From the NCBI GenBank assembly GCA_964344775.1, contig CAYFOO010000001.1, forward strand, positions 13,087 through 77,086: a DNA stretch of 64,000 nt, given 5' to 3'. The notes below the pieces were generated by a model, which was given only the letters and a program-made list of their open reading frames with translations, ran no database searches and was not told where the DNA came from. Each line of letters starts with the position of its first letter. Positions within the stretch are counted from its first letter, which is position 1. This document shows, one piece after another, positions 1-64,000 of the stretch. The DNA is from an uncultured Candidatus Peribacteria bacterium (GTDB lineage: Bacteria; Patescibacteriota; Gracilibacteria; UBA4473). The translations under genes and the position numbers were made by a program.

Positions 1-203
1 GTGTTTTTGGCCATCATGGGAGCACGAGCAAAGTCCATGGCAGACTCTTCCATTTCCATACGAGCGTAGTTCTTGGATTCCATGATCACCGGACCATCGT
101 CACAAAAAAAGATCCACCATCCAGCTCCCAGGACGATGATGATCAGGAGCAAGTTCTCACGAAACAAGGCATTGGCCGAATGCCAGAGATTTTTGATTTT
201 CAT
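1..203 (-). CDS. hypothetical membrane protein, N-terminal part (gene runs off the window)
   Basis: ATG at 203..201 opens a minus-strand frame that stays open to the window edge (MKIKNLWHSANALFRENLLLIIIVLGAGWWIFF...). It has one hydrophobic helix. It is truncated, so it is absent from the ORF track. Confidence 0.4.
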   Translation of the reverse strand, partial: MKIKNLWHSANALFRENLLLIIIVLGAGWWIFFCDDGPVIMESKNYARMEMEESAMDFARAPMMAKN

Positions 204-237
204 ATTTAGGGGGTTAAAAAATTAGAAGTCTCCCTTG

Positions 238-256
238 CTCCCCTTTATAAGGGGAG
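238..256. repeat. hairpin CTCCCCTT-TAT-AAGGGGAG
   Basis: Same type as TCTCCCCT-GTTA-AGGGGAGA at 28849..28868, which overlaps the tilS stop. Confidence 0.6.
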
Positions 257-428
257 GCACAGTTGATTTACTGGGATAGAGGGGTTTTGGGAGATTTAGA
301 GGGTTTCGAGCACAAACAAAGGTCGTGCAAGAAATCCCCCAACCCCCTTTAACAAAAGGGGGCACTTTCTGAAACCTACGCTTTCAGATGTTTTTTGTCA
401 AAAAAAACTCAAGCCCCCAAAATCGGAA

Positions 429-450
429 GGCGAGGTTTCCCAACCTCGTC
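429..450. repeat. GGCGAGGTTTCCCAACCTCGTC hairpin module
   Basis: Reverse-complement copy, with one mismatch, of 33233..33254. Confidence 0.7.
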
Positions 451-511
451 GAGAAGCAACTCAAAATTTATACCCGGCAAAGATATGGATCTTTGTCTTC
501 CTGGAATAACA

Positions 512-545
512 TAAAAAACAGGCCGAAGAATTATCTCCGACCTGT
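512..545 (-). terminator. intrinsic terminator of 571..864
   Basis: Minus-strand ACAGGUCG ... CGGCCUGU (8 bp including one G-U) followed by UUUUUU. Confidence 0.6.
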
Positions 546-570
546 TTGTGATTTTTTAACTTTTGAATAA

Positions 571-864
571 TTATGCAGCTTTTCCTAGTACATCTATCAT
601 ATCATGAACATCTTCGGAAACGAGTCCTGCTACAGCTAAAACGTCAGGGGCAACTTCAATCATAGTTAATCCTTCAAATCCACTCATTCCATCATCAATG
701 ATATCAGCTAGATCTTCTCCTGGAAAAATTTCTTCCAAAGAAACAAGGCTTCCATCATAGCGAGAAAGAGCAATTCCTTTACTTGAACAAACTTCAGTTT
801 CATCGTTGTGTGCTGTAGCTTTTCTACAACCGTTTTCTACAAAGGGTGCTTTATAAGTTTCCAT
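571..864 (-). CDS. hypothetical small acidic protein
   Basis: 97-aa ORF with no overlapping competitor, followed by a hairpin plus T-run terminator (512..545). No recognisable domain. Confidence 0.5.
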   Translation of the reverse strand: METYKAPFVENGCRKATAHNDETEVCSSKGIALSRYDGSLVSLEEIFPGEDLADIIDDGMSGFEGLTMIEVAPDVLAVAGLVSEDVHDMIDVLGKAA

Positions 865-958
865 TTTTAAAAGGGTTAAAAAATAAAAATGTGATGTATT
901 TATAACTATTTATTAATTTTTGTCAAGCATTTTTCTAAAAAAACAAAAACTGCTCCTA

Positions 959-993
959 TTTTGTTCTCTGTTAGTTGTTCGCTGTTCACTGCA
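959..993. repeat. heptamer array TTTTGTT CTCTGTT AGTTGTT CGCTGTT CACTGCA
   Basis: 5 in-phase 7-mers spanning the aroD stop codon. Confidence 0.75.
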
Positions 994-1648
994 AAACCGG
1001 CTGCCCCTCCGCTGTCCGACTATCTTCATCCAAGGCATAAAACCTCCCCCAGATTTCTTTGATCTGCTCAATTCGCTCTCTCCCCTCCGCTCCATACTTC
1101 CCCATCGTAGTAAAAATCCCCTTTTTGTCAGCCGGAAAGTTTTTGGCAAACCAGACAAATTCTCCTAACTCTTCTTCTGTCTTTGGAGTCACCGCAAATT
1201 TATAAATTTTTGGACTAAATTTTTGTTCACGAACAAAATAATTATTCAAATTTCCAGGCATTCCTTCAAAATCATGATAACTACAAATCAGCTTATCTGA
1301 TGGGATTTTTTGGATGTGTTCTTCAGAGTTCAAGGTTACATCCAGATCTACATAGTGTCCTCCCGCATCTAAAAACTTTTGTAGGATTTCTACTCTCTCC
1401 GTCTCCGTCCCATCAAAATTCCCCTTCTCTGCCGGACATTTACAAACACCGAGGAATTTTAGCTTTTTGGGAATTCTCGCTCGGTAAGACAGTTCATCAA
1501 AAAAATCTTTTAATTTTTCAAAAAAATCTGGTTCTTTGTGGGCTTCATCCAACCAAACCTCAATCACATCGGCTCGATAATTTACCTGCTCTACAAGCCT
1601 TTTTAACCGTTCAAATGTTTTTGTTTTGATCGGAGTAATTATTTTCAT
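986..1648 (-). CDS. aroD: 3-dehydroquinate dehydratase, type I
   Basis: 220 aa with type I dehydroquinase-like blocks: ADVIEVWLD, SYHDFEGMP and TMGKYGAEGR. The stop codon lies inside a heptamer array. Confidence 0.7.
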   Translation of the reverse strand: MKIITPIKTKTFERLKRLVEQVNYRADVIEVWLDEAHKEPDFFEKLKDFFDELSYRARIPKKLKFLGVCKCPAEKGNFDGTETERVEILQKFLDAGGHYVDLDVTLNSEEHIQKIPSDKLICSYHDFEGMPGNLNNYFVREQKFSPKIYKFAVTPKTEEELGEFVWFAKNFPADKKGIFTTMGKYGAEGRERIEQIKEIWGRFYALDEDSRTAEGQPVLQ

Positions 1649-1699
1649 TTCGTTTTTAAAAATTTAATTCTTGTAATTTCTGAGCTTTGAGCTACTCAA

Positions 1700-2119
1700 C
1701 TATCTATCCAAAGCCGTAAGTATATCTCTTTTGTGTTCCTCCTCTTGCATGAGAATATCTTCAAGCACTCTCCGAAGCCCATATTCTCCCAGCTCTTCTG
1801 CTTGTTTGATGAGGGCTTTGTACATAGTTATCGCCAAATCCTCTCCTGCCAGATCTTGTTCGAGCATCGTCACCGCATCTTCGGCAATATCTCGTTTTTC
1901 CACATCAATCGAAGGGGTCCCTCCGAGAAAAGCTATTTGTTCTGCCACTGCTACCGCATGCTGAAGCTCTTCTTGAGAGTGCACGACAAGTTCTTTTGCA
2001 ATTCCATCATACTGTGGTCCGGTCATCACGGCCGCATGCTGCACATATTGCACCGCTGCCGCATACTCCCATTCGAGAGCTTTATTGAGGCCGGCGATGA
2101 GTTGATCTTTGTTGGTCAT
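1700..2119 (-). CDS. ferritin/bacterioferritin-like four-helix di-iron protein
   Basis: 139 aa with paired E / ExxH-type ligand blocks: EWEYAAAVQY, SQEELQHAV, EDLAITMY and QEEEHKRD. Confidence 0.65.
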   Translation of the reverse strand: MTNKDQLIAGLNKALEWEYAAAVQYVQHAAVMTGPQYDGIAKELVVHSQEELQHAVAVAEQIAFLGGTPSIDVEKRDIAEDAVTMLEQDLAGEDLAITMYKALIKQAEELGEYGLRRVLEDILMQEEEHKRDILTALDR

Positions 2120-2195
2120 TTTTTGTGATTAAAAAGTACACACCTAGAATTACAAATTAACAATAAAGAATCAAGAAAAATCACTAAATATTTTT

Positions 2196-2804
2196 TCATT
2201 CTACATTCCGCATTCCGAGTTCCGCGTTTAAAAAATTTTCCATTTCCCTCGCTGCTTTCCCCCGATGCGACACCGCATTTTTTTCAAATTTCGTCATCGC
2301 CGAATAAACCTGATCTGATCCTTCTGGCACAAAAACCGCCGAAACCGGAATCCCTGGCTCCATCTCTGTAGCCAAATCCTCCAAAATCACTCCCGAAGTA
2401 GTTCCCAACACCACATTTTCAATATTTCGTACGGGATCAAAAAAAGCCATCGCAGAATAAAAGGTTGCTCGACGGTTTTCGACGCCATCCATGAGATTCA
2501 TAAATTTTTCCAGCCATTCTTCATCCGTACCAGAAGGAATCTCTCGCCGCGTCCGGAGTCCAAACTTCTCCGGAAAGGCCTCCAGAATAATACCAGAATC
2601 CTCCCCCAGCGTAGGCACCTGAAATTGGCGACCAAAATACTGAGCTTTCAAAAGTGCATTTGCTTCAAAAGTCATACCATCCTCCTCCACATCTGGAACA
2701 GAGGGAAAATCAGAAAGCAGTAAAAACTCAAAATCATCCCCAAAAAATTCCAGCATTTCTTGAGCCTTCCCTGTGTTTCCAGTAGCGAGAAGTATTTTTT
2801 TCAT
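2196..2804 (-). CDS. rdgB: non-canonical purine NTP pyrophosphatase (RdgB/Ham1 family)
   Basis: N-terminal LLATGNTGKAQEM motif and SHRGKA near the C-terminus. The last ~11 codons (NAELGMRNVE) are encoded by the heptamer array 2197..2231. Confidence 0.85.
   Translation of the reverse strand: MKKILLATGNTGKAQEMLEFFGDDFEFLLLSDFPSVPDVEEDGMTFEANALLKAQYFGRQFQVPTLGEDSGIILEAFPEKFGLRTRREIPSGTDEEWLEKFMNLMDGVENRRATFYSAMAFFDPVRNIENVVLGTTSGVILEDLATEMEPGIPVSAVFVPEGSDQVYSAMTKFEKNAVSHRGKAAREMENFLNAELGMRNVE
2197..2231. repeat. heptamer array CATTCTA CATTCCG CATTCCG AGTTCCG CGTTTAA
   Basis: Same family as 15360..15387, 15812..15839 and 42526..42560. This copy encodes the RdgB C-terminus. Confidence 0.75.
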
Positions 2805-3002
2805 AATTTTTTTGAAAAATTTTTAATTTTGTAATTTTTAATTTTATAAATAATTTTTTAAATCTTAATTTTTAAAGAAGAGTTTTAATTTAAATTTGTT
2901 TAGAATTTAAAAATTAGAGTTTATTTGACCATCGCCATTTGGCGAGGTTAGTCCGCCTCAAAGAGAGCGGTAGTAAAAATTTGTGCTTAAAAATTAAAAA
3001 TT
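2805..3002. repeat. AT-only composite heptamer repeat, copy A (contains a GC-module insertion)
   Basis: Shares an exact 38-mer (2816..2853 = 38095..38132) with copy B. Shares an exact 29-mer (2974..3002 = 36974..37002) with copy C. Confidence 0.8.
2927..2974. mobile_element. 48-nt GC-rich two-hairpin module inserted into AT-rich repeat copy A
   Basis: Copy C reads ...AAAAATTAGAAATTATTT|AAAAATTTGTGCTT... uninterrupted. Copy A has GACCATCGCCATTTGGCGAGGTTAGTCCGCCTCAAAGAGAGCGGTAGT at that junction. A sibling lies at 58617..58661. Confidence 0.6.
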
Positions 3003-3308
3003 CAACCCTTTTGATTTCTTGATACTTTGATCCTCTTTAAATATGAACTTCAGAGTTCGCCTCGATTCCACTTCTTTAGCCAACTCATGACTAATTTTAC
3101 CAGATACTCCATTGAGTTTATCAAGCCATCCTTTTTTTGCTCCGATGGAAGAAAGAAAAATATGTCCCCACTCTAGATCTCCAGAGATTTCCACTGCCGT
3201 TATCGTCAAAAATCCAATCTCGTCTGGAGATAAAAACTGCTGAATAATCGGACCAATCTTTTCCTGAACCACGCCGGCTAGTTTTTGACTGCGAGGAGAG
3301 ATTTTCAT
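2994..3308 (-). CDS. rbfA: ribosome-binding factor A
   Basis: 104 aa, RbfA-like (SQKLAGVVQEKIGPIIQ, LTITAVEISGDLEWGHIFLS). Its start forms an ATGA overlap with the stop of the upstream toxin gene. Confidence 0.8.
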   Translation of the reverse strand: MKISPRSQKLAGVVQEKIGPIIQQFLSPDEIGFLTITAVEISGDLEWGHIFLSSIGAKKGWLDKLNGVSGKISHELAKEVESRRTLKFIFKEDQSIKKSKGLNF

Positions 3309-3550
3309 CGCAATCCCTTATACGTTTTCTCACCTCTTTTGGCTACCTTTTTTACAAAAATCTTATTATTTTTAAGTGCAAAAATAACACGATAATCCCC
3401 TTTTCTTACTCGATACAAATCGTCCTTGCCTGTAATTTTTTTCACTTCCAGAGTTTTTAAATTCTCTGGTGTTATTTCCTTCAAAAAAGCCAAAATATTT
3501 TCTCGTTCTTTTTTGGATATTTTTCGCAATAACTTTTCCAAGTCATTCAT
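3305..3550 (-). CDS. RelE/ParE-family toxin (type II TA)
   Basis: 81 aa with the signature LYRVRKGDYRVIF. ATGA overlaps with the antitoxin gene upstream and with rbfA downstream. Confidence 0.65.
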   Translation of the reverse strand: MNDLEKLLRKISKKERENILAFLKEITPENLKTLEVKKITGKDDLYRVRKGDYRVIFALKNNKIFVKKVAKRGEKTYKGLR

Positions 3551-3774
3551 TTGAGTGAATTTTCCAAAGCCGCAACAAAATCATCAATTTTCACCCCTTT
3601 CCCGGCATTAAATTCATCTGCATCAAATATCACTTCTTCATTTTGCACAGGTTCTAAAACTATTTTTTCTCCTTCTTCATGGGCGAAATACATTTTTGCC
3701 TTCCTTTTTTCACGCCATTTTTTGGGGATTGTCACCTGCCCTGTCCCAAAAATTTTTAAAACTGTTGAACTCAT
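3547..3774 (-). CDS. AbrB/MazE/SpoVT-type antitoxin
   Basis: Start moved to ATG 3774. MSSTVLKIFGTGQVTIPKKWRE is the swapped-hairpin DNA-binding motif. The ORF-track start at 3855 adds only an AT-rich, non-protein-like leader. Confidence 0.6.
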   Translation of the reverse strand: MSSTVLKIFGTGQVTIPKKWREKRKAKMYFAHEEGEKIVLEPVQNEEVIFDADEFNAGKGVKIDDFVAALENSLK

Positions 3775-3884
3775 ATTTATATAATTTGTAAATTTATATA
3801 AATTATATAGTATAAAGTATTCTCCGTCAAGACATTTTTCCTCAAAAATTGACACTCATCCCACTTCCCGCCATAATTTAAACA

Positions 3885-4277
3885 ATGCTGAGATGGATCG
3901 TCTACATCCTCGCCCTGATTTCTGCCAATGCAGCGATTTTTTATTTTCTTGCCACCGAACTTTTTCCGGCTGAATTTGTAGTGCATGGCGGCATAAAAGG
4001 CTATCTCATTATCGCTGCCATCTTCAGTGCAATCAACACTTTTATCAAACCAATCCTCAAAATTATTACCCTCCCAATTCGTTTTTTTACGCTCGGAGCC
4101 TTTTCTTTGGTTTTGAACGGAGTAGTTCTCTGGATGATGGAAGCAAGTGTCAATTTCCTCGAACTAGAAGGCGTAGAAACACAAATCGAAGGCTGGATTA
4201 TCTACCTCGGTGCCGGATTGATTTTAGCTATTTTCAATACGGTACTTCATTGGTTCATCAGCCCTATCAGGGATTAA
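3885..4277 (+). CDS. small integral membrane protein, DUF360 / holin-family-4-like
   Basis: 130 aa with 4 hydrophobic helices. The block IKPILKIITLPIRFFTLGAFSLVLNGVVLWM is typical of the YvlD/DUF360 family. Confidence 0.55.
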   Translation: MLRWIVYILALISANAAIFYFLATELFPAEFVVHGGIKGYLIIAAIFSAINTFIKPILKIITLPIRFFTLGAFSLVLNGVVLWMMEASVNFLELEGVETQIEGWIIYLGAGLILAIFNTVLHWFISPIRD

Positions 4278-4299
4278 TCAAAAAACTAACAATGGTGTC

Positions 4300-5238
4300 A
4301 TGAGCACTTACAAAAAAGGAATAATCGCTTGCCTGATCTCTATGTTTTTTCTTTCCACTTATTCTATTTTTGGAAAGATTTTATTATCAAACTTCACTCC
4401 AAAAATTCTAATTGTTTTTTCTCAAGCAACCTCTACGATCATACTACTATTTTTCTTAGGATTTTTTCCAGAAGCAAAAAGAATATATCGTCTACCAAAA
4501 AAAGATCTTTTTATACTGATAATAGTGGCCATCCTCTCGGCTGTTATCTTTCCTTTGTTAGTTTTAAAAGGGTTAAAAATAACAAGTGCTACTAATTTTA
4601 TCATCATAGGACGGCTAGAGCCTGTTTTGGCAGGAGTTATCTCCTTCCTCTGGCTCAAAGAAAAAACTTCGCTTCATCAAATCCTCGGTGTTATTTTTAT
4701 GATGTTTGGTATATTTTTTATTGTCACAAAGGGAGACTTTTCTACACCCAACCTTGATGCTGGAAGTTTATTTATCATGGGTGGTGCCACAGCAGGAGCT
4801 TTTTCGACTAATATTTTTAAAAAATACCTCTCTCATATTTTACCAGAATTAGTGGTTTTACTAAGAAATTTGGTCGGAGCAATTGTGCTTTTTGCCGTAA
4901 TTTCCTTCTTATTTAGCACAAAGTATGACACTACGCTTTTGTTCGAAAAACAAGTGCTCATTCCTCTTCTTCTTTTTGCGGTGTTCACCATGATCTTCGC
5001 ACAGTTCTTTTGGTATAAGGCATTGGAACTAATCCCTGCTCATACAGCCGCTTCTTTGGCCCTGTCCCCCATCTTTTTTGGAGTAATTTTAGCCATTATT
5101 ATTCTGAAAGAAGAAATTTATAGTTATCACCTCCTGGGAGGAGCTTTTGTGATCGTAGGATTAATCTTCACTATCTTTCACCAAAAAGAACATCCAAAAC
5201 ATCATTTGTTGGAAAAAGTGAAACATTGGTTCCACTAA
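4300..5238 (+). CDS. EamA/DMT-family transporter
   Basis: 312 aa with about ten hydrophobic helices in two similar halves, the usual EamA architecture. Confidence 0.7.
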   Translation: MSTYKKGIIACLISMFFLSTYSIFGKILLSNFTPKILIVFSQATSTIILLFFLGFFPEAKRIYRLPKKDLFILIIVAILSAVIFPLLVLKGLKITSATNFIIIGRLEPVLAGVISFLWLKEKTSLHQILGVIFMMFGIFFIVTKGDFSTPNLDAGSLFIMGGATAGAFSTNIFKKYLSHILPELVVLLRNLVGAIVLFAVISFLFSTKYDTTLLFEKQVLIPLLLFAVFTMIFAQFFWYKALELIPAHTAASLALSPIFFGVILAIIILKEEIYSYHLLGGAFVIVGLIFTIFHQKEHPKHHLLEKVKHWFH

Positions 5239-5254
5239 AAAAGCCTTAAAAAGT

Positions 5255-5283
5255 TTGATTTAGAGGGGTTTTTTTGGTATAAT
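5255..5283 (+). promoter_or_regulatory. sigma70-like promoter TTGATT-17-TATAAT (TG-extended)
   Basis: Counted spacing is 17 nt. It lies 21 nt upstream of the ATG at 5304. Confidence 0.5.
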
Positions 5284-5303
5284 AAAGGGATAGTTATAAA
5301 AAA

Positions 5304-5954
5304 ATGGATAAAAATTCATTCAAAAAAATCTACCAAAAGGAAAAATTGCAGCTGCATGTGAGGAATTCTGATGCCAGAAGTTTCTACATCATCTCTGTTT
5401 CTAGCTTTGTAGGGTTGGCTATTGCCATCGCCTGGACGGACCTCGTTTCTCTGTTTTTTGATGTACTCAAAGAAGATTTTCCAGTCCTCTCTCTCTTCGG
5501 AGGATTGATTGCCTCTGTAATCGTCACAGCAGTAGCTCTTTTGATCGGACTGATCCTCGTAAATCGTCTCGAAACGGACCTCCAAAAAGCCGAGAAAATG
5601 GTGGATGGAGCAGAATTCTGGCGGGCCATTTACTTCGATGCAGACAATAACTTCTTTGGAAAAATCAGATATTTCACACTGGCAGATCTAGAAAAAAGAG
5701 TACTCAAAAGAGTGGTCATCAATAAACTCAAAAAAGACGGCCAGGATGTGGAACTCGATATCGATAGTGAAGACGGCATAGAAAAAGTACTCCTCTCTCC
5801 GGTGCCAAAATCAGAATATGAAAAAGAAATAGAAACTCCGATGCAAGAACAGGAAGAACTAAAAGAAGACATGCTCCCAAAAAACAAACTTTTTTTTCAG
5901 CCAAAATTAGCTACGGAACCTGCCGAAATTCCTAATGAAGAAGGCGAAAAATAA
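5304..5954 (+). CDS. hypothetical membrane protein with acidic tail
   Basis: 216 aa, two adjacent TM helices then a charged C-terminal half. Preceded by a TTGATT-17-TATAAT promoter. Confidence 0.55.
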   Translation: MDKNSFKKIYQKEKLQLHVRNSDARSFYIISVSSFVGLAIAIAWTDLVSLFFDVLKEDFPVLSLFGGLIASVIVTAVALLIGLILVNRLETDLQKAEKMVDGAEFWRAIYFDADNNFFGKIRYFTLADLEKRVLKRVVINKLKKDGQDVELDIDSEDGIEKVLLSPVPKSEYEKEIETPMQEQEELKEDMLPKNKLFFQPKLATEPAEIPNEEGEK

Positions 5955-5994
5955 AAATTCATTTTTAAATCCAAAACTTTAAGATTTGAGCTGT

Positions 5995-7419
5995 TTAGCT
6001 CGCATTCTCACGCTTCAACACCACCAAAACACTCTTTACAAAAATCACCGTATCGAGCCACAAACTCCAATTTTTGAGGTAAAAAAGTTCGTATTTCATT
6101 TCTTCGGTATAGCTCAGGCTGGATCGTCCTTTTATCTGAGAAAAACCGGTTATCCCTGGTTTTATGGAAAGAATTCGACGATCACTAGCTCTATATCTCC
6201 TCACTTCTTCGGGTAAATGTGGCCGAGGACCAATCAAACTCATTTCTCCACGAAGCACGTTGAAAAGCTGCGGCAACTCATCCAAGGACCATTTCCGTAA
6301 AAAATCTCCAAGCGGTGTGATCCGAGGATCCTTTTCTAGTTTGAAAAACACCCCACCTTTTCGTTCATTTTTTTGTATGAGTTCTTTTTTCATACTTTCA
6401 GCCTCCGGCACCATCGTACGAAATTTGAAACAATAAAAAAGCTTCCCATCCTTCCCTACCCGACGAGAGCGAAAAAGTACCGGGGCTTTGCGATTAGAAA
6501 TCCAAATCTCAAAAGCAATGGCCAAAAGAATGGGGGAAATACAAATCAAAGCCACACTTGCCAAAACATAATCAAAAACAGCTTTCAAAATAACTCGCCA
6601 CCCCTGCATCTGCGTATTGTGCAACATGAGCACCGGCCAGTTATTGAGGGTGGAAACTTCTACCGCTGCCAGATCTAATCCCAACTCATCCGGAATGAGA
6701 TGAAATTTCACATTGGCAATGTGGGCAATCTGAACTAGTTTTTCCGTAGTTTTTTCCGAAGGATTTTCTGTTACGAGTAATATTTCTTCTACGGAAAAAT
6801 CTTGAAGAATTTTTTCTAGGTCAGCGAAACTCCCCAAGATCTCTACCCCACGAAAGTTCTTTATTTTGGATTCTTCCTCGGTCAGAAGTCCTACTATCTG
6901 AAAATTCACAGAATTTTTGAGATGCTCCAAAACACCTTCTGAAATTTTCCCAGTTCCAAGTACGAGAACTTTCCGACGGCCAATCCCATAATTTCGAAGA
7001 CCCCAACGGATAATTCTCAGCCCCAAACGTCCAATAAAAACAAAAGAAATCGCCGCTACCCACGCTCCTCCGAAGATAAATCGGGAAAAGAAGGTAAATT
7101 TTTCGAAAAAGAAAAACACCAAAATCAATGCCATTCCCGCAGAAAGTGCCCACAAGAGGTGAAATAGCTCATCCATTATTTTTTCATCCGCACCGAGCTT
7201 GTACCGCCCATCAATTCCAAGGACGAAAACTAAAAACAAAGTAATCTTGAGGGCCCAAGCCAAAAAAAGCTGAAAAGAAAAAACGGACACCGGCATTTCT
7301 AAACCAAAAGCATCAAACCACACCATTCGGATCAAATAAACCAGGATGAGTGAAAAAAAGATCATCACCGCGTCACTCAAAATCCGACACAAGGAAAAAA
7401 GAATTTCCGATTTTTTCAT
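5995..7419 (-). CDS. polyprenyl-phosphate hexose-1-phosphate transferase (WbaP/CpsE-type bacterial sugar transferase)
   Basis: N-terminal TM helices plus a C-terminal sugar-transferase domain with FYCFKFRTM and DELPQLFNVLRGEMSLIGPRP. Confidence 0.85.
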   Translation of the reverse strand: MKKSEILFSLCRILSDAVMIFFSLILVYLIRMVWFDAFGLEMPVSVFSFQLFLAWALKITLFLVFVLGIDGRYKLGADEKIMDELFHLLWALSAGMALILVFFFFEKFTFFSRFIFGGAWVAAISFVFIGRLGLRIIRWGLRNYGIGRRKVLVLGTGKISEGVLEHLKNSVNFQIVGLLTEEESKIKNFRGVEILGSFADLEKILQDFSVEEILLVTENPSEKTTEKLVQIAHIANVKFHLIPDELGLDLAAVEVSTLNNWPVLMLHNTQMQGWRVILKAVFDYVLASVALICISPILLAIAFEIWISNRKAPVLFRSRRVGKDGKLFYCFKFRTMVPEAESMKKELIQKNERKGGVFFKLEKDPRITPLGDFLRKWSLDELPQLFNVLRGEMSLIGPRPHLPEEVRRYRASDRRILSIKPGITGFSQIKGRSSLSYTEEMKYELFYLKNWSLWLDTVIFVKSVLVVLKRENAS

Positions 7420-7523
7420 CTAGGGCATCCTAGCAGAATTTCAGAAAAATTGTAAAATCTATCTTTGGCGAATTGACTTTTTGGTATTATTTACTATTTT
7501 AAAATAACTAAAAATTGGGGAAA

Positions 7524-8435
7524 ATGGTTGAATCTGAAGTTTTTGACTGGGGGAATATTGATTTGGACAGAGTCGATCAAGTAACTTCATGGCCAGAAAA
7601 AGCTATTGGCTCTGAAAAACCGCTCGTAGAAGAATCGGAACTTCCCTATTCCAATACTTTTGAGGTCCCAAATTATAATTTAGAATTTGTAGAACAAAAA
7701 TTTCGGCAAGAAGTTATCGTACGAACAAATCTTTTATACACTCAACAAGAAGTTGACTGGATTCTTCAGATTCTCGAAATTGCAAAAGAAAGGCATATTA
7801 ATGGGGAAAGAAAAGAAACTGATAAGAATGGAGTTCCACTCCCTTACGTAATTCATCCTATTGAAACAGCCCTTGATGCTGTACTTGCAGGAGAAGATGC
7901 GGTTGAAGTTTGTATTTGTCTCCTGCACGATACCCGGGAAGACACAGACTTACAAGATTGGCAGTATTTAGTACTTCAAGATAGATTTAAAGGGGGACAT
8001 GATGATGAAGGCCACACAAGAAGAAACGGAATTAGAGTAGAAAAAGGAACCTACTGGCTCACAAATGTAACCCTCGGTGAACCAGATGGAAAAAATGGTG
8101 GTTTCCTCGATCGAGGAGAAAAATTAGATGATGAAAAATACATAGCAAAATCGGAAGAAGCTATAACAGAAGGAGAATTTGGAGTGGTACGTGCAAAAGG
8201 TCGTGATGTAAAAGCAAATCTACTTTCTTTTGGAAGGCTGGTAGAAAATCTGGATCAAGAAATGGCTGATCGAATTACAAGATATATGGTTGGAGCTCAA
8301 ACGAAAATTTTACCACTTTTGGAAAAACTAGAAAACGATTATAGAGCTAAACAATTAGTTATAGAGATAAAAGAAATTTTAAAAAAACTAGAAACACGTT
8401 TGAAAGTAGCTATCTTGTTGTCAGAAAATTTTTAA
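7524..8435 (+). CDS. HD-domain protein, RelA/SpoT-type (p)ppGpp-hydrolase-like
   Basis: Start set to the first ATG (7524); the track uses TTG at 7515. HD motif context: PYVIHPIETA ... CICLLHDTREDT. Confidence 0.6.
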   Translation: MVESEVFDWGNIDLDRVDQVTSWPEKAIGSEKPLVEESELPYSNTFEVPNYNLEFVEQKFRQEVIVRTNLLYTQQEVDWILQILEIAKERHINGERKETDKNGVPLPYVIHPIETALDAVLAGEDAVEVCICLLHDTREDTDLQDWQYLVLQDRFKGGHDDEGHTRRNGIRVEKGTYWLTNVTLGEPDGKNGGFLDRGEKLDDEKYIAKSEEAITEGEFGVVRAKGRDVKANLLSFGRLVENLDQEMADRITRYMVGAQTKILPLLEKLENDYRAKQLVIEIKEILKKLETRLKVAILLSENF

Positions 8436-8452
8436 ATCTTAAACTTTTAGCA

Positions 8453-9013
8453 ATGAAAAAAAGTCTTTTTACTCTTTTAGCTCTCTTTTTCTCTATCCTG
8501 CTCACCGCCTGCCACAGTGACATGGAACAAAAAAAATTACTAAAAAATGAGGATGTTGGATGCCCAGAAATCTACCAACCGGTTTGTGGAAAAATAGAAG
8601 TGCAATGCATCACCACTCCCTGTGATCCAGTAGAACAAACATTTGAAAATGATTGTTTTGCAAAAAAAGCTAAAGCTACAGACATCCAAAAAGGTGCCTG
8701 TAAAACACAAGAGCAAACCTCAACAGAAGATTTAAACACAACTCTAAAAAATGCTCTAAAGGAAAAAATGAAAAGTCTTTCAAAAATAACTGATTTTGAA
8801 GTGAAAGAAATCACCCATCAGACCGACACCCACATCCGAGGAATTGTAAAACTGACCGATGTCCCGGGACAAGGTCCTTTTTTAGCAGTTAAAAACGATG
8901 GACGATGGAAGGTAGTTTTTCAGGGAAATAAAAAAATTATTTGTAGCGAAATGCTCGCTTTTGAATTTCCGGCAGAAATGCTTTTTGATTGTGTGGAAGA
9001 GGTAGAAATCTAA
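8453..9013 (+). CDS. lipoprotein with Kazal-like cysteine module
   Basis: Signal peptide with lipobox LLTAC. The segment CPEIYQPVCGK..C..C..NDC..GAC resembles Kazal spacing. The domain call is tentative. Confidence 0.55.
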   Translation: MKKSLFTLLALFFSILLTACHSDMEQKKLLKNEDVGCPEIYQPVCGKIEVQCITTPCDPVEQTFENDCFAKKAKATDIQKGACKTQEQTSTEDLNTTLKNALKEKMKSLSKITDFEVKEITHQTDTHIRGIVKLTDVPGQGPFLAVKNDGRWKVVFQGNKKIICSEMLAFEFPAEMLFDCVEEVEI

Positions 9014-10017
9014 TTACTATTCTGATTCACCAGCTCTATCCAATCAATCTTCGTCGGACAGCCTCTGATACACCGTCCACACCCCGTACACATCAGCTCT
9101 CCAAACTGTGCTCGAAAGTACTCTAACTTGTGAAATATCCGATGCTTAAACCGATTCACCAGCGTGTTTCGGAAAACGTGTCCTCCCGCGACCAAAGTGA
9201 AGTCCTTGTACATACAAGAATCCCATTTCGCACATCGCGTCCCACAACTCCCCGATAAATCGGTCTCATCCTCAATGTCAAAACACAAGCACGTCGGACA
9301 GAGCGTCGTACAATCCGCACAACTGAGACAATCATCCGCTCCTTTTTGCCAGACTTCATCTTTTTTCCACAACTTCTCGATCTCATGTGTTTTCAACTTT
9401 CGCTCACAATCGGCTAACTCCGCCTCATAATTTTCCAATGTTCCAATCTTCAAATCATCCAAAATCTTCTCCCCCTTCTTTGACCCACTTTTCACATGCC
9501 ACCGATCTCCTCGATCAAAAAGCATCAAATCATACCGATGCGTTAAATTCATCGAATCACAAAAGCAGTATTCGTCCTGCTGCTGGTCGCACCAGAATCC
9601 AACCAAAGTGAGACTCTCACGAAAAGTTTTATAAAAATCCATCGCCGGATCTGACTTGAGAAAAAGATGATCATTCACCGCAAAAGCATTGAGATCACAA
9701 AATCTCAATCCAAAAAGTACTCGTTTTTTTGACTTTTCCTTCGTCACCTTGATCTTTTCTCCTTTGAAACTAAAAAGCTCCTGCGTCTCGGGAAAAACAT
9801 ACTTCTTGCTCGTAAACCAAGAAATCCCCTCAAAACAAATTTCTTCCACTCCCTCCACTGGCAGCATTCGCAAGAATTGATCATCCTCTTTTTTCGCCGG
9901 GGCAATGATCTCCTCGTTCTCCTTTTGCAAAAGTGCAAAGAGATCTTTTAGATTTTGTTTTGGAAAAGAAATGCCTTTTTTATTCATTTCATCCCCATTG
10001 TAAAAAAACTTTTGCAC
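9010..10017 (-). CDS. 4Fe-4S dicluster protein, HydB (group 3b hydrogenase beta) / AsrA-like
   Basis: 335 aa with C-terminal cluster motifs CADCTTLCPTCLCFD and CTGCGRCIRGCP. It lies directly downstream of a hydrogenase endopeptidase gene. Confidence 0.6.
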   Translation of the reverse strand: MQKFFYNGDEMNKKGISFPKQNLKDLFALLQKENEEIIAPAKKEDDQFLRMLPVEGVEEICFEGISWFTSKKYVFPETQELFSFKGEKIKVTKEKSKKRVLFGLRFCDLNAFAVNDHLFLKSDPAMDFYKTFRESLTLVGFWCDQQQDEYCFCDSMNLTHRYDLMLFDRGDRWHVKSGSKKGEKILDDLKIGTLENYEAELADCERKLKTHEIEKLWKKDEVWQKGADDCLSCADCTTLCPTCLCFDIEDETDLSGSCGTRCAKWDSCMYKDFTLVAGGHVFRNTLVNRFKHRIFHKLEYFRAQFGELMCTGCGRCIRGCPTKIDWIELVNQNSN

Positions 10018-10022
10018 AATGT

Positions 10023-10421
10023 CTAAATCTGTTTGTTGTTTGTTGCTTGTTGTTCGTTGATCAAAACTTCAACTTCTTTTTTCAGTTTCTTGAGGTTTTG
10101 CTCCCCAAAAGGAATTCCAATTATCCTCATCTCATCAATCTTTCCACTCTCCCGCATCAGTTTCAAAAAAAATCCCAAATCCAGATCGTGACACGTCGAC
10201 GATCGGGCCAACTCCAAATCCTCAATCCGATCCAAAATCTGAACCTTATCAATTCCCTGCACCACATCCATGATCCAAATTACCCCAGATTCTGAAAGAA
10301 TCTCATTCGGACTTTCTGCTTTCACAAACTCAAAATCCGGATGATTGATTTTGGCCGCTAAATTTTTAGCCACTTCATCACCGGCTACAAATTCGTTCCC
10401 AAAAACAAATATTTTTTGCAT
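10023..10421 (-). CDS. hydrogenase maturation endopeptidase (HycI/HyaD-like)
   Basis: Start moved to MQKIFVFGNEFVAGDE (the GNxxxxD motif). Further blocks are IWIMDVV and STCHDLDLG. The C-terminal NEQQATNNKQI is encoded by the heptamer array 10030..10064. Confidence 0.55.
   Translation of the reverse strand: MQKIFVFGNEFVAGDEVAKNLAAKINHPDFEFVKAESPNEILSESGVIWIMDVVQGIDKVQILDRIEDLELARSSTCHDLDLGFFLKLMRESGKIDEMRIIGIPFGEQNLKKLKKEVEVLINEQQATNNKQI
10030..10064. repeat. heptamer array TGTTTGT TGTTTGT TGCTTGT TGTTCGT TGATCAA
   Basis: In-phase units that encode the C-terminus of the endopeptidase. Confidence 0.7.
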
Positions 10422-10492
10422 TTTTATCTTTTCTATTGATAGATTATCCTTTAAGAACGCATCTTTCAATAATGAAATTTTTATTCTTCTTT

Positions 10493-10527
10493 ACTTTTGA
10501 CTTTTAACTTTTAACTTTCGACTTATT
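10493..10527. repeat. heptamer array ACTTTTG ACTTTTA ACTTTTA ACTTTCG ACTTATT
   Basis: Non-coding or 5'-coding copy of the ACTTTTG family, sitting exactly where a hypF start codon is expected. Confidence 0.75.
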
Positions 10528-12759
10528 CCCACGTACAAATTTACCATCACCGGAACAGTTCAGGGCGTCGGATTTCGACCATTTATTCTCCGTGAGGCAA
10601 AAAAAGCAGGGTTGGAAGGATATGTAAAAAATACAGGCATCGGCGTAGAAATCGTGGCCAACGATAAAAATAAAATTGCAAAAATCCTAGAGAATCTACC
10701 CCCTCTGGCCAAGATTGATCAAATTAAGATTCAAGAAATCAAAGATGAAAAATTTAAAGATTTTGTAATTCAAAATTCTTCCCGTACAGACGCCCAATTT
10801 GGGCGTCTCCATAATACAAAAACAAATTTTTCCATCCCCCCCGATATCACCACTTGTGATAAATGCCAAAAAGAATTATTTGATCGGGATGATCGAAGAT
10901 TTCAATATTTTTTCACGAGCTGCACCGACTGCGGTCCCAGATTTTCGATTACAGAGCAATTTCCCTTCGATCGGGAGAATACCACCTTGGAAAAATTCCC
11001 TATGTGCCCAGACTGCGAAAAAGAATACAAAAATCCGGAAGACCGAAGATTCCACGCACAAACTATCGCCTGTGAAAAATGTGGTCCTGTATTGTCCTTG
11101 TACTGTAAAGACACGCCACGGCGTGTCTCCACAGGAAAAAATGCCATAAAAAAAACAATTGATCTTCTCAAATCCGGAGAAATCATCGCCATCAAATCGA
11201 TCGGCGGATTTAGCTTGATCTGCCTGGCCGATGAAAAAACGGTCACAAAATTACGATCCCTCACCCACCGAAAAAACAAGCCTTTTGCCCTGATGGCCAA
11301 AGACATAAATATGATCAAAAATATTGTTCATATTTCTAAGAAAGAACAAGAAATTTTGGAGTCACGAGAGCGGCCAATCGTACTATTGCATCGTAAAGAC
11401 GCCCAAATTGGGCGTCTCAATCACATATCAGAAAACAGCTTCCTCGGATTTTGCCTCCCCTACACTCCCCTGCACCACCTAATTTTTGAGCATCTGGATG
11501 AACCCATCATCTTCACCTCATCCAATCTCCCCGGCATCCCAATTACCACAAAAAAAGAACAACAATTTGTCCCCCATGTCCTGGATTATGACCGGAAGAT
11601 CGCGAACTTTTCGGATGATTCGATCGTAAAAGTAATCGCTGATCATCCCCTCCTCATCCGCCGAAGTCGCGGATTTGTCCCCACAGAAATTCAGGTCCCT
11701 AAAAATTATCAAATATTTGAAGATGATATCCTCGCCGTCGGAGGAGAAATGAAAAACACCTTTTGTCTCAAAAAAGGAAACTCACTACTCCTTTCTCAAC
11801 ACCTAGGAAACACAGCCGGACTCGAGAACTTTGAAAATTTTCGCATCACGCTTGATAAATTTCTGAAATTTACTGGTGCCAAACCAAAGGTAATTCTGTG
11901 CGATAAAAATCCCTCCTTCAATACCCATCAATTTGCTCATGATTTTGCGAAGAAAAATAAGATTCAATGTGTGGAAATTCAACACCACGTGGCACACGTT
12001 TTTTCGACAGCACTCGAACACAATCTGACGAACTTCATCGGAATCGCTGCAGATGGCACCGGCTGGGGAGAGGGTAACAAAGTCTGGGGCGGAGAAGTTT
12101 TTCATAATGATCAGAGAATTGGAAAACTCGAAGATCAAACCCTCATGGGCGGGGACATCGCAAATAAAGAACCAGTCCGGATGCTCATCGGAATTTTATC
12201 CAAATTTTTAGATGAAAAAGAAATCATAAACCTGCTTCCAAATTTTAATGAAAAATTAATTAAAAATTGTATCAAACAAAAGAAAGAAAACTTCAACTGC
12301 ATTGAAAGCTCCAGTTGTGGACGGATCCTTGATTGCATATCTATCCTCCTCGGATTGGCGGATAAAAATGATTACGAAGGGCGATGTGCACAGATGTTAG
12401 AAATAAAAAATGACCTTCCAAAATTTAAAATTAAAAATTTAAAATTAAAAATTAAGGGAAAAGATAATTTAAATATTTTAGAAACTACTCCTCTTTTTCA
12501 ATTTCTCATTGAAAAGCTGGATAAAATCCCAAAAGAAGAGCTCGCACATCTAGCCCAACTCTACCTGGCTGAAGGGCTTCTGAAAATCACCCAAGATCAA
12601 AACCTCCCCATCGTCTGGAGCGGCGGCTGTGCTTACAACTCAATCATAACCAGCTTTTTGATTTCAAAAAATGTACTATTCAACAAAAACATTCCTTCTG
12701 GAGATGGGGGAATTTCTGCCGGACAAATTGCATACTTCCTTTGGAAAAAATTTAACTAA
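10525..12759 (+). CDS. hypF: [NiFe]-hydrogenase maturation carbamoyltransferase HypF
   Basis: Contains an acylphosphatase motif (GTVQGVGFRPF), two CxxC zinc-finger pairs, a YrdC-like block (IAIKSIGGFSL, KNKPFALM) and a Kae1-like C-terminus. The track start (TTG 10612) cuts the acylphosphatase motif. The frame is open from 10501 with no ATG/GTG/TTG, so ATT 10525 is a guess. Confidence 0.85.
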   Translation: MPTYKFTITGTVQGVGFRPFILREAKKAGLEGYVKNTGIGVEIVANDKNKIAKILENLPPLAKIDQIKIQEIKDEKFKDFVIQNSSRTDAQFGRLHNTKTNFSIPPDITTCDKCQKELFDRDDRRFQYFFTSCTDCGPRFSITEQFPFDRENTTLEKFPMCPDCEKEYKNPEDRRFHAQTIACEKCGPVLSLYCKDTPRRVSTGKNAIKKTIDLLKSGEIIAIKSIGGFSLICLADEKTVTKLRSLTHRKNKPFALMAKDINMIKNIVHISKKEQEILESRERPIVLLHRKDAQIGRLNHISENSFLGFCLPYTPLHHLIFEHLDEPIIFTSSNLPGIPITTKKEQQFVPHVLDYDRKIANFSDDSIVKVIADHPLLIRRSRGFVPTEIQVPKNYQIFEDDILAVGGEMKNTFCLKKGNSLLLSQHLGNTAGLENFENFRITLDKFLKFTGAKPKVILCDKNPSFNTHQFAHDFAKKNKIQCVEIQHHVAHVFSTALEHNLTNFIGIAADGTGWGEGNKVWGGEVFHNDQRIGKLEDQTLMGGDIANKEPVRMLIGILSKFLDEKEIINLLPNFNEKLIKNCIKQKKENFNCIESSSCGRILDCISILLGLADKNDYEGRCAQMLEIKNDLPKFKIKNLKLKIKGKDNLNILETTPLFQFLIEKLDKIPKEELAHLAQLYLAEGLLKITQDQNLPIVWSGGCAYNSIITSFLISKNVLFNKNIPSGDGGISAGQIAYFLWKKFN
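10788..10808. repeat. 21-nt palindrome AGACGCCCAATTTGGGCGTCT inside hypF
   Basis: 10+1+10 perfect. Translated as TDAQFGRL. Confidence 0.85.
11109..11128. repeat. 20-nt palindrome AGACACGCCACGGCGTGTCT inside hypF
   Basis: 9-bp arms. Translated as KDTPRRVS. Confidence 0.85.
11397..11417. repeat. 21-nt palindrome AGACGCCCAAATTGGGCGTCT inside hypF
   Basis: Same as 10788..10808 with the central base complemented, i.e. the opposite orientation. Translated as KDAQIGRL. Confidence 0.85.
12424..12458. repeat. heptamer array TTTAAAA TTAAAAA TTTAAAA TTAAAAA TTAAGGG inside hypF
   Basis: Translated as KFKIKNLKLKIKGK. Confidence 0.75.
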
Positions 12760-13183
12760 TTGTCCCACCAGCTTTTTCAACCGCTTTTTTTGCAGATTCG
12801 GAAATTGGCACCCCAGCGATCTCTACTTTTTTTGTAATTTTTCCGTTCCCCAAAATCTTAGCCATTTCTTTTTTACTTATTAGGTTTTTTGTCCGAAGAG
12901 AATCAATAGTCACCTTTTCTTTGTCTTTAAAATTTTCTTCCAAAACAGATAAATTAATGGCTCGGACCGCTACACGATTTGGATTTTTGAATCCTCGTAA
13001 TTTTGGCATTCGATCTAGAACTCCAGATTGTCCTCCTTCAAATCCAAGTCGTACACCACCTCCTGCTCGAGCGTTTTGCCCATTCATACCTCGACCAGAG
13101 AAAGTTCCTCTACCACTCCCATCACCTCGTCCAACTCTTTTTCGAGTTTTCCGTGCATTTGGCTTCAATTCATTTAGCTTCAT
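12752..13183 (-). CDS. rplO: 50S ribosomal protein L15
   Basis: RVGRGDGSGRGTFSGRGMNGQNARAGGG and the rest are typical L15. Last gene of the spc-like block. Confidence 0.95.
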   Translation of the reverse strand: MKLNELKPNARKTRKRVGRGDGSGRGTFSGRGMNGQNARAGGGVRLGFEGGQSGVLDRMPKLRGFKNPNRVAVRAINLSVLEENFKDKEKVTIDSLRTKNLISKKEMAKILGNGKITKKVEIAGVPISESAKKAVEKAGGTIS

Positions 13184-13212
13184 TGTTAATTAGTTGTTAG
13201 TTATTATTTTCA

Positions 13213-13240
13213 GGTTGTAGGTTATAGGTGGTAGGTGGGA
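13213..13240. repeat. heptamer array GGTTGTA GGTTATA GGTGGTA GGTGGGA
   Basis: Left arm of the S5|L15 spacer structure. Confidence 0.75.
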
Positions 13241-13275
13241 GGGATTTGTTTAAATTATGCCCTACCCTACTCCGC

Positions 13276-13295
13276 CGTCCCGAGGACTCGGGACG
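13276..13295. repeat. GC hairpin CGTCCCGAG-GA-CTCGGGACG
   Basis: Centre of the S5|L15 spacer. An inverted sibling with a shared flank lies at 54629..54656. Confidence 0.8.
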
Positions 13296-13304
13296 AAGGC
13301 CGGG

Positions 13305-13332
13305 CAACCTACAACTTCCCACTTACAACCTT
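13305..13332. repeat. heptamer array CAACCTA CAACTTC CCACTTA CAACCTT
   Basis: Reverse-complement family of 13213..13240 (right arm). Confidence 0.75.
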
Positions 13333-14265
13333 TTATTTTTTACTTTTAGCTTTCGACTTTTTGCCTGTTTCCTCTTTCTTCTTCGTTGTTTTCGCTTTTC
13401 CCTTGTCCTCCGTAGCTTTAGCGGAGGAGGATTCCTTCTTTACTGGTGCTTTCTTTTTTACTGCCTTTTTTTCCTCTTCTGTAGTTTTTTCACTTTTAAC
13501 TTTCGACTTTTGACTTTTGACTTCTTCACTTTCCACTTCTGCCTTTTTCTTGTTACTTGGTGGTGCTTCTGTTCGAAGTAAATTTAATGCTTCAAAAGTA
13601 GCATAAGCGGTATTCAACCTATTTCGTGAACCATGAGATTTAGAAAGCACATTTTTGATCCCTGCTAGGTCCAAAATAGTTCGTACTGATCCTCCTGCGA
13701 TCACCCCCGTACCTTCTGGTGCTGGAATTAAAATTACTTTGGTTGCTTTGAAGTAAGCTTCAATATCGTGAGGAATAGAATCTTCAAAAATTGGAACCGT
13801 CACTAATTTTTTCTTTGCCGCTGCTACAGCTTTTTGGATCCCTACCATCACTTCTGTTGCTTTTCCTACCCCAAGTCCGACTCGTCCTTTTTTGTCTCCA
13901 ATCGCTACCGTCACTTGAAATCGCATTCGTCGTCCTCCCTTCACCACACGAGTCACCCGAGAAATCCGGAGGATACTTTCTTCAAATTCCTTTTTTTCTC
14001 GTTCTCGTCCACCACCTCGACGACCACCACGACCACCTCTCTGACGTTTATCCTTGTGATCCCGGAGGTCTCTTTGATCTGGCTTCCCTTTTTCATCAGC
14101 CTTTTTTTCCTCTTTCTTCTCAGAAGCTTCCCTGTCGGTAGAAGCTGAAGCAGCGGAAGATTCTTCTGCCGATTTTTCAGTGGAAGCATCTTCAGGCTGT
14201 GTGGCCACCTCTGCTGGTGCAGCAGTTCCTTCTTTTTCCGGTGTTGTAGTAGCGTCTTCAGACAT
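13333..14265 (-). CDS. rpsE: 30S ribosomal protein S5 with long N- and C-terminal low-complexity extensions
   Basis: The core (ISRVTRVVKGGRRMRF...GTGVIAGGSVRTILDLAGIKNVLSKSHGS) is flanked by about 95 aa of acidic/RGG sequence and about 85 aa of Lys-rich tail. The tail is encoded by repeat modules. Confidence 0.9.
   Translation of the reverse strand: MSEDATTTPEKEGTAAPAEVATQPEDASTEKSAEESSAASASTDREASEKKEEKKADEKGKPDQRDLRDHKDKRQRGGRGGRRGGGREREKKEFEESILRISRVTRVVKGGRRMRFQVTVAIGDKKGRVGLGVGKATEVMVGIQKAVAAAKKKLVTVPIFEDSIPHDIEAYFKATKVILIPAPEGTGVIAGGSVRTILDLAGIKNVLSKSHGSRNRLNTAYATFEALNLLRTEAPPSNKKKAEVESEEVKSQKSKVKSEKTTEEEKKAVKKKAPVKKESSSAKATEDKGKAKTTKKKEETGKKSKAKSKK
13342..13362. repeat. heptamer array ACTTTTA GCTTTCG ACTTTTT (last codons of rpsE)
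   Basis: Encodes ...KSKAKSKK. Confidence 0.7.
13401..13431. repeat. CCTTGTCCTCCGTAGCTTTAGCGGAGGAGGA module inside the rpsE tail
   Basis: Family CCTGTCCGCCGTAGCCTTGGCGAAGGAGGA (42178..42210, 33288..33320). Translated as SSSAKATEDKG. Confidence 0.7.
13492..13526. repeat. heptamer array ACTTTTA ACTTTCG ACTTTTG ACTTTTG ACTTCTT inside the rpsE tail
   Basis: Encodes VKSQKSKVKS, the identical peptide to the carA insertion. Confidence 0.8.
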
Positions 14266-14341
14266 TATTATTTAGTTATAAATTTTTTCCTTAATTTTAA
14301 ACTTTGCATTTTAAATTTTTAATTTTGAAATTTTGATGAAA

Positions 14342-14680
14342 TCAAAACTTCAACCCTCCTTCGCGAGCTCCTTCTGCCAAGGCTTTTACTTGGCCATGGT
14401 ATTGATAACCATTTCGATCAAAGGCTACTTCTTCTACTTTTTTGGTCTTTGCCAATTTAGCAATTTCAGTCCCTACTTTTTTTGCTCCTTCGATTCCTGC
14501 TTTTCCTTTTAAGTTTGATGTTCCACAGAGTACTTTCCCAGTGCTGTCATCAACAATCTGAGCATAAATTGCTCGCAGAGAACGAAAAACAATCAGTCTA
14601 TTTCTTTCACTTGCACGAGCCTGTGCATGAGTTCTTCTCGCACGAGCTTGTCTTCTGTTAGCTTTTTCTTGGATATTCAT
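14342..14680 (-). CDS. rplR: 50S ribosomal protein L18
   Basis: 112 aa, typical L18 ([45 protein letters not shown]). Confidence 0.95.
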
Positions 14681-14742
14681 TTGTTCTTATTTACAAGATA
14701 TTTTCGTCACCCTGAGCGAAGTCGAAGGGTCTACCTTAATTT

Positions 14743-15300
14743 TTATGCTGCTTTAGCAGCGGATTTACCGGCTTTTCGAGCAACCTGCTCATCAATGTAC
14801 CGGATTCCTTTTCCTTTGTACGGCTCTGGTTTCCGATATTCACGAATATTAGCCGCTACCTGCCCTACCAATTGTTTATTGATTCCAGAAATCATAACAA
14901 TGTTATTATTTTTCTCATCTGGAAAACTGATTTCGATCCCTTCAGGAATGTTGAAATTGATTGGATGAGAAAATCCCAATTGCATTTCTAGAATTTTCCC
15001 CTTCAGGGCCACTCGATACCCTACTCCTTTGATCTCCAGAGTTTTGCTAAATCCATTTGATACCCCATCAACTAAATTTTGAGCAAGACTTTGATAAAGC
15101 CCATGTCGAGATTTAGCTTCCTTAGAATCATCTTTTCGACTTACCAAAAGTTGTCCATCTTCTATTTTTAGAGAAACATATTCTGGTTCAAATTTTTGGG
15201 TAAGTGTTCCCTTCGCTCCTTTTACAGACAATACATCATCCTGGATGGATATCTCCACTCCTGATGGTACAACTACTGGTTTATTTCCTATTCGAGACAT
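14743..15300 (-). CDS. rplF: 50S ribosomal protein L6
   Basis: 185 aa, begins MSRIGNKPVVVPSGVEI and contains LEIKGVGYRV. Confidence 0.95.
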   Translation of the reverse strand: MSRIGNKPVVVPSGVEISIQDDVLSVKGAKGTLTQKFEPEYVSLKIEDGQLLVSRKDDSKEAKSRHGLYQSLAQNLVDGVSNGFSKTLEIKGVGYRVALKGKILEMQLGFSHPINFNIPEGIEISFPDEKNNNIVMISGINKQLVGQVAANIREYRKPEPYKGKGIRYIDEQVARKAGKSAAKAA

Positions 15301-15303
15301 GAT

Positions 15304-15394
15304 TTAGTTATTAGTGGTTAGTTATTAGTGGTTAGTTTTTAGTTCTTAGTTTTTAATTCCGAAATCCGCATTTCGCATTCCGAAATTGAATTAG
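15304..15394. repeat. 13-unit in-phase heptamer array filling the whole rplF-rpsH spacer
   Basis: TTAGTTA TTAGTGG TTAGTTA TTAGTGG TTAGTTT TTAGTTC TTAGTTT TTAATTC CGAAATC CGCATTT CGCATTC CGAAATT GAATTAG. Confidence 0.85.
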
Positions 15395-15765
15395 CTTATT
15401 TCACATAATATTTCCCCCCCGATCTTCAATGCCCTGGCTTCATATCCCGTCATTACTCCTTTTGAAGTAGAAACGACCAATATTCCAAATCCGTTTGCTA
15501 CTTTCCGAATATCCTCTGCCCCAATGTAAATTCTCTGTCCTGGCTTCGAAACTCTTTTAAGGTTCATTGATTTTTCTGGTAATTCCAACTTGAGCACATC
15601 AAACTTATCAGCCTTTTCTTTTTTCACAGACTTCAAAAAATCATTTTTTTGCATTACTTTTGCAATTCGTTCTTTTGCTTGAGAATAAGGAATTTCTACC
15701 ATCCCCTGCTCAGCCATCTGAGCATTTCTGATTCGAGTGAGAAAATCTGCAATTGGATCGGTCAT
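15391..15765 (-). CDS. rpsH: 30S ribosomal protein S8
   Basis: 124 aa, begins MTDPIADFLTRIRNA and contains STSKGVMT. Confidence 0.95.
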   Translation of the reverse strand: MTDPIADFLTRIRNAQMAEQGMVEIPYSQAKERIAKVMQKNDFLKSVKKEKADKFDVLKLELPEKSMNLKRVSKPGQRIYIGAEDIRKVANGFGILVVSTSKGVMTGYEARALKIGGEILCEIS

Positions 15766-15769
15766 ATTA

Positions 15770-15846
15770 TTAGTTGTTAGAACTTAGAGCTTAGTTATTA
15801 GTTTTTTAATTCCGAAATCCGCATTCCGCGTTCCAAAATCGGATTA
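15770..15846. repeat. 11-unit in-phase heptamer array filling the whole rpsH-rpsN spacer
   Basis: TTAGTTG TTAGAAC TTAGAGC TTAGTTA TTAGTTT TTTAATT CCGAAAT CCGCATT CCGCGTT CCAAAAT CGGATTA. Confidence 0.85.
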
Positions 15847-16068
15847 CCACGATGATTTACGAACTCCTGGGATTTGCCCTTTTTCGGCGAGTTCTCGGAA
15901 GCAGCATCGGCAAATCCCAAAGTCTCGCATAAATCCATGAGGTCTTCCACAGAGTTTACAACGATTGTACGCTCGAGTAGAAAATTTTATCTTCCGCCCT
16001 TCCTTCTTCGCCTGAAGATGTCTGGCTAGAAATTTCTGAGATTTGTGAACGATTGCTTTTCGTGCCAT
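15844..16068 (-). CDS. rpsN: 30S ribosomal protein S14, zinc-binding (type Z)
   Basis: [10 protein letters not shown]...[22 protein letters not shown]. At 74 aa it is slightly longer than the usual type Z form. Confidence 0.9.
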
Positions 16069-16080
16069 TTTTTAAAAAAA

Positions 16081-16635
16081 TTATTCTTTCTTGAAAGGAA
16101 AATTAAAAGATTCAAGAAGTTTCAACGCGTGCTCTGAATTCTCAGAGGTGGTTACAATAGTTACTTGAAATCCAAAAGGTTGATTAAGCTCGTCACTCAG
16201 CTCCACTTCTGGGAAAACAGTATGCTCGGTAAACCCAATAGAACAGTTTCCTTTTTTATCAAAGATCCTTCTAGAAACCCCTCGGAAGTCTCGTACCCGT
16301 GGAAAAACCACATTGATCATCTTGTCGAGAAAATCATACGCTCGATCTTTTCGGAGAGTTACGGCTAATCCTACTGGCATTCCTTCTCGAAGCTTGAAGT
16401 TGGAAACAGAAAGCCGTGCTTTTCTGACAGATGGTTTTTGTCCTGTAATCTGTGTGATCGCGTTAGCCAAAAGTTCTTCGTGTTTTTTTCCAGTTCTGTG
16501 TAAATAAGAGCCCATCCCCACATTGATACAAATTTTCTCAATTCTTGGAACCTCCATTACATTTTTAAGTCCCAAATCCTTTTGCAATTTGGCAATTCCT
16601 GTTTTTCGAAAATCGGTAAGTAGATTTGATTTCAT
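16081..16635 (-). CDS. rplE: 50S ribosomal protein L5
   Basis: 184 aa, typical L5 blocks (NVMEVPRIEKICINVGMG, RDFRGVS). Confidence 0.95.
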   Translation of the reverse strand: MKSNLLTDFRKTGIAKLQKDLGLKNVMEVPRIEKICINVGMGSYLHRTGKKHEELLANAITQITGQKPSVRKARLSVSNFKLREGMPVGLAVTLRKDRAYDFLDKMINVVFPRVRDFRGVSRRIFDKKGNCSIGFTEHTVFPEVELSDELNQPFGFQVTIVTTSENSEHALKLLESFNFPFKKE

Positions 16636-16637
16636 GA

Positions 16638-16979
16638 TTATGCTTTCACAGCAGTTTTAGTTTTTTTAGCGAGAGGTAGGACTTTACCAGAAGATTTTGA
16701 AATACGTGTTTTTTTGCCGCTGTCACTAAGTTTGTATCCAATCCGTGAAGGTTTCTTTGTTTCTGGATCGATGATCGCAATGTTGGAAATATGGATTGGA
16801 GCAAAAAACTCTACTCGTTCTCCCGGCTCTCCACCTCGTGGTTTTACGTGTTTTACTTTCTTATTTATACCTTCAACTTGCACAAGACCTCGATTTTCAA
16901 AAATTTTGAAAATTGCACCTTGTTTTCCTTTGTCTTTACCGGTTTGTACGACTACGTTGTCTCCAATTCGAAATTTCAT
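16638..16979 (-). CDS. rplX: 50S ribosomal protein L24
   Basis: KOW motif (IGDNVVVQTGKDKGKQG). It is the first gene of the block, and no L14 lies upstream. Confidence 0.9.
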   Translation of the reverse strand: MKFRIGDNVVVQTGKDKGKQGAIFKIFENRGLVQVEGINKKVKHVKPRGGEPGERVEFFAPIHISNIAIIDPETKKPSRIGYKLSDSGKKTRISKSSGKVLPLAKKTKTAVKA

Positions 16980-17126
16980 GACGTGTAAAAATTGGCTTAA
17001 ATAAGATAAAAGCCGGCAGATTCTATGAAGAAATAGGTCTTTGTCAAGGAAATTTAGGGAGTAATTGCCGATTTTGGGTTCTCCACAAAAAAATAGTTAA
17101 AAATAAAACCACTTTCCCCTCTTTAT

Positions 17127-18119
17127 TTATCTATTCATTGCCACCCTCGTCCCCGTGAAATTCTTCATCGTCTCATCAATCAACCGGGCCAACTCATTAA
17201 TAAATGGTAAAAAGCTCTCTGATTTTTGTGAGGCTTTTTCTACTTGGCGAGCGGCCAAATAAAGATTTTCGAGTCCTGCTAGATTCCGCCCATGCCGGAA
17301 ATATCGCAAACTCTCTGCCAGATATGTCATCGTCCTGGAAATATATCGTGCCGCCACCGCATCAGCATTATTTTTTGTTCGAGTGAGTTTGTGATTGAGG
17401 CGAACAATTTTTTGGAGGTGGAATTCGGCTTTGTCCGGTTTTCCGGATTGGAGCAACTGAATGAATTGTTTGATTTCTCCCTGGAGCTCAACAAAGGTCT
17501 TGGTCATCTCATCCCCGTGAAAAAGATGAAGCTGTCGATAGGTCATCATGGCCACCTCTCTCCGAGAAAGTGGTTTGTACGGGCGATAAAATTCATCTGC
17601 TGGCAGAGAAGCAATTTGGTACTGCTTCGCGTAGGCAAAATGCGGTGCAAACCAAGCGTCAATCGGAACATCGAGGGCCACACCGGATCGTCGAGAAAAA
17701 TAGGTATCAAAATTCACCTTTGTCGCTCGAAAAAGAAAGGCCAAAAACTCTGCCTTGCTCACGGCATCATGAGGCCGAAAAGAATCACTTTTGTTGATGA
17801 TAATACGTTTTTCTGCAGCCGTTGCCACGACTGGAGCATACCATTCGTTTGGATCTACATCGGTGAAATAGGTTTCTCCCTCAAATCCTGATAAATCAGT
17901 AATCCCTCCCGACCGCATGGCGATCGTGAGTGCTTCGGCCCGAGTGACTATTTTTTCTGGATGGAAGTTCCCATCTCCGTATCCCCTCATAACACCCACT
18001 TCTCCCAGATGAGTAAAGGTGTGAAACTCTGGATCTTCTGGAGAAATATCATAAAAAGCAAATACAGGAGTGACCGTAAAACAAAGTAAAAAGATAAAAG
18101 ATCTCCAGTCACACCTCAT
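17127..18119 (-). CDS. secreted SLH-domain protein
   Basis: Signal peptide followed by two SLH-like repeats (FYDISPEDPEFHTFTHLGEVGVMRGYGDGNFHPEKIVTRAEAL; FTDVDPNEWYAPVV...SFRPHDAVSKAEFLAFL). Confidence 0.6.
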   Translation of the reverse strand: MRCDWRSFIFLLCFTVTPVFAFYDISPEDPEFHTFTHLGEVGVMRGYGDGNFHPEKIVTRAEALTIAMRSGGITDLSGFEGETYFTDVDPNEWYAPVVATAAEKRIIINKSDSFRPHDAVSKAEFLAFLFRATKVNFDTYFSRRSGVALDVPIDAWFAPHFAYAKQYQIASLPADEFYRPYKPLSRREVAMMTYRQLHLFHGDEMTKTFVELQGEIKQFIQLLQSGKPDKAEFHLQKIVRLNHKLTRTKNNADAVAARYISRTMTYLAESLRYFRHGRNLAGLENLYLAARQVEKASQKSESFLPFINELARLIDETMKNFTGTRVAMNR

Positions 18120-18208
18120 TACTTTTGAGTATAATTTTTGTTCTCATTTGGTCAACTTTTTTGTACAAAAAAAGAGTTGCACGTTTTAAAATATATTTCA
18201 AAGAAGTT

Positions 18209-18550
18209 TTAAGCAGCTTGCCTTACTATTTCTTCTTCATCTGCTATCAATGCCTCAACTTCTCCCAAAGTATAATAAGATACTCCATCAATTTCATTAT
18301 TAACTTTGTAGTGAATAACAAGCATAGAAGTTTCTTCTGCAGATCCACCATCCTTCTGTTCTCCTTTATGACGAAACAGAAGTTCAACTTTTTCTCCATC
18401 AGGCCCAATAACACCAATCACCTTGCTCATAACCAATCTTTCCTGGTCGTGTAAAGCTTCTGCTGGTTCCATTTTTTGAAATATATATCCTTTCCTCGCA
18501 AGGTGAGCTCCCAAAGGATCAAAAAGCCTGTTCAATTCAGCTTGTTCCAT
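18209..18550 (-). CDS. hypothetical protein
   Basis: 113-aa ORF with protein-like composition. No recognisable domain. Confidence 0.5.
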   Translation of the reverse strand: MEQAELNRLFDPLGAHLARKGYIFQKMEPAEALHDQERLVMSKVIGVIGPDGEKVELLFRHKGEQKDGGSAEETSMLVIHYKVNNEIDGVSYYTLGEVEALIADEEEIVRQAA

Positions 18551-18653
18551 ATTTTTAATTAGTTAAATAATAAAAGTAAAGCAAATATAATAAAAAAATA
18601 CCTTTTGTCAAGTCTTTTTTAAAACAAATCATATTTTACGCAACACAAAACCC

Positions 18654-18682
18654 TTGTAAAAAAGGTGTTTTTCCGCTATAAT
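18654..18682 (+). promoter_or_regulatory. sigma70-like promoter TTGTAA-17-TATAAT
   Basis: Counted spacing is 17 nt. It lies 18 nt upstream of the ATG at 18700. Confidence 0.5.
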
Positions 18683-18699
18683 TTCCCGATTTTTAGAAA

Positions 18700-19860
18700 A
18701 TGATAAAAAAATTACTACTTATCGGGATTGGACTCTGGATGTGTGTCCTTGGGCAGACGTATGCACAAACTGGTGAAATAAAAGGCAAAAAGCATACCTT
18801 TACTATCACCGGATACTATTCCCCTCTCCCAAACCAAAGCTACTACGTCACCGGCAGCTACACCGGAGATATTCGACTAAATGGACGTGGGATCCGTGGT
18901 GCAGATGGGACGAATGTGTATCCCGGAATGATTGCCGCCCCCACTTCCTATCCCTTTGGGACAAAAATTTGTATTCCAAACTTCGGATGTGGAACCGTCC
19001 ATGATCGAGGAGGTGCGATTGTCGAAAAAGGAAAAAGACAACTAGCCAAACACGATCGGCTCGATCTCTGGATGGGATATGGAGATGAAGGACTCCGTCG
19101 AGCTCTTGCCTGGGGAGTGCCACACCTCGAATGTGAAATGTTTGGATCGGATGCACCAGTCGAGGATTCAGTAAACTTTCAGGTACCACCACAGCTATAC
19201 CAGGTTCTGGATGTCCCAAGCAAACAAAGATTTACAAAAAATCTAAAGCGGGGATACAAAGGCGACCTAGTAAAATCCCTTCAAAAAGCACTGAGAAAAC
19301 TGGAATTTTATAGAGGCCCTGTGGACGGACTTTTTGATTACAATGTAAAAAACAGTGTACTCGCCTTCCAGAAGAAATACTTCGTGGTGTACAGTGAAGA
19401 TGATGCCGGAGCTGGAGTTTTTGGACCGAAAACACGACAAACATTGGAAGAGGAACTCCACCGATTTGAAATTCAAGAAAAAATTCGAAACCTCTGGGAA
19501 GATTTTCATTTCGAAGAAAAGATGAAATTCGGAATGCGAAACCAATCGGTGCTCAAACTTCAAGAAGTCTTGGTCCAAGGAGAATTCCTCGATCACGTAC
19601 CTACCGGATACTTCGGTGAGAAAACGAAGGCCGCACTGATTGAATTCCAATTGGCTCACAACCTCATCAAAAACAAAAATCAAAAAGTAGCTGGCAGGGT
19701 GGGACCGAAAACAACAGAACTCTTGAACAATATTTTAGCTCAAAAAAAGGAAGCTATTGTGGCAGAAAAACCGAAAATCTTGGCGTACAAAAAAACACGG
19801 CTAAAGTTGCAATTCTTTGCGGATAAGTTAGAACCTGAAAATTTGTACGCACAAAAATAA
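18700..19860 (+). CDS. secreted 3D-domain (MltA/RlpA-like) muralytic protein with peptidoglycan-binding repeats
   Basis: Signal peptide and a 3D-type block (YPGMIAAPTSYPFGTKICIP...GTVHDRGGAIV...DRLDLWMG). PG_binding_1-like repeats follow (LQKALRKLEFYRGPVDGLF..., LQEVLVQGEFL...GYFGEKT). Confidence 0.7.
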   Translation: MIKKLLLIGIGLWMCVLGQTYAQTGEIKGKKHTFTITGYYSPLPNQSYYVTGSYTGDIRLNGRGIRGADGTNVYPGMIAAPTSYPFGTKICIPNFGCGTVHDRGGAIVEKGKRQLAKHDRLDLWMGYGDEGLRRALAWGVPHLECEMFGSDAPVEDSVNFQVPPQLYQVLDVPSKQRFTKNLKRGYKGDLVKSLQKALRKLEFYRGPVDGLFDYNVKNSVLAFQKKYFVVYSEDDAGAGVFGPKTRQTLEEELHRFEIQEKIRNLWEDFHFEEKMKFGMRNQSVLKLQEVLVQGEFLDHVPTGYFGEKTKAALIEFQLAHNLIKNKNQKVAGRVGPKTTELLNNILAQKKEAIVAEKPKILAYKKTRLKLQFFADKLEPENLYAQK

Positions 19861-19871
19861 AAAGAATCCTA

Positions 19872-19920
19872 ATTTTCAAATTCGTAATTCGTAATTTGGC
19901 ATTTGTAATTAATTGCTACT
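19872..19920. repeat. heptamer array ATTTTCA AATTCGT AATTCGT AATTTGG CATTTGT AATTAAT TGCTACT
   Basis: Lies between the convergent stops of 18700..19860 and dnaJ. Confidence 0.75.
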
Positions 19921-20981
19921 CACTGCTTTTTCGCACTTTCCAAAAGCTCTTTCAACTTCCCCGAAACCTTTTTTGGCATTTCATACTCCACCTTCACCAG
20001 ATGATCCCCCTTGTGTCCAGAGCGATGCACTCCTTTTCCTTTTATCTGAAGAAATTGCCCATCACGAGTATTTTCTGGAACTTTGAGATCCACCTTCCCC
20101 CAAAAAGTCTCTATTTCAAACGTTCCTCCCAAAATCGCATCAAAGACAGAAATTTTTAGAGTAGAAAGCAGGTCATTCCCTCGACGGTGAAACTTCGAAG
20201 AAGGTTGTACCTGAATGTGTGCATAGAGATCCCCGTGTGATCCTCCATGTCGTCCAGCTTCTCCCTGCCCAGGAATTTTCAAGGTTTCCCCATCATCCAC
20301 ACCGGCAGGGATTTTTATTTTTATATCTTTTTTTTGCTGCACTCTTCCCTCCCCCTGACATTTGGAACACGTCCGTTCGAAGGATTTCCCTCTTCCCTTA
20401 CAGCTCGGACAAGGTGCCTGCTGTGCCACCTGCCCAAAAGGCGTCTGAAATTGCTGGGAAACCATACCACTTCCAGCACATTGTGAACAATTTTTTTGAT
20501 CAAAACCTCCAGCCCCCTTACATTCTTCACAGGTTTCTAGATTTCTGGATGTAAAAGTTTTTGTCACCCCTTTCATTGCTTCGTCAAAATCTAGCTCGAC
20601 GGCCACCTCCAGATCCGCTCCCCGTGTATACTGTGGTCTGGATCGAGCCCCTCCCATGCCACCCCCCCCACCAAAGAAGCTGGAAAAAATATCCTCAAAA
20701 CCTCCAAAATCCTGCGAAGAAAATCCTCCAGAAAAACCTCCTCCTGCAGCACCTCCTCCCCCACCTCCAAATCCAGGGCCTGCTGATCCAAACTGATCGT
20801 ACTGGGCTTTTTTTTGATCATCAGAGAGCACTTCGTAGGCCTGGCTGATCTCTTTGAATTTCTTCTCATCTCCCCCTTTATCCGGATGATGTTCTTTACT
20901 CAGCTTACGAAAAGCTTTTTTTATTTCGTCCTTGGAAGCATTTTTTGAGACCCCCAGGATGTCATAATAACTCTTTGTCAT
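19920..20981 (-). CDS. dnaJ: chaperone DnaJ
   Basis: J domain with HPD (KEHHPDKGG), a G/F-rich linker and four CxxCxGxG repeats. Confidence 0.95.
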   Translation of the reverse strand: MTKSYYDILGVSKNASKDEIKKAFRKLSKEHHPDKGGDEKKFKEISQAYEVLSDDQKKAQYDQFGSAGPGFGGGGGGAAGGGFSGGFSSQDFGGFEDIFSSFFGGGGGMGGARSRPQYTRGADLEVAVELDFDEAMKGVTKTFTSRNLETCEECKGAGGFDQKNCSQCAGSGMVSQQFQTPFGQVAQQAPCPSCKGRGKSFERTCSKCQGEGRVQQKKDIKIKIPAGVDDGETLKIPGQGEAGRHGGSHGDLYAHIQVQPSSKFHRRGNDLLSTLKISVFDAILGGTFEIETFWGKVDLKVPENTRDGQFLQIKGKGVHRSGHKGDHLVKVEYEMPKKVSGKLKELLESAKKQ

Positions 20982-21092
20982 TAGCCGAACTGTATGAATT
21001 TTGGCAATAAAATCAAGAGAGTGCTAAAAATAAATTTGACATTTACACAAAAACAGAGCAAAATAATTTTGTATTTTTAATGTTTTGAAAAA

Positions 21093-21557
21093 ATGACCAT
21101 TGAACAATCACAACCATTTGATCTGGAAGTATTTAAAGCAGAGTTTGCTCAATTAATGAGAGAATATGCTGAATTGTTTTTTAAAAGATCTCACTCGAAA
21201 ATAATACATGAAGATGAATTTGAAAGAGTCGAACGAAAAATTGAAAATTTTTTTGTCGGTCAAGAAGTCCCTTTGAAACAGGAAGGGAGTTTTTTATTGG
21301 CAGCATTCGAAAAAATTGATCAGGATTTTATGAAATTTTGTTTGGAAGAAATCCCTAGAGGGATGAATCTGTGGGATCATTTAGTTGCTCAAAGAATAAA
21401 AAGAAAAATTGAAGAAGCTACTGCACCTTTAAATGAAGGATTAAAAAAAATTGGAAAGAAATTTGAAAAGACGACCGATATGTTATCAAAAAGAAGGGAA
21501 AATATTAAGGTAATGTTAAATGAAATGGATGATGAAAATCCTACAACTCCCGGATAA
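21093..21557 (+). CDS. hypothetical protein
   Basis: 154-aa helical charged ORF. Its 3' end overlaps the carA 3' end convergently. Confidence 0.5.
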   Translation: MTIEQSQPFDLEVFKAEFAQLMREYAELFFKRSHSKIIHEDEFERVERKIENFFVGQEVPLKQEGSFLLAAFEKIDQDFMKFCLEEIPRGMNLWDHLVAQRIKRKIEEATAPLNEGLKKIGKKFEKTTDMLSKRRENIKVMLNEMDDENPTTPG

Positions 21558-22632
21558 ATTCATCAAAAAGATATGCCGCATCCTCCGGCCCCGCACACGC
21601 CTCCGGATGAAACTGTACGGAAAAGATTGGTTTTCCTTTGTGTCGGATACCTTCAACAGACCCATCATTGAGATTTTTGAACCAAACCTCAAAATCAGGC
21701 GGCAAAGAATCCCCATCCACCTCGTATCCGTGATTTTGCGAAGTAATTAAACACCTTTTTGTACCACTTTTGACTTTTGACTTTTGACTTTTGACTTGAA
21801 TTACCGGCTGATTCACCCCCCGATGTCCGTATTTCATCTTTTTTGTTTTTCCTCCCGCAGCAAGTGAAAGAATCTGATTTCCCAAGCAAATCCCAAAAAT
21901 CGGTAATTCCCTTGTCATCGACTGCCGAGCAATTTCGATGGTCTCCACTACTTTTTCTGGATCTCCTGGCCCATTGGAAATGAAAATGCCATCAATCTTC
22001 TCTCCCAGATCAAAAGGTGGATGATTGTACGGCATTCGTAAAATTCGGATTCCTCGCTGAAGAAAATTTCGTAGAATTCCATTCTTCGCTCCACAATCCA
22101 TAAAAGCAATCGTTTTTCCGGTCGGATTTTCCGGTTCCAGAATTTCCATTCCTTCCGGAGAAACAGAGGGGACAAATCTTCCCCCCAGTTCATCTTCAAA
22201 TTTCACTGGTTTTTTGTCGCCCAATTTACCCAAGATTGTTCCCTTTTCTCGTAGAATTTGTGTTAACTCCCGTGTATCAATCCCAGAAATCGCTGGAATA
22301 CCTTGCTCTTTGAGCCAATCCATAAAACTTTTCACTGCTTCGCAATGAGAGAACTTCAACGATTCTTCGGTTAAAATGACTCCTCGAACCCAGATTTTTT
22401 TACTTTCAAATGTTTGATCTACGTTGTCCTGAAAAGACTTTACTTCCGGCACACCATAGTTCCCAATCAGCGGAAAAGTGAACGTCACGATTTGTCCAAA
22501 ATAGCTCGGATCCGTGAGAGTTTCGAGATATCCGGTCATTCCGGTAGTGAAAACAACCTCCCCTTCGGCTTCGCTCTCTGCTCCGAAAGAGGTACCTTCA
22601 AATGTTTTTCCGTTCGCGAGAAAGAGTTTCAT
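21541..22632 (-). CDS. carA: carbamoyl-phosphate synthase small (glutaminase) subunit, with in-frame repeat insertion
   Basis: Typical CarA blocks (GICLGNQIL, GHRGVNQPV, ITSQNHGYEV, FSVQFHPEA). VKSQKSKVKS is encoded by four exact ACTTTTG units at 21766..21793. No carB is adjacent. Confidence 0.9.
   Translation of the reverse strand: MKLFLANGKTFEGTSFGAESEAEGEVVFTTGMTGYLETLTDPSYFGQIVTFTFPLIGNYGVPEVKSFQDNVDQTFESKKIWVRGVILTEESLKFSHCEAVKSFMDWLKEQGIPAISGIDTRELTQILREKGTILGKLGDKKPVKFEDELGGRFVPSVSPEGMEILEPENPTGKTIAFMDCGAKNGILRNFLQRGIRILRMPYNHPPFDLGEKIDGIFISNGPGDPEKVVETIEIARQSMTRELPIFGICLGNQILSLAAGGKTKKMKYGHRGVNQPVIQVKSQKSKVKSGTKRCLITSQNHGYEVDGDSLPPDFEVWFKNLNDGSVEGIRHKGKPIFSVQFHPEACAGPEDAAYLFDEFIREL
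21766..21798. repeat. (ACTTTTG)x4 exact + ACTTG inside carA
   Basis: Exact tandem units counted directly. Confidence 0.9.
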
Positions 22633-22638
22633 AGGATT

Positions 22639-22673
22639 TGGTATCTGGTATTTAGTATATGGTATGTGGGGAA
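22639..22673. repeat. heptamer array TGGTATC TGGTATT TAGTATA TGGTATG TGGGGAA
   Basis: In the carA-gatA spacer. Confidence 0.75.
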
Positions 22674-22689
22674 ATTTTGAAACAAAAAT

Positions 22690-22724
22690 TACTGTTCACT
22701 GTTAGTTGCTAGTTGCTCGTTGTA
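22690..22724. repeat. heptamer array TACTGTT CACTGTT AGTTGCT AGTTGCT CGTTGTA
   Basis: Spans the gatA stop codon and its last codons. Confidence 0.75.
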
Positions 22725-24138
22725 TCTGATGCCCAACCTGCAAAATCCGCTCCTCTGTAAATGCCGCTCCAAGCAACTGTGCCCCGATTGGCAATCCTTC
22801 CTTGGAAATTCCAACAGGAATTGATATTCCGCAAATTCCTGCCAAAGATGCCGGAATCGTGAGAATGTCTTCCAAATACATCTTCAAAGGATCATCGGTA
22901 TTCTGGCCAATTTTGAAAGCTGAAGTTGGTGCTACTGGAGCCAACATCACGTCCACTTTTTTGAATGCGTCATCGAAATCTTTTTTGATCAACGTTCGAA
23001 CTTTTTGTGCTTTTCGGTAGAAAGCATCGTAGTACCCGGCACTCAGTGCATAGGTTCCGATCAAAATTCGTCGTTTCACTTCGTCTCCCAGTCCGGCCTC
23101 TCGGGTCTCGGTATAAATTTCTTGTAAATCTTTTCCTTTTATCCCACTCCCGTACCTAATCCCATCAAATCGGGCCATGTTGGCAGAGATTTCTGATGGA
23201 GCAATGATATAATAAGTCGGCACCGCGTACTTCGTGTGTGGCAAAGAAATATCTATCAACTCTGCTCCCAAAGATTTGAGAACTTCTTTCGTTTTTTCCA
23301 TTTCGGCTAAAACTTCTCCATCAATCGCGTCAGAATAATATTCTTTTGGGATTCCCACTTTGAGCCCTTTGATATCTTTTTCGATGGCGGAAATGTAATT
23401 CGGTACTTCTTTTTCTGGAGTAGTGGCATCTTTCACATCTTTTCCCGCAATGGTTTGTAAAATCAAAGCACAATCTTCAGCCGTGTGTCCCAGAGGCCCA
23501 ACGCTGTCCAAACTGGAGGCCATCGGGATAGTCCCCCAGCGGGAAACTCTTCCGTAAGACACTTTCAAACCTGCCACACCACAGAAGTGTCCCGGCTGAC
23601 GAATAGATCCACCGGTGTCCGTCCCAATTGATCCCGCACAAAATCCCGCCGCAATCGCCGCCGCACTTCCTCCGGAACTCCCTCCGGCCACTCGATCCAG
23701 ATTGTGTGGATTTTTTGTTACGCCGAAGGCCGACGTCTCGGTAGACCCTCCCATCGTAAATTCATCGGTATTTACTTTTCCGAGCAAAACTACGCCAGCT
23801 TCTTTGAGCTTTCGCCAGACGGTCGCGTCGTAGGGTGGGGTGAAATCTTTGAGAATATTGGATGATGCTGTAGTTTTTACTCCCTTAGTACAAACTACAT
23901 CCTTGAGTGCCATCGGCATCCCATCGATCGGAGAAAGCAAATCATCATTGGCTCTCCTCGCATCAGCGGCATCAGCCATCTCTCGAGCCAGATCGAAGGT
24001 GGTTGTGACGAACGCATTGATATCTCCATCTTTTTTCTCAATTTCTGCGATATACGCCTCCGTCATCTCCCGAGAAGACACTTTTCCCTCACAGAAAAGG
24101 GTTGAAAGTTCTGCTAATGTTTTTGTCGTCAGATCCAT
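22702..24138 (-). CDS. gatA: Asp/Glu-tRNA amidotransferase subunit A
   Basis: Amidase signature (GGSSGGSAAAIAAG, GTDTGGSIRQP). The last codons lie in the heptamer array 22690..22724. Confidence 0.95.
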   Translation of the reverse strand: MDLTTKTLAELSTLFCEGKVSSREMTEAYIAEIEKKDGDINAFVTTTFDLAREMADAADARRANDDLLSPIDGMPMALKDVVCTKGVKTTASSNILKDFTPPYDATVWRKLKEAGVVLLGKVNTDEFTMGGSTETSAFGVTKNPHNLDRVAGGSSGGSAAAIAAGFCAGSIGTDTGGSIRQPGHFCGVAGLKVSYGRVSRWGTIPMASSLDSVGPLGHTAEDCALILQTIAGKDVKDATTPEKEVPNYISAIEKDIKGLKVGIPKEYYSDAIDGEVLAEMEKTKEVLKSLGAELIDISLPHTKYAVPTYYIIAPSEISANMARFDGIRYGSGIKGKDLQEIYTETREAGLGDEVKRRILIGTYALSAGYYDAFYRKAQKVRTLIKKDFDDAFKKVDVMLAPVAPTSAFKIGQNTDDPLKMYLEDILTIPASLAGICGISIPVGISKEGLPIGAQLLGAAFTEERILQVGHQIQRATSN

Positions 24139-24208
24139 TTTGTTAGAAGCTTGAATTTTAAAAATTAAAAATTATTTGGAATTTGGAAATTGGTACTTGG
24201 AATTTTTA

Positions 24209-24493
24209 TCACATTATTTTGGGAATCTTAACGGAGTGATCCTCCACCTCATGCGGGACTTCGTCCAAATAATCATCAATATTTTCAGTAATCTCAATTT
24301 CGTCCGGTCGTGTTACATTTTCGAGCCCCGTCACCTGTGAAGTTTCTTCCACATTCTCTGTATTCGCTTCCTGCAATTGTGCAAAAAAATCCAAGATATT
24401 CCCCAGTTGTCCGGTAAATTTTTTTACTTCTGCATCAGTGAGCTTTATTTTCGCCAATTTGGCAATGTGGCGGACTTCATCAGCAGTAATCAT
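24209..24493 (-). CDS. gatC: Asp/Glu-tRNA amidotransferase subunit C
   Basis: 94 aa (VRHIAKLAKIKLTDAEVKKFTGQLGNILDF), directly upstream of gatA. Confidence 0.85.
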   Translation of the reverse strand: MITADEVRHIAKLAKIKLTDAEVKKFTGQLGNILDFFAQLQEANTENVEETSQVTGLENVTRPDEIEITENIDDYLDEVPHEVEDHSVKIPKIM

Positions 24494-24551
24494 GATATTC
24501 TGAAAAAGGTGTGGGCGAGTATAGAAATTTTTGGAAAAGGATCAAATTTTA

Positions 24552-27500
24552 TTAATTCGCCAAAAACGCCCCCCGAAACTTCTGATACTCGGTATTCAGC
24601 TCCGCACAGTGATCCCCCGCCATCTCGATGTAGTCAAAACACTGCCTCGTCGGGACATTATGATTTCTCATAAATTGATCTCTCAAAAGCTCTACCGATC
24701 GCTGACTTTCCTCTCCACACCAAGCCCCTACCTCCTCGATGTAACTTTTTCGAAAATCAGCTCTCACCTCTGGACAATGTGCTTCTACAATCTCTTTTCC
24801 CATGAGAAATTTATCAAAAGAAATCCCCATTCCCATAGCCACGGCCAATTTTTTACGATCTTCATCAGACAAATACCGTTGGTTTTTTCGACCAAAATAC
24901 TCGTACTCCTCCAACTCAGAAAAAAGATCTTCCGCTTTTTGAAAATCAGCATTGGGAGAAACTTCCGACCAATTGTCCCACAACACTTTTAATTTAGTCT
25001 TCAAATCTGCCAAAAATAGTTTTAGATTTCGATCACTGCTACACTGTAATATCTGGCCACATTTATTTTCCAGGTTTTCTACCTCCTGAAGCAAAAGCCA
25101 GATCTTTTTTCGGATAGAGAGTTCTCCTCCACCTCTCCGTTCCTCTATTTCCATCCGATCATCGGCCGTGGCGAGAATGCGAAAAAAATATTTCGAAAGT
25201 TCTGTATCCGCCAGCTTGGCTTCCTGGATGATTTCGTATGCACGGATAAAAATTGTATTGACCGATTTGATCTGATCTTCCTGATACTGCACTTTTTCAG
25301 CCGTAGAAAGTGGAGCCACTTCTTTTTCTGGAATTTCTCGTGCTCGACCAAAAACTTGTACGACATAAAACTCCTTCTTTTTATTTTGGGCCAACCCAAT
25401 TCCCACCCGATTCCACTTCGCACTGAGGAGATTTTGTCGATGGGATGCAGAATTTTCTAGTCCGTTCAGAGCGAGCTCCAGAGTGGTCCCGTAGCCCAGA
25501 TTCTCCCCAAATTCGCCAAACATTTCTGCCATTTTGATCCGATCTTTGAAGCTCAACCCCTCCGGAGTGGTATGGGAAATAAATCCTTCATTAGCCATCC
25601 GCTGAGCATAGTGCTGAGCAAATTTGTCCAACTTTGAATCCTTCGCCAGGGGCGATTTCCGATATTTTTTTCGGAGCTGATTGATCCAGTTTCGGATTCC
25701 CGCCGTGGACTCTGAACGAATAAAAGTTTGTTCCCATTTTGCCACCGGTAACACAATATTTTTGTGAAAATACATCCCTCGGTTGAAAAGAATTTCGCCC
25801 TGGTCAGAAACAATCTCAAGTACATACGTGCCATACTTGTGTGGCTTGAGCGAGAAGAAAAATTTATCGCCGTTTTTTTTGATTGGGATCTGTTCTACCG
25901 TGCCTTCGGTAGAAATCAAAAATACATGATCCGGCAGGTTTATCCCACCCTCCAGGACTTTCCCATTCAGATGAACCATGTCCAAATCCTTGAGAAATCG
26001 AGGAAACTGGTGCACAGAAATCGTATCTTCTTCTTTGTCCGGAAACCCCGGAGTGAGAATGAAATTTTTGTACGATACCTGCTGCCAATTGGTGATTTGG
26101 GATTCTAGATTTCCATCCGATGAATCTGCTTGAAAAACATCAATCGCCAGTTTGCGATCCGGACGAAACTGATCAAAAAATTTATACGGAACAGAAATAT
26201 GATTGAGCCCGTATTCAAAAAGTAAAGCGGATTTATGATTTTGAGAAAAAACAATTTTTGTCAGTCGATCTTCTCCTGCTGCCCAGGAGAAAACTACTCG
26301 CGATTCCTCAGGAATCACGTTCACATCCAGATGGGAAACATAATGTGTTTCAGCCGAACGAAATTTTCTATCTCGAGTGAGTGCAGAAACTTTTATTTTC
26401 CCGACACGAGATCGTCGATCATCGTCAAAAACGATGCCCAGATGAAAATTTCCCGGTTCAAAAAAGATAATCGGCACAGAAAAATTTGCTCCAGAAACCG
26501 CACCTTTAAACTGCTCTTGTGCCTTTGTTTCCAAATTTTGAAGAAAAACGATTACTTTTTTTGCCCCAGGATTTTTTACTGTTCCCTCCACTTCAATTAC
26601 CCGTCCCACGATCACTTCACTCGGAACTCCCCGCCTCAGGGTCAGATTGGGAAAAAAATTCTCGGAGATGTAAGCGATAGTTCCTCTGGTAGGCCGGTTG
26701 GGAATAAGCTCTTTTTTTTTACGAGGAATGGGTTTTTTAGCTCGTTTTTTTACGAGTGCTTTTTTGATATCTTCTGTTGGTTCACCAGAACGAGTTCGTT
26801 TGCTGAGAAATTTATCCGCCAAAACATCCGGTACACTTTTTTCTTTGGCTTCTTCTGTCAGACTTGGACGGATCTGTTCTGGGATAGTTGGCTGTTCGTC
26901 CAGATTATCAGAATACACTTCGAAAACGACATCGATCACCCCTCGAGAAGAAGGGGCTAATCTTTCAAAGGCTTTTCGCGAAAGGTCCAAAATTCGATCC
27001 GAATGATACGGTCCACGATCATTTACTCGTACAATCACATAATCTTTGTCGTCATTACTCCACGCAGGATTCCAATTCCACACCTTCAGCTTGGTCCCAA
27101 AAGGAAGAATCCGGTGGGCCGCGGTCATGTCCATCGGATCATAAATCTCTCCATTGGCTGTAGGTCGCCCAGCAAATCCCTGATCGTAGAAACTCGCCGA
27201 TCCCATCCCCGAGTAGGTGTATTTGGACTCGAATCGATTGGTTGATAAAATATGAGCTCGATAAATGTACTCCGCGATGTCTCCTCGAGAGAGGGATTCG
27301 TACGGAGAGAGCTCCGGTTCATCCAGGATTCGAAATTCTTCTGCCGTATCGAAAAATGGAACAAACCAATCCTCAGATTCCGAATCTTCTGTGAAAGGTA
27401 CATCAAAACTCATCACCAGCATCTTGAGAAACTCCGCTCGAGAAACTTGTTTGCCGGGATGGAAGTTGCCATCCGTGAAGCCTTTTACAATTTTATGAGC

Positions 27501-27800
27501 AGCGGCCGTGTGCACATAGTCGGCGAACCAGTCGTTTTTTCGAATGTCGGGGAAAGATACATCAGATCTGGGGTTCACCGGAATATCTGCCGCCAGTAGC
27601 AACATTTTTAGTGCTTCTGCTCGATTTACTTTTTGCCGCGGACGGAAGTACATCTCTCCTTCTTCCTCATATCCGCTCACCACTTCTTTTTCGCTCAAGA
27701 AATCAATCGGATGAAAGTGTGGATGTGTGGTATCCACATCGACAAAACTTGCGAATGAAAAAGCTGGAAAAAAGAGGAATGTAAAAAATAGTCTTTTCAT
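24552..27800 (-). CDS. large secreted multidomain protein: SLH repeats + RlpA-like DPBB + CAP/SCP (YkwD-like) + Cys-containing C-terminal region
   Basis: Signal peptide and SLH repeats (GFTDGNFHPGKQVSRAEFLKML). DPBB block: SFYDQGFAGRPTANGEIYD...VIVRVNDRGPY...ILDLSRKAFERLA. CAP block: HTTPEGLSF...GENLGYG...SHRQNLLSAKWNRVGIG. Confidence 0.7.
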   Translation of the reverse strand: MKRLFFTFLFFPAFSFASFVDVDTTHPHFHPIDFLSEKEVVSGYEEEGEMYFRPRQKVNRAEALKMLLLAADIPVNPRSDVSFPDIRKNDWFADYVHTAAAHKIVKGFTDGNFHPGKQVSRAEFLKMLVMSFDVPFTEDSESEDWFVPFFDTAEEFRILDEPELSPYESLSRGDIAEYIYRAHILSTNRFESKYTYSGMGSASFYDQGFAGRPTANGEIYDPMDMTAAHRILPFGTKLKVWNWNPAWSNDDKDYVIVRVNDRGPYHSDRILDLSRKAFERLAPSSRGVIDVVFEVYSDNLDEQPTIPEQIRPSLTEEAKEKSVPDVLADKFLSKRTRSGEPTEDIKKALVKKRAKKPIPRKKKELIPNRPTRGTIAYISENFFPNLTLRRGVPSEVIVGRVIEVEGTVKNPGAKKVIVFLQNLETKAQEQFKGAVSGANFSVPIIFFEPGNFHLGIVFDDDRRSRVGKIKVSALTRDRKFRSAETHYVSHLDVNVIPEESRVVFSWAAGEDRLTKIVFSQNHKSALLFEYGLNHISVPYKFFDQFRPDRKLAIDVFQADSSDGNLESQITNWQQVSYKNFILTPGFPDKEEDTISVHQFPRFLKDLDMVHLNGKVLEGGINLPDHVFLISTEGTVEQIPIKKNGDKFFFSLKPHKYGTYVLEIVSDQGEILFNRGMYFHKNIVLPVAKWEQTFIRSESTAGIRNWINQLRKKYRKSPLAKDSKLDKFAQHYAQRMANEGFISHTTPEGLSFKDRIKMAEMFGEFGENLGYGTTLELALNGLENSASHRQNLLSAKWNRVGIGLAQNKKKEFYVVQVFGRAREIPEKEVAPLSTAEKVQYQEDQIKSVNTIFIRAYEIIQEAKLADTELSKYFFRILATADDRMEIEERRGGGELSIRKKIWLLLQEVENLENKCGQILQCSSDRNLKLFLADLKTKLKVLWDNWSEVSPNADFQKAEDLFSELEEYEYFGRKNQRYLSDEDRKKLAVAMGMGISFDKFLMGKEIVEAHCPEVRADFRKSYIEEVGAWCGEESQRSVELLRDQFMRNHNVPTRQCFDYIEMAGDHCAELNTEYQKFRGAFLAN

Positions 27801-27880
27801 GAACTTTCTCAGCTTAAATAAGTAAAAAAATTAAACAATGCTATTTTTGTCATTCCCCCCTCCCCGTTTCCTCTCTCCCC

Positions 27881-27910
27881 GTTAACCCACCAAATATTTG
27901 GTGGGTTAAC
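27881..27910. repeat. 30-nt perfect palindrome GTTAACCCACCAAATATTTGGTGGGTTAAC
   Basis: 15+15 perfect, in the divergent region between 24552..27800 and tilS. Confidence 0.9.
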
Positions 27911-27928
27911 CAGCCGTAGACTGGTAAG

Positions 27929-27956
27929 TTGTGCAAAAAGGTATATCTTGTAATCT
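27929..27956 (+). promoter_or_regulatory. candidate promoter TTGTGC-16-TAATCT for tilS
   Basis: Hexamers were counted directly. It lies just downstream of the 30-nt palindrome 27881..27910. Confidence 0.35.
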
Positions 27957-27964
27957 GTTAAATA

Positions 27965-28861
27965 ATGGAACTCGAAAAAATCGTCACTGATTTTCTAAAA
28001 AAAGAACACCTTACCGATAAAAAACTGCTCTGCATGGTTTCCGGTGGTGTGGACTCCGTCGTGCTGTTAAATATTTTGAATAAAATTTTTGATCAAAAAT
28101 CACTTGCCGTCTTTCATCTAGATCATTCCTCACGAAACAATTCTGACAAAGACTTTCAATTTGTACAAAATTTGTGCTCAAAATTTGGTACTAAATTTTA
28201 TGGGGAAAAATTGGATAAAATCCCTCAAAAAGACAAAGAAAATTTTTGGAGAACAGAACGAAAAAGATTGGCTAAAAAGGCCAAAAAAGACTTCGGAGCA
28301 GAAAGAATCCTCACGGCTCACCATGCCACCGATCTCGTAGAAACGATGCTTTTCAGGCTAACAAAAGGGTGCGGCATCGATGGCCTTTCCCCTTTTGAAA
28401 CCAGCACAAAACCTCTGTGGCAAGTCCCAAAATCAGAAATTGAAAAATATGCACGAGAAAACAAACTCAAATGGATCGAGGATCCCTCAAATGAAAATAC
28501 GGACTTCCAACGAAACCTCATCCGGAAAGAAGTACTCCCCCATCTGCGAAAAATCACCCCCAATCTCGAACAGGTTTTTGTCCGAGAAGCAGAAATTTTT
28601 GGAGAAATGGCGGATTTTTTGGATAAATCTGTTGAAACGGTAGGGACAAGTCGCGACTTGTCCCTACCAGATTTTTTAAATCTCCCAAAAATCCTCCAAA
28701 AAGAGTGGCTCCAAAAAATCGCCAAATCTACTCCTAGTGCTTCAGAGATCGAAGACTGTCTCCGTTGGCTCCACGGCAATCCTCCAGGCAAAAGCAAAAA
28801 AGAAATTGGAGGCACAAAACTTCAGATTGTGAATAATAAAATTCAAATTCTCCCCTGTTAA
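27965..28861 (+). CDS. tilS: tRNA(Ile)-lysidine synthase
   Basis: PP-loop CMVSGGVDS and TAHHATDLVET. Carries a 30-nt perfect palindrome in frame (28639..28668). Confidence 0.85.
   Translation: MELEKIVTDFLKKEHLTDKKLLCMVSGGVDSVVLLNILNKIFDQKSLAVFHLDHSSRNNSDKDFQFVQNLCSKFGTKFYGEKLDKIPQKDKENFWRTERKRLAKKAKKDFGAERILTAHHATDLVETMLFRLTKGCGIDGLSPFETSTKPLWQVPKSEIEKYARENKLKWIEDPSNENTDFQRNLIRKEVLPHLRKITPNLEQVFVREAEIFGEMADFLDKSVETVGTSRDLSLPDFLNLPKILQKEWLQKIAKSTPSASEIEDCLRWLHGNPPGKSKKEIGGTKLQIVNNKIQILPC
28639..28668. repeat. 30-nt perfect palindrome GGTAGGGACAAGTCGCGACTTGTCCCTACC inside tilS
   Basis: Translated as VGTSRDLSLP. A sibling lies at 58206..58233. Confidence 0.9.
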
Positions 28862-29026
28862 GGGGAGACTAAGAGGGGTTTTTCCGAAGGAAAATAATCT
28901 TTTGACACTTCAGACAACTTTATTAACTTACCCACACAGCTTTTTCGGCAGCGTTACTGCTCGACCGATGAACGCTACTGATCTTTATTGTTTTCGTTGT
29001 AACCCAAAAAGGGAGGGCTTAGCCCA

Positions 29027-30202
29027 ATGAACGCGATTGTTCCCGAAAAACCAAAGAAAGGTCCGGCATGTCCGGATTTTTCCTCCGGCCCCTGTGCGAA
29101 ACGTCCCGGATGGACTGTGAAGGTCCTCGAGAACGCACTTACCGGTCGATCCCACCGCTCCAAACCGGGCAAGGCCAAGCTGGCCGAAGCCATCGACCTG
29201 ACCCGGGAAGTCCTCGGCATTCCCGACGATTACCGTATCGGAATCGTCCCAGCATCGGATACCGGTGCGGTCGAAATGGCCCTGTGGTCTCTGCTCGGTG
29301 CCCGCGGCATCGACATGCTGGCCTGGGAGAGTTTCGGCAAGGGCTGGGTGACCGACGTGGCCAAACAGCTCAAGCTCGGCGTCAACATTCTAGACGCCGA
29401 TTACGGTAAGTTACCCGACCTCAAAATGGTGAACTTCGCCAACGACGTGGTGTTCACCTGGAACGGTACTACCTCGGGTGTCCGAGTTCCCAACGGCAAC
29501 TGGATCCCCGCCGACCGCCAGGGTCTCACCATCTGCGACGCCACTTCAGCCGCATTTGCTATGGACCTTCCTTGGAACCTACTAGACGTCACTACCTGGT
29601 CCTGGCAGAAGTGTCTGGGCGGCGAAGGAGCTCACGGCATGATTGTCTTGAGTCCTCGTGCGGTTAAGAGGCTCGAAACATTTACGCCTTCTAACCGTCC
29701 TCTGCCCAAGATCTTCCGTCTGACCAAGGGCGGTAATCTGATCGATGGCATCTTCCGGGGCGAAACTATCAACACGCCTTCCATGATCGCCGTGGAGGAC
29801 GCTCTGGATGGCCTGAAATGGGCACAGTCCATTGGCCTGCAAGGGCTTATCAACCGCTCCGAAGACAACCTTACCGTTGTCGACGAGTGGGTGGAAGTCA
29901 GCGATTGGGCGGCTTTCCTGGCGGAAGTTCCTGAAACCATCTCGAATACCTCGGTCTGTCTGCAGATCAAGGACGAGTGGTTCCTGGGGCTGAACGGCGA
30001 CCAACAGGCCGTCTTCGCCAAACGGATGGTGGCTCTGCTCGACGCAGAAGGTGTCGCCTTCGATATCGGTGCCTACCGGGACGCCCCGGCCGGACTCCGT
30101 ATCTGGTGCGGTCCCACCGTCGAAATCGACGATGTGATCGTGCTGATGCCCTGGCTCGATTGGGCCTTCGCCACCGCCAAGGCGGAATTCGAAACCGCCT
30201 GA
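29027..30202 (+). CDS. serC: phosphoserine aminotransferase (long, proteobacterial-type SerC)
   Basis: [51 protein letters not shown] and [15 protein letters not shown]-rich codon usage unlike all neighbours. AGGGAGGG lies before the ATG, and a stem-loop terminator follows the gene. Confidence 0.85.
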
Positions 30203-30269
30203 CGTCCCAACGAAATCAAGAAAATTCCGTGCTCCCGGAGACAATCTTCCTCCGGCAGCCAACTCTCAA

Positions 30270-30296
30270 GCGGTCCCTCCGGGACCGTTTTCCTTT
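30270..30296 (+). terminator. intrinsic terminator of serC
   Basis: CGGTCCC-TCC-GGGACCG followed by TTTTCCTTT. Like the gene, it is GC-rich. Confidence 0.7.
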
Positions 30297-30316
30297 ATTC
30301 CAAAAAACCCTTGTAT

Positions 30317-30383
30317 GTCATCCTGGCCTGCCCAGGATCCTGACAGTTGTGCACAAGCGACCAGATTCCGGGCAAGCCGGAAT
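30317..30383. repeat. pair of GC hairpins (ATCCTGG-CCTGC-CCAGGAT; ATTCCGG-GCAAG-CCGGAAT) of the GTCAYCC...GAATGAC type
   Basis: Stems were counted directly. They lie at the right edge of the serC island. Confidence 0.7.
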
Positions 30384-30400
30384 GACAAATTTTTCTACTA

Positions 30401-30435
30401 TTTGTTGTTCTTTGTTATTTGTTATTTGTTCTCTG
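30401..30435. repeat. heptamer array TTTGTTG TTCTTTG TTATTTG TTATTTG TTCTCTG
   Basis: Just downstream of the PBP2 stop. Confidence 0.75.
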
Positions 30436-30439
30436 ACAA

Positions 30440-32626
30440 TTACCGATCCGGCGGAATCCCAAAATGTGAAAACAAAAACTTCGCCACTCGACGAAAAGTA
30501 ATCGCCGCGGTCTCAGATCCCCACTGAGAATATCGCGGATGGTCGTATTTCACCAGCACGACAAATTTGGGCTCTTTGATCGGACCAAAACCAGCAAAAC
30601 TGGTGATTGTCGTCCCCTCACCAACCAGTGCCTTCCCTTTTTTATACGTCTGAGAGGTTCCTGTTTTTCCCATTACCGAATACCCCCACACCCGTGCTCC
30701 ACGAGCCACGCCGTTGTCCACGGAGTTCAAGAGCATGGATTTGATTGTCTGATACGTCTTATCAGAAATCACCCGACGCACTCGCTCAGGCTTGAATGTT
30801 TCGGCTTCGCCTCCTGGATAACGAATCTCTTCGACAATCATGGGTTTCATCAGGTATCCACCATTGGCCAGCGAGGTAAAAGCCATCGCCATCTGAAGTG
30901 GCGTAGCCGTAATCCCCTGCCCAAACCCGTAGGTGATCAACTCTGATTCAGCCCATTCACGCCAGGGTTTAATTTTTCCATCTTCTTCTCCGTCGAGCTC
31001 AATATCCGTGTACTGTGCAAAACCAAAGTTTTTGAAATAGTCATATAGCACCTGCCTTCCAATCTTTCGGGTAATGAATGCGATTCCAGTATTCAAAGAT
31101 CGGTTGATCACCTCGATCATAGTCGTCAGTCCAGCGTAAATTTGATCCGCGTTTCGGATTTTGAATTCATCTACCTCCACCGGTCCTGCGTCGTCAAATG
31201 TTGTCTGGGGCATCACCTCATCAGAATTCAAAGCGGCCGACATCGTAAAGGCCTTCATCACGGATCCTGGTTCGTAGGTATCGGAAACAATTTTGTTTCG
31301 AAATACAGCGGGTCCCCAGGAGTTGAAATATCGGTAGTATCGACCATTTTCTATGATGGTGGGGATTCGCTGATTGAAAAGCTCATCCTCCCGGTCAGCC
31401 TCTGCCTGCTCTGGCGATATTTCGTAGCGGAGGAAAGCTTTTCCAAATTCATTGGGATCAAAGGACGGGGCATGGGTCATGGCGAGCACTTTCCCGGTCT
31501 CTGGTTCAATCACGACGATCTGACCGAAGTCCGCACTGTAATTCATCAGATCCTCTTCGAGGATTTTTTCTACAGCATCTTGGATCACCCGATCGATGGT
31601 GAGGACGATATCGGCTCCATCCTGTGCATGAGCAATCCCCAGGCTTTTGCTCAGGATTCGTTGCCCTCGCGTATTGGTCGCTCCGAAAATATATCCCTCT
31701 TTTCCCTTGAGCAGATGATCAAAGTATCCCTCAATCCCATACTGCCCTCCTCCAGACGAATCCACAAACCCGAGAAGCTGGGCGGCCAGTGTTTTTTCTG
31801 GATAGTATCGCCAATATTCATCCGTCAGCTGGACCCCTCGAAGCATTTCTTTGTAGTTTGGATCTCGCTTCATTTCCATAATTTTTTCTGAAACTTCTGG
31901 CACAATCTTATGCGTAATTTCAAGGTATCGCCGTGGTTTCCGATCGATCCATTTGGAAATTTTTCTTTCTTCGATATTGAGGAGTGGAGCTAATTTCTCA
32001 GCTGTTTCTTCGAGAGCAATGATGCGAGTGGGATCTGCCAAAACAGCATTCTCTTCAACCCAGATACCCGGCAAATGCATCTCAGTTATTTTTTCGGCTC
32101 TTTCCTGGGAAATATCGGTCAGCAGTAAAACTCTTTTTCGCTCAATGGAAGAAATCTTTTTTCGCAGCTCCGCCGCATAAGCCATGATCGCCGCTCTCTC
32201 GGTAGTGGTCCAAGTGGATGGTTCGGTTTTTATGTCACATCCCTCAATCTTCTCACAATGAGCATTGATCAGAATCGGTGCCAAAATCTCCGCTACCACC
32301 CCCGGATCTGATTTTTCTTGCTGATTGAGTGGTAATTTGTGATTGTACTTCGGATAACTCAAAATCAAAGGATCCACAAAAAGCATCTTCAGGGTGTTGT
32401 TGGTGGCCACTGGAGTCACTTCCTCCGTCAGTCGATTTTTTCGGACCAGGATCTTTCCACGACGGGCCGGCAAAACGGATTTCTTCTCGTGCTGAGCCTT
32501 CGCTTCTGCATAAAACTCCTGATGCCGAATCACCTGCAGCTCAAAAAGCCGCAATCCAAATATCACAAAAAGGGCCAAAAAACACCATTTGAGGATTCGG
32601 ATGCGGGATTCAAAAGTTACGAGCAT
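30440..32626 (-). CDS. penicillin-binding protein 2 / FtsI-type peptidoglycan D,D-transpeptidase
   Basis: Start moved to MLVTFESRIRILKWCF (TM anchor). Transpeptidase motifs: GSVMKAF (SxxK), RSLNTG (SxN) and MGKTGTSQ (KTG). Confidence 0.85.
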   Translation of the reverse strand: MLVTFESRIRILKWCFLALFVIFGLRLFELQVIRHQEFYAEAKAQHEKKSVLPARRGKILVRKNRLTEEVTPVATNNTLKMLFVDPLILSYPKYNHKLPLNQQEKSDPGVVAEILAPILINAHCEKIEGCDIKTEPSTWTTTERAAIMAYAAELRKKISSIERKRVLLLTDISQERAEKITEMHLPGIWVEENAVLADPTRIIALEETAEKLAPLLNIEERKISKWIDRKPRRYLEITHKIVPEVSEKIMEMKRDPNYKEMLRGVQLTDEYWRYYPEKTLAAQLLGFVDSSGGGQYGIEGYFDHLLKGKEGYIFGATNTRGQRILSKSLGIAHAQDGADIVLTIDRVIQDAVEKILEEDLMNYSADFGQIVVIEPETGKVLAMTHAPSFDPNEFGKAFLRYEISPEQAEADREDELFNQRIPTIIENGRYYRYFNSWGPAVFRNKIVSDTYEPGSVMKAFTMSAALNSDEVMPQTTFDDAGPVEVDEFKIRNADQIYAGLTTMIEVINRSLNTGIAFITRKIGRQVLYDYFKNFGFAQYTDIELDGEEDGKIKPWREWAESELITYGFGQGITATPLQMAMAFTSLANGGYLMKPMIVEEIRYPGGEAETFKPERVRRVISDKTYQTIKSMLLNSVDNGVARGARVWGYSVMGKTGTSQTYKKGKALVGEGTTITSFAGFGPIKEPKFVVLVKYDHPRYSQWGSETAAITFRRVAKFLFSHFGIPPDR

Positions 32627-32785
32627 GTGAGAAAAATGAGCATAGCTGAAACAATAAATTTTTAAATATTGACTTTTTCGTGTTTTTTTATATTGTAAAT
32701 ACAAGTTCTTTCACGTTGGATTAGGAGTTCCAGAAAAGATTAGCTTCCAGAATGGAAGTTCCTAACCGCAGAAAATGGAGAAATT

Positions 32786-33130
32786 TTGATGAGACGAAGT
32801 ATCACAGCTCTACTTTTTTTTCTGGCTCTATGTGCCATCATCACAATTAAGCCAGCTCTCGCCGACATGTTCACCATGGAAGGTACAAGAAAAGAACAAA
32901 GCATCCCCGTAACAGCTGTCATCATTACAGTCCTCACTGAACCCGGCGAAAGAATTTTTGAAGTTGGGGGCGAAATGGCTTTCGGCAAAGAAAGCAATCC
33001 CGTCACTATCATGCCAGGCTTCGCCCTTTGTTTGGTTGGGCTAGCCGAAATGTGGGTCGGCTCTGTAGTCGCTGTTGTTGTCGGAGTCCCCATCGACGGA
33101 ATCACCTACCCTTTCCGCGATACTGACTAA
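32786..33130 (+). CDS. hypothetical secreted/membrane protein
   Basis: GGAGA lies 8 nt before the ATG. Signal peptide ...IKPALA, a C-terminal hydrophobic helix, and a strong terminator at 33140..33174. The antisense ORF 32740..33105 is rejected. Confidence 0.6.
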   Translation: MMRRSITALLFFLALCAIITIKPALADMFTMEGTRKEQSIPVTAVIITVLTEPGERIFEVGGEMAFGKESNPVTIMPGFALCLVGLAEMWVGSVVAVVVGVPIDGITYPFRDTD

Positions 33131-33139
33131 TTTCTCCTC

Positions 33140-33174
33140 CCCCCGGCCTTCGGCCGGGGGACACTTTTTCTTTT
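33140..33174 (+). terminator. intrinsic terminator of 32786..33130
   Basis: CCCCCGGCC-TTC-GGCCGGGGG followed by ACACTTTTTCTTTT. Confidence 0.7.
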
Positions 33175-33232
33175 ACAAAAAAAGACGCACCTCTCAGTAC
33201 GCCTTCTTTCTAATTTTTATCGTTCCCCCCCC

Positions 33233-33264
33233 GGCGAGGTTGGGAAACCTCGCCTACGTTTTTT
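33233..33264 (+). terminator. hairpin GGCGAGGTT-GGGA-AACCTCGCC plus T6 (second terminator-like element; member of a repeat pair)
   Basis: 9-bp stem, then TACGTTTTTT. The same 22-mer occurs inverted at 429..450. Confidence 0.5.
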
Positions 33265-33287
33265 AATAATCTAAGTTCTAAGCTCTA

Positions 33288-33320
33288 CCTGTCCGCCGAA
33301 GCTCGTAGAGCGAAGGGGGG
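33288..33320. repeat. CCTGTCCGCCGAAGCTCGTAGAGCGAAGGGGGG module
   Basis: Non-coding copy, downstream of dnaK, of the family that is translated in rpsE and in the NDP-sugar transferase. Confidence 0.65.
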
Positions 33321-33331
33321 AGTTCTACCAA

Positions 33332-35281
<1,950 letters not shown>

Positions 35282-35327
35282 TTAAAATTAGCACTCGGAT
35301 TATAGGAGTGCTAAAAAAGAAGTCAAA

Positions 35328-36863
35328 TTATTTTTTAACCACAGAATTGATCACCTCCAAATATGCTAAAATCGCCGCCCTCACAATATCACAATCCCCC
35401 ACTCGTGCGGTCAAAATTCGACCGTCATCAGTCTCCATCCGTACCTTTACGATCGCCTGTGCATCAAGCCCCGAAGTCACACTATCCATCTCGAAGTCGG
35501 TGAGTTTTCCGTGTTTGCCACAGAGTTCCTCAATTGCTTGATAGGCCGCATCGACCATCCCAGTTCCAGATTTTTCGGAAGTGACCGTTTTACCACTTTC
35601 GGTATTCTTCAAACTAACTTTTGCCTGCGGTGTCTGATCTTGACCAGAACTGACAGAAAAATCCACCAACTCCCAGAATCCACTTGGCTTTTTTTCACCC
35701 ATCAAAAATACGTCCAAATCTGCGTCCGTAATTTCCTTTTTCATATCCGCTAATTTTTTAAATTTCTCAAAAACCTCATTCAACTTTTCATCGGAAACTT
35801 GATAGCCAAGCTCATTCAAACGACTTTTGAGAGCTGCACGACCAGAATGTTTACCGAGCACGATTTCGGTTTTTTCGACTCCCACGGATTCAGGAGTAAG
35901 AATCTCATACGTTTCTTTGTGAGCCAACATTCCATGCTGATGGATTCCCGATTCATGGGCAAAGGCATTTCGTCCGACAATCGCTTTATTTGACTGCACT
36001 CTTTGTCCCGTGATTTGCTCAAGCAACTTGGAGGTTTTGTAGATCTCCGTAGTTTTGATCCCTGTCTCCAAATCATAAAAGTCCTTCCGAGTTCTCAAAG
36101 TCATCACCACTTCCTCCAGTGCCGCATTCCCAGCTCGCTCCCCTGCTCCATTGATCGTACACTCAATCTGTCGGGCTCCATTTTTGACTCCCGCGAGAGA
36201 GTTCGCTCCCGCAAGGCCCAAATCATTGTGACAATGAGTAGCAAAGATCACCTGGTCTGCATTTCGAACATTTAAAACTAAAAACCCTATCAATTCTCCA
36301 AACTCCTCCGGCGTGAGATATCCCACCGTATCCGGAATGTTGATGGTATCTGCTCCTGCTTCAATCGCCACTTCGATAATTTTTACGAGGAAATCACGAT
36401 CAGATCGTCCCGCATCTTCCGGAGAAAAATCCACTCGATCGCAAAGACTTTTCGCTAATTTCACGCCCTCCACTGCCATTTGCAAAACTTCTTCAGAAGA
36501 CTTCTTCAATTTGTATTCCATGTGGATCGGACTCGTCGCGATGAAGGTGTGAATCCGCGGTTTTTTGGCCAACTTCACTGCATCCCAGGCCGCTCGAATA
36601 TCCTTTTCTATTGTTCGTGCTAACCCACAAACTTCGGTAGTTTCCAAAGTCTTGGCAATCATCTCCACGGCTGCAAAATCATCCGGACTCGCTATCGGAA
36701 ATCCAGCCTCGATCACATCCACGCCCAGATTCTCCAGCTGCACAGCGAGACGAATCTTCTCTTCCAAATTCATAGAGAATCCCGGTGCCTGCTCCCCATC
36801 ACGCAGGGTGGTATCGAAGATTTTTACGTAATTATCGTTGTTCATAGTAGTTAAATTAGGCAA
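35328..36863 (-). CDS. leuA: 2-isopropylmalate synthase
   Basis: IFDTTLRDGEQAPG and HCHNDLGLA, plus a C-terminal LeuA regulatory domain. Confidence 0.92.
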   Translation of the reverse strand: MPNLTTMNNDNYVKIFDTTLRDGEQAPGFSMNLEEKIRLAVQLENLGVDVIEAGFPIASPDDFAAVEMIAKTLETTEVCGLARTIEKDIRAAWDAVKLAKKPRIHTFIATSPIHMEYKLKKSSEEVLQMAVEGVKLAKSLCDRVDFSPEDAGRSDRDFLVKIIEVAIEAGADTINIPDTVGYLTPEEFGELIGFLVLNVRNADQVIFATHCHNDLGLAGANSLAGVKNGARQIECTINGAGERAGNAALEEVVMTLRTRKDFYDLETGIKTTEIYKTSKLLEQITGQRVQSNKAIVGRNAFAHESGIHQHGMLAHKETYEILTPESVGVEKTEIVLGKHSGRAALKSRLNELGYQVSDEKLNEVFEKFKKLADMKKEITDADLDVFLMGEKKPSGFWELVDFSVSSGQDQTPQAKVSLKNTESGKTVTSEKSGTGMVDAAYQAIEELCGKHGKLTDFEMDSVTSGLDAQAIVKVRMETDDGRILTARVGDCDIVRAAILAYLEVINSVVKK

Positions 36864-37003
36864 TTTTTAATTTCCAATTTTTAATTTTTAAATAAATTTT
36901 AAATCTTAATTTTTAAGGTTTTATATTTTAGTGAAGTAATTTTAGTTTAAGATTTTAAAAATTAGAAATTATTTAAAAATTTGTGCTTAAAAATTAAAAA
37001 TTT
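36864..37003. repeat. AT-only composite heptamer repeat, copy C (empty site)
   Basis: CAATTTT TAATTTC CAATTTT TAATTTT TAAATAA ATTTTAA ATCTTAA TTTTTAA ..., ending in the 29-mer shared with copy A. Confidence 0.8.
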
Positions 37004-37007
37004 TCCC

Positions 37008-37069
37008 AAAAAATCGGCCTTTTTTGGCCGAGGTTCATCTTTTATTAATTTAGAAAAATCTACCTCGGC
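37008..37069 (-). promoter_or_regulatory. putative leu attenuator (antiterminator/terminator switch)
   Basis: GCCGAGG (37069..37063) is complementary to CCUCGGC (37033..37027). That segment overlaps the terminator stem UCGGCC-A6-GGCCGA (37031..37014), which is followed by U6 (37013..37008). Confidence 0.55.
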
Positions 37070-37116
37070 TCACGTACAAGTAACAACAGCAAGAAACCAA
37101 GTGTTAGATTTTTCAT
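37060..37116 (-). CDS. putative leucine leader peptide MKNLTLGFLLLLLVREPR
   Basis: 18 codons, 7 of them Leu and 5 consecutive. GGAG lies 4 nt upstream. The last codons form the 5' arm of an antiterminator that competes with a terminator hairpin just upstream of leuA. Confidence 0.55.
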   Translation of the reverse strand: MKNLTLGFLLLLLVREPR

Positions 37117-37124
37117 CTGTCTCC

Positions 37125-37152
37125 AGACTAGTGATTTAGCGTGTTTTGTCAA
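37125..37152 (-). promoter_or_regulatory. candidate promoter TTGACA-16-TAGTCT in front of the leu leader
   Basis: The -35 is at 37152..37147 and the -10 at 37130..37125. It would place the TSS at or within a few nt of the leader AUG. Confidence 0.35.
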
Positions 37153-37158
37153 ACAGGG

Positions 37159-37332
37159 TCACAATCCTAGGCGTAAAACATCATCTACTCCTCCAACAAT
37201 TATAACTCTTTCTGTTTCTGTTGCAGTCTTTTTTCTTGGGCTTTTTCCACTTACACACCCAAGTGCACACACATCTCTTACTACTTCTTTATAAAAACAG
37301 TCATCGCCACCTTTTTCTGCTTCTTCTGCCAT
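37159..37332 (-). CDS. possible unannotated 57-aa protein
   Basis: My own translation: MAEEAEKGGDDCFYKEVVRDVCALGCVSGKSPRKKTATETERVIIVGGVDDVLRLGL. It falls below the ORF-track size cutoff. Its composition is more protein-like than the competing plus-strand ORF 37221..37616. No domain recognised. Confidence 0.3.
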   Translation of the reverse strand: MAEEAEKGGDDCFYKEVVRDVCALGCVSGKSPRKKTATETERVIIVGGVDDVLRLGL

Positions 37333-37393
37333 TTTCAATTGTTTTAAAAAACTCTTGTTTTCCTAATTATATCAAACTTTTCTTCAACTTTTC

Positions 37394-37428
37394 CATCCCT
37401 ACAACTTACAACCTACAACTTTTACATT
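37394..37428. repeat. heptamer array CATCCCT ACAACTT ACAACCT ACAACTT TTACATT
   Basis: ACAACYT family. Confidence 0.75.
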
Positions 37429-37569
37429 CCACAATAAAACCACTCCCTCCGCCACCGATTTTTGTGTTTATAAAACACAAGGGGTATTTTTCCGAAAAAA
37501 GATTTGCACTCTTCATTTTTTCTTCTACAGTCGAAGTTAGTTCTTTTTTATTTCTTAATTTTATCAAAG

Positions 37570-38013
37570 ATGAACTCGTTGAACAAAGCTCAGATCATCG
37601 GAAACCTCACACGTGACCCTGATCTCAGGAAAACTCAGAACGACCAATCCGTATGTACGGTTGGGGTAGCCACTAACCGAAATTGGACGGACTCCAATGG
37701 CTCCAAGCATGAAGAAGCCGAATTCCACAATGTGGTTTGTTGGGGAAGATTGGCAGAAATCGTAGCCGAACGATTGAAAAAAGGCTCAAAAGTATTTTTT
37801 GAAGGACGCCTCAGAACTCGAAACTGGGAAGACGATGCCGGCATCAAACACTACCGAACAGAAATCGTGGCTGATGACATGATTATTCTTTCTCCCAGGA
37901 GTGGAGGAAGTGCTACTGGAGATGACAGTACAACAGAAAGCACGGAAGATAAACCAGTCAAAACAGAAGAACCACCCTCTGACGACATGCCGACGGACGA
38001 GGTGCCATTCTAA
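37570..38013 (+). CDS. ssb: single-stranded DNA-binding protein
   Basis: Start moved to MNSLNKAQIIGNLTRDP. OB-fold blocks and an acidic tail ending DEVPF. Confidence 0.9.
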   Translation: MNSLNKAQIIGNLTRDPDLRKTQNDQSVCTVGVATNRNWTDSNGSKHEEAEFHNVVCWGRLAEIVAERLKKGSKVFFEGRLRTRNWEDDAGIKHYRTEIVADDMIILSPRSGGSATGDDSTTESTEDKPVKTEEPPSDDMPTDEVPF

Positions 38014-38087
38014 TTTTGGTTTTCACCAGAAAAAACAAAGACTGCAGAGAGGGAGGCTCTGTGGTTTTTTGATGGTAAATTCTTGAG

Positions 38088-38215
38088 AAATTAGAAAATT
38101 TTTAATTTTGTAATTTTTAATTTTATAAATAAATCCTAATTTTTAATTTTTAAAAATAGCAAAAAACAGTCTCTAAGAATTTGACTTTAAAAATTTGAGC
38201 ATTAAAAATTCCTTA
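38088..38215. repeat. AT-only composite heptamer repeat, copy B
   Basis: Contains the exact 38-mer AAAATTTTTAATTTTGTAATTTTTAATTTTATAAATAA shared with copy A. Boundaries are approximate. Confidence 0.75.
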
Positions 38216-38263
38216 CAACTTACCACCTCCCACCTACAACTTTTTAAAAAACTAACAACTAAT
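38215..38263. repeat. heptamer array ACAACTT ACCACCT CCCACCT ACAACTT TTTAAAA AACTAAC AACTAAT
   Basis: ACAACYT family, immediately upstream of ndk. Confidence 0.75.
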
Positions 38264-38267
38264 TTCC

Positions 38268-38729
38268 ATGGAACAATCCCTCGTACTCGTAAAACCAGAT
38301 GCCGTCCAACGTGGTCTCATCGGAGAAGCACTTCACCGATTTGAACGGAAAGGGCTAAAAATTGTAGGACTCAAAATGATTCGCCTCAAAAAAGCCATTC
38401 TGCTCGAACACTACGCTCATGTAAAGGATGAACCTTTTTTTGCAGAACTATCACACTTCATGAGTTCCAGTCCTCTAGTAGCCATCTGCGTAGAAGGCAT
38501 TAACGCTGTTGAAGTAGTGAGAAAAATCTGCGGTGTAAAAAATACAGAATTCGGATCCATCCGCGGAGACTTTTCCGTTTCGAGCCAACGAAATCTGGTC
38601 CACAGCTCTGATTCGGTCGAAACCGCCAAACGTGAAGTGCCACGATTTTTTAGTACAGAAGAACTCTTCATATATGACAAAGATGAGTGGAAACAGGTGT
38701 ACAGTGAGGGGGAAAGAGAAAAAAATTAG
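38268..38729 (+). CDS. ndk: nucleoside-diphosphate kinase
   Basis: SLVLVKPDAVQRGLIGE and the active-site His context NLVHSSDS. Confidence 0.9.
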   Translation: MEQSLVLVKPDAVQRGLIGEALHRFERKGLKIVGLKMIRLKKAILLEHYAHVKDEPFFAELSHFMSSSPLVAICVEGINAVEVVRKICGVKNTEFGSIRGDFSVSSQRNLVHSSDSVETAKREVPRFFSTEELFIYDKDEWKQVYSEGEREKN

Positions 38730-38785
38730 TTTTTAGTTTTCTTGATTTATCTCTGTATTAGAAATTAAAAAATCGCTTATTTTAC

Positions 38786-38814
38786 TTGTTGTTAAAGCTT
38801 TTTTGTGATACAAT
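38786..38814 (+). promoter_or_regulatory. candidate promoter TTGTTG-17-TACAAT
   Basis: Upstream of the VirD4-like gene. It would leave a 5' UTR of about 120 nt. Confidence 0.35.
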
Positions 38815-38936
38815 GAATAGATTTATGTCTAAAGTTTTGTGGACAAACAATCTGCAATCATTGATCATACTTGTCGGCTGAAGTTTGTAACTATAGTTAA
38901 AACTAACGAAGGCTGAAATCTACAATTAAAAAATAA

Positions 38937-41762
38937 ATGGAAACAGTGAAAAATCTTCGGGACGCATTTGTAGGAGTCTACGGCACTATGCCGTGGTGGA
39001 TGTGGATTATTGTGATTGTTGGAGGTATCTTGATATTTCTTTTGGGAAGGTTCCTGCTCAGATACTGGCACCGTAGACATGAACGAAATCAACTTGTCCA
39101 CCTACGTGTCACACTCCCCCGAAGTGATTCTAAACTGGATCAAGAAAAAAGAACCGAAAAAGACTTCCGGGAACAAATTGGAAAGGCCGAGCAGTTTTTT
39201 CGAGCACTCCATGAGACACGAGAACTCAACCTCTACAATATCTGGATCAAACGAACTATCTGGAAAAAGCCCCAGCTTTCCTTTGAATTACAGTTTGAAA
39301 AACGAGAATTAAGCTTCGTGATTGTTTGTGACCCGTACTATCAAAAGATTATTGATAAACAGATTACTTCTTTTTATCCGGATGCAGAGATTGAACTACT
39401 AAAACCAGAGGAACAAATAAATCTAAAAACAGAAGGCAGCTACCTAAATGGTTATTATATGTACACGGAGAACCCGTATTGGTTTCCGATCCAGACGTAC
39501 AAAAAAATTGAAGACGATGCCATTAACGATCTGGCCAACTCTTTTTCCAAGCTCACAAAAGAAGAAAAAGCCGTGGTACAGTTTGTAATCCATCCGAAAT
39601 CAAAAAAATGGCAAAAAAAAGCCGAGAAAGTGGCGACAGCCCTCTTCAAAGAAAAAGACACTCCAAGTGGGATTTTTGCCATTCCAGTACTGGGATTTGT
39701 ACTTCGACTCATCTGGTTGCCGTTTAAAATACTAGTTCGAGGATATGATCCACAAACAGACACACTCTCCGGAGAAGAAAAAGATTCTGGCGGCATCGTT
39801 CGAATGCTTGCGAGCAAGGAAGAAACATACAAAGCCATGGGAGAAAAAGCCGCTCAGTCCGGATACGATGCTACGATCCGGGTACTCGCTTCATCTCCAG
39901 ACAAAGCTCGAGTTCAAGAAATTTTGAACGGAATTTTTGTGTCGTTTAACGTATTTAAATCAAAAGGATCGAATCTGTTTGAGAACCGAAGGATTATACC
40001 TCTCAACCTGATTAACGCCCCACTTATTCATCATAATTTTCGTCTTCGACTTTTCTCTTTTTTGGAGAAAAAAAATCTGCTTTGTTCGGAAGAATTAGCC
40101 ACCATGTTTCACTTCCCGGATTCACGGTACAACCGAATCCCTACGATTAAATGGCTCACGTACAAAGTGCTCCCTCCACCAATCGATCTGCCGAAAGAAG
40201 GAGTTGTACTCGGGAATTCGGTTTATCGAGGTATTACCAAACCTGTTCGATTTCTCCGAGACGATCGAACCAGACATCACTACTGTATCGGAAAATCTGG
40301 GTCTGGTAAATCCGTCCTCCTCTGGAATATGGCCGTTCAGGATATTAAAAATGGTGATGGCGTAGGACTGATCGACCCGCATGGAGATCTGGTAGATGAC
40401 GTACTCACCTGCGTACCAAAAGAACGAGCCAAAGATGTCATCGTTTTTGATCCAGGAGATATCCAACGCCCGATGGGCCTCAATATTCTCGAAGCCAAAA
40501 CAGAAGAAGAAAAAGACCGTGCCTCGCTCGATGCGATGGAGATCTTCATTAAACTTTTTGGAAATGAAATCTTCGGACCGCGTATCCAGCACTATTTCCG
40601 AAACGGATGTCTGACACTCATGGACGACGAAGAAGAAGGAGCAAGTTTGATCGATATCCCACGACTTTTTATCGATGATGATTATCAGCAGTATAAAGTA
40701 TCCAAAGTAAAAAATGTAATGGTACGAGCTTTTTGGGAAAACGAAATGGCACAGACCGGAGATCGAGAAAAACAAGAGATGATCCCCTACTTCACTTCAA
40801 AATTTGGACCGTTCGTCACCAACACAACAATGCGTAACATCATTGGACAAACAAAGTCATCTTTCAATATCCGAGAAGCCATGGATAATCGAAAGGTTGT
40901 TCTGATGAACCTATCCAAAGGTAAGATTGGGGATATCAATGCTCAGCTCCTCGGACTGATCCTGGTGGCAAGAATAAACATGGCTGCTATGGGACGATAT
41001 GATATTCCAAAGGAAGAACGTAAAGATTTTTTCTTCTACGTGGATGAGTTCCAAAATTTTGCCACGGATACCTTTGCCGCGATTCTTTCCGAGGCTCGTA
41101 AATACCGACTCTGTCTGATTATGGCTCACCAGTACATCGCCCAGCTCACCGAAGGAGAAGGTGGTGGTGGAGACACAAAAATTAGGGATGCCGTTTTTGG
41201 TAACGTAGGGACAATGATGAGTTTTAAGGTCGGTGCTGATGATGCGGAATATCTCGAAAAAGAATACTCTCCAACACTTTCTGCTCAGGATATTCTCAGT
41301 ATCGCAAACTACAAGGCCTACGTGAAACTGAATATCAAAAACACCACTTCTAGGCCGTTTTCGATGGAGACACTCTACGACCCAAGCATGAAAAATGAAA
41401 AAGTAGCCGAGGTGATCAAAAAATACTCTCGAATGAAATTTGGACGAAAGAAAGAATTCGTGGATGCAGAGATCGAAGCCCGAATGGGAGTAGGTGGTGG
41501 AAATAACGGTGGAAAAAACGTCATGAAACAGCTCGAAGGTGCCCCACCTATTGAAGCACAAATTCCTGCCAAAGAACCCCCTCCTACCGAAACTGAAGTT
41601 CCTCTCACTCTTGCAAACACCGTTTCACCACAAGAAGAACAAATCGTCGCTGAGGAAACTACGGAAAACGAATCAGAAACACCAAATACAGAACTAACCG
41701 AGACGGCAACAGAAACTCCTATCGCAAAAACAGAGGAAAAGAAAACAGAATCTGTGGGGTAA
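38937..41762 (+). CDS. membrane-anchored P-loop ATPase, VirD4/TraD/TraG (type IV coupling protein)-like
   Basis: N-terminal TM helix, Walker A CIGKSGSGKSVLL, Walker B FFFYVDEFQNF, then AHQYIAQL. The T/E/P-rich C-terminal tail has low complexity. Confidence 0.65.
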   Translation: METVKNLRDAFVGVYGTMPWWMWIIVIVGGILIFLLGRFLLRYWHRRHERNQLVHLRVTLPRSDSKLDQEKRTEKDFREQIGKAEQFFRALHETRELNLYNIWIKRTIWKKPQLSFELQFEKRELSFVIVCDPYYQKIIDKQITSFYPDAEIELLKPEEQINLKTEGSYLNGYYMYTENPYWFPIQTYKKIEDDAINDLANSFSKLTKEEKAVVQFVIHPKSKKWQKKAEKVATALFKEKDTPSGIFAIPVLGFVLRLIWLPFKILVRGYDPQTDTLSGEEKDSGGIVRMLASKEETYKAMGEKAAQSGYDATIRVLASSPDKARVQEILNGIFVSFNVFKSKGSNLFENRRIIPLNLINAPLIHHNFRLRLFSFLEKKNLLCSEELATMFHFPDSRYNRIPTIKWLTYKVLPPPIDLPKEGVVLGNSVYRGITKPVRFLRDDRTRHHYCIGKSGSGKSVLLWNMAVQDIKNGDGVGLIDPHGDLVDDVLTCVPKERAKDVIVFDPGDIQRPMGLNILEAKTEEEKDRASLDAMEIFIKLFGNEIFGPRIQHYFRNGCLTLMDDEEEGASLIDIPRLFIDDDYQQYKVSKVKNVMVRAFWENEMAQTGDREKQEMIPYFTSKFGPFVTNTTMRNIIGQTKSSFNIREAMDNRKVVLMNLSKGKIGDINAQLLGLILVARINMAAMGRYDIPKEERKDFFFYVDEFQNFATDTFAAILSEARKYRLCLIMAHQYIAQLTEGEGGGGDTKIRDAVFGNVGTMMSFKVGADDAEYLEKEYSPTLSAQDILSIANYKAYVKLNIKNTTSRPFSMETLYDPSMKNEKVAEVIKKYSRMKFGRKKEFVDAEIEARMGVGGGNNGGKNVMKQLEGAPPIEAQIPAKEPPPTETEVPLTLANTVSPQEEQIVAEETTENESETPNTELTETATETPIAKTEEKKTESVG

Positions 41763-41791
41763 TTTTTCACCCTCTTTACTACTTTATGTCA

Positions 41792-41812
41792 TCCCCAACT
41801 CGATTGGGGATC
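41792..41812. repeat. GC hairpin ATCCCCAA-CTCGA-TTGGGGAT
   Basis: Part of a ~110-nt GC-module cluster (41788..41905) that begins GTCATCC and ends CATGAC. Confidence 0.65.
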
Positions 41813-41917
41813 TATTTGTACGACTGTTCCAATAGATACCTGCTTTCCCCCTACGTAGTTTTGGGCAAAAAATCCCCAAACGGCGGACAGGTCTCAGGCA
41901 TGACAACAGTGATTTTC

Positions 41918-41973
41918 AATTCGTAATTCGTAATTTGTAATTGAAGATTGGTAATTGAATCACTGCTCACTCT
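41918..41973. repeat. heptamer array AATTCGT AATTCGT AATTTGT AATTGAA GATTGGT AATTGAA TCACTGC TCACTCT
   Basis: Runs across the stop and last codons of the NDP-sugar transferase. Confidence 0.8.
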
Positions 41974-43000
41974 CATGCAACCTCGTCCCTCGCCGCACGA
42001 GCTTCCGGTTGAGATCAAGTCCCTCGAAGTCACAACCCTCATCAATCACCGATTGCGAAATAATGCAGTTTTTTAATTTAACATTCGGATAAATGATCGA
42101 ATCCTGAATCCGACAATTTTGGATTTCTGAATCTTCCCCAATAAAAACCTTTCCAGAAAATTTATTCCCTTGATTTTGCCTGTCCGCCGTAGCCTTGGCG
42201 AAGGAGGAAGTTTTAAGTTTTGAGCTTTGAGCTAGTTTTAAATCCTCTTTTTGAAGTTTTCTATGTGCCTCCAGATACGTCTCAAAACTCCCCACATCAA
42301 ACCACTCTCCTCCTACTTTCACGGCTGATAATTTTTTTCCATGAGCTAAAAACTCGGTAAAAACTCCACCGAGAGAATCAGCCTCTTTCTGGGCAAAACT
42401 GTGCAAAATCGGCAATAAATCTTTCCCAATCCCAAAGAATCCAGTCGAAACTAAGTTCGATTTCGGATTCTCCGGCTTCTCCTCAAACCTCTTAATTAAA
42501 AAATCTTTTCTATTTTGATTTTTTAATTCCGCATTTCGCATTCCGAAATCCGAAATCTCCACCACTCCAAACTTCCGTGCTTCATATAAATCCTCCACCT
42601 CTCGCACCGCCACCTTTCCCTCTTTTTCTGAACAAAAAAGTTGATCAATATGTAATTCTGGAAGGAGGTTGTCTCCGGCAATCACCACCAGATTCTCATC
42701 AATAGAAAAATATTTGATCGCCATCGAAAGAGCTCCCACCGCCCCCAGTTTCTCCTGGTCTGAGTGGGCATCCTCACAAAAAATTTCTACATTCTTTCGT
42801 CCTAATTTTTCTAGCTCTTTTTGGAAATCGGCTTCAAATCTTTTGTTTGTAAGCAAAATCACCTCCAGGTCAGCTGGAACCTTCTCGAGAATATGTGTCA
42901 AAATCGTCTGTCCATCGAGAAGCAGGAGCGGCTTCGCTCGGTGCTCAGTCAGCGGCCACAACCGTGTCGCAAATCCGCCAGCTAAAATTAGGACTTTCAT
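41960..43000 (-). CDS. sugar-1-phosphate nucleotidyltransferase with C-terminal left-handed beta-helix, carrying repeat-derived insertions
   Basis: MKVLILAGGFATRLWPLT and an LbH-like C-terminus (IGEDSEIQNCRIQDSIIYPNVKLKNCII). The internal DFGMRNAELKN and KLKTSSFAKATADRQ segments are encoded by repeat modules. Confidence 0.8.
   Translation of the reverse strand: MKVLILAGGFATRLWPLTEHRAKPLLLLDGQTILTHILEKVPADLEVILLTNKRFEADFQKELEKLGRKNVEIFCEDAHSDQEKLGAVGALSMAIKYFSIDENLVVIAGDNLLPELHIDQLFCSEKEGKVAVREVEDLYEARKFGVVEISDFGMRNAELKNQNRKDFLIKRFEEKPENPKSNLVSTGFFGIGKDLLPILHSFAQKEADSLGGVFTEFLAHGKKLSAVKVGGEWFDVGSFETYLEAHRKLQKEDLKLAQSSKLKTSSFAKATADRQNQGNKFSGKVFIGEDSEIQNCRIQDSIIYPNVKLKNCIISQSVIDEGCDFEGLDLNRKLVRRGTRLHESEQ
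42178..42235. repeat. GC module GCCTGTCCGCCGTAGCCTTGGCGAAGGAGGAAG plus heptamers AAGTTTT GAGCTTT GAGCTAG, inside a CDS
   Basis: Translated as KLAQSSKLKTSSFAKATADRQ in the interdomain linker. Confidence 0.75.
42526..42560. repeat. heptamer array ATTCCGC ATTTCGC ATTCCGA AATCCGA AATCTCC inside a CDS
   Basis: Translated as EISDFGMRNAE, in the same frame as the RdgB C-terminus. Confidence 0.8.
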
Positions 43001-43045
43001 CTTCTCAACTTTATAACAAAAACAAAAAAATACAAATCCTTAGAA

Positions 43046-43071
43046 AGAGACGCACCAATGGCGGCGTCTCT
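43046..43071. repeat. hairpin AGAGACGC-(10 nt)-GCGTCTCT
   Basis: An intergenic member of the AGACGC-type palindromes. Confidence 0.6.
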
Positions 43072-43091
43072 ACAAAATTTGTATTTTTTTT

Positions 43092-43140
43092 CTAAAAACT
43101 AAGAACTAAAAACTAACAACTAAACTACTTCCACTTAATC
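43092..43140. repeat. heptamer array CTAAAAA CTAAGAA CTAAAAA CTAACAA CTAAACT ACTTCCA CTTAATC
   Basis: Reverse-complement family of TTAGTTN. It spans the redoxin stop codon. Confidence 0.75.
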
Positions 43141-43664
43141 GAACAGCCCATACTCCCCTCCTGTTCCTCCTCCGGAACAGATCCTCCGGACAAAATAGTT
43201 TCCAAAGCTTCCGCCAAATCTCGCTTCGTCACCGCAGACGCATCATCCCAACTGTCATCAATCCTCCCGTGATAGACGAGTTTCCGATCCGGATCGTAGA
43301 CAAAAATATCCGGTGTGCACACTGCTTGATATTCTTTTGCTACCACTTGAGATTCATCTCGCAGGTATGGAAACTTGATCGGCAGATTTTTCATGTTTTC
43401 AAAAGAATCATCCGGATAATTCACCGCATCATTGGGATTGATACCGATGAACTGTACCCCCCGATCTTTGAACGCTGCTGATAAATCATTAAGCCGATCG
43501 AGCACCGCTAACACATATGGACAGTGATTGCACATAAAAACCAAAACCAAAATCTTCGCCTCAGAAAAAGACTCCAGAGAATGATCCTGACCATCTATCC
43601 CGGGAAGATTGAAATCATGAGCAGAAGTACCGAGCAAACCCTCTTTTGAATGTAATAAAACCAT
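43125..43664 (-). CDS. thioredoxin-fold thiol-disulfide oxidoreductase (AhpC/TSA-redoxin family)
   Basis: 179 aa with LVFMCNHCPYV as the CxxC centre. Confidence 0.7.
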   Translation of the reverse strand: MVLLHSKEGLLGTSAHDFNLPGIDGQDHSLESFSEAKILVLVFMCNHCPYVLAVLDRLNDLSAAFKDRGVQFIGINPNDAVNYPDDSFENMKNLPIKFPYLRDESQVVAKEYQAVCTPDIFVYDPDRKLVYHGRIDDSWDDASAVTKRDLAEALETILSGGSVPEEEQEGSMGCSIKWK

Positions 43665-43673
43665 CTTTTTTTA

Positions 43674-43708
43674 AATTACGAATTACGAATGACAAATTAC
43701 AAATTCTT
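43674..43708. repeat. heptamer array AATTACG AATTACG AATGACA AATTACA AATTCTT
   Basis: At the 3' flank and stop of the four-helix-bundle gene. Confidence 0.8.
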
Positions 43709-44047
43709 TTTAGAAGAAATCTGAATCTTGCTAATTATTTTACAAATTTCATTTACATCCTGCAAATGTTCATCGACTAATTTTTCCTCTAAAATTTTAG
43801 AGTCTTTGAGCAACCTTAACCAAAATCTTGTTTCTCTCGCTTCTCGATAGGAAATAGAAATTTTTGCGATAAAATCTTTTTTGGATTGAGCTCCTTGAGC
43901 TTCTTCAATATTTGCTCCAATACTGGTTCCAGATTTCAAAAGCTGTTTAGACATTACATACTCCTTTTTTTCATTTACAAGATACTGATATAATTTGATT
44001 ATTTTTAGAGCAAAAGCATAGCTTTTAGTTTGAATAATATTTTCCAT
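43697..44047 (-). CDS. four-helix-bundle protein (23S rRNA IVS protein / Avd-like family)
   Basis: SYAFALKIIKLY, SGTSIGANIEEAQGAQSKKDF and REARETRFWLRLL are characteristic of the family. Confidence 0.8.
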   Translation of the reverse strand: MENIIQTKSYAFALKIIKLYQYLVNEKKEYVMSKQLLKSGTSIGANIEEAQGAQSKKDFIAKISISYREARETRFWLRLLKDSKILEEKLVDEHLQDVNEICKIISKIQISSKKNL

Positions 44048-44109
44048 AATTTGTAATTATTAATAATCCAAAACTTGTAATTCGTAATTTGTCACTTGTA
44101 ATTGGCTAG
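44047..44109. repeat. 9-unit heptamer array ... CCAAAAC TTGTAAT TCGTAAT TTGTCAC TTGTAAT TGGCTAG
   Basis: Fills the entire spacer between pyk and the four-helix-bundle gene. It is the reverse-complement family of 43674..43708. Confidence 0.8.
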
Positions 44110-45509
44110 AATTCCCGAATCTGCAACGTCGGCACAAACTTCCCATCCACCATCGAATCTGCGGCCAACACAAATTTCTTCCCTTTCCAATCTGGATTTT
44201 TTTCGAGAAACTCCTCTTTTGCCCGAGCGATGGTTTTTTCTGGATCAGAAGAAAACTGAATCCGATAACTCATCACTCCCCAGAGGAGTTGCATCCGACG
44301 CCTAGTGGAAGGCACATTAGTAAAAGCAAAAATCGGGACTTTCGGACGAAAACTAGAAACCAGGTTTGCCATGTATCCGCTCCGTGTAACAACCACAATT
44401 GCCAATACATCATTCAACGCCGCTGCCAATCGAGTAGAAATTTTGGCAAAAGCACCCCGATCAGAATCCACTGGTAGATCTCGAATCGGACGATCATTAA
44501 TATATTCTTTTTCTGTTTCCTTGATAATTTCTGCCATAGTTTTGACGGCCTTGAGCGGATAAGCTCCTCCCGCTGTCTCACCGGACAACATCACTGCATC
44601 AGTCCGTTGAAAAACCGCTGTGGAAACATCCGTCACCTCTGCTCGTGTCGGAATAGGGTTATAAATCATGGACTCCAACATGTGCGTAGCCACAATCACT
44701 GGTTTTTGGAAATGTTTGGTAGTATCAATAATCTCCCTCTGAAGGCGAGGCACCTGAGAAAAAGGAATTTCTGCTCCCAAATCCCCCCTTGCTACCATGA
44801 TAGCATCTGCTGCCTCGCAAATAGTTCCCAAATGATTTGTAGCCTCAAAACTTTCGATCTTTGCTACTACATCCACGTGTGCTTTTTCTTTTTCGAGAAA
44901 ATCTTTCAGTTCTTTTATTTCATCTGCTCTCCGCACAAAAGAAAGAGCGATGAAATCCACTCCCATCTCCACACCAAACTTAATATCTTTCCAATCTTTT
45001 TTGGTGATGGATGCCAGCGAAACATCTTTCATGGGGAGATTTAAATGCCGCCGAGAAGTTAGTTCTCCCCCGTCCAAAACTTCACAAACGATGTCTGTTT
45101 TTGTTTTTTTCTTCACTTTCAAATTCATAACCCCGTTATCGACCAAAATCTTTTCACCTTTTTCTACATCATTGATAAACCCATCATAATTCACGGCCAC
45201 TTTTTTGGTTTCTTTGGGATCAAACGGTGCCACCGTCAAAATTAATTCTTCTCCTTTTTTGAGTTGAAGTGGAACTTCTATGTCTCCGGTACGAATCTCC
45301 GGCCCCTTTGTGTCCATCATTATCGCCACATTGTGAACTAATTTCTTGTTCAATCTTTTGATCCGTTTTATTACTTCTCCATGCCATTCGTGTGTCCCGT
45401 GAGAGAAATTCAAACGAAAAACATTGACCCCGGCCAGAGCCATCCTCTCGAGTGTTTCAAAATCTTCAGAAACCGGGCCGATCGTGGCTACAATTTTTGT
45501 GTGTTTCAT
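44106..45509 (-). CDS. pyk: pyruvate kinase
   Basis: TKIVATIGP, RLNFSHG, MVARGDLG and the rest are typical. Confidence 0.95.
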   Translation of the reverse strand: MKHTKIVATIGPVSEDFETLERMALAGVNVFRLNFSHGTHEWHGEVIKRIKRLNKKLVHNVAIMMDTKGPEIRTGDIEVPLQLKKGEELILTVAPFDPKETKKVAVNYDGFINDVEKGEKILVDNGVMNLKVKKKTKTDIVCEVLDGGELTSRRHLNLPMKDVSLASITKKDWKDIKFGVEMGVDFIALSFVRRADEIKELKDFLEKEKAHVDVVAKIESFEATNHLGTICEAADAIMVARGDLGAEIPFSQVPRLQREIIDTTKHFQKPVIVATHMLESMIYNPIPTRAEVTDVSTAVFQRTDAVMLSGETAGGAYPLKAVKTMAEIIKETEKEYINDRPIRDLPVDSDRGAFAKISTRLAAALNDVLAIVVVTRSGYMANLVSSFRPKVPIFAFTNVPSTRRRMQLLWGVMSYRIQFSSDPEKTIARAKEEFLEKNPDWKGKKFVLAADSMVDGKFVPTLQIREF

Positions 45510-45558
45510 CCAGCTGATTATCCGGATTGGTGAAAATTTATCAAATTATTTGTTGTTT

Positions 45559-47268
45559 TTAAGCAGCTCTTTTTTCTTTCATTTCAGTGTCAATGCTTTT
45601 TACAGCATTTAATACTTCCATGATAGATTCCGTGGTATCTCTTCTTTGAGTTTCCACATCAATTCCTTCGGTGGCTGCAGCAAGCTCTTCATGTCGGTAC
45701 TGGGAGGGAATAGTTTCAATTCCCGCAGCTGCATTTGCTTTCGGAAACTTATGCGGATTTGCCGTCACAAGAGAAAGGATAGTCACATCGCGTGGGATTT
45801 TTCCATTAGCTAGCCCTGTTCTTATAGCTTTTATTCCAGCCGCTCCATGAGAGTCTGGCATTTTTGTTCCATTTGTTTTTTCATACACCTCTCTCATTGT
45901 ATCAGCTGTTTCTTCATCATTTACTACTCCATCTGCATGGATAATAATACTTCGTAAGAATTCAAGCATTTTGTCGGTTACACCAAATTCTTTGATATCC
46001 ACCCCCTCTTTCATTTTCTTTTTATCCTTAAAAGCATTTTTTATGCCCACATGATCAATTTTTTTCTCTGGATCAGCTTTTCTGCGGGCATAGTCGAGCA
46101 ACCGTTCCATATTACTAGCGTAGGAAATATCCATAGATGGAGAAAGACTTGGGTCTACACCATCATATTGGAGTACCCCCTTGTTTATCAGGCCAGCCAT
46201 AATGTCATTTTGATTGGTAGCCAAAACAAACCCTTGTATCGAAGCTCCCATTTCCATGGCCGTAATTCCCGCCATGATGTGTCCGACATTTCCGGTGGGG
46301 ACAGTGTAGACAACCTTTTCTCCGGGTTGGATGATCTTATTTCTCATGGCCTTTCCGTAGGTATAGAAAAATTGGGTCATTTGCGGACCATAACGAAAAA
46401 AATTGATTGAATTGGCACTCCCTAAATTTAAATCTCTCAATATTTCTTCCATTTCATGAAGCTGATCTCCTGTTAAATTCTCCTTAATCTTTCCCTCTGA
46501 AATATCTTTTAGTACTTCGGCCTCCCCCAATCTTCCGATTACGCCATCTCGAATCTCTTGAAGCATTTTTGAGATAGCCTGACATCGATCAAAATCCCCC
46601 TTTACCGCCAAACACTGTACATTTTCATTTTGTTGATCGGCCTGGATCATTTGTTTTTCTTGTACTTCACTCACTCCTCCCTCTGGATAAAGTACCGTCA
46701 CAGACACCCATTCTGCTCCTTCAAATGCTCGAGCAATCGCCACTCCTGTATCTCCAGAAGTAGCCACAATAATATTAATCGGGCGACCATGTTTTTCGCA
46801 CCACCAATTGAGGAGTTTTCCCATGGCTCGTGCGGCAATATCTTTGAAGCTCGCGGTAGGCCCTCGATCCAACCAAGCCAAAAACACTTTCCCCGGATCA
46901 TCGGCATCCAAAATATCTTCAAAAACCTGTGTAATATCCTCCAACGGAATATCAAAATTGTGTGCCTGCCGCATCATTTCCAGAAGGTCATCATCTGAAA
47001 TATCTGCCCGTGGAATAAATCGACGAAGAAGTAGGGTCGAAACCTGATGCATCTTAAGTTCTGGAAGTGTTTCTGCAAAAAATTCTTCTTCAAAAGGTGG
47101 AGGAAATCCGTCTGGAACAAAAAGTCCTCCATCTGGAGCAAGTCCTGCAGAAAGCGGTTGTTGCCAATCTGTTTTGTTTTCTTCCGCTTCGTCACGAGTA
47201 CTTACAAATTCTACTCCTATCCCATCAGGGGATTCTGCTAAAGTCGTATCAATAAAACTCATAATCAA
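45559..47268 (-). CDS. thrC: threonine synthase (long form)
   Basis: GLAPDGGLFVP, PLP-Lys block PTASFKD, and VATSGDTG. 569 aa. Confidence 0.85.
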   Translation of the reverse strand: MIMSFIDTTLAESPDGIGVEFVSTRDEAEENKTDWQQPLSAGLAPDGGLFVPDGFPPPFEEEFFAETLPELKMHQVSTLLLRRFIPRADISDDDLLEMMRQAHNFDIPLEDITQVFEDILDADDPGKVFLAWLDRGPTASFKDIAARAMGKLLNWWCEKHGRPINIIVATSGDTGVAIARAFEGAEWVSVTVLYPEGGVSEVQEKQMIQADQQNENVQCLAVKGDFDRCQAISKMLQEIRDGVIGRLGEAEVLKDISEGKIKENLTGDQLHEMEEILRDLNLGSANSINFFRYGPQMTQFFYTYGKAMRNKIIQPGEKVVYTVPTGNVGHIMAGITAMEMGASIQGFVLATNQNDIMAGLINKGVLQYDGVDPSLSPSMDISYASNMERLLDYARRKADPEKKIDHVGIKNAFKDKKKMKEGVDIKEFGVTDKMLEFLRSIIIHADGVVNDEETADTMREVYEKTNGTKMPDSHGAAGIKAIRTGLANGKIPRDVTILSLVTANPHKFPKANAAAGIETIPSQYRHEELAAATEGIDVETQRRDTTESIMEVLNAVKSIDTEMKEKRAA

Positions 47269-47395
47269 AAAAGTTAAAAAATAATTTTACTCTTTTTAAT
47301 AAAATGCAAATCAATGTCAAATATTTTTTCTTGTGTTTTATACTTCTTTTCGATATCTAAGGAGACATCTTTCATATTTTTTAACCCCAAAACCA

Positions 47396-48193
47396 ATGAA
47401 AAAATTATTAGCTCTGCTCCTCCTGGGAGCAATCAGCTTCTCTCCCCTCGCTGTCGCAGAAGATGACATGGATAACGACATCATGATGGAAGAAATAGAA
47501 GATGCTGATGAAGAACTCGAAGATGAAGAAGAATCTATCGAAGCTGAAGAAGCAGATATCGAACAAATGGAAAAAGATCTCGAAGAACGAAAAGCTCGAC
47601 TTGCTGAACGTCGAAAAAAAATGAAAGCCATGCGAGAAGAATGGGAATCTCTTTCCGCTGAAGAAAAACAAGAAAAGATTATGGAGTTTCGAAAAGATCA
47701 TCCGCGATTTTTACCGAAGAAAAGACGTCAAAAACGTGAACATTTCGAAGAAAAGCGTGAACAATTCCAAGAAAGATTTGAAGAACAAAAAGATGATATG
47801 CAAGAACGCATGGAAGAAAAAAAAGGAAGATTTCAAAATCGAATGAATGATCGTAGATCAAGATTTCAAAATCGATTTAGCAAAAAAAGAGATCGTTTCC
47901 AAAAAAAGATGGAAAAAACAAAGAGCAAACTCCAAGATCGAAGAGAACGAATGTCAAAAAGAACAAACCTATTCCAAAGAAAACAACCTAGCCGAAGCGA
48001 AAGACGAGCTGATCGAGCCAGAAGAGGTACCTACCGACCTTCTGAACAGGGCGACATCAGACAAGCACCAAGAAAATTCAGTCGAGCTCCTTACAATCGG
48101 TTTTCAAAAAAATCAAGAATGAAAAACGCTGGACGGGTAAATCGATATGGAATACGAAAAAGCACGGCCGTTCCTAGTTCTGAGGAAGAATAA
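47396..48193 (+). CDS. secreted highly charged low-complexity protein
   Basis: Start moved to MKKLLALLLLGAISFSPLAVA (signal peptide). The rest is an E/K/R-rich repetitive region with RFQNR-type repeats. A terminator follows at 48214..48240. Confidence 0.6.
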   Translation: MKKLLALLLLGAISFSPLAVAEDDMDNDIMMEEIEDADEELEDEEESIEAEEADIEQMEKDLEERKARLAERRKKMKAMREEWESLSAEEKQEKIMEFRKDHPRFLPKKRRQKREHFEEKREQFQERFEEQKDDMQERMEEKKGRFQNRMNDRRSRFQNRFSKKRDRFQKKMEKTKSKLQDRRERMSKRTNLFQRKQPSRSERRADRARRGTYRPSEQGDIRQAPRKFSRAPYNRFSKKSRMKNAGRVNRYGIRKSTAVPSSEEE

Positions 48194-48213
48194 ATTTTTG
48201 AAAAACTAAAAAG

Positions 48214-48240
48214 AAAAAGTGCCCACATGGGCACTTTTTT
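48214..48240 (+). terminator. intrinsic terminator of 47396..48193
   Basis: AAAAAGTGCCC-ACAT-GGGCACTTTTT, a perfect stem with flanking A and T runs. Confidence 0.8.
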
Positions 48241-48284
48241 AAAATTTGATTTTTGCACTTTTTGAAATAGGATTCGCCCTGCTC

Positions 48285-49682
48285 ATGCCAAAAAACATCA
48301 TCGACAAAATCTGGTCTTCGCATGTGGTGCATGCAGAAAAAGATGCTCCGGATATTCTTTTTATCGATCTACAACTTCTACACGAAGTGACCACTCCTCA
48401 AGCTTTTGATGTGTTGCGAAAACGAGGACTAAAATTCTTTGATCCAAAACGAAACTTTGCCACCATCGATCACTCCATCCCTACGGATGAAAATCGAAAA
48501 AACTATCCCGATGAAAAAGCTCGAGCACAGGTAGAACAACTGCGAAAAAATTGTGAAGAGTTTGGGATTCAGATTTTTGACACGGATTCTGGTCATCAGG
48601 GTATCGTACATGTGATCGGACCAGAGCTAGGACTCACACAGCCCGGAAGGACCATTGTCTGTGGAGATTCTCATACTTCAACCCATGGAGCCTTCGGAGC
48701 TCTGGCATTTGGGATTGGGACCACGCAGATCTCCCATGTGATGGCAACACAATCACTCCTGCTGGAGAAACCAAAAACGATGAAAGTGACCTTCATCGGA
48801 AATCCATCTGAACATTTCACGGCCAAAGATGCAATCCTTGCTTTGATCAACAAAATCGGCATCCAAGGTGGTACCGAGCACGCGATTGAATTCTGTGGGG
48901 AGTATATTCGGAGTCTCTCGATGGAAGGCCGAATGACGATTTGTAATATGGCGATTGAATGCGGGGCGAAATCTGGACTCATCTCTCCAGATGAAACCAC
49001 GTTTGACTATTTGAGAGAGCGAAAATTTGCCCCAAAAAACTTCGATGCGGCTGTTGAAAACTGGAAAAAACTCGCTTCTGATAAAAATGCTACGTACGAC
49101 ACGGAAGTAGAAATCAACCTGGAAGGAATGAGGCCCATCGTCACTTGGGGAACGAATCCAGAACAATCCGTACAAATCAATGAAAATCTCCCCATTCCAG
49201 CAGAAATGGAAGATTCGGCTAAAAAACTCGCGGCCGAAAAATCCTACGAATATGTACAGCTCAATCCGGGGGATAAAATTGCAGGAACCCCAATCGACTA
49301 TGTCTTCATCGGAAGCTGTACGAATGGAAGAATCGAAGATATGCGAGAAGCCGCAGAAATCCTAAAAAATCACAAAGTACATCAAAATGTAAAATGCTTC
49401 ATCGTGCCGGGATCAGAAGCAGTTCGAGCACAATGTGAAAAAGAAGGATTGAATAATATTTTTGACGAGTCAGGGGCAGACTTCCGGATGCCCGGGTGCT
49501 CGATGTGCCTCGCGATGAATGGCGACTTCGTCCCGACAGGAAAAAGATGTGCTTCTACCTCAAACCGAAACTTCGTCGGACGACAAGGAACCGGCAGCTT
49601 TACCCACCTCATGTCCCCAAAAATGGCCGCCATCTGTGCGGTGACGGGAAAGATTACCGACCCGGAAGAATTTTTAAATTAG
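48285..49682 (+). CDS. leuC: 3-isopropylmalate dehydratase large subunit
   Basis: Start moved to MPKNIIDKIW. Aconitase-family blocks: GDSHTSTHGAFG, CTNGRIED, PGCSMCLAMN and STSNRNFVGRQG. No leuD is adjacent. Confidence 0.92.
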   Translation: MPKNIIDKIWSSHVVHAEKDAPDILFIDLQLLHEVTTPQAFDVLRKRGLKFFDPKRNFATIDHSIPTDENRKNYPDEKARAQVEQLRKNCEEFGIQIFDTDSGHQGIVHVIGPELGLTQPGRTIVCGDSHTSTHGAFGALAFGIGTTQISHVMATQSLLLEKPKTMKVTFIGNPSEHFTAKDAILALINKIGIQGGTEHAIEFCGEYIRSLSMEGRMTICNMAIECGAKSGLISPDETTFDYLRERKFAPKNFDAAVENWKKLASDKNATYDTEVEINLEGMRPIVTWGTNPEQSVQINENLPIPAEMEDSAKKLAAEKSYEYVQLNPGDKIAGTPIDYVFIGSCTNGRIEDMREAAEILKNHKVHQNVKCFIVPGSEAVRAQCEKEGLNNIFDESGADFRMPGCSMCLAMNGDFVPTGKRCASTSNRNFVGRQGTGSFTHLMSPKMAAICAVTGKITDPEEFLN

Positions 49683-50119
49683 GTACTTCGGAAAATTCCC
49701 AATCCCAAAATTCCATCAGTTGTACTTTTTTTAGCCTGTTCCGCTTCTTTACTCACACCAAGCTGTTTTTTAGCACGTTCTTGTTCATTTGCTCCTAATT
49801 CTGCTTCGGCTCTCTCAATTGCCTCTGCTACTTCCGCATCTCCTTCTTTTGTAAGTTCGACAAATTCGTTTACATCTCTAATTGCTGCTTCTTGAGTTTC
49901 TTTTCGGTCCCGGGCATAAGCAACTAATGAGGGAGTTGCTCTATCAAAAGTATTCCCTTCCTTTCCTTTTTTAGAATCAACCTTTTTCACCATTTCGCCA
50001 TGGCTTTTTTGGGGCCTCATCATTGCCTCCAATTCTGCCCTTCCAATCCCAGCTTCCGCCCTTTTTTTATCTTTGTCTTTATTGGGAAATGCATCTGGTG
50101 AATCTTTACGAGCTACCAT
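49679..50119 (-). CDS. hypothetical protein
   Basis: 146-aa charged ORF. Its 3' end overlaps leuC by 4 nt (convergent). No domain recognised. Confidence 0.45.
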   Translation of the reverse strand: MVARKDSPDAFPNKDKDKKRAEAGIGRAELEAMMRPQKSHGEMVKKVDSKKGKEGNTFDRATPSLVAYARDRKETQEAAIRDVNEFVELTKEGDAEVAEAIERAEAELGANEQERAKKQLGVSKEAEQAKKSTTDGILGLGIFRST

Positions 50120-50125
50120 TTTAAA

Positions 50126-50446
50126 TTATTTATTAGTAGAAAAAACTGACTCAAATTCATTATCTATTTGTCGAAGTACATTTTTTTCGTTTATCCTTTG
50201 GATTTCTTCGTTATATTTATTTATAATTTTGGTTCTTTTATAGAGATGTTCATTATTTATATTAATCCTTTTAGTATTTAATTCATAAATTTTAACCTGC
50301 TCTTCCGCTAGAATATTATATAATTTTCGTTTTTTCGCTTCCGGCATTTCTCCTAAATGATTAATCAAATACTCCTTTTGCTCGGCATTTAAAGCCTGAG
50401 AAGCCTCGATCAAGTCCGGAAGGAAATTCACATCGTAGTTAGTCAT
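50126..50446 (-). CDS. hypothetical protein
   Basis: 106-aa helical ORF immediately upstream of 49679..50119. Confidence 0.45.
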   Translation of the reverse strand: MTNYDVNFLPDLIEASQALNAEQKEYLINHLGEMPEAKKRKLYNILAEEQVKIYELNTKRININNEHLYKRTKIINKYNEEIQRINEKNVLRQIDNEFESVFSTNK

Positions 50447-50526
50447 CTTTTTTTGAAAATTTATAATTCTTGTAATTATACCTGAAAAAAGCTAAAAAAA
50501 CAAGGTATTTAGCCTCAAAAACTAAG

Positions 50527-51747
50527 ATGCATCCTCTCCTTTCAAAATTACAAAATTATAATTGGCAAAAATTAGTGGGAAAATATAGTTCCCCACTAGT
50601 ACTCGTAGATGCGGAAATTATTCGAAAAAGAATACAAATCCTGAAGTCTAATTTCCCAAATTGTCATTTTTACTACGCATTAAAAGCAAACTTCAATCCG
50701 CATATTGTTAAAATCATCGTAAATGAAGGATTTGGTATCGATGCGGTTTCACCAAATGAAGTGGAGTTGGGATTAAAATTGGGAATTCCAGCTGAAAAAA
50801 TCGTGTACAACGAGAACAATATGACCGATGACGATATGAATTATTCCGTATCAAAAAAGATAAATCTTACGGTTGGCTCACTTTCTCGTCTGGAAAAATA
50901 TAGTCAGAAATACCCAAATACTGAAATCGGTATCCGAATAAATGGAGACATTGGTGCTGCCCTACACCAAAAAACCTACACCGCCGGCCCAAAATCAAAG
51001 TTTGGAATCCACTACAAACATCTCGAAAAAGCCCTCGAAATTGCAAAAAAAAATAACGTAAAAATCACAACGGCTCATCAACATATTGGATCTGGATGGT
51101 TGAATTCAGAACCTTTTTTTGAAGCAGTAGATATCCTCCTTGCACAAGCAAAAAAAATGCCGGACGTGCGGAAAATAGACTTTGGAGGTGGGTTTGGGAT
51201 TCCATACAAACCGAATCAATCGCATATCGACTATAAAATACTGGGACAAAAGTTTCAGGAAAAAATTGTGAATTTTACAAAAAAAACAGGACGTAATTTT
51301 AAAATTGCTTTTGAACCAGGACGATTTATCGTAGCTGAATCCTCTGTTCTTTTAGCCACTGTAAATACAAGGAAGAAAAATCCAGACGGAAAAATTTTCC
51401 TTGGAACAGATACGGGATTTAATCATCTCGTTCGTCCAGCGATGTACGATAGTTATCACCAGATTTTAAATCTTTCTCGGCTAAAAAATCCCAAAGAAAA
51501 AGTAAATATTTGCGGAAATCTGTGTGAATCGTCTGATTTTTTCGCCAAAGATCGAGAAATTGAAAAAGCTGAAGAGGGAGATATTTTAGCTATTTTTGAC
51601 GTGGGAGCCTACGGATTGGCTCAAGGCTCTCATTACAATCTTCGTGGATATCCAGCAGAAGTTCTGATCGATGGAAATACAGAAAAAATAATTCGAAAAC
51701 GAGAAAATTTTGAAGATTTGATGAAAACATTTGATTATCCGTTCTAA
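50527..51747 (+). CDS. lysA: diaminopimelate decarboxylase (fold-III PLP decarboxylase)
   Basis: FYYALKAN (PLP Lys), DFGGGFGIPY and CGNLCESSD. DAP specificity is inferred from family resemblance and the lysK neighbour. Confidence 0.75.
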   Translation: MHPLLSKLQNYNWQKLVGKYSSPLVLVDAEIIRKRIQILKSNFPNCHFYYALKANFNPHIVKIIVNEGFGIDAVSPNEVELGLKLGIPAEKIVYNENNMTDDDMNYSVSKKINLTVGSLSRLEKYSQKYPNTEIGIRINGDIGAALHQKTYTAGPKSKFGIHYKHLEKALEIAKKNNVKITTAHQHIGSGWLNSEPFFEAVDILLAQAKKMPDVRKIDFGGGFGIPYKPNQSHIDYKILGQKFQEKIVNFTKKTGRNFKIAFEPGRFIVAESSVLLATVNTRKKNPDGKIFLGTDTGFNHLVRPAMYDSYHQILNLSRLKNPKEKVNICGNLCESSDFFAKDREIEKAEEGDILAIFDVGAYGLAQGSHYNLRGYPAEVLIDGNTEKIIRKRENFEDLMKTFDYPF

Positions 51748-51786
51748 TTTGCATTTTATCAGCTTTTTTGCATACTTTCCTCCACA

Positions 51787-54114
51787 ATGTTTTGGGCTGA
51801 CCGCATCGCTGACGAAATTCTTGCCGCACATCCTGACCAGGAAGAATTTATCGTGCGTGACGAAAAAACACTCTCTGGACGAGTACATGTAGGATCCCTG
51901 CGAGGAGTTGTAATCCACGGCCTGATTGCTCAAGTACTGAATGAAAAAGGGAAAAAAGCTAAATTTATTTTTGAGTTTAACGACTTTGATCCCATGGACG
52001 GACTCCCAATCTACCTGGATGAAACAAAGTTCGCCCCAGAAATGGGAAAACCACTCAAAAATGTCCCCTCCCCTGATGCCAACCACAAAAACTACGCCGA
52101 ATACTTTGGAGATGAATTTTTGGGAGTAATTCAAGAGCTTGGCTTTGATCCAGAAATCCCTCGAGCATCTGGACTCTATGAAAGCGGACAAGTGAATAAT
52201 TGGATCCAACTAGCCCTGGAGAAAAAAGATGATATCCGAGAAATCTACCGAGAAGTATCTGGCTCTCAAAAAAGTCCACACTGGTCCCCCGTACAAGTAA
52301 TCTGTGAAAACTGTGGGCGTGTGGGAACTACGGATGTGAAAGATTTTGATGGGAAAGAGGTAACCTACACCTGCGAAAAACATAAAGTAAAATGGGCCGA
52401 AGGTTGTGGCCATGAAGGAAAAGTTTCTCCCTTCGATGGAAATGCCAAACTTCTCTGGAAAGTAGAATGGCCGGCTAAATGGGCAGCTTACAAAGTAGAT
52501 GTAGAAGGGTCTGGAAAAGACCACAATGCTTCCGGAGGAAGTCATGAGATCGGAGAACACATCTGTGAAAAAGTTTTTAACACTACTGTGCCCTTCAACA
52601 TCCCCTATGAATTCTTTTTAATTGGTGGAAAAAAAATGTCCTCTTCAAAAGGATCCGGAGCTACGGCTCGAGAGGTAGCGGATACCCTCCCGCCAGAATT
52701 GTTGAGATTTTTGATGATCCGGACAGAACCGAGAAAACCGATTGAATTTAATCCAGAAGGAGAAACCATTCCCCGACTTTTTGATGAGCACGATCGAGCC
52801 GCAAATGAATATTTTTTGGGTGAAAAAAGTACTTTTCCGGATCTGGGAAGATGTTTCTTTCTTTCTCAAATAGATCTGAATAAAAAGCCGGTAGAAAAAT
52901 ATCTGCCGAGATTTTCAAAGCTCGTTTTTGCGATCCAAATCCCTCGTCTGGATATCCAGAAAGAAGTTGCCGAATGGAAAGGATCACCACTTACAAAAGA
53001 TGACCTCGAAGAATTAGAACTAAGAATAAAATATGCCAAACGTTGGATCGAAGACTTCGCTCCAGAAAACTACCTCTTCAAAATCTCTGACGAAATACCT
53101 GAGAGAGCCGACGAATTAACCGATGCACAAAAAGACGTACTCAAAAAAATGGCCGAACAATTGGCTCGAGTCGAATGGGAAGGCGAAAATATCCATGGTG
53201 CACTACACGGAATAAAAGAAGAATCTGGACTCTCACCACGGGAGTTTTTTGCTACCATTTATTTACCAATTTTGGGACGAGATTCTGGTCCACAAGCTGG
53301 ATGGTTGATCTCTGCTCTAGAAAAAGAGTGGGTACTCAAAAGATTTGAAGAAGTGAGTAAAAAGAGTAAAAAATCAATACTTTCGTCCCTTGAAGAGTTA
53401 GCAGGAAAAACAAAAGATGAAAAAATATTCCATATTGCCCCCGCATTTTTTGAGAAATTCCCAGAAGCTAAATTGGCAATTATTACGGTCAAAAAAACAG
53501 ACAATTCTACAAAAAATCCCGATATAGAAAAATTCCTCCGTGAAACTGAAAAAGCCTTTTCTTTAGAGGGAGAAATTCCTACCCATCCACGAATAGAATG
53601 CTGGAGAGAGGCTTATAGATCTTTTGGGATGAAACCAAGTGAGTTTCGCTCTTCTATCGAAGGTCTAGTAAGAAGAGTAAAAGCAAACAAACCACTCCCA
53701 CTGATTAATCCTCTAGTTGATATTTATAATGCTATTTCAATTAAGCATCTCCTCCCAGCAGGAGGGGAAGATTTGGATAAAATTGAAGGAGCTCTACAAC
53801 TTAATTTTGCTGAGGGGACGGAAGAATTTTTTAGTATTGGAAGTGAAAAAAATGAGCCTCCTAAAAAAGGAGAACTGGTCTATCAAGATGATAAAAATAT
53901 AGTTTGCCGTTCGTGGAATTGGAGGGAAGCAGATAGGACAAAATTAACACCAAAAACAACAGAAGCAGTCTTAATTTTGGAAGCTTTGCCACCAACAAAA
54001 ACATCCGAGCTAGAATCTGCGGCAAAAGAGCTAGAAGAAAAAATAAATAAATTTTTAGGTGGAGAAATCAAAATAGAAATACTTTCTAATCAAAAAAATC
54101 ATTGCTACCTTTAA
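51787..54114 (+). CDS. lysK: class I lysyl-tRNA synthetase fused to a C-terminal B3/4-like domain
   Basis: The HIGH-like GRVHVGSLRG and the KMSKS-like KMSSSKG lie in the first ~520 aa. The last ~230 aa contain SSIEGLVRRV...LPLINPLVDIYNAISIKHLLPAGGEDLDKIEG, which resembles the PheRS-beta B3/4 family. Confidence 0.8.
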   Translation: MFWADRIADEILAAHPDQEEFIVRDEKTLSGRVHVGSLRGVVIHGLIAQVLNEKGKKAKFIFEFNDFDPMDGLPIYLDETKFAPEMGKPLKNVPSPDANHKNYAEYFGDEFLGVIQELGFDPEIPRASGLYESGQVNNWIQLALEKKDDIREIYREVSGSQKSPHWSPVQVICENCGRVGTTDVKDFDGKEVTYTCEKHKVKWAEGCGHEGKVSPFDGNAKLLWKVEWPAKWAAYKVDVEGSGKDHNASGGSHEIGEHICEKVFNTTVPFNIPYEFFLIGGKKMSSSKGSGATAREVADTLPPELLRFLMIRTEPRKPIEFNPEGETIPRLFDEHDRAANEYFLGEKSTFPDLGRCFFLSQIDLNKKPVEKYLPRFSKLVFAIQIPRLDIQKEVAEWKGSPLTKDDLEELELRIKYAKRWIEDFAPENYLFKISDEIPERADELTDAQKDVLKKMAEQLARVEWEGENIHGALHGIKEESGLSPREFFATIYLPILGRDSGPQAGWLISALEKEWVLKRFEEVSKKSKKSILSSLEELAGKTKDEKIFHIAPAFFEKFPEAKLAIITVKKTDNSTKNPDIEKFLRETEKAFSLEGEIPTHPRIECWREAYRSFGMKPSEFRSSIEGLVRRVKANKPLPLINPLVDIYNAISIKHLLPAGGEDLDKIEGALQLNFAEGTEEFFSIGSEKNEPPKKGELVYQDDKNIVCRSWNWREADRTKLTPKTTEAVLILEALPPTKTSELESAAKELEEKINKFLGGEIKIEILSNQKNHCYL

Positions 54115-54175
54115 AGAGAACAAAAAGAACCTCAAACTGTTTGTTCAAGGCTCTCTTTTGATGTGCAAAAATAAA

Positions 54176-54373
54176 TTACGCACCAGCTTCTTCCATCATT
54201 TCCCCTTCTAATTCCATTTCTACTTCGATCGCTTCTGCGTCTTCAGCAGGTGCAGCAGCTTCTTCTGCAGCAGGAACTTCAACAGCTGGAGCTTCAGGAG
54301 CAGGTTCTGTTGGTTTTTGTGGCATACATCCGACCAGGGCAAATGCAAGCACGAGAGCCATAATCTTTTTCAT
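54176..54373 (-). CDS. small acidic lipoprotein
   Basis: 65 aa. Signal peptide with lipobox LVGC, then a P/A/E-rich tail. Confidence 0.55.
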   Translation of the reverse strand: MKKIMALVLAFALVGCMPQKPTEPAPEAPAVEVPAAEEAAAPAEDAEAIEVEMELEGEMMEEAGA

Positions 54374-54638
54374 GATTTAGAGGGTTAGATAATACATTTT
54401 TTCTTATTTTCTCAAGATGGTTAGTTCTTTATCTCACCCCCTGAAAAATTAAGAAATACAAAGATTAGCCAAATTTTACTGATACAACTGGCTTCCGTCA
54501 AATTTTAAAAAATTGGCGAATCATACCAATTTCAACTAGGAAGTATTATATTTCCGTCTACGTAATTTTTAAAAACTAATTATACAAACTTCCCACTACG
54601 CTCTTCTTTCCTTTGTTTACCAGCTTCGCCCGACCTTC

Positions 54639-54656
54639 GTCCCGAGGACTCGGGAC
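54639..54656. repeat. GC hairpin GTCCCGAG-GA-CTCGGGAC
   Basis: Sibling of 13276..13295, with shared flank CCCGRCCTTC in the opposite orientation. Confidence 0.8.
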
Positions 54657-54712
54657 TTCGGTGGGGGGACCAGGACAGGTCGTCGGACAGATGGCGAGAT
54701 CGATTTTTTGAA

Positions 54713-55948
54713 TTATTCTTTGCACGAAACCAGGTTTGCTTGCCGAGCACAGACGATGTCTTTGTAGAGAAGCGTTTCTTCGAGTTGGGCATTGATCTCT
54801 AGGATAGTTTGAAAGGTGTATTCCAATTTTTTCGCAAAGCCGTCGGTTCTGATCCCAGAGATGTGTTTCGCTCGATCGATGAGGTAGTTTCGATCGTTTC
54901 TCCATTTTTGGTGCCGTGTTTCAAAGTGTCGTTCATGAGGCCGAGCTTGAGTCCATTCTTCGATAGTTCTGGTTTCTCCTGCGGTTTCCTTGACCTTGAT
55001 CCCGGCCATCAGCCATTTGATGGGATCGGACAAAAATTTTGTAGCTTTAAATTTTTCCCAAAATCGTTCTCGTTGGAGATAAAATTTTGGCAAAGGGAGG
55101 AGATCTTCGATCAAATAGTAAAAAGGATAAAAATCATCCGTGTTAATGGTTTTGTGCGATCGGGCGAAGGCTTTTTTGAATTCTTGCGATATTTTGAGCG
55201 GGAGAGGAAGAGGTTCGTCTGCGTGACCGTATTGGACGGAATAGTTTTCTGATCGAACATCTGCCGTGTCCTGTTTCTCCAGTAATTCCCGCGAATTTTT
55301 GAGGAGCGGAGGAATAATTTTATCTTTTCTTTGAATTTCTTCATCTTTGCAGATTCTTTGATTTTGTAGATTTAGCTCCAGGTAGAGTTTTTCGGCTAGT
55401 TCTTTGGCACTGGCCGAATTAAACACCACTGATTTTGAGGTCCGGAGTGGCTGGATAGCTGCTGGGAGAATGTTTATCAACATATCTTCATGAAAAGCAA
55501 AAACAGCCTCGGTTTTTTGCTCGAATTCATCAGAAAAGCAGGCTTCGTGGTCTTGCATGCTTGTTTTTCTTCGAAATTCATCAATCCGTGGAAGGACGTC
55601 CAGATATTTATTTAATGCTGCAGGAAATTCATCTGGAAACGCGGCAAAATATTTATCAATCGTTCGGAGTTTTTGAGAGAGGAGGTAGAATCTTTTGAAT
55701 CGAGGAGAGTATTCGATATCACTGATATCTTTTGTAAGTTCTGTGAAAATTGGAACGGGGACACTGGGACATCTGGCTATTTCTTTGGGCAGTTCCACTT
55801 CCTTCAGGTGTTGCAGCTGGAATTCTGCCTGTGGAGTCAGATCTTCCAGAGTTTTTGGTGGTATGCATTTGGGATTACCCACATTTTCCTCTTCTGCGAA
55901 GGTCAATGCTGGAGTAAAAAGAATGATAAAAATAATCAGTTTTTTCAT
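54713..55948 (-). CDS. secreted hypothetical protein (third gene of a three-gene operon)
   Basis: Signal peptide MKKLIIFIILFTPALTFA. 6 Cys. ATGA overlap with the upstream gene. Confidence 0.6.
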   Translation of the reverse strand: MKKLIIFIILFTPALTFAEEENVGNPKCIPPKTLEDLTPQAEFQLQHLKEVELPKEIARCPSVPVPIFTELTKDISDIEYSPRFKRFYLLSQKLRTIDKYFAAFPDEFPAALNKYLDVLPRIDEFRRKTSMQDHEACFSDEFEQKTEAVFAFHEDMLINILPAAIQPLRTSKSVVFNSASAKELAEKLYLELNLQNQRICKDEEIQRKDKIIPPLLKNSRELLEKQDTADVRSENYSVQYGHADEPLPLPLKISQEFKKAFARSHKTINTDDFYPFYYLIEDLLPLPKFYLQRERFWEKFKATKFLSDPIKWLMAGIKVKETAGETRTIEEWTQARPHERHFETRHQKWRNDRNYLIDRAKHISGIRTDGFAKKLEYTFQTILEINAQLEETLLYKDIVCARQANLVSCKE

Positions 55949-57237
55949 AATTTTTTTGGCTTGTGGGCTAGATCTTTAAAAATTTTCTTCAGCTTCACGA
56001 CCTGATCGTACCAGGCAAAGAAATCATCGTTCCAATAATCAATCACTCGGAGAATGCGGACAAAATACTGCTGTTCCGGTTCCATGGTGGCAGCTTTTTT
56101 GATCGCATCCAGGTGTTGTTCCCAATCTTCTGTTCGCATAATTGTACATTCTTCCATTAGTTCGTCACTGTATTTTTTTGTGAGGTTGTATTTTCCTTTT
56201 CTCGCTTCTTCCAGTCGATTGAGGCAGGAAGTTTCCAGGCGAATTCGATCTTCTAGTCCAGCGAACCTTTTTCCGATTAATTCCCGGTTATTTATTTCTA
56301 CTTCTAGATCAGCTTTTTGGATGGGAGCTTTCAGAATTTTCTGACTGTAGAGATCTCCAATATCCGGGAGGTAGTACCAGCCGGACTGCTGAAAAAGGCG
56401 GGTGTTGTTACATTCTGCCACTTGCGAGAGATCAGCGAGTTTATATTCAAGAACATTTTTCATATTGGCAAAATTTCCTGCAATGAATCCATCCTCTTCA
56501 GAATAATCATTTGGATTGGTGGTGAGCTGACTTTCTGTATTACAGTTGCCTTTGTAGCAGGGGAATTTTTCTTTGAATCCATCCATCCAGGTGGGCCAAT
56601 CTCCGGTTTCTATATCTTCCTCTTCATCCCTTTCTTCATCTTTATTTTCGGTATCCTCTTCTCCCTCATCCTCACCTATTCGAGAACGATATTTCTTCGA
56701 TTTTTCATACACAAATTCTGGTTTCGGTTGATCTTTTTTGTAGGCTTTTTCTCCGAAAATGAGTTCATCAATTTCATCTAGATCGTCGATCAGATCGTAG
56801 GGATATTGATCATCAGCTTTTCCCATTTTTCTGTCCGAGTGGATACTCATGTGATTCAATCGTTCTTTGAGATAATCTTCAAACCACAGCAGCTCCCGTT
56901 CAAATTTCATCACATCTTTTGCCCGAGCAGCCCATTCTTGTTGAGATTGTATGCTCCAATGAATTTGTTCAATTTCTTCTAATTTTTTTTCACCTTCATG
57001 ACTTTGTTCCCATCGTTCTAGTGTTTGGAGTTTTGGGCAGGAGATATTCTTAAAAGTATCTTCTTCTAGGGTGTCAGGGTTATCCCAATTGGCTTTTCGA
57101 TTTTGCACTCGCTTACAGACACTTTCTTCGTGTTCCTGAGTCATGGAATTTGTTTTTTCATAGATTCTTTTGTAGAGATCTTGAAAATCCTTGAGAGCGT
57201 TTGTTTCTACGGGAAAAATAAAAATTCCAATTATCAT
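55945..57237 (-). CDS. secreted hypothetical protein (second gene of operon)
   Basis: Start moved to MIIGIFIFPVETNA. The ORF-track N-terminus is translated from the (GAATTTT)4 array. It contains an acidic stretch and 7 Cys. Confidence 0.55.
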   Translation of the reverse strand: MIIGIFIFPVETNALKDFQDLYKRIYEKTNSMTQEHEESVCKRVQNRKANWDNPDTLEEDTFKNISCPKLQTLERWEQSHEGEKKLEEIEQIHWSIQSQQEWAARAKDVMKFERELLWFEDYLKERLNHMSIHSDRKMGKADDQYPYDLIDDLDEIDELIFGEKAYKKDQPKPEFVYEKSKKYRSRIGEDEGEEDTENKDEERDEEEDIETGDWPTWMDGFKEKFPCYKGNCNTESQLTTNPNDYSEEDGFIAGNFANMKNVLEYKLADLSQVAECNNTRLFQQSGWYYLPDIGDLYSQKILKAPIQKADLEVEINNRELIGKRFAGLEDRIRLETSCLNRLEEARKGKYNLTKKYSDELMEECTIMRTEDWEQHLDAIKKAATMEPEQQYFVRILRVIDYWNDDFFAWYDQVVKLKKIFKDLAHKPKKL

Positions 57238-57265
57238 AATTTCTCGGAAAACTTTCCAAATTTTT

Positions 57266-57293
57266 GAATTTTGAATTTTGAATTTTGAATTTT
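57266..57293. repeat. (GAATTTT)x4 exact
   Basis: Lies between the first and second genes of the secreted-protein operon. Confidence 0.9.
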
Positions 57294-58132
57294 TAATCAT
57301 TGGTGGTGATGAGTTCTTCATAATCCTCTCCGGCATGTTGGTCGCAGAGTTCTGAGGCGGCGTAGTTAAATTTGTCCGGGAATTTGTAGATGGCTTTTCG
57401 GAGGATGGTGCTCATGGCATGTGTTTTTTTGAGAGCCTCCCAGATGGTGGTGAGCCACATGTGAAATCGGTAATTTTGTTCCCATTTTTGATAACGATAG
57501 AGAGTTTCGAAGAGGGCTTTTTTTGATTTTTCTAGTTCAGCTCTGTGCTTTCCTTTATTGCCTCGGTCTGCTTCAAAAAAGCCCACGTTAGTTTTTTCTT
57601 CGAATTGTTTTTCTGCATGGGATTCATCCAGGATCTTCCATTCGATGTATTCTTGGTAGGCACAAAACTCGTTCATCACGGTTTCTGTGACATGACAGGC
57701 AGAATAAAATTTATCAATCGTGGGATTATAGTCTTCTGTGGGGCACATGCTCTCGTATCCGTTGTTGATCTGAGATTTTATCGTCTCCTGCATGTTTTCA
57801 GAGGGTGTGCATTCATCGTTTCTTTCGATGTCTTCGAAGTTGGCCGTGCTGGGAATTTCTTTCCAGATACGGGTAAAGTCCGCATTCATATGATTGATCG
57901 ATTGGGCCATGGCGTCATTGAAGAGGCAGTTGATCTTTTTTTGATATTTTTCCTGTGCTTGAACAAGTGGCTCATCTAGTGAATAACTCAAAGAAGAGTG
58001 GCACAGCTGCTTCTGCGTCATTTCTGCGAAGTTGTCTCGGAGCCCACTGTCTAAAGAAAAAGCTGCAGGAACTTGAAAGATGAATGTTCCGAGCAAAAAT
58101 ATGGAAATGACCCTTTTTTTGTTTTTGTTCAC
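57293..58132 (-). CDS. secreted hypothetical protein (first gene of operon)
   Basis: Signal peptide ...FIFQVPAAFS. 7 Cys. No recognisable domain. Confidence 0.6.
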   Translation of the reverse strand: MNKNKKRVISIFLLGTFIFQVPAAFSLDSGLRDNFAEMTQKQLCHSSLSYSLDEPLVQAQEKYQKKINCLFNDAMAQSINHMNADFTRIWKEIPSTANFEDIERNDECTPSENMQETIKSQINNGYESMCPTEDYNPTIDKFYSACHVTETVMNEFCAYQEYIEWKILDESHAEKQFEEKTNVGFFEADRGNKGKHRAELEKSKKALFETLYRYQKWEQNYRFHMWLTTIWEALKKTHAMSTILRKAIYKFPDKFNYAASELCDQHAGEDYEELITTND

Positions 58133-58205
58133 GAGGATATTTTAGAGGATCAATTTGGGTTTTTCAATGAACAATTAAATAATCGAAAACAAAAAATTAA
58201 AAATC

Positions 58206-58233
58206 GTAGGGACGTGTCGCGACACGTCCCTAC
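58206..58233. repeat. 28-nt perfect palindrome GTAGGGACGTGTCGCGACACGTCCCTAC
   Basis: Intergenic sibling of the tilS palindrome. It differs by GT/AC versus AA/TT, changed on both arms. Confidence 0.9.
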
Positions 58234-58256
58234 TGGGGGATTGTTTTTTAATTTTT

Positions 58257-58284
58257 TTGACAACTTGTGAGAAATCCTTACATT
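58257..58284 (+). promoter_or_regulatory. candidate promoter TTGACA-16-TACATT for rpmA
   Basis: Hexamers were counted directly, 30 nt before the ATG at 58314. Confidence 0.45.
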
Positions 58285-58313
58285 GCATTGGCATTTTTAA
58301 CCTAAACTAAAAA

Positions 58314-58592
58314 ATGGCTCACAAAAAAGCAGGTGGTTCCAGTAAAAACGGTCGAGACTCCAACGCCAAAAGACGTGGAGTGAAGAGATTTGGTGGACAC
58401 AAGGTTGAAGCCGGAGAAATCCTCGTACGTCAAAAAGGAACCAAGCTTCGTCCTGGAGAAAATGTAGGAATGGGGAAAGATTTTACGCTTTTTGCAGAAA
58501 TTGCTGGGAAAGTAACCTTTTCAGAAAAAGCAATTCGCCGGTTTGATGGACGGAGATACCCGAAACGGTTTGTGAGTGTGATGCCAGCATAG
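58314..58592 (+). CDS. rpmA: 50S ribosomal protein L27
   Basis: [24 protein letters not shown]... No L21 gene upstream. Confidence 0.95.
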
Positions 58593-58616
58593 GTAGAACT
58601 TAGTTTTTAGAGCTTA

Positions 58617-58661
58617 GCCATCGCCATTCGGCGAGGCTACTACGCTGGAGAGCGTACGTAG
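58617..58661. repeat. GC two-hairpin module GCCATCGCCATTCGGCGAGGCTACTACGCTGGAGAGCGTACGTAG
   Basis: Sibling of the 2927..2974 insertion. It is embedded between two GTAGAACTTAG words (58593..58603 and 58658..58668). Confidence 0.7.
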
Positions 58662-58790
58662 AACTTAGAGAAATTCGAAGTTCTTTTTTTTACAGATTTG
58701 AATAAATAAAATAAATATTTACAATCTTAAAAACTTAATTTTAATATTTAAAACTAAGTTCTAACAACTAATCTCTAAGTTCTAGTAACT

Positions 58791-59387
58791 ATGGTAGAAA
58801 CTTCAGAAAATCTTGATGGTTTGCTCATGGGAGATGTCTCAGAGGAAGTGACTGAGACTGATGAGCAGTTTGCTGCCCGGCTGGCGGCTACTCAGCAAAA
58901 AATCGCACAAGCCAAAAAAGACGAGAAGAAATCAAAAGATTTTGACCAAAAACTTTCCAAAATCATTGCCCAGTTGGCTCACGAACATTTGGATTTTGTT
59001 ATTTTTCTCATCGACAATGAAGTTCCTTCGCTCACGGTACTAGCCTTGATTTCTATCGTAAACGAGGAGGCTGGAAAGATTTGCTTTGTTGAATTTGATA
59101 AATTTATTGAAGAAAAAGCCGATTTTTCCCTGGCAAAATTTAATGACCCAAAGATTGAGGAAAAAATTTCTTATTGGTGGACTTTTATTTTTGCAGCAGA
59201 GCATTGTTCGAAAACTACAAAGCTGAAATCTTTCCGGGGTAAAGAAGATTTTGTAAAAACACTTTCCAAAAACATGGCAGATTTATTGGTGTTTTTCCTT
59301 CAAAAAAACCAAGTAAGAGAATTCGAGAAAGAAAAGCTCGAGCAAGTGCTAGAGAAGTACGAAAAGATGATTTTTACAGAAGATTAA
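58791..59387 (+). CDS. hypothetical protein
   Basis: 198-aa ORF with an acidic N-terminus. No domain recognised. Confidence 0.5.
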   Translation: MVETSENLDGLLMGDVSEEVTETDEQFAARLAATQQKIAQAKKDEKKSKDFDQKLSKIIAQLAHEHLDFVIFLIDNEVPSLTVLALISIVNEEAGKICFVEFDKFIEEKADFSLAKFNDPKIEEKISYWWTFIFAAEHCSKTTKLKSFRGKEDFVKTLSKNMADLLVFFLQKNQVREFEKEKLEQVLEKYEKMIFTED

Positions 59388-60709
59388 TTTTCTGCAGGAA
59401 TAACGGTAAGTTCAACCGCTTCTATTTTTTCGTTTTCTGCTTTTTTTACCAGAAAAATAAACCGAGTGCCATCGTGAGCTTTTATTTCGATCTTTTCCCC
59501 GGTGGTTGGAAAATACTCTAATTTCTCGAGAATCAGATATCCCAAACTTTTATTTTCTGCTTCCAGGTCCCAGGGAAACCTTTCTGGAGCTTCATTATCT
59601 AATTCTTCCTTTAGAAATTCTTCAATTTGTTCCAATTCCACATCGGCTGCACAAAAGAATTTCCTTTTTCCGATTCTGCGAATAGGTGCTTCTGATTCAT
59701 CTTGTTCATCCTGGATTTCTCCAAAGATTTCTTCCAATACGTCTTCCATCGTGATTAGTCCGACGGTTCCACCGTGTTCATCCAAAACCAGAGCCAGGTG
59801 GGATTTCTGTGTTTGGAATTCGTGGAGTAGCGTGTCGATCTTCATTGTCACGGGAATCTTCATTGGTTTCAGTAGACGCAGGTTTGCCACTTTTTTTGAT
59901 TTCACTTCTTTTTCAGCCAATCCATCGGCAATCGCATGAATGGTTAAAATTCCAATTACTTGATCCAGCTCTTCATGATAAATAGGGATCCGTGAAAATT
60001 TATTTTCCGAATTTTTTTTGAGTGCCTCCAGTACCGGGGTATCATCCTCTAGAGCAAAAATTTTTGATCGAGGGGTCATAATACTATCGACTGAGTGTTC
60101 ATTGAATTCCAGTACTTTTTCCACCATTTCTTTTTCTGCAGTTTCAATCTCGCCCTCTCGTTCAGAAAGCTCGATTGCGGCTTTTAGTTCGTCTTCTGAT
60201 AACCCATGTTTTAGTTCTGTGTGTCCAGAAAATTTTGCCACCAGTTTCGAGAGTGGAGAGACAATTGGAAAAAGGAGAAATTGCAAAAAAGAAAGAACTG
60301 GGGTGACAAGCAGAGAAAATCTCACGGCGTGTTTGTGTGCTAGAGCTTTTGGTGTGATTTCTCCGAAAAGGAGTAGCAAAAAGGTCATCACTCCCGTCAC
60401 CACTCCGATAATGAGGGCTGTTTCTTCTCCATATCCTCGATGGTAGGCAATATTAGTACCCATGAGGGTAGCGAGAGCTGAGGCGGCTACGTTTACCACA
60501 TTATTTCCGATCAAGATGGTCACCAGCAGTTTTGACGGATCAGATTTGAGTCTCTCTAGTCGTTCGATTTGGCGTAGTTTCTTCTTCGAATTCGTGTTTT
60601 GCTTGAGGGCATGGATTTTTTCTGATCCCAACGAAAAAAGTGCGATTTCCGCACCAGAAAAGAATCCGGAGAGAACCAATAAAAGTATCAGCAGGGGGAC
60701 TTCGTCCAT
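59384..60709 (-). CDS. CNNM/TlyC-family membrane protein (DUF21 + CBS pair + CorC_HlyC)
   Basis: N-terminal 4-TM DUF21 (FFSGAEIALFSL), a CBS pair, and a C-terminal transporter-associated domain. Confidence 0.85.
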   Translation of the reverse strand: MDEVPLLILLLVLSGFFSGAEIALFSLGSEKIHALKQNTNSKKKLRQIERLERLKSDPSKLLVTILIGNNVVNVAASALATLMGTNIAYHRGYGEETALIIGVVTGVMTFLLLLFGEITPKALAHKHAVRFSLLVTPVLSFLQFLLFPIVSPLSKLVAKFSGHTELKHGLSEDELKAAIELSEREGEIETAEKEMVEKVLEFNEHSVDSIMTPRSKIFALEDDTPVLEALKKNSENKFSRIPIYHEELDQVIGILTIHAIADGLAEKEVKSKKVANLRLLKPMKIPVTMKIDTLLHEFQTQKSHLALVLDEHGGTVGLITMEDVLEEIFGEIQDEQDESEAPIRRIGKRKFFCAADVELEQIEEFLKEELDNEAPERFPWDLEAENKSLGYLILEKLEYFPTTGEKIEIKAHDGTRFIFLVKKAENEKIEAVELTVIPAEN

Positions 60710-60931
60710 AGAAAAAAGTTTTTAGTTTTTCGTTATTTAGTTTTTAGTTATCAACAATTTGAAGTAAACCTAAATTTAGAGACTGCGGCTATTGTGTAGT
60801 AAATCAGCGGAAATTGCAAGGGGATTTTTTTGGACGATTATTAATGACGGAAGAATAGGGGGGCCATCCTACTGCAAACTTTACAAATGAATATGAGCTT
60901 TGGAGGATACGTTAAAAATTACGAGAATTAT

Positions 60932-60959
60932 TTGACAACTCCTTTCATAAACATAGAAT
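60932..60959 (+). promoter_or_regulatory. candidate promoter TTGACA-16-TAGAAT for rpsS-rplV-rpsC
   Basis: Hexamers were counted directly, 26 nt before the ATG at 60985. Confidence 0.45.
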
Positions 60960-60984
60960 CACGCGGCTTTAATCCCTAAATTCG

Positions 60985-61254
60985 ATGACAAGATCCTCAA
61001 AGAAAGGGCCATACGTAGATCCTCGCCTCATGAAAAAGGTGAATGCTATGGAGGCAGCTGGCCAAAAAAAGGTAATCAAAACCTGGTCACGGGCTTGTGT
61101 GATTGCTCCAGAGTTTGTGGGGCACACGTTTGGGGTGCATAATGGGAAGGAGCATATTCCGGTTTTTTGCTCAGAATCTATGGTGGGGCACAGACTGGGA
61201 GAGTTCTCTCCAACTCGTAGATTTAGGAGTCATGGAGGGAAATTAGCGAAGTAA
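60985..61254 (+). CDS. rpsS: 30S ribosomal protein S19
   Basis: SSKKGPYVD...HNGKEHIPV. Has its own TTGACA-16-TAGAAT promoter, and no L2 lies upstream. Confidence 0.95.
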
Positions 61255-61258
61255 AAAA

Positions 61259-61293
61259 GTGGGAAGTTGTAGGTTGTAAGTTGTAAGGCATAA
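61259..61293. repeat. heptamer array GTGGGAA GTTGTAG GTTGTAA GTTGTAA GGCATAA
   Basis: Left arm of the S19|L22 spacer. Confidence 0.8.
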
Positions 61294-61310
61294 TTCAATT
61301 TTTAAAATCC

Positions 61311-61345
61311 CTACAACCTATTACCTACCACTTACAACCTGAAAA
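61311..61345. repeat. heptamer array CTACAAC CTATTAC CTACCAC TTACAAC CTGAAAA
   Basis: Right arm of the S19|L22 spacer, the reverse-complement family of the left arm. Confidence 0.8.
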
Positions 61346-61371
61346 ATTTATAACTCAATTTAAAATTATTA

Positions 61372-61704
61372 ATGAAAGCACATCTGAGAGGAATTCGAAT
61401 TTCACCGAAAAAAGCCAATGTAGTGGCTGGATTGGTTCGTGAGAAGAAAGCTTTGGAAGCTTTGGAAATTTTGAAATTCACTCCCAAAAAAGCAGCAAAA
61501 GTGTTGTACAAAGTACTTCATTCAGCAGTAGCCAATGCGGAAGGAAACGACAAAAAGAAAAAAGAAGACCTGCAAATAAAAGATATCACCGTAAACAAAG
61601 GGCCGGTTTACAAAAGGTATCTTCCTTCTACCCGAGGAAGGGCATTGCCAATTCAAAAACCTACTTCACATATTTCTATTGAGTTGGAAGTACCAAATTC
61701 ATAA
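61372..61704 (+). CDS. rplV: 50S ribosomal protein L22
   Basis: 110 aa (RISPKKANVVAGLVREKKALEAL...). Confidence 0.9.
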   Translation: MKAHLRGIRISPKKANVVAGLVREKKALEALEILKFTPKKAAKVLYKVLHSAVANAEGNDKKKKEDLQIKDITVNKGPVYKRYLPSTRGRALPIQKPTSHISIELEVPNS

Positions 61705-61719
61705 TTTCATCAAAAAAAC

Positions 61720-62364
61720 ATGGGAAAAAAAGTTAGTCCGATATCTCTCCGAATAGGAATCACCCGAACTTGGGATTCTCTCTGGTACGATCGAAAGAAT
61801 TTTGCTCAAAAGTTTCTCCAGGACATCGCTATTCGGAAGTTTCTCAAAGAAAAAGGCAAGGAAGCGGGTATCGCAAAAATAGAAATTCACAGACATCCAG
61901 GAAAAACAGCGATCATCGTCCACTGCGGAAAACCGGGAATTATCATTGGTCGAAGCGGTGAAAATGTAGAATTACTTACCAAAGAATTGCGATCAAAGTT
62001 CGGAGAAGCGTTTGAACTTTCTATTCAAGAAATCCGAAAACCGGATGGGAATGCAGAGCTTGTAGCGGCTTCTGTGGCAGATCAAATCTCTCGAAGGTTC
62101 CCATACCGTCGGGTAGCAAAAATGGCAATAGATCGAGCAAAGGAATCTGGAGCAAAAGGAATTAAAATCACCGTGAGTGGGCGTCTCAATGGAGTGGATA
62201 TTGCCCGAAGAGAAAGTTATGCCTTTGGAACCGTACCGCTTCATACTTTACGGGCAAACATTGATTATGCCACCGCTCGAGCAGAAACTACTTATGGAAC
62301 TATTGGGGTGAAGGTATGGATTTATCAGGGATTGGTTTTTAAAAACGAAAAATTGAACGGTTAA
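61720..62364 (+). CDS. rpsC: 30S ribosomal protein S3
   Basis: MGKKVSPISLRIGI..., a KH domain, and GRLNGVDIARRE. No L16 follows. Confidence 0.95.
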   Translation: MGKKVSPISLRIGITRTWDSLWYDRKNFAQKFLQDIAIRKFLKEKGKEAGIAKIEIHRHPGKTAIIVHCGKPGIIIGRSGENVELLTKELRSKFGEAFELSIQEIRKPDGNAELVAASVADQISRRFPYRRVAKMAIDRAKESGAKGIKITVSGRLNGVDIARRESYAFGTVPLHTLRANIDYATARAETTYGTIGVKVWIYQGLVFKNEKLNG

Positions 62365-62448
62365 TCTTTTTTGAAACGAAGAAATAGTGGGTATGCCAAA
62401 AATGCTCCAGCCTTTTTTGTTTTTTTGCTAAAAAACGCAAGGGGATAG

Positions 62449-62477
62449 TTGCTTTTTTGTTCTATTTATGGTATAAT
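62449..62477 (+). promoter_or_regulatory. sigma70-like promoter TTGCTT-17-TATAAT
   Basis: Counted spacing is 17 nt, 25 nt before the ATG at 62502. Confidence 0.5.
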
Positions 62478-62501
62478 GATTAGATAGGTAGTATCTAAAA
62501 A

Positions 62502-63965
62502 ATGCCCACTCCCTTCACTGGTGACGAAAATGAAGAAACTCAAAAAGGTTCTCAAAACCTCAATGAAGTTCTAAAAAATGATACCCATTTGCAATTGGAG
62601 GCTTTTGAAAGTGGGATGAAAGACTCGGAAAGAAAAACAGCACACCAAGAAAATCGAGAAAAGCGGGAAAGTTTGGCTAGGCTTGTTGAAGGGCATAACA
62701 CTTCTTCTGATTGGGAAAAAATTGATGGTGGTGCAGGAGATAATGAATTAGTTGGAGGAGCAGAAAATGATCGAGCTGAAACTGGAGATTTTGAGAATAT
62801 AAATAAAATAATCAGAGGGGACAGTCCTCAAGAAGGAGGTTGGGAAACAATTGTAGATACTCCACCCCGTGGAGTACGAATTGAATTTGATGAAAATAAC
62901 CCACAAGCTGAAAATATTCTTACTTACACTCAAAAAAGAGTAGAAGAAATTAATCACACCTGGCAATACGGTACATTTGATGAAAAATATCAAATTATAT
63001 TGACCGAAGGTCAAAGATTAGAAAATAAAAAAATTGAAATTGAAACAAGGAAAATAGACCAAAAAAGTAAGCGAAGGAAGGAAACATTAGATAGAAGGAT
63101 ACAAGAGATAAAAAATGATGAAAACAGATGGGATGCAACAAAATGGATTTTAACTACTTGGGAAACACAAGCATTTAACTGGAAAGAAAGCGATCTTATC
63201 GGAGCAGAAAACGCAGAAAAAGCACAATTAATCGCTAGTATAAGAAATGACAGCCATAGACAAAGGGCATGGGAAGCCGAGATACTTCGCAACAGACCTC
63301 CAGAAGAAGCTCATCGACTCATCCTGGCACGGAACCAATGGGTAATCAACGAAGTGGAAAGACATCACCAAGCTTACGTCCAGATTCAAATCAGAATAGC
63401 CAGAAGGGAAGAAGAAAAAAAAGAAACTACCGCACAAACCGCCGCAGATACTACAACTACAATTTCTCCAGATGAAAAAGCTGAAGAAAACACAAAGGAA
63501 AAAGAAGTACTCCCAGAAGAAATTGCAGAATTGCATCAAAAACAAAGAAATAGGGAGGGCACAGACGTACTTCTCGAGTCAAAACACCTCTGTCCTGGCA
63601 CACAAAGTATTAGACCTATCGGCGGGCAGCATTTTTATCGATCAAAAAATCTCTTTGAGTACCCAAATAACCCAAGTCAAACCTGTGCCGTAATATACAC
63701 TAGCACCACCACAGAAACCATCCCTATCGTCTGCTATCGAAAAAATGGCAGATGGATTCCCTCAAAAGGATTTAAAAATGCGGAAAAATACAATTGCTTC
63801 GAAAAAAATGAAAAAGGATTCCAATTGAAAATTGAAATTGCTGATCTACTAGAAAAAGACTACCTCCTCGGAGGAAGTGGAAACATCGTTTCTTCTGAAA
63901 TAGCACAACAAGAGCTGCAAGGTCTGACAACCCGACACAAACTGTACAAACAGTTTTACGCTTAA
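62502..63965 (+). CDS. hypothetical protein
   Basis: 487-aa ORF behind a TTGCTT-17-TATAAT promoter. It has a charged helical middle and a Cys-containing C-terminus. No signal peptide. Confidence 0.55.
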   Translation: MPTPFTGDENEETQKGSQNLNEVLKNDTHLQLEAFESGMKDSERKTAHQENREKRESLARLVEGHNTSSDWEKIDGGAGDNELVGGAENDRAETGDFENINKIIRGDSPQEGGWETIVDTPPRGVRIEFDENNPQAENILTYTQKRVEEINHTWQYGTFDEKYQIILTEGQRLENKKIEIETRKIDQKSKRRKETLDRRIQEIKNDENRWDATKWILTTWETQAFNWKESDLIGAENAEKAQLIASIRNDSHRQRAWEAEILRNRPPEEAHRLILARNQWVINEVERHHQAYVQIQIRIARREEEKKETTAQTAADTTTTISPDEKAEENTKEKEVLPEEIAELHQKQRNREGTDVLLESKHLCPGTQSIRPIGGQHFYRSKNLFEYPNNPSQTCAVIYTSTTTETIPIVCYRKNGRWIPSKGFKNAEKYNCFEKNEKGFQLKIEIADLLEKDYLLGGSGNIVSSEIAQQELQGLTTRHKLYKQFYA

Positions 63966-64000
63966 GTCTTGTAATTTGACTTTCCACAAAAAAAACATGG

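Follow-up and report, generated by a model that had tools for sequence, protein, structure and literature searches.

The window analysed here, a stretch of 64,000 nucleotides, contains two copies of a short GC-rich module, referred to as copy A and copy S. Both are located 19-25 nt past a stop codon and before the next transcription signal, and hence in a 3' UTR. The two copies, the neighbouring genes and the surrounding repeats are listed in Table 1.

Table 1. Positions of the module copies, neighbouring genes and repeats in the window
Feature	Position	Strand	Description
Ham1/RdgB-type NTP pyrophosphatase gene	2196..2804	-	PF01725; downstream of composite A
AT-rich composite A, rdgB-proximal part	2805..2926		period-7/15 AATTTTT-type units (TRF)
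Module copy A	2927..2974	+	48-nt GC-rich cassette, 56% GC, two tandem bulged hairpins
AT-rich composite A, rbfA-proximal arm	2975..3002		28/28 identical to copy C
rbfA (ribosome-binding factor A)	2994..3308	-	PF02033
AT-rich composite C, paralogous 'empty site'	36864..37003		module junction between 36974 and 36975 (TTATTT/AAAAATT)
AT-rich composite B	38088..38215		without module; between ssb terminator and ndk
rpmA (ribosomal protein L27)	58314..58592	+	PF01016
TTAG-type heptamer array	58593..58617	+	GTAGAAC TTAGTTT TTAGAGC TTAG^, right behind the rpmA stop codon
Module copy S	58618..58661	+	44-nt cassette, 61% GC, two hairpins
rpmA intrinsic terminator, canonical	58661..58691	+	GAACTT...AAGTTC + T8; directly 3' of module S; from sequence and fold

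The two module copies and their surroundings

Copy A (GACCATCGCCATTTGGCGAGGTTAGTCCGCCTCAAAGAGAGCGGTAGT) lies in the spacer that extends on the minus strand from the rbfA stop codon to the start of the Ham1/RdgB-type gene (2805-2993, 189 nt; spacer A), and begins 19 nt past that stop codon. The spacer is occupied by an AT-rich composite repeat, composite A, whose outermost positions 2994-3002 make up the end of the rbfA reading frame on the minus strand, namely two codons (N, F) and the stop codon. With a GC content of 56% as compared to 8% and 11% in its two flanks, the module is a compositional island, and its boundary is ambiguous by a single nucleotide (T). Hairpin 1 (approximately 2927-2949) is built as GACC-A-TCGCC ATTT GGCGA-GGTT and hairpin 2 (approximately 2953-2970) as CCGCCTC AAA GAG-A-GCGG, each with a single bulge. 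The predicted RNA fold has an energy of -21.1 kcal/mol on the plus strand and -20.2 kcal/mol on the minus strand, whereas shuffled sequences reach about -10 kcal/mol (z approximately -4.5). A promoter-like TTAAGA-16-TAAAAT is found in composite A on the minus strand (2868-2841), with a scan score not above chance.

Copy S is located 25 nt past the rpmA stop codon, and its boundary has a 3-nt ambiguity (TAG). It splits the fourth unit (TTAG^AAC) of the heptamer array in the rpmA spacer. The terminator directly 3' of the module places copy S inside the rpmA 3' UTR. The fold of copy S has a predicted energy of -23.2 kcal/mol (z -4.3).

The two copies are related to each other, and their homology is limited to the block, the flanks of A and S being unrelated. 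In the window the 19-mer CCATCGCCATTYGGCGAGG starts at 2929 and at 58618 and nowhere else, as compared to 0.02 occurrences expected by chance; none of 100 shuffles gave two or more. Hairpin 1 is identical at 18 of the 19 positions. The sequences of hairpin 2 differ, that of copy S reading TACUACGCU-GGAG-AGCGUA-C-GUA; it forms a 9-bp bulged hairpin, so that the structure is kept in both copies despite the different sequence. The motif GAGAGCG and the terminal GTAG are common to both. MAFFT alignment of these two distinct module sequences leaves hairpin 2 without the gaps it needs. The two-hairpin fold has z values of about -4.3 to -4.5 for both copies on either strand. The rbfA transcript carries the module in antisense and the rpmA transcript in sense orientation; these opposite orientations make a sequence-specific RNA role unlikely, and leave a role at the DNA level or as an orientation-independent hairpin possible.

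Several known types of structure were searched for. A scan for Rho-independent terminators over positions 2700-3100 found none on either strand, and no U-tract follows module A; a reading of the module as a terminator was rejected for want of this tract. A tRNA-fragment reading, suggested by the T-loop-like GGTTAGTCC, was rejected as well because copy S does not contain GGTTAGTCC, and the tRNA/tmRNA search found none. Rfam 15 gave no match in the window at the gathering threshold, and only noise at E<=10 (best 15.6 bits as compared to a gathering score of 40.4).

Filled and empty sites

An earlier note on this DNA had described three AT-rich composites, A, B and C, with a 48-nt GC module present in A and missing at the corresponding junction of C, and all of this was found again. 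Composites A and B share an exact 38-mer (2816-2853 = 38095-38132), composites A and C an exact 29-mer (2974-3002 = 36974-37002). The rdgB-proximal part of composite A is 93% identical to C over 43 nt. Composite C has imperfect inverted arms of 48 nt (36862-36909 and 36955-37002) that are 77% complementary. A fourth composite copy, D, occupies L081 13121-13260, just beyond the window, and is flanked by holB and a PSP1 gene; like B and C it has no module, which is therefore missing from three other composite copies.

In a global affine-gap alignment of A and C the only gap is 48 nt long and corresponds exactly to positions 2927-2974; MAFFT gave the same result. To the right of the gap 28 of 28 positions are identical, to the left 24 of 28. 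As the sequence is nearly two-lettered, the match was controlled by dinucleotide shuffles. The observed score was reached in none of 1000 shuffles for the right flank and in none of 1000 for the entire left part; for the nearest 50 nt on the left the significance is modest (7 of 1000). Apart from the one gap, composites A and C are colinear. Written without the module, site A reads ...CACAAATTTTTA joined to AATAAACTC....

The rpmA spacer could be compared with an orthologous site. The closest relative, a sister species (GCA_964344165.1, contig L089), was reached via homologues, 23 in number, of the lineage-specific gene of 198 amino acids downstream, and is 71% identical. This sister species occurs in the same samples as the window genome. 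Synteny is kept in L089, with a minus-strand gene, rpmA, the 198-aa gene and a CNNM gene, and the orthologous rpmA terminator is retained with a changed stem. The module is absent from the L089 spacer, which reads TAATTAGAACTTAGTCTATAGAGCTTAG joined to AACTCAGATTGTTTTGAGTTTTTTT. Affine alignment of the two spacers leaves a single gap of 44 nt corresponding to 58618-58661, and the flank upstream of it is identical at 64 of 78 positions. The empty allele of site S, ...GAGCTTAG joined to AACTTAGAG..., gives in the window an in-phase series GTAGAAC TTAGTTT TTAGAGC TTAGAAC TTAGAGA, and the array of L089 is uninterrupted (TTAGAAC TTAGTCT ATAGAGC TTAGAAC TCAGATT). Judged by this comparison of sequences, the rpmA spacers of the window and of L089 make up a genuine pair of filled and empty orthologous sites. 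Its polarity is unrooted, the rpmA spacers of more distant relatives being unalignable.

The location of copy S in a TTAG-type array had been reported before as lying between two GTAGAACTTAG words; this is refined here, since the second word consists partly of the module's own final bases (GTAG), continued by the flanking AACTTAG. The related statement that modules land inside heptamer arrays is supported at S, where the module interrupts TTAG^AAC and the orthologous empty site in L089 restores the phase. Period-7 arrays are pervasive in the spacers of the window, with many sequence types (AATTTTT, TTAGNNN, TTTTGAC, ATTCCGC and others), and are present in the sister species too. At both paralogous (A versus B, C and D) and orthologous (S versus the sister species) sites, the module is present or absent as one sharp-edged block.

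Distribution and strain variation

Two copies of the module were found in about 73 kb of the window genome, comprising the window and 9 kb more of the same contig. A fuzzy search with hairpin 1, allowing up to 5 mismatches, gave no further copy in these 73 kb, and none in the 22 kb analysed from the sister species or the roughly 60 kb analysed from more distant relatives. Attempts to extend the contig past the window end, and to reach the Ham1 side of module A in the SRR22722185 strain, added no sequence. An exact scan with the 19-mer through one genome for each of 185,579 GTDB species delivered 52 matches, which were rejected as module copies because all are chance or coding matches: about 24 of them represent gammaproteobacterial dnaA, whose reverse complement encodes PRQMAM, and others a Chloroflexi gene. 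The sole AT-rich match (L055) was rejected as it lies inside a glycosyltransferase ORF. A scan of JGI metagenomes with a 19-mer pattern that excludes dnaA gave 20 matches, all in GC-rich coding DNA and likewise rejected, and scans of IMG/VR gave no match for the 19-mer and none for the 29-mer flank. Close homologues are few, RbfA giving 8 matches of which the next has 72% identity. The 77-kb contig showed no transposase, Y1_Tnp, integrase or RAYT-type Pfam domain in its called genes.

Two independent assemblies contain the junction of rbfA, flank and module, one by MEGAHIT (ENA contig of ERR2281802, L001) and one in Logan (SRR22722185, L003). Over 393 nt, from rbfA across the 29-mer arm to the module, the SRR22722185 contig agrees 100% with the window, and it switches to a D-like composite variant exactly at the far edge of the module. 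This contig shows the module to be real, and stable between AT-rich arms that undergo recombinational exchange. Only 9 nt separate rbfA from the Ham1 gene in the sister species, whose RbfA has a C-terminus unlike that encoded in the window; together with the composite arm that ends rbfA, this short gap points to the 189-nt spacer A as an insertion or expansion in the lineage of the window.

AT-rich repeats interrupt the Logan assemblies nearby. Two Logan contigs of ERR2281803 stop at the module, one exactly at the junction of flank and module (L002), the other just past hairpin 1 of copy S (L005). The 29-mer is too short to account, at k=31, for the break in L002, so that a branch between filled and empty sites or between variants is plausible there, and as a whole the breaks in this run are only suggestive of such a branch in the assembly graph.

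Origin and relation to known small elements

The module is probably a discrete, non-coding insertion cassette with two hairpins that was copied into at least two unrelated A/T-rich period-7 spacers, and likely represents a very small non-autonomous mobile element. Such a cassette would have moved in trans, and the likeliest agent would be an enzyme that recognises hairpins in single-stranded DNA, of the IS200/IS605- or RAYT-like 'peel and paste' type; an agent of this kind would fit with the subterminal bulged hairpins, with ends that are not inverted repeats and with the absence of a clear target duplication. The element may persist at places where it does no harm or, as a 3' hairpin, is of mild use, and the heptamer arrays may be a preferred or tolerated landing zone. 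The few copies, the absence of a transposase domain on the contig and the unrooted polarity at S speak against a mobile element. Microhomology of 1-3 nt at the boundaries is also expected from hairpin-mediated deletion, and neither hairpin of the module is a copy of the other, which sets them apart from the left-end and right-end hairpins of a typical IS200/IS605 element.

The earlier proposal that the modules are or were mobile is strengthened by the discrete inserted unit, by the orthologous empty site at S and by the composites B, C and D without module, with the mechanism remaining inferred. What had been presented as its 'direct' evidence, the comparison of A with C, turns out weaker, since the composites recombine, as seen from the 100%-identical tracts and from the swap of an arm at the module boundary in another strain. 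Taken alone, A versus C might be a conversion mosaic, which is why the orthologous evidence at S matters. Site A could accordingly be read as a recombination mosaic in which the module is resident and its AT-rich arms were overwritten, up to its edges, by gene conversion from paralogous composites. The identical tracts (the 38-mer with B and the 29-mer with C) within sequence of about 80-90% similarity would suit this, as would the D-like arm in the other strain, with its breakpoint exactly at the module edge behind 393 nt without a difference. We nevertheless regard it as unlikely, because it leaves unexplained both site S, a clean 44-nt indel without conversion tract, and the homologous modules in unrelated flanks, and because the 9 nt between rbfA and Ham1 in the sister species do not need anything 'resident'. 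Ancestral presence at both sites, followed by precise deletion from B, C, D and the rpmA spacer of the sister species through slipped-strand or hairpin-mediated excision between microhomologies of 1-3 nt, is improbable too. Palindromic DNA is prone to deletion, microhomology exists at both sites (T at A, TAG at S) and no outgroup roots site S; however, the module would have to be lost exactly and independently four times or more (from B, C, D and the relative), every one of these losses would have to restore colinearity and, at S, the heptamer phase, and a prior copying between unrelated flanks would still be needed, so that some mobility remains.

There is little probability that the module is a selected cis-acting element, such as a 3'-UTR stabiliser, RNase barrier, insulator or protein-binding site, recruited to the ribosome-related genes rbfA and rpmA. 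The position of both copies at 19-25 nt past the stop codon of a ribosome-associated gene, hairpins that are stable on both strands, the perfect conservation of the module between strains next to diverged AT-rich DNA, and the retained structure of hairpin 2 despite its sequence change are in line with such a function. On the other hand, the opposite orientations give the two mRNAs different sequences, the sister species has no module at either locus, a U-tract is missing and a canonical terminator already stands behind copy S, and only two copies, with no Rfam match, were found. The deletion, mosaic and 3'-UTR explanations are less parsimonious than a mobile cassette, as each still needs an original copying between unrelated flanks. 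An assembly artefact or chimera of the metagenomic contig is extremely improbable: the Logan assemblies are broken nearby by AT-rich repeats, but the same junction is present in the MEGAHIT assembly of ERR2281802 and in the Logan assembly of SRR22722185.

With regard to behaviour, that is insertion into heptamer arrays and nesting in another repeat, the closest analogue of the module appears to be the small dispersed repeats (SDRs) of cyanobacteria. These have reportedly been termed 'very small mobile repeated elements' and are said to be non-coding, hairpin-forming sequences of less than 100 nt that are found as clean insertions in colinear sequence, including heptamer arrays and other repeats, without obvious transposase, inverted termini or target duplication. 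The module resembles them in being shorter than 100 nt, non-coding, hairpin-forming, cleanly inserted and nested, and in the absence of an obvious transposase, inverted termini and duplication; clean insertion into a heptamer array or repeat, filled versus empty, was found at S and at A. SDRs are reportedly single units of 21-27 nt in many copies per genome, grouped in families SDR1-8, whereas the module measures 44-48 nt, has two hairpins and occurs in 2 copies in about 73 kb, the comparison being one of descriptions. The host appears to differ as well, in that the window contains no cyanobacterial marker. The window has no rRNA. The ribosomal operon is fragmented and has no L30 between S5 and L15, features that agree with the candidate phyla radiation (CPR) without being diagnostic for it. 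SDR4-6 of Nostocaceae and their lineage restriction are mentioned in two published accounts (PMC5861425, PMC3116915), the first of which reports SDR-like repeats from Nostocaceae only. Intergenic heptamer arrays are known as STRR of cyanobacteria and as the TAACTGA arrays of Beggiatoaceae, Cyanobacteria and Bacteroidetes (PMC4679880). The landing zones of the module are likewise period-7 spacers, the corresponding spacers of relatives are shorter and without arrays, and assemblies break in them; the arrays are, however, the context of the module and not the module itself, and their unit sequences and host lineage differ.

In its anatomy the module seems most like miniature elements of the IS200/IS605 or REP type that move as single-stranded hairpins. 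REP sequences and REPINs are short, imperfect, GC-rich bulged palindromes in extragenic position, mostly just past stop codons and in both orientations, and are mobilised by RAYT (TnpA_REP); REPs number tens to hundreds of copies and carry a conserved GTAG on the 5' side of the stem, and in REPINs one unit is repeated as an inverted doublet (PMC3116915). The module shares with them the bulged GC-rich palindromes, the extragenic position after stop codons, the occurrence in both orientations, the absence of inverted termini and duplication, and presence or absence between close relatives. In contrast, its two hairpins are unrelated to each other, GTAG is located 3' of hairpin 2 in both copies, the copy number looks low (2 per 73 kb) and no RAYT/Y1 gene is found on the 77-kb contig.

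Like the MITEs (Correia, ERIC, RUP and the IS200/IS605-derived PATEs), the module is a non-autonomous intergenic insertion that gives hairpins to transcripts, but it lies below their usual size range of about 100-400 nt and no parent IS was identified. Terminal inverted repeats are not present, the 5' end ACCATCGCC and the reverse-complemented 3' end ACTACCGCT agreeing at no more than 6 of 9 positions; the internal symmetry is that of two separate hairpins without end-to-end pairing. As in PATEs, subterminal imperfect hairpins are found at both ends without inverted termini or duplication: hairpin 1 begins 0-3 nt inside the left boundary, and 0-4 nt lie between the end of hairpin 2 and the right boundary. 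An IS200/IS605-derived PATE would be expected to insert 3' of a fixed tetra- or pentanucleotide, to have similar hairpins bound by TnpA at its two ends and to occur in a genome with tnpA. The two hairpins of the module differ in sequence, and there is no tnpA on the 77-kb contig. At S the left flank ends in TTAG and at A in TATT(T), and TTAGAG(Y)TTA occurs 0-6 nt upstream in both, without a consistent target tetranucleotide. Possible target repeats differ in length between the sites, being a single T at A and the trinucleotide TAG at S, and chance or microhomology would fit equally well.

The earlier note had labelled the module 'MITE/REP-like', which is not supported as worded, in view of the missing terminal inverted repeats, the 2 copies in about 73 kb and the absence of a transposase or RAYT-type Pfam domain on the 77-kb contig; its suggested check for target-site duplications leads to no more than 1 nt at A and 3 nt at S, lengths that are not distinguishable from microhomology. 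Membership in the SDR, REP or MITE families is not established. The module would appear to be of a known kind, the tiny interspersed hairpin repeats.

To our knowledge mobile DNA of less than about 100 nt is barely documented, and we know of no account of how such units move. The case described here offers exact boundaries, an orthologous empty site, nesting in a second repeat and a strain-level swap of an arm at the boundary, in a host from an uncultured and sparsely sampled lineage whose spacers carry heptamer arrays as in the cyanobacteria with SDRs. For practical purposes, the module and the AT-rich repeats break short-read assemblies at predictable points, and the 19-mer of hairpin 1 coincides with a conserved coding motif of dnaA, which leads to false positives in database scans.

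It is a rather doubtful, though conceivable, idea that mobile hairpin cassettes of ultra-small size (<50 nt) form an SDR-like class outside the cyanobacteria, specifically targeted to heptamer-repeat spacers, and that the module belongs to this class. Under that idea the arrays might expose single-stranded or slipped DNA that captures hairpin cassettes, perhaps without a dedicated transposase, and the AT-rich composite hosting copy A may itself be a mobile, promoter-carrying cassette. If true, there would be a mechanistic link between period-7 spacer arrays and very small mobile elements that spans distant bacterial lineages, and if the link between arrays and hairpin insertion proved general, it would give a handle on the purpose of heptamer arrays and on the spread of very small repeats.

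Spacer arrays and gene order

Many intergenic spacers of the window consist mostly of period-7 or period-14 tandem arrays with many unlike units, among others TTTTGAC, TTAGTTA, ATTCCGC, AATTCGT, CTAAAAA and TTTTGAA, and such arrays are present in the sister species (GCA_964344165.1) as well. They resemble the STRR arrays of cyanobacteria and the heptamer arrays of Beggiatoaceae, but the host here belongs to an uncultured, unrelated-looking lineage. The ribosomal protein operon is broken up: the run L24-L5-(S14)-S8-L6-L18-S5-L15 contains long heptamer spacers, lacks L30 between its S5 and L15 genes, and is followed by HypF in place of SecY, while S19-L22-S3 is separated from L2 and L16. Between the holin-like gene and rbfA lies a pair consisting of a MazE/AbrB-like gene of 75 aa and a partner of 81 aa, likely a toxin-antitoxin pair, which does not occur at the corresponding position in the sister species (contig L078).

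Positions of the described features (window coordinates, except where a contig is named)
Feature	Position	Strand
AT composite, copy A	2805-3002	
AT composite, copy C	36864-37003	
AT composite, copy B	38088-38215	
AT composite, copy D	L081 13121-13260	
Two-gene pair	3305-3855	minus
Period-7/14 arrays, examples	10493-10524, 13487-13547, 15303-15355, 21766-21797, 41918-41957, 43092-43124, 57262-57297, 60717-60751	
Broken-up ribosomal protein operon	13000-17000 and 60900-62400	
Inverted repeat and terminator	37004-37160	minus
Called 57-aa ORF	37159-37332	minus
Palindrome (island)	58206-58233 (58203-58244)	

Hairpins and palindromes

Scans of databases for the GC-rich two-hairpin module (copies A and S) meet a trap: in many Gammaproteobacteria, a conserved stretch of dnaA that encodes PRQMAM is identical to the reverse complement (CCTCGCCAAATGGCGATGG) of its hairpin-1 19-mer (L012-L056, matches of the genome scan).

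The spacer of divergent genes upstream of the promoter-like TTGACA of rpmA contains GTAGGGACGTGTCGCGACACGTCCCTAC, which is 28 nt long and perfectly palindromic; after it come TGGGGGATTG and a T-run. Because the sister species has no such palindrome in its orthologous spacer (L089 4041-4190), the sequence may represent a second GC hairpin insertion, distinct from the module. Two elements downstream of the called 57-aa ORF directly adjoin composite C: GCCGAGGT...ACCTCGGC, which form an inverted repeat of 8 bp, and a canonical terminator (TCGGCC A6 GGCCGA T6). This region gave no Rfam match.

The AT composite repeat and strain variation

At least four copies of the AT composite occur in ~73 kb. 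Copy C has imperfect inverted arms of ~48 nt, and one arm of the composite, the promoter-like TTAAGATTTA...TA(T/C)AAAAT, is conserved. A contig from an independent sample (L003, SRR22722185) is 100% identical to the window across rbfA, arm and module and switches at the module edge, beyond which (L003 963-1057, versus window 2926-2805) this strain carries a variant resembling copy D. The switch indicates that paralogous AT composites swap arms by recombination. Two Logan contigs from sample ERR2281803 terminate at the modules: L002 at window 2974, exactly where flank and module of copy A meet, and L005 at 58636, directly after hairpin 1 of copy S. Such contig ends would be consistent with variation at the modules within the population. 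The entire copy A is missing in the sister species, where only 9 nt separate rbfA from the Ham1 gene, and the rbfA stop codon in the window is derived from an arm of this copy. The AT composite itself may be a mobile or expanding cassette.

Follow-up and report, generated by a model that had tools for sequence, protein, structure and literature searches.

The three short palindromes carried in frame by the hypF gene of a CPR (Peribacteria-like) genome are probably copies of a double-foot REP of the RAYT subclass 2.4 type, in which the hairpin stands between the feet GT[AG]G and C[TC]AC. Rather than a novel sort of element they represent a known and widespread REP class, and intragenic REPs have already been described. 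Subclass 2.4 of the TnpA_REP (RAYT) transposases is characterized by double-foot REPs, by their in-frame insertion in tnpA_REP and by its occurrence in scattered phyla (Quentin et al. 2018, PMC6006769). The finding places RAYT-type REPs in a CPR/Patescibacteria-like genome, that is, in a group of very small genomes where they are unexpected, and Y1-transposase genes are found mainly in larger genomes (Quentin et al., PMC6006769). In addition, it offers a clean two-species comparison of identical intragenic REP sites, where the hairpin outlives its own sequence, and this outlasting bears on the origin of REP sub-families with complementary stem changes. The window here means the whole 64-kb stretch of DNA that was analysed.

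State of the hypF Gene

The hypF gene, encoding the carbamoyltransferase HypF, lies at 10525-12759 on the plus strand, in a frame which is open from 10501. The preliminary description noted a missing start codon, and indeed no ATG, GTG or TTG occurs in this frame before TTG 10612, the first canonical start; however, the putative start ATT 10525 corresponds in the alignment to the GTG at which the orthologue of a related MAG (L001) begins. The product matches PDB 4g9i over its full length (residues 4-736, E 1.1e-141), contains the Pfam domains zf-HYPF, Sua5_yciO_yrdC and HypF_C and has the complete HypF set of acylphosphatase, two zinc fingers, YrdC-like and Kae1-like domains with their conserved residues. 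All the invariant columns of an 18-sequence HypF alignment are kept, and the predicted model is confident (pLDDT 86.3, pTM 0.85). Against the L001 orthologue, which is 80% identical, dN/dS is 0.116, so hypF is under purifying selection (dN/dS 0.12). The doubt raised earlier about its function is not borne out by these findings, and in both sequence and predicted structure hypF looks functional, a gene which remains at work. A 715-aa product identical to hypF, running from TTG 10612 and spanning all three sites, is called on contigs of two sequencing runs, among them a Logan assembly made independently from ERR2281803 (L003). The site-2 element has exactly the same sequence in L002 and in L003. 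For annotation, the short GC-rich palindromes that CPR proteins carry in frame are repeat-derived loop decorations and not signs of pseudogenes.

Three Hairpins in hypF

All three copies are read on the plus strand. Copy 1 (10784-10812) consists of the foot GTAC, the hairpin AGACGCCCAATTTGGGCGTCT (10788-10808) and CCAT, and encodes (R)TDAQFGRL(H); copy 2 (11105-11132) consists of GTAA, AGACACGCCACGGCGTGTCT (11109-11128) and CCAC, and encodes (C)KDTPRRVS(T); copy 3 (11393-11421) consists of GTAA, AGACGCCCAAATTGGGCGTCT (11397-11417) and CAAT, and encodes (R)KDAQIGRL(N). The coordinates and sequences are exactly as first reported, and the codon phase is the same for all three, giving the peptides DAQFGRL, DTPRRVS and DAQIGRL, but the elements are not perfect palindromes in the strict sense, since 1-2 bases at the centre of each hairpin are left unpaired (stem 10 and loop 1 in copies 1 and 3, stem 9 and loop 2 in copy 2). 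They have the size and shape of REPs, namely those of a GC-rich, short (20-40 bp), hairpin-forming palindrome, and on local folding they are stable as RNA, at -15.4, -18.8 and -15.5 kcal/mol for copies 1 to 3 (z about -4.4 to -4.9).

The feet in hypF are degenerate. Those on the 5' side (GTAC, GTAA and GTAA) keep three of the four bases of GT[AG]G, and among those on the 3' side (CCAT, CCAC and CAAT) only CCAC of copy 2 fits C[TC]AC. Copies 1 and 3 had been taken for the same element in opposite orientations; this is not supported, because their central A/T is the sole asymmetry of a double-foot REP, and their degenerate feet (GTAC..CCAT and GTAA..CAAT) are co-oriented.

The placement of the copies in loops and linkers agrees with the predicted structure, in which they fall in low-confidence or loop regions of an otherwise confident model. 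Copy 1 falls in the disordered linker from the acylphosphatase domain to the zinc fingers, the sole segment with pLDDT below 50 (residues 91-103). Copy 2, at about residues 196-203, lies in a predicted strand-turn-strand (β-hairpin; strands 191-195 and 198-204) past zinc finger 2, and copy 3 in a loop of the YrdC-like domain between the predicted strands 286-291 and 307-311. We infer, rather than see, that the three hairpins entered as insertions, since among the sequences compared there is no empty-site hypF orthologue above 55% identity. Sites 2 and 3 gain just about 3-7 residues net compared with other HypFs, so insertion there is in part the replacement of a variable loop.

Dispersal in the Window

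The idea of a dispersed family, with AGAC[GA]C...G[CT]GTCT as the search pattern, holds: there are copies outside hypF, and also in the related MAG and in other genomes. In the window the pattern AGACRC..GYGTCT occurs four times against 0.04 expected, a number reached in 0 of 100 shuffles. Perfect GC-rich stems of at least 8 bp number 16 (2.1 in shuffles) and those of at least 9 bp number 8 (0.43 in shuffles); nine of the 16 hairpins lie in the non-coding 12% of the window. The 64 kb hold four AGAC-type and two GGAC-type copies, and hence the dispersed, multi-copy occurrence of REPs, although five different centres occur among these six copies, in contrast to the homogeneous arrays beside RAYT genes.

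The intergenic relative noticed at 43046-43071 exists, and its minus-strand reading, GTAGAGACGCCGCCATTGGTGCGTCTCT (43046-43073), carries an intact GTAG foot 51 nt past the stop of the gene at 43125-43664. A perfect 30-bp double-foot REP, GGTAGGGACAAGTCGCGACTTGTCCCTACC, lies at 28639-28668 on the plus strand in frame in a PP-loop (TilS-like) gene (Pfam ATP_bind_3), where it encodes VGTSRDLSLP and folds at -23.5 kcal/mol, and another perfect double-foot REP, GTAGGGACGTGTCGCGACACGTCCCTAC, is intergenic at 58206-58233. An Rfam scan of the whole window at the gathering threshold gave no family.

Link to RAYT Genes

The 21-mer AGACGCCCAAWTTGGGCGTCT is the core of the double-foot REP GTAG-AGAC...GTCT-CTAC, and its exact matches show this core to be dispersed across genomes: more than 119 loci, in GTDB genomes of many phyla, contain it, overwhelmingly as GTAG, then AGACGCCCAAWTTGGGCGTCT, then CTAC. 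Of the 153 copies elsewhere, most stand between intact feet, and GTAGAGAC heads 75 of the 234 hairpins scored. In one locus (L078), clusters of the 21-mer flank a 180-aa ORF which is recognized as Pfam Y1_Tnp (PF01797, 26.3 bits, cutoff 23) and has the transposase motifs NHTH, WQ and YISNNP, that is, a REP-flanked transposase arrangement (REPtron). Homologues of this transposase are encoded in 27 of the 119 hairpin loci (E 1e-15 to 1e-69), with a hairpin in frame inside the RAYT ORF in 17 of the 27 and within 600 bp in 15. Moreover, the RAYT gene of L007 carries both the DNA and the peptide of hypF copy 1 in frame (CTDAQFGRLS), and L140 has the arrangement of L078 for the site-2 variant of L001. 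In other phyla, the sequence thus flanks or interrupts a RAYT (Y1_Tnp) gene, and the core is identical to that of RAYT-flanking REPs; these features agree with the published signature of subclass 2.4.

REPs, small non-autonomous repeats, fold into hairpins in single-stranded DNA and are bound and cut by HUH/Y1 transposases, the RAYTs (TnpA_REP). Copies in coding sequence survive only where the net length change is a multiple of three, where the frame is free of stops, as it is for two of the element's three frames, and where a loop or linker tolerates them. REPs in the present lineage may have been mobilised by a RAYT, although tblastn found no RAYT homologue in the 64-kb window and about 80 kb of related CPR loci (best E 2.6). 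Ten unannotated ORFs near hairpins gave no transposase by Pfam. The 21-mer has just three matches in 2.9 million viral contigs, so phage carriage is no major feature. Literature searches gave unrelated primer matches only for the literal element sequences, and nothing specific for Peregrinibacteria with palindromes.

Comparison with Relatives and Alternative Explanations

Hairpins are found at the same three places of hypF in L001. At sites 1 and 2 they have different centres and are still perfectly paired, five pairs having changed on both arms and none being broken at dS of about 1, and site 3 is identical across 18 nt despite 39% third-position divergence. If they are REPs, the hypF copies would predate the split from the species with the 80%-identical HypF, and their GTAG/CTAC feet would have decayed since that split; with such feet they are probably immobile fossils. 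That the stems stayed perfectly paired while the centres changed may be due to arm-to-arm templated correction, to selection for the hairpin or to a swap with another family member. The site-2 variant of L001 is itself a widespread GTAG-footed REP, with the foot in 85 of 135 copies, a count which does not separate drift from replacement, since the loci sampled show a great diversity of REP centres and any centre might turn up in databases of such size.

Related hairpins are polymorphic for presence and absence in a gene neighbouring hypF: the adjacent Fer4_22 gene of L001 has a 29-aa hairpin-bearing insertion, and the window has the empty site. A radical-SAM gene of L001 also contains the exact 21-mer, as does a different contig of the same MAG. 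In other lineages the YrdC-like loop of site 3 bears different hairpins, and other HypF orthologues have other REPs at the same or different loops, among them GTAGGGACACGCCGAGGCGTGTCC, related to copy 2, at another HypF site in L124.

From these comparisons it is conceivable, if rather doubtful, that intragenic REP hairpins in reduced CPR genomes are kept as structures, by selection for the folding of mRNA or of DNA, or by an enzyme specific to hairpins which swaps or repairs them in place, and that they are perhaps concentrated in a laterally mobile hydrogenase/hyp module. The persistence of the hairpins at orthologous codons through dS of about 1, with full turnover of the central stem pairs and no broken pair, suggests this, as does the fact that in several relatives the hairpins cluster in hypF and hydrogenase genes.

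It is unlikely that the hairpins are functional and selected in place, whether as ribosome pause sites in the mRNA at domain borders, in the stability or regulation of hypF mRNA or as DNA bound by a host protein, with the REP likeness due to co-option. Their persistence at orthologous sites, the double changes in the stems, the unchanged site 3 and the stable RNA folds are in its favour, together with the position of two of the three copies at domain borders and the unusually hairpin-rich HypF and hydrogenase genes of relatives (in L123, all seven GC-rich hairpins are within hydrogenase or hyp genes). However, the sequences are those of generic REPs, which also occur outside genes, inside unrelated genes and in other phyla; positions and hairpin families vary among HypF orthologues; and in L001 the site-3 element has been shortened by its last 3 nt with the ORF unharmed. 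In quasi-palindromes, moreover, arm-to-arm templated mutation can preserve perfect pairing without selection.

That the palindromes arose in situ in variable loops, through template switching or through fold-back repair, and do not descend from mobile REPs, is very improbable. Paired centres that differ between orthologues, the small net length change at sites 2 and 3 and the lack of a local RAYT speak for such an origin, but the outer stem and the remnants of the feet (GTA-AGAC..GTCT-C.A.) match the double-foot REPs flanking RAYT genes, the entire 21-mer is identical to them, and the L001 site-2 variant is a footed REP as well, so that independent matches are very unlikely; in addition, the Fer4_22 gene already shows an empty site against a hairpin-bearing insertion for related hairpins. 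Chance, a side effect of some conserved peptide motif or an error of assembly, for which only the AT-rich and repeat-rich genome could be adduced, can be dismissed in view of the four matches against 0.04 expected, the peptides that differ between orthologues while pairing is kept, the agreement of two sequencing runs and of L002 and L003, and the hairpins at the same places in the related MAG.

Relation to Known Repeats

The double-foot form of subclass 2.4 (Bertels group 4; PMC6006769), with its hairpin between GT[AG]G and C[TC]AC, is found intact in copies outside hypF, and the scattered distribution across phyla is shared too, whereas the present elements differ in the CPR host with no RAYT in the loci searched, in the degenerate feet of the hypF copies and in the heterogeneous centres of the window copies. 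Intragenic REPs in unrelated genes, and sub-families set by complementary stem changes, are known (PMC3733652). Like the intragenic GTAG/CGTC REPs of that study (Di Nocera, De Gregorio and Rocco 2013), the present ones are translated in genes of known proteins, sometimes several per gene, with an argued location in linkers or loops and with complementary stem changes that define sub-families. Those REPs, however, are reported for the most part from genes of replication and repair in Opitutus, Rickettsia, Thauera and others, whereas here hypF and hydrogenase genes of a CPR lineage are concerned, and orthologous REP sites could be compared.

Di Nocera et al. equate RPE-4 and RPE-6 with intragenic REPs (PMC3733652), so that the label RPE-like is fair for the phenomenon, but the family is that of the GTAG-footed REP/RAYT elements. 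Rickettsia palindromic elements (RPE) are likewise palindromic repeats that functional genes carry in frame; the palindromic insertion RPE-1 surpasses single REPs in length, and RPE-4 and RPE-6 are of the CGTC type, whereas the present elements are 21-29 bp long, of the GTAG type and common to many phyla. RPE-1 exceeds 100 bp and is regarded as specific to Rickettsia. Going by the description of RPE, membership in them was rejected on the length of 21-29 bp, the CPR host and the match to RAYT-linked GTAG REPs. A MITE (70-300 bp, with terminal inverted repeats enclosing a non-palindromic body and target-site duplication) was rejected as well, the elements being single 21-29 bp hairpins with no duplication in the flanks. 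REPINs (Bertels and Rainey 2011, PMC3116915) are also hairpin repeats that are not autonomous and presumably depend on a single-copy RAYT for their mobilisation, but they are REP doublets with a spacer and typically extragenic, whereas here single symmetric hairpins are found, several of them in genes.

Heptamer Array

Outside the REP family, hypF contains at 12420-12455 on the plus strand a heptamer array of AAAATTA (KFKIKNLKLKIK; TRF period 7, 5.1 copies). It had been counted as a fourth insertion; the array is real at the DNA level, but a net insertion is ruled out, since the segment adds no length compared with other HypFs and is also heptameric in the orthologues of L001 and L123.

Hairpins in the hypF gene

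The hypF gene (10525..12759, plus strand) carries three hairpins, numbered 1 to 3 from the 5' end: AGACGCCCAATTTGGGCGTCT (10788-10808, stem 10 bp, loop 1 nt, translated as DAQFGRL), AGACACGCCACGGCGTGTCT (11109-11128, stem 9 bp, loop 2 nt, DTPRRVS) and AGACGCCCAAATTGGGCGTCT (11397-11417, stem 10 bp, loop 1 nt, DAQIGRL). They lie exactly where the preliminary description placed them, and within one long ORF all three are in the same codon phase. They had been called perfect palindromes; the stems are complete over 9-10 bp, but loops of 1-2 nt are unpaired, so they are hairpins and not strictly perfect palindromes. They far exceed chance expectation: AGACRC..GYGTCT is matched four times in the window against 0.04 expected, and GC-rich perfect stems of ≥8 bp and ≥9 bp number 16 and 8 against 2.1 and 0.43 in dinucleotide shuffles. 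Local mRNA folding, a check proposed at the outset, gave -15.4, -18.8 and -15.5 kcal/mol for hairpins 1, 2 and 3, values equalled by no shuffle. Because the flanks are also common to the three copies (CGTA[CA]-AGAC...GTCT-C[CA]A), the repeat unit is about 29 bp and exceeds the palindrome proper.

Identity of the element

The exact 21-mer core of the element, searched in one genome per species, occurs in at least 119 loci; the matches listed include Bacteroidota, Ignavibacteriota, Desulfobacterota, Nitrospirota, Spirochaetota, Cloacimonadota and Peribacteria, among other phyla. The claim of a dispersed family, not confined to hypF, is thus borne out. In these loci the 21-mer is overwhelmingly set as GTAG-AGACGCCCAAWTTGGGCGTCT-CTAC, that is, a hairpin between GTAG and its complement, and its link to a transposase is direct. 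On a Chitinophagales contig (L078), clusters of the element stand on both sides of a 180-residue ORF which matches Pfam Y1_Tnp (IS200-like transposase) above cutoff and has the motifs NHTH, WQ and YISNNP. Homologues of this transposase (E 1e-15 to 1e-69) are present in 27 of the 119 hairpin loci listed; the hairpin is in frame within the transposase ORF in 17 of the 27 and within 600 bp of it in 15. Furthermore, the peptide of hypF site 1 recurs in the transposase of locus L007, which encodes CTDAQFGRLS.

Subclass 2.4 of the REP-associated transposases (TnpA_REP, RAYT) is linked to REPs of the "double foot" form (GT[AG]G and C[TC]AC) and to their in-frame insertion in tnpA_REP, and abounds in Cyanobacteria and Bacteroidetes and is scattered elsewhere (Quentin et al. 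2018, PMC6006769). Both the feet of the 21-mer and its transposase association match this description. The hypF elements are genuine and probably of a well-described kind, a subclass 2.4 double-foot REP carried in frame. REPs lying within unrelated genes have already been described, as have sub-families of REPs that differ by complementary stem changes, and Rickettsia RPE-4 and RPE-6 have been equated with intragenic REPs (Di Nocera et al. 2013, PMC3733652). What is new here is the host lineage and the gene, and a useful addition is the retention of hairpins at orthologous sites despite turnover of their central sequence. The feet in hypF are degenerate: GTAC, GTAA and GTAA on the 5' side and CCAT, CCAC and CAAT on the 3' side of copies 1, 2 and 3, respectively. 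Reverse-complementing a double-foot REP changes only its central base, and orientation could therefore be read from whether this base is A or T; in copies 1 and 3, the degenerate feet point the same way.

A Kapaibacterium MAG has a restriction-modification gene of the MmeI family (L053, 2822-5860, minus strand) in which the same REP occurs three times in frame (4207, 4255 and 5470) and all Pfam MmeI domains remain detectable. In some Bacteroidota loci (L092, 2979-3955; L057, 2300-2462), it is part of longer tandem units of ~97 bp and ~54 bp which adjoin or lie within a RAYT gene.

Probable insertion into tolerant loops

An 18-sequence HypF alignment and structural alignment give ~9 extra residues at site 1, in the linker between acylphosphatase domain and zinc fingers, ~4-7 past the second zinc finger at site 2, and only ~3-4 in a YrdC-domain loop at site 3. 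The proposed insertions are thus probable, length being added at all three sites, but the small gain at site 3 means that the palindromes partly replace variable loop sequence. In the HypF model, pLDDT drops below 50 in just one stretch, residues 91-103, with which site 1 coincides; strands 191-195 and 198-204 belong to a predicted strand-turn-strand that contains site 2, and site 3 is part of a loop joining two strands.

Insertion is directly proven in the adjacent gene for a Fer4_22 hydrogenase beta-like subunit, when the window (9010-9987) is compared with L001 (8257-9321), a related Peribacteria MAG locus: the latter has an in-frame 29-residue insertion with two GC-rich hairpins, GTCCCGACAAAGTCGGGAC and GCTCCCTTTAATAAAGGGAGC, and this site is empty in the window. 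In the more distant locus L123, a different hairpin (CCCCCC..GGGGG) occupies the same loop. The tolerant loops of HypF itself are repeatedly hit by palindromes: in hypF of L123, REPs of the GTAG type occupy sites 2 and 3 and two more places; that of L124 has GTAGGGACACGCCGAGGCGTGTCC in the Kae1-like part; and L125 and L126 show CCCCC..GGGGG hairpins in theirs, at site 3 as well as in other places.

Turnover of hairpin centres at orthologous sites

The hypF of L001, 80% identical, shares all three codon positions of the hairpins as well as their degenerate feet, and the copies were therefore inherited. Their centres differ at two of the three sites: AGACGCCCAATTTGGGCGTCT in the window corresponds to AGACGCCCCGCCGGGGCGTCT at site 1 and AGACACGCCACGGCGTGTCT to AGACGCAACATGTTGCGTCT at site 2, while site 3 is identical except that the final CTC is missing in L001. 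Five stem pairs are altered on both arms and none is broken, in genes with dS of ~1.0 and 39% of third positions changed. Two readings remain. The arms may have co-evolved in place, changing together through selection on the hairpin or through arm-to-arm templated correction, which is known for quasi-palindromes. Alternatively, a hairpin may have been swapped for another member of the family; the site-2 variant of L001 is a widespread double-foot REP, with a GTAG foot in 85 of 135 metagenomic copies and one array flanking a RAYT. Given how varied the centres of REPs are across the loci sampled, nearly any of them might turn up, and consequently this comparison leaves both readings standing. 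Independent drift of the two arms is rejected, its chance being ~1e-4 or less by our own rough arithmetic.

State of the hypF gene and the hydrogenase locus

The hypF ORF aligns over its full length with solved HypF structures (4g9i, E 1.1e-141), its model is confident (pLDDT 86.3, pTM 0.85), and its closest relative (P0002, 80% identity) is from a MAG labelled Candidatus Peribacteria. Together with the absence of rpmD from between rpsE and rplO, this relationship identifies the host as a Peregrinibacteria-like CPR bacterium. The doubt that had been cast on its function is countered by a dN/dS of 0.116 against the orthologue and by the retention of every invariant alignment column. As to the start codon reported missing, no ATG, GTG or TTG precedes TTG 10612, but ATT 10525 aligns exactly with the GTG start of the orthologue; ATT is an accepted but weak bacterial start codon.

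The hydrogenase locus (8400-13200) is fragmentary, comprising only the Fer4_22 subunit, a small ORF (132 aa) and hypF, and nowhere in the 64-kb window is there a NiFe hydrogenase subunit, large or small, or any of hypA-E. The order is the same in L001, where no Pfam-annotated hyp gene was seen among the two genes called after hypF (one lacking any Pfam hit, the other not looked up) before the contig ends ~2.5 kb on. In L123, L124 and L126, more distant relatives, hypA, C, D and E directly follow hypF. Since L001 shares the arrangement and hypF is under purifying selection, the genes for the HypF partners probably lie elsewhere in the genome.

REPs and other repeats in the genome

Intact double-foot REPs of a GGAC variant occur in frame in a PP-loop gene (28639-28668) and in an intergenic region (58206-58233), and a GTAG-footed copy (43046-43073, minus strand) lies 51 nt past the stop of a gene. 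In the MAG of L001, the exact 21-mer is found both within a radical-SAM gene and on a further contig. No RAYT homologue was found in the 64-kb window or in related CPR loci amounting to ~80 kb. Of the four AGAC-type copies, three fall within 3.5% of the window (by our own arithmetic, P ~2e-4 for a named gene and ~0.01 allowing for ~58 genes), and in L123 all seven GC-rich hairpins are in hydrogenase or hyp genes, which make up 41% of the locus; these small samples hint that the hydrogenase module is enriched.

Two copies of a 41-nt element (core GTCCCGAGGACTCGGGAC), at 13265-13305 and 54628-54668, lie in opposite orientations (80% match), the first between rpsE and rplO at the usual position of rpmD (L30), which is absent there; L001 has related hairpins, GTCCCGAC..GTCGGGAC. 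A further family of hairpins, GGCGAGGTTGGGAAACCTCGCC, has copies in opposite orientations in the window (33233-33254 and 431-448) and directly adjoins an AGAC REP in the Peribacteria MAG (L067, ~4654). A 30-bp perfect palindrome, GTTAACCCACCAAATATTTGGTGGGTTAAC (27881-27910), between divergent genes for a 1082-aa SLH-domain protein and the PP-loop protein, may be an operator. In Rfam, no family, tRNAs included, attained the gathering score over the whole window.

Heptamer arrays

The fourth insertion that had been suggested, a heptamer array at 12420-12455, is real at the DNA level but adds no length compared with other HypFs, and the orthologues of 80% and 55% identity have heptamers in this segment too. 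It belongs to a phenomenon distinct from the REPs. Period-7 arrays with many different 7-nt units are very frequent in the window, filling more than 35 TRF rows (for example, 10493-10518, 15303-15355, 21766-21797, 43092-43124, 43673-43705, 57262-57297 and 60717-60749); they are mostly intergenic, 0-115 nt upstream of start codons, with a few within genes, and one stops 7 nt short of the putative ATT start of hypF. Ribosomal protein S5 (13333-14265; 310 aa) has long charged low-complexity extensions at both ends, and the stretch encoding its C-terminal tail (13466-13547) is repetitive in heptamers and similar to the array that lies upstream of hypF (10481-10524).

Follow-up and report, generated by a model that had tools for sequence, protein, structure and literature searches.

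The rpsE gene of this Peribacteria lineage encodes a ribosomal protein uS5 of 310 residues whose C-terminal tail lies in DNA resembling repeats that elsewhere are mostly non-coding. This raises the question whether the tail was built from such repeats or only looks like them. We analyzed the gene within a 64,000-nt stretch of DNA (the window); coordinates are given in Table 1. Both uS5 domains are present, S5_N at residues 94-158 (PF00333, 79.8 bits) and S5_C at residues 172-232 (PF03719, 89.5 bits), each scoring over its cut-off. The core ends at ...FEALNLLRTEAP, as the initial annotation of this DNA had stated, residue 232 being the Pfam limit of S5_C. Outside it lie an N-terminal extension of 93 aa and a C-terminal tail of ~76-78 aa. 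Gene order at the locus is L24-L5-S14-S8-L6-L18-S5-L15, with rpsE between rplR (L18) and rplO (L15). uL30 is absent, as described for CPR bacteria generally (PMC9297842), which makes uS5 and uL15 direct neighbours.

Table 1. Features of the rpsE locus and related repeat copies in the window (positions count from the first letter of the window).
Feature	Position	Strand	Description
rpsE (uS5)	13333-14265	minus	310 aa; stop codon TAA at 13333-13335; between rplR and rplO
uS5 conserved core, residues 94-232	13570-13986	minus	Pfam domains and alignment with homologues
uS5 N-terminal extension, residues 1-93	13987-14265	minus	acidic/Ala-rich stretch, then RGG repeats
Heptamer tract 1	13487-13547	minus	TRF period 7, 8.6 copies; lag-7 peak over residues 232-258
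GC module in uS5 tail	13401-13431	minus	sense TCCTCCTCCGCTAAAGCTACGGAGGACAAGG; encodes SSSAKATEDKG
Heptamer tract 2	13303-13400	minus	14 units in one register; from register analysis and lag-7 profile; 18-mer at 13342-59
rpsE-rplO spacer	13184-13332	minus	inverted AGGTTGT-type heptamer arms around a GC hairpin, then AACTAA leader to the rplO start codon
ACTTTTR heptamer family, non-coding (leader) copy	10493-10527	plus	upstream of hypF, abutting the start region
GC module, non-coding copy	33286-33321	plus	3' of dnaK, inside a TCTAAGT heptamer tract
Perfect ACTTTTG x4.6 tract in carA	21766-21797	minus	encodes VKSQKSKVKS, the same peptide as in the S5 tail
GC module (SSFAKATADR) and heptamer tract in the NDP-sugar pyrophosphorylase gene	42177-42236	minus	

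Repeats misassemble easily, and the tail also has an open +1 frame of ~30 codons. The long reading frame might thus be an artefact, of misassembly across the repeats or of a lost stop codon, with the true protein ending near the core. The initial annotation had conceded that a misassembled stop codon would undo its reading. However, three independent assemblies that draw on two sequencing runs (a MEGAHIT-type contig and two Logan assemblies) carry the identical rpsE with the identical 310-aa product, and an assembly artefact is therefore not at issue. A tail of comparable composition is moreover found in every relative. Genome and metagenome scans yielded one close species (L007/L017/L018; the sister species below), whose tail aligns through the GC module, together with more distant Peribacteria and no strain closer than the sister. 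The other rpsE copies recovered were all identical, and neither the repeat copy number nor the reading frame of the tail varied among them. We consider a shorter true product highly improbable.

All three repeat modules that had been noted in the tail, two heptamer tracts and a GC-rich module, were recovered, and ~55 of the 76 tail codons come from DNA-level repeat families that elsewhere are mostly intergenic. In sense orientation the units of tract 1 are GGCAGAA GTGGAAA GTGAAGAA GTCAAAA GTCAAAA GTCGAAA GTTAAAA GTGAAAA, with the peptide ...VESEEVKSQKSKVKSEK... (coding stretch also given as ...SEEVKSQKSKVKSEK...). Tract 1 holds an 18-mer, AAGTCGAAAGYTAAAAGT (13492-509), of which exact copies occur at 13342-59 and 10507-24. 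The AAA and AAG Lys codons of such a tail resemble AT-rich spacers, and the similarity could be a chance likeness of low-complexity DNA, the more so as the tail as a whole is Lys-rich with 37% GC and the Lys-rich tails of relatives lack obvious repeats. Yet the 18-mer, allowing ≤3 mismatches, has 10 matches against 0.21 expected. The tail contains 111 lag-7 matches out of 221, compared to 82 ± 6 in 5000 synonymous resamplings, none of which reached 111, and its 7-nt periodicity was likewise unmatched in 5000 codon shuffles. The Ser codons AGT and TCG follow the pattern required by the 7-nt register, and the GC module stands out with 58% GC and rare GC-rich codons. Chance likeness is effectively refuted by these values. 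Note that the lag-7 signal is limited to residues 232-258 and 288-310 and the adjoining spacer; it is at background level over the uS5 core, and the N-terminal extension has a periodicity of 3 nt, not 7 nt. A degenerate GC module in the N-terminal extension (14122-14157, SSAASASTDRE) had ~58% identity by manual count but failed the scan at ≤3 mismatches, and is not claimed.

The terminal array is larger than the interval 13342-13362 first assigned to it: its 14 heptamers take in the final ~21 codons (...KKSKAKSKK) together with the TAA stop codon, and reach 30 nt into the spacer. The stop codon lies inside the unit AATAAAA, and the units in the spacer are GGTTGTA AGTGGGA AGTTGTA. Since tract 2 forms one continuous array with the downstream spacer, rpsE now ends inside a spacer-type array. 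The S5 tail of the sister species is without tract 2 and ends in a 15-nt-period repeat instead; tract 2 is specific to the lineage of the window. The rpsE-rplO spacer folds with -48.6 kcal/mol (z -2.9), and copies related to its element occur at 54628-68 and 61254-61345. An intrinsic terminator was considered for its hairpin and rejected: the fold is strong, but no U-run follows it (read by eye). A search of Rfam at gathering thresholds gave no match in the window, and relaxing the limit to E≤1 over 12700-16100 brought up nothing meaningful, indicating that the spacer elements are not a described RNA family.

Heptamer tracts are frequent throughout the window. We counted 33 lag-7 tracts as compared to 0.4 in shuffles; other lags were not enriched and gave 0-7, except for 14 and 21 as multiples of 7. 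Of the 33 tracts, 24 fall within the 9.6% of the window that the chosen ORFs leave uncovered, taken as non-coding. The units belong to several families, not one (CAAAAGT, AACTAAN, CGGAATG, AAAATTN, AATTCGT, AGGTTGT). Of these, AACTAAN is the closest to the TAACTGA unit known from other bacteria, which is not itself among the window units.

Alternatively, the tracts could be selected cis-acting nucleic-acid elements, such as platforms for binding or unstructured leaders that serve translation of the following gene. The 3' end of rpsE would then overlap the rplO control region, with the tail peptide tolerated as a by-product. AACTAA occurs in sense orientation within 40 nt upstream of 14 of the 67 start codons (1.1 expected; 0 in antisense), and Shine-Dalgarno motifs are depleted. 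Every CGGAAT-type tract seen runs in the sense direction. The S14-S8 spacer, which consists of two heptamer tracts, is 91% identical between window and sister, compared to just 52-69% at the third positions of identical codons; some spacer tracts are thus conserved far above synonymous sites and may be selected elements rather than neutral products of slippage. The heptamer tract in the NDP-sugar pyrophosphorylase gene is likewise ~88% identical between the two genomes (manual count on the alignment), and a role as translational signals has been suggested for the TAACTGA repeats of Beggiatoaceae (PMC4679880). In the uS5 tail, however, tract 1 and the GC module are located 130-200 nt upstream of the stop codon, distant from rplO. 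The tract 1 unit differs between the species, the sister has no tract 2, and one TTAGTTN tract is antisense to its flanking genes. As an account of the rpsE tail, selection for cis-acting elements is rather unlikely in our estimation.

Unlike the heptamer tracts, the GC module has no tandem structure. Its core in the uS5 tail, GCTACGGAGGACAAG, differs from GCTACGGCGGACAGG at 2 positions, and with ≤3 mismatches there are 4 matches in the window against 0.36 expected, a number reached in 0 of 100 shuffles. The consensus from 6 copies forms a hairpin of 8 pairs, 2 of which show compensatory changes. The module is ~30 nt long, and a long form of ~50 nt is also present. We recognized 3 short-form copies in the window and, by eye, one long-form copy upstream of 38937, in addition to ~5 copies on the sister contigs. 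Within this material (window and sister contigs), about half of the copies are in coding DNA, and inverted doublets were not seen. All coding copies found are in one orientation and one frame and use rare GC-rich codons. The sister carries a GC module in its S8-L6 spacer and the orthologous spacer of the window does not. The sister genome also encodes a REP-associated tyrosine transposase (RAYT; L018 8155-8733, NF047646, 100.6 bits, cut-off 80), which is not flanked by modules. A tblastn search with this protein detected no RAYT in the window or at any locus examined, and none was among the Pfam listings for the 10 kb beyond the window start.

Besides rpsE, these repeat families occur in the reading frames of carA, the NDP-sugar pyrophosphorylase, hypF and a Ham1-family protein; GMRNAEL-type peptides are common to the Ham1-family protein and the NDP-sugar enzyme. 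As noted initially, the GC module has one reading frame in common between uS5 and the NDP-sugar enzyme (SSFAKATADRQ in the latter). The non-coding copies noted at 10493-10527 and 33288-33320 were both found again, the first in the hypF leader and the second 3' of dnaK. In the NDP-sugar gene, the module lies inside an NCAAAAT tract and is absent from the sister genome as a clean 30-nt in-frame indel; the 14 other aligned homologues all lack it as well. The carA tract amounts to a 9-aa insertion when compared to human CPS1, the sister genome and most relatives. Relatives read LKSQK at this site (ancestral loop KSQK), and expansion in situ from the KSQK seed is as possible as insertion.

Such a seed is what would be expected if the families reflected a shared mutational bias, with heptamers arising in situ by polymerase slippage in genes and spacers alike, no transfer between loci and nothing exonised. 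The S5 tail would then have the process in common with the spacers, but not their sequences. The S5 tract of the sister, at the same position as tract 1 and with the different unit GAAGCAA, is consistent with this possibility. Among long simple repeats, those with heptanucleotide units are reported to be the most frequent in many prokaryotes, with slippage proposed as their origin (Mrazek et al. 2007, as related in PMC4679880). However, three loci share an 18-mer, exact or with 1 mismatch, in which the variant unit GTCGAAA is followed by GTTAAAA or GCTAAAA, and independent slippage should not recreate this ordered pair. Nor would slippage explain a module that comes and goes as a 30-nt unit, or a tract 2 that runs unbroken into the spacer array. 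Shared bias without transfer is therefore unlikely.

To what extent the repeats made the tail is answered by the relatives. Extensions were present in every one of the 118 closest uS5 homologues measured (median length ~54 aa at the N-terminus and ~48 aa at the C-terminus), including lineages whose loci are free of heptamer tracts. Lys-rich N- and C-terminal extensions are clade-wide and hence predate these repeats. The acidic/RGG N-terminal extension, which had been called unusual, is typical of the clade by alignment with relatives. The sister species has a homologous copy of the GC module in its S5 tail, with the alignment continuing through the module; the module was thus inherited rather than captured recently. 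Tract 1 and the tail GC module are both old, as their position is common to the sister species, from which the window genome differs in the length and unit of the S5 heptamer tract.

The initial annotation had interpreted the locus as exonisation of spacer repeats into a Lys-rich tail. In favour of this are the predominance of repeat-family DNA in the tail, the continuity of tract 2 with the spacer, the modules in unrelated enzymes and the presence/absence differences to the sister genome, which show modules entering or expanding in coding DNA in frame. The repeats did not, however, create the tail, and a transfer in the direction from spacer to gene cannot be shown. We consider it probable that a disordered uS5 C-terminal extension typical of the clade was rebuilt and lengthened in this lineage by two spacer-type DNA repeats.

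From these patterns we infer how the repeats spread. Heptamer tracts would form and expand at the DNA level, with slippage in the 7-nt register as their probable maker, and would in addition be copied from one locus to another, since variant units are found in identical order at several places. The GC hairpin, an imperfect palindrome of ~30 nt from a dispersed REP-like family, would be gained and lost as a unit and would tend to sit in heptamer tracts. Selection presumably clears most repeat events from coding DNA. The survivors in genes would be those in a stop-free orientation, with a net length that is a multiple of three and a hydrophilic peptide in a loop or disordered end, and the uS5 tail may be such a permissive site. 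On this account the uS5 tail represents a concrete and datable case of protein sequence derived from non-coding repeats, both in a bacterium whose genome is very small and in one of the ribosomal proteins conserved universally.

A wider system is conceivable, though on balance doubtful. The multi-family heptamers and the REP-like hairpin, possibly mobilised by a RAYT, might constitute an active two-component repeat system of this Peribacteria lineage. It would supply non-coding signals (AACTAA-type leaders for Shine-Dalgarno sites, conserved spacer tracts) and continually seed new protein in loops and termini, including the uS5 tail. As 7 is coprime with 3, every tract offers all three reading frames, and on this reading gain and loss of tracts would provide a rapid, frame-independent route for remodelling disordered protein ends in a minimal genome. 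The genome-wide heptamer and hairpin repeats of Peribacteria brought to light here may include the lineage's substitute for the Shine-Dalgarno sequence.

Events of this kind are already known, translated TAACTGA heptamers in Beggiatoaceae and Rickettsia palindromic elements (RPEs) being the precedents. RPEs, reportedly described by Ogata and colleagues in 2000, are dispersed between genes and in frame within conserved genes. They measure 100-150 bp, are specific to Rickettsia and occupy surface or permissive sites, where they are kept as extra peptide segments. The GC module is similar in being a dispersed palindromic repeat found between genes and in frame in conserved genes (here the 30-nt indel of the NDP-sugar gene), but it is shorter (~30-50 nt), unrelated in sequence and always read in a single frame. 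It resembles REP/REPIN elements as a short, GC-rich, imperfect palindrome that is dispersed and gained or lost as a unit between sister genomes, one of which encodes a RAYT. In contrast to REP/REPIN elements, no inverted doublets were seen, the RAYT is without flanking modules, and copy number is low in the available sequence. Classical REPs are extragenic by definition.

Heptamers of the STRR type in Cyanobacteria were reportedly described by Mazel and colleagues in 1990; our literature search on cyanobacterial STRR returned fingerprinting papers only. Our literature searches on Peribacteria and Peregrinibacteria found no heptamer or tandem repeats described. TAACTGA heptamer direct repeats are known from marine Beggiatoaceae and some Cyanobacteria and Bacteroidetes, mostly in intergenic regions and occasionally translated at protein ends (MacGregor 2015, PMC4679880). 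The tracts of the window resemble them as tandem 7-nt units that are overwhelmingly intergenic and often located just upstream of the starts of genes without Shine-Dalgarno sites, ribosomal protein operons among them. Overlap with a stop codon occurs in some, and some are translated at the protein periphery in a stop-free orientation, again as for TAACTGA. Unlike TAACTGA repeats, they comprise several unit families with units varying within a tract, occur in a CPR host, extend to internal loops of conserved enzymes and to a core ribosomal protein, and occur together with a GC hairpin module.

In CPR bacteria, ribosomal proteins including uS19, uS13, uS15 and others are described as bearing lineage-specific extensions rich in Ala and Lys (Tsurumaki et al. 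2022, PMC9297842). The uS5 tail is comparable to these as a low-complexity basic C-terminal extension of a small-subunit protein in a uL30-less genome; the main-text passages on these extensions do not include uS5, and a DNA-repeat origin is not mentioned in them. The repeat-built tail is presumably translated and retained on the ribosome. A uS5 structure predicted from an alignment of 11 sequences was of poor quality (mean pLDDT 49.7) and was used solely for the absence of predicted secondary structure outside residues 98-232, where confidence is low. With its K/S/V/Q- and SAKATEDK-type composition, the tail would most likely act on the 30S surface as a generic, unstructured polycation and not as a specific new domain. 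Part of the variation in the length of CPR ribosomal protein extensions can stem from repeat dynamics at the DNA level, not from selection for new ribosomal function, and a repeat origin matters to the structural interpretation of such extensions. A SAKATxDK-type motif was found 13 times in the extensions of the 118 uS5 homologues, compared to 0.05 in shuffles, at N- and C-terminal sites that vary.

The initial annotation had described the C-terminal tail of uS5 (S5), the product of rpsE, as assembled from repeat modules that also occur in spacers. This observation was confirmed and extended: TRF, a mismatch scan and register analysis showed that the three modules are real. They lie C-terminal to the Pfam domains Ribosomal_S5 (residues 94-158) and Ribosomal_S5_C (residues 172-232). 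In the GC module, a GC-rich hairpin repeat (13401-13431), positions 13402-13416 form a core that differs from GCTACGGCGGACAGG by 2 mismatches; 4 core matches at ≤3 mismatches were found in the window (0.36 expected). The terminal array (tract 2) is larger than noted and runs past the stop. It consists of 14 heptamers in a single unbroken register from 13400 down to 13303 (sense strand: GAAAAGC GAAAACA ACGAAGA AGAAAGA GGAAACA GGCAAAA AGTCGAA AGCTAAA AGTAAAA AATAAAA GGTTGTA AGTGGGA AGTTGTA GGTTGCC), covering the final ~21 rpsE codons, the TAA stop and 30 nt of adjoining spacer.

Coordinates of the rpsE gene, repeat modules and leader tracts
Feature	Position	Strand	Context
rpsE (uS5) ORF	13333-14265	minus	310 aa
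Tract 1 (heptamer array)	13487-13547	minus (rpsE)	period-7 array by TRF
GC module, non-coding copy	33286-33321		3' of dnaK
GC module, coding copy	42177-42209		inside NDP-sugar pyrophosphorylase gene
GC module, ~50-nt long form ACTTGTCGGCTGAAGTTTGTAACTATAGTTAAAACTAACGAAGGCTGAAATC	38869-38920		upstream of gene at 38937
AACTAA(N) tracts (examples)	13184-13208, 14266-14285, 15301-15330, 15766-15800, 38245-38267, 58760-58790	sense	directly upstream of starts

The frequency of matches between bases 7 nt apart (lag-7) is at background in the N-extension and core of rpsE, reaches 0.5-0.69 over residues 232-258 and does so again from residue 288 past the stop codon. With the peptide fixed and codons redrawn from window usage, 82 ± 6 lag-7 matches were obtained, compared to 111 observed, a value reached in 0 of 5000 synonymous resamplings; codon shuffles agree. 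Thus, the 7-nt periodicity resides in the DNA rather than in the peptide. Unlike the tail, the RGG run of the N-extension (14009-14037) has 3/9/12-nt periodicity, indicating a codon-level repeat. The structure model of uS5 was poor, with no secondary structure predicted beyond residues 98-232, and the tail peptide is most likely a generic basic, unstructured tail.

An assembly accident as the origin of the long ORF is ruled out, since the identical 310-aa product is present in a 77-kb ENA contig and two Logan assemblies (two sequencing runs). The top protein and genome matches were Candidatus Peribacteria and Gracilibacteria. Gene order around rpsE is L24-L5-S14-S8-L6-L18-S5-L15; uL30 is missing, an absence described for CPR bacteria (PMC9297842). 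Ribosomal protein genes are dispersed: L27 (58314-58592) and S19-L22-S3 (60985-62364) are plus-strand genes ~40 kb from this minus-strand block (12752-16979), with a 487-aa unannotated ORF after S3.

Across the window, an autocorrelation scan detected 33 lag-7 tracts, compared to 0.4 in block shuffles; no other lags were enriched, save the multiples 14 and 21. Most tracts (24/33) lie outside the chosen ORFs, in DNA that makes up 9.6% of the window, and the recurring unit families are CAAAAGT, AACTAAN, CGGAATG, AAAATTN, AATTCGT and AGGTTGT. Two exact occurrences of the 18-mer AAGTCGAAAGYTAAAAGT are in the uS5 tail (13342-59, 13492-509) and a third is in the hypF leader (10507-24); at ≤3 mismatches the window has 10 matches (0.21 expected). 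The same order of variant units recurs at several tracts, which argues that tracts with this 18-mer are copies of one another rather than products of independent slippage. The GC-module consensus forms a small hairpin with two compensatory pairs (six copies).

Translation of the heptamer and GC families is not confined to S5. A perfect ACTTTTG x4.6 tract in carA encodes VKSQKSKVKS, as in the S5 tail, and hypF contains an AAAATTN tract (LPKFKIKNLKLKIKG). The NDP-sugar pyrophosphorylase gene carries a CGGAATG tract (DFGMRNAEL) and a second heptamer tract adjoining its GC module (SSFAKATADR). The C-terminal residues of two more proteins are heptamer-encoded: a Ham1-family ITPase, and an amidase that matches Pfam Amidase and is probably GatA.

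We compared the window with its closest relative, the sister genome GCA_964344165.1 (loci L007, L017, L018), which comes from the same sample. The sister carries heptamer tracts of the same families, and further GC-module copies in spacers and one hypothetical gene; farther Peribacteria loci have few or no heptamer tracts. Its NDP-sugar gene lacks exactly the 30-nt GC module, with the gap inside an NCAAAAT tract, and the module is also missing from 14/14 other aligned homologues. The carA loop has 20 residues in the window versus 11 in the sister (VQDLKSQKCLI) and in 35/53 relatives. Conversely, the S8-L6 spacer contains a GC module in the sister and none in the window. These differences show that repeats of both kinds come and go as whole units, and in frame where they lie inside genes.

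The sister S5 (270 aa) has a GAAGCAA-type heptamer tract at the tract 1 position and a GC module that is more decayed but still recognisable as homologous (KKEPASAKASPEKEK); its tail has no terminal heptamer tract and ends in a 15-nt-period KKAPA repeat. Contrary to what had been proposed, these repeats did not create the tail: extensions are present in the 118 measurable of the best 120 uS5 homologues (median N ~54 aa, C ~48 aa), and the N-extension including the RGG run aligns clade-wide. The earlier interpretation thus holds only in part: a disordered, permissive tail already existed, and the repeats have remodelled it and made it longer (76 aa, versus 51 aa in the sister). Read in its usual frame, the GC module gives a SAKATxDK-type motif, of which the extensions of the 118 homologues contain 13, compared to 0.05 in shuffles. 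The motif lies at varying positions, in N-extensions as well as C-extensions, which together with the excess suggests repeated capture of the module across the clade. In the cases with DNA at hand, it is encoded by the same GC-rich codons (TCC, GCC, ACG, GAC, AAG), which are minority codons in a genome of 40% GC. The N-extension stretch SSAASASTDRE (14122-14157) aligns with SAEATPDK modules of relatives and is possibly the decayed remnant of a GC module (~58% nucleotide identity by eye; missed by the mismatch scan). uS5 is not among the CPR ribosomal proteins listed with extensions in the accessible text of PMC9297842.

The sequence shows directly that these are DNA-level repeats which spacers and genes share, and that their indels are unit-like and in frame. 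Slippage in a 7-nt register would give rise to the heptamer tracts, a mechanism put forward by Mrazek et al. for heptanucleotide repeats of prokaryotes (summary in PMC4679880). They would subsequently also be copied between loci. The GC hairpin would be a REP-like mobile unit, and selection would remove all readings but those that are in frame, hydrophilic and without stops and that fall in loops or at ends. The GC module may plausibly belong to the REP/RAYT system. The sister encodes a REP-associated tyrosine transposase (RAYT; L018 8155-8733, 193 aa, NF047646, 100.6 bits versus a cut-off of 80), and no GC modules flank it. No RAYT was found in the syntenic window spacer (22633-22701), elsewhere in the window or in nearby sequence. 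The sister RAYT sits between gatA and carA, with gaps of 8 nt and 4 nt. Rickettsia palindromic elements (100-150 bp) are dispersed palindromes that likewise survive in frame within conserved genes; they are unrelated to the GC module in sequence.

Alternatively, the tracts may be functional RNA or DNA elements, with tract 2 partly within the rplO control region. The S14-S8 spacer (78 nt; a CGGAAT and a CTAA tract) is 91% identical between window (15766-15843) and sister (L007 2551-2627), whereas third positions of identical codons in flanking ribosomal genes are 52-69% identical. By this conservation some spacer tracts are clearly under selection, and spacer tracts are probably functional. Sense AACTAA lies ≤40 nt upstream of 14/67 start codons (1.1 expected; antisense 0), and GGAG-type Shine-Dalgarno motifs are depleted there (3 versus 11 expected). 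The AACTAA(N) tracts may be a translation-initiation leader of this lineage, in parallel to the TAACTGA repeats upstream of start codons in Beggiatoaceae described by MacGregor (PMC4679880). However, function as such elements leaves tract 1 and the GC module unexplained: both lie a long way from rplO, and neither is the same in window and sister.

The TAACTGA system is the closest precedent for the window tracts: mostly intergenic, beside start codons and overlapping stop codons, it is translated at protein peripheries in its stop-free orientation (PMC4679880). The window units differ and are not members of that family. In the literature searched, heptamer tracts of Peribacteria are not described. 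The S5 tail would be of wider interest as a view onto a lineage-wide repeat system, beyond one gene.

Several further observations concern individual elements. Composite palindromes (13207-13332, 54628-54668, 61254-61345, 38208-38245) have inverted AGGTTGT-type heptamer arms around a short centre. In the rpsE-rplO spacer this centre is a GC hairpin, GTCCCGAGGACTCGGGAC, which recurs at 54628-54668. The fold of the rpsE-rplO element has an energy of -48.6 kcal/mol (z -2.9), and there is no U-run after it. The long-form GC module resembles those at L007 3051-3100 and L017 ~2000-2054; the gene downstream of it encodes a 941-aa T4SS coupling-protein-like product.

The hypF start region borders an ACTTTTR heptamer tract. 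No ATG, GTG or TTG occurs from the in-frame stop at 10498 to the conserved acylphosphatase motif (YKFTITGTVQGVGFRPF), and translation from the earliest canonical start, TTG at 10612, would truncate the acylphosphatase domain. Either hypF would use a non-canonical start (e.g. ATT ~10525) or the tract would have displaced the original one.

Two proteins that are unrelated carry cyclic permutations of a GMRNAEL peptide encoded by the CGGAATG family, at the C-terminus of the Ham1-family ITPase (2196-2228, NAELGMRNVE*) and in an internal NDP-sugar pyrophosphorylase loop (42526-42557, DFGMRNAELK). The latter is an insertion of 13 residues when compared with PDB 7whr. In the alignment of NDP-sugar pyrophosphorylase homologues (A2, columns 180-270 and 355-400), the enzymes of other Peribacteria/Gracilibacteria (P0124, P0125, P0126, P0156 and P0160) have inserts at these two sites as well, which are longer and of other sequence. 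They contain PFxKGG/PLIKGGGG-type peptides, which we tentatively read as translated GC-rich hairpin repeats. Clade-wide, various repeats appear to have landed in these two loops time and again.
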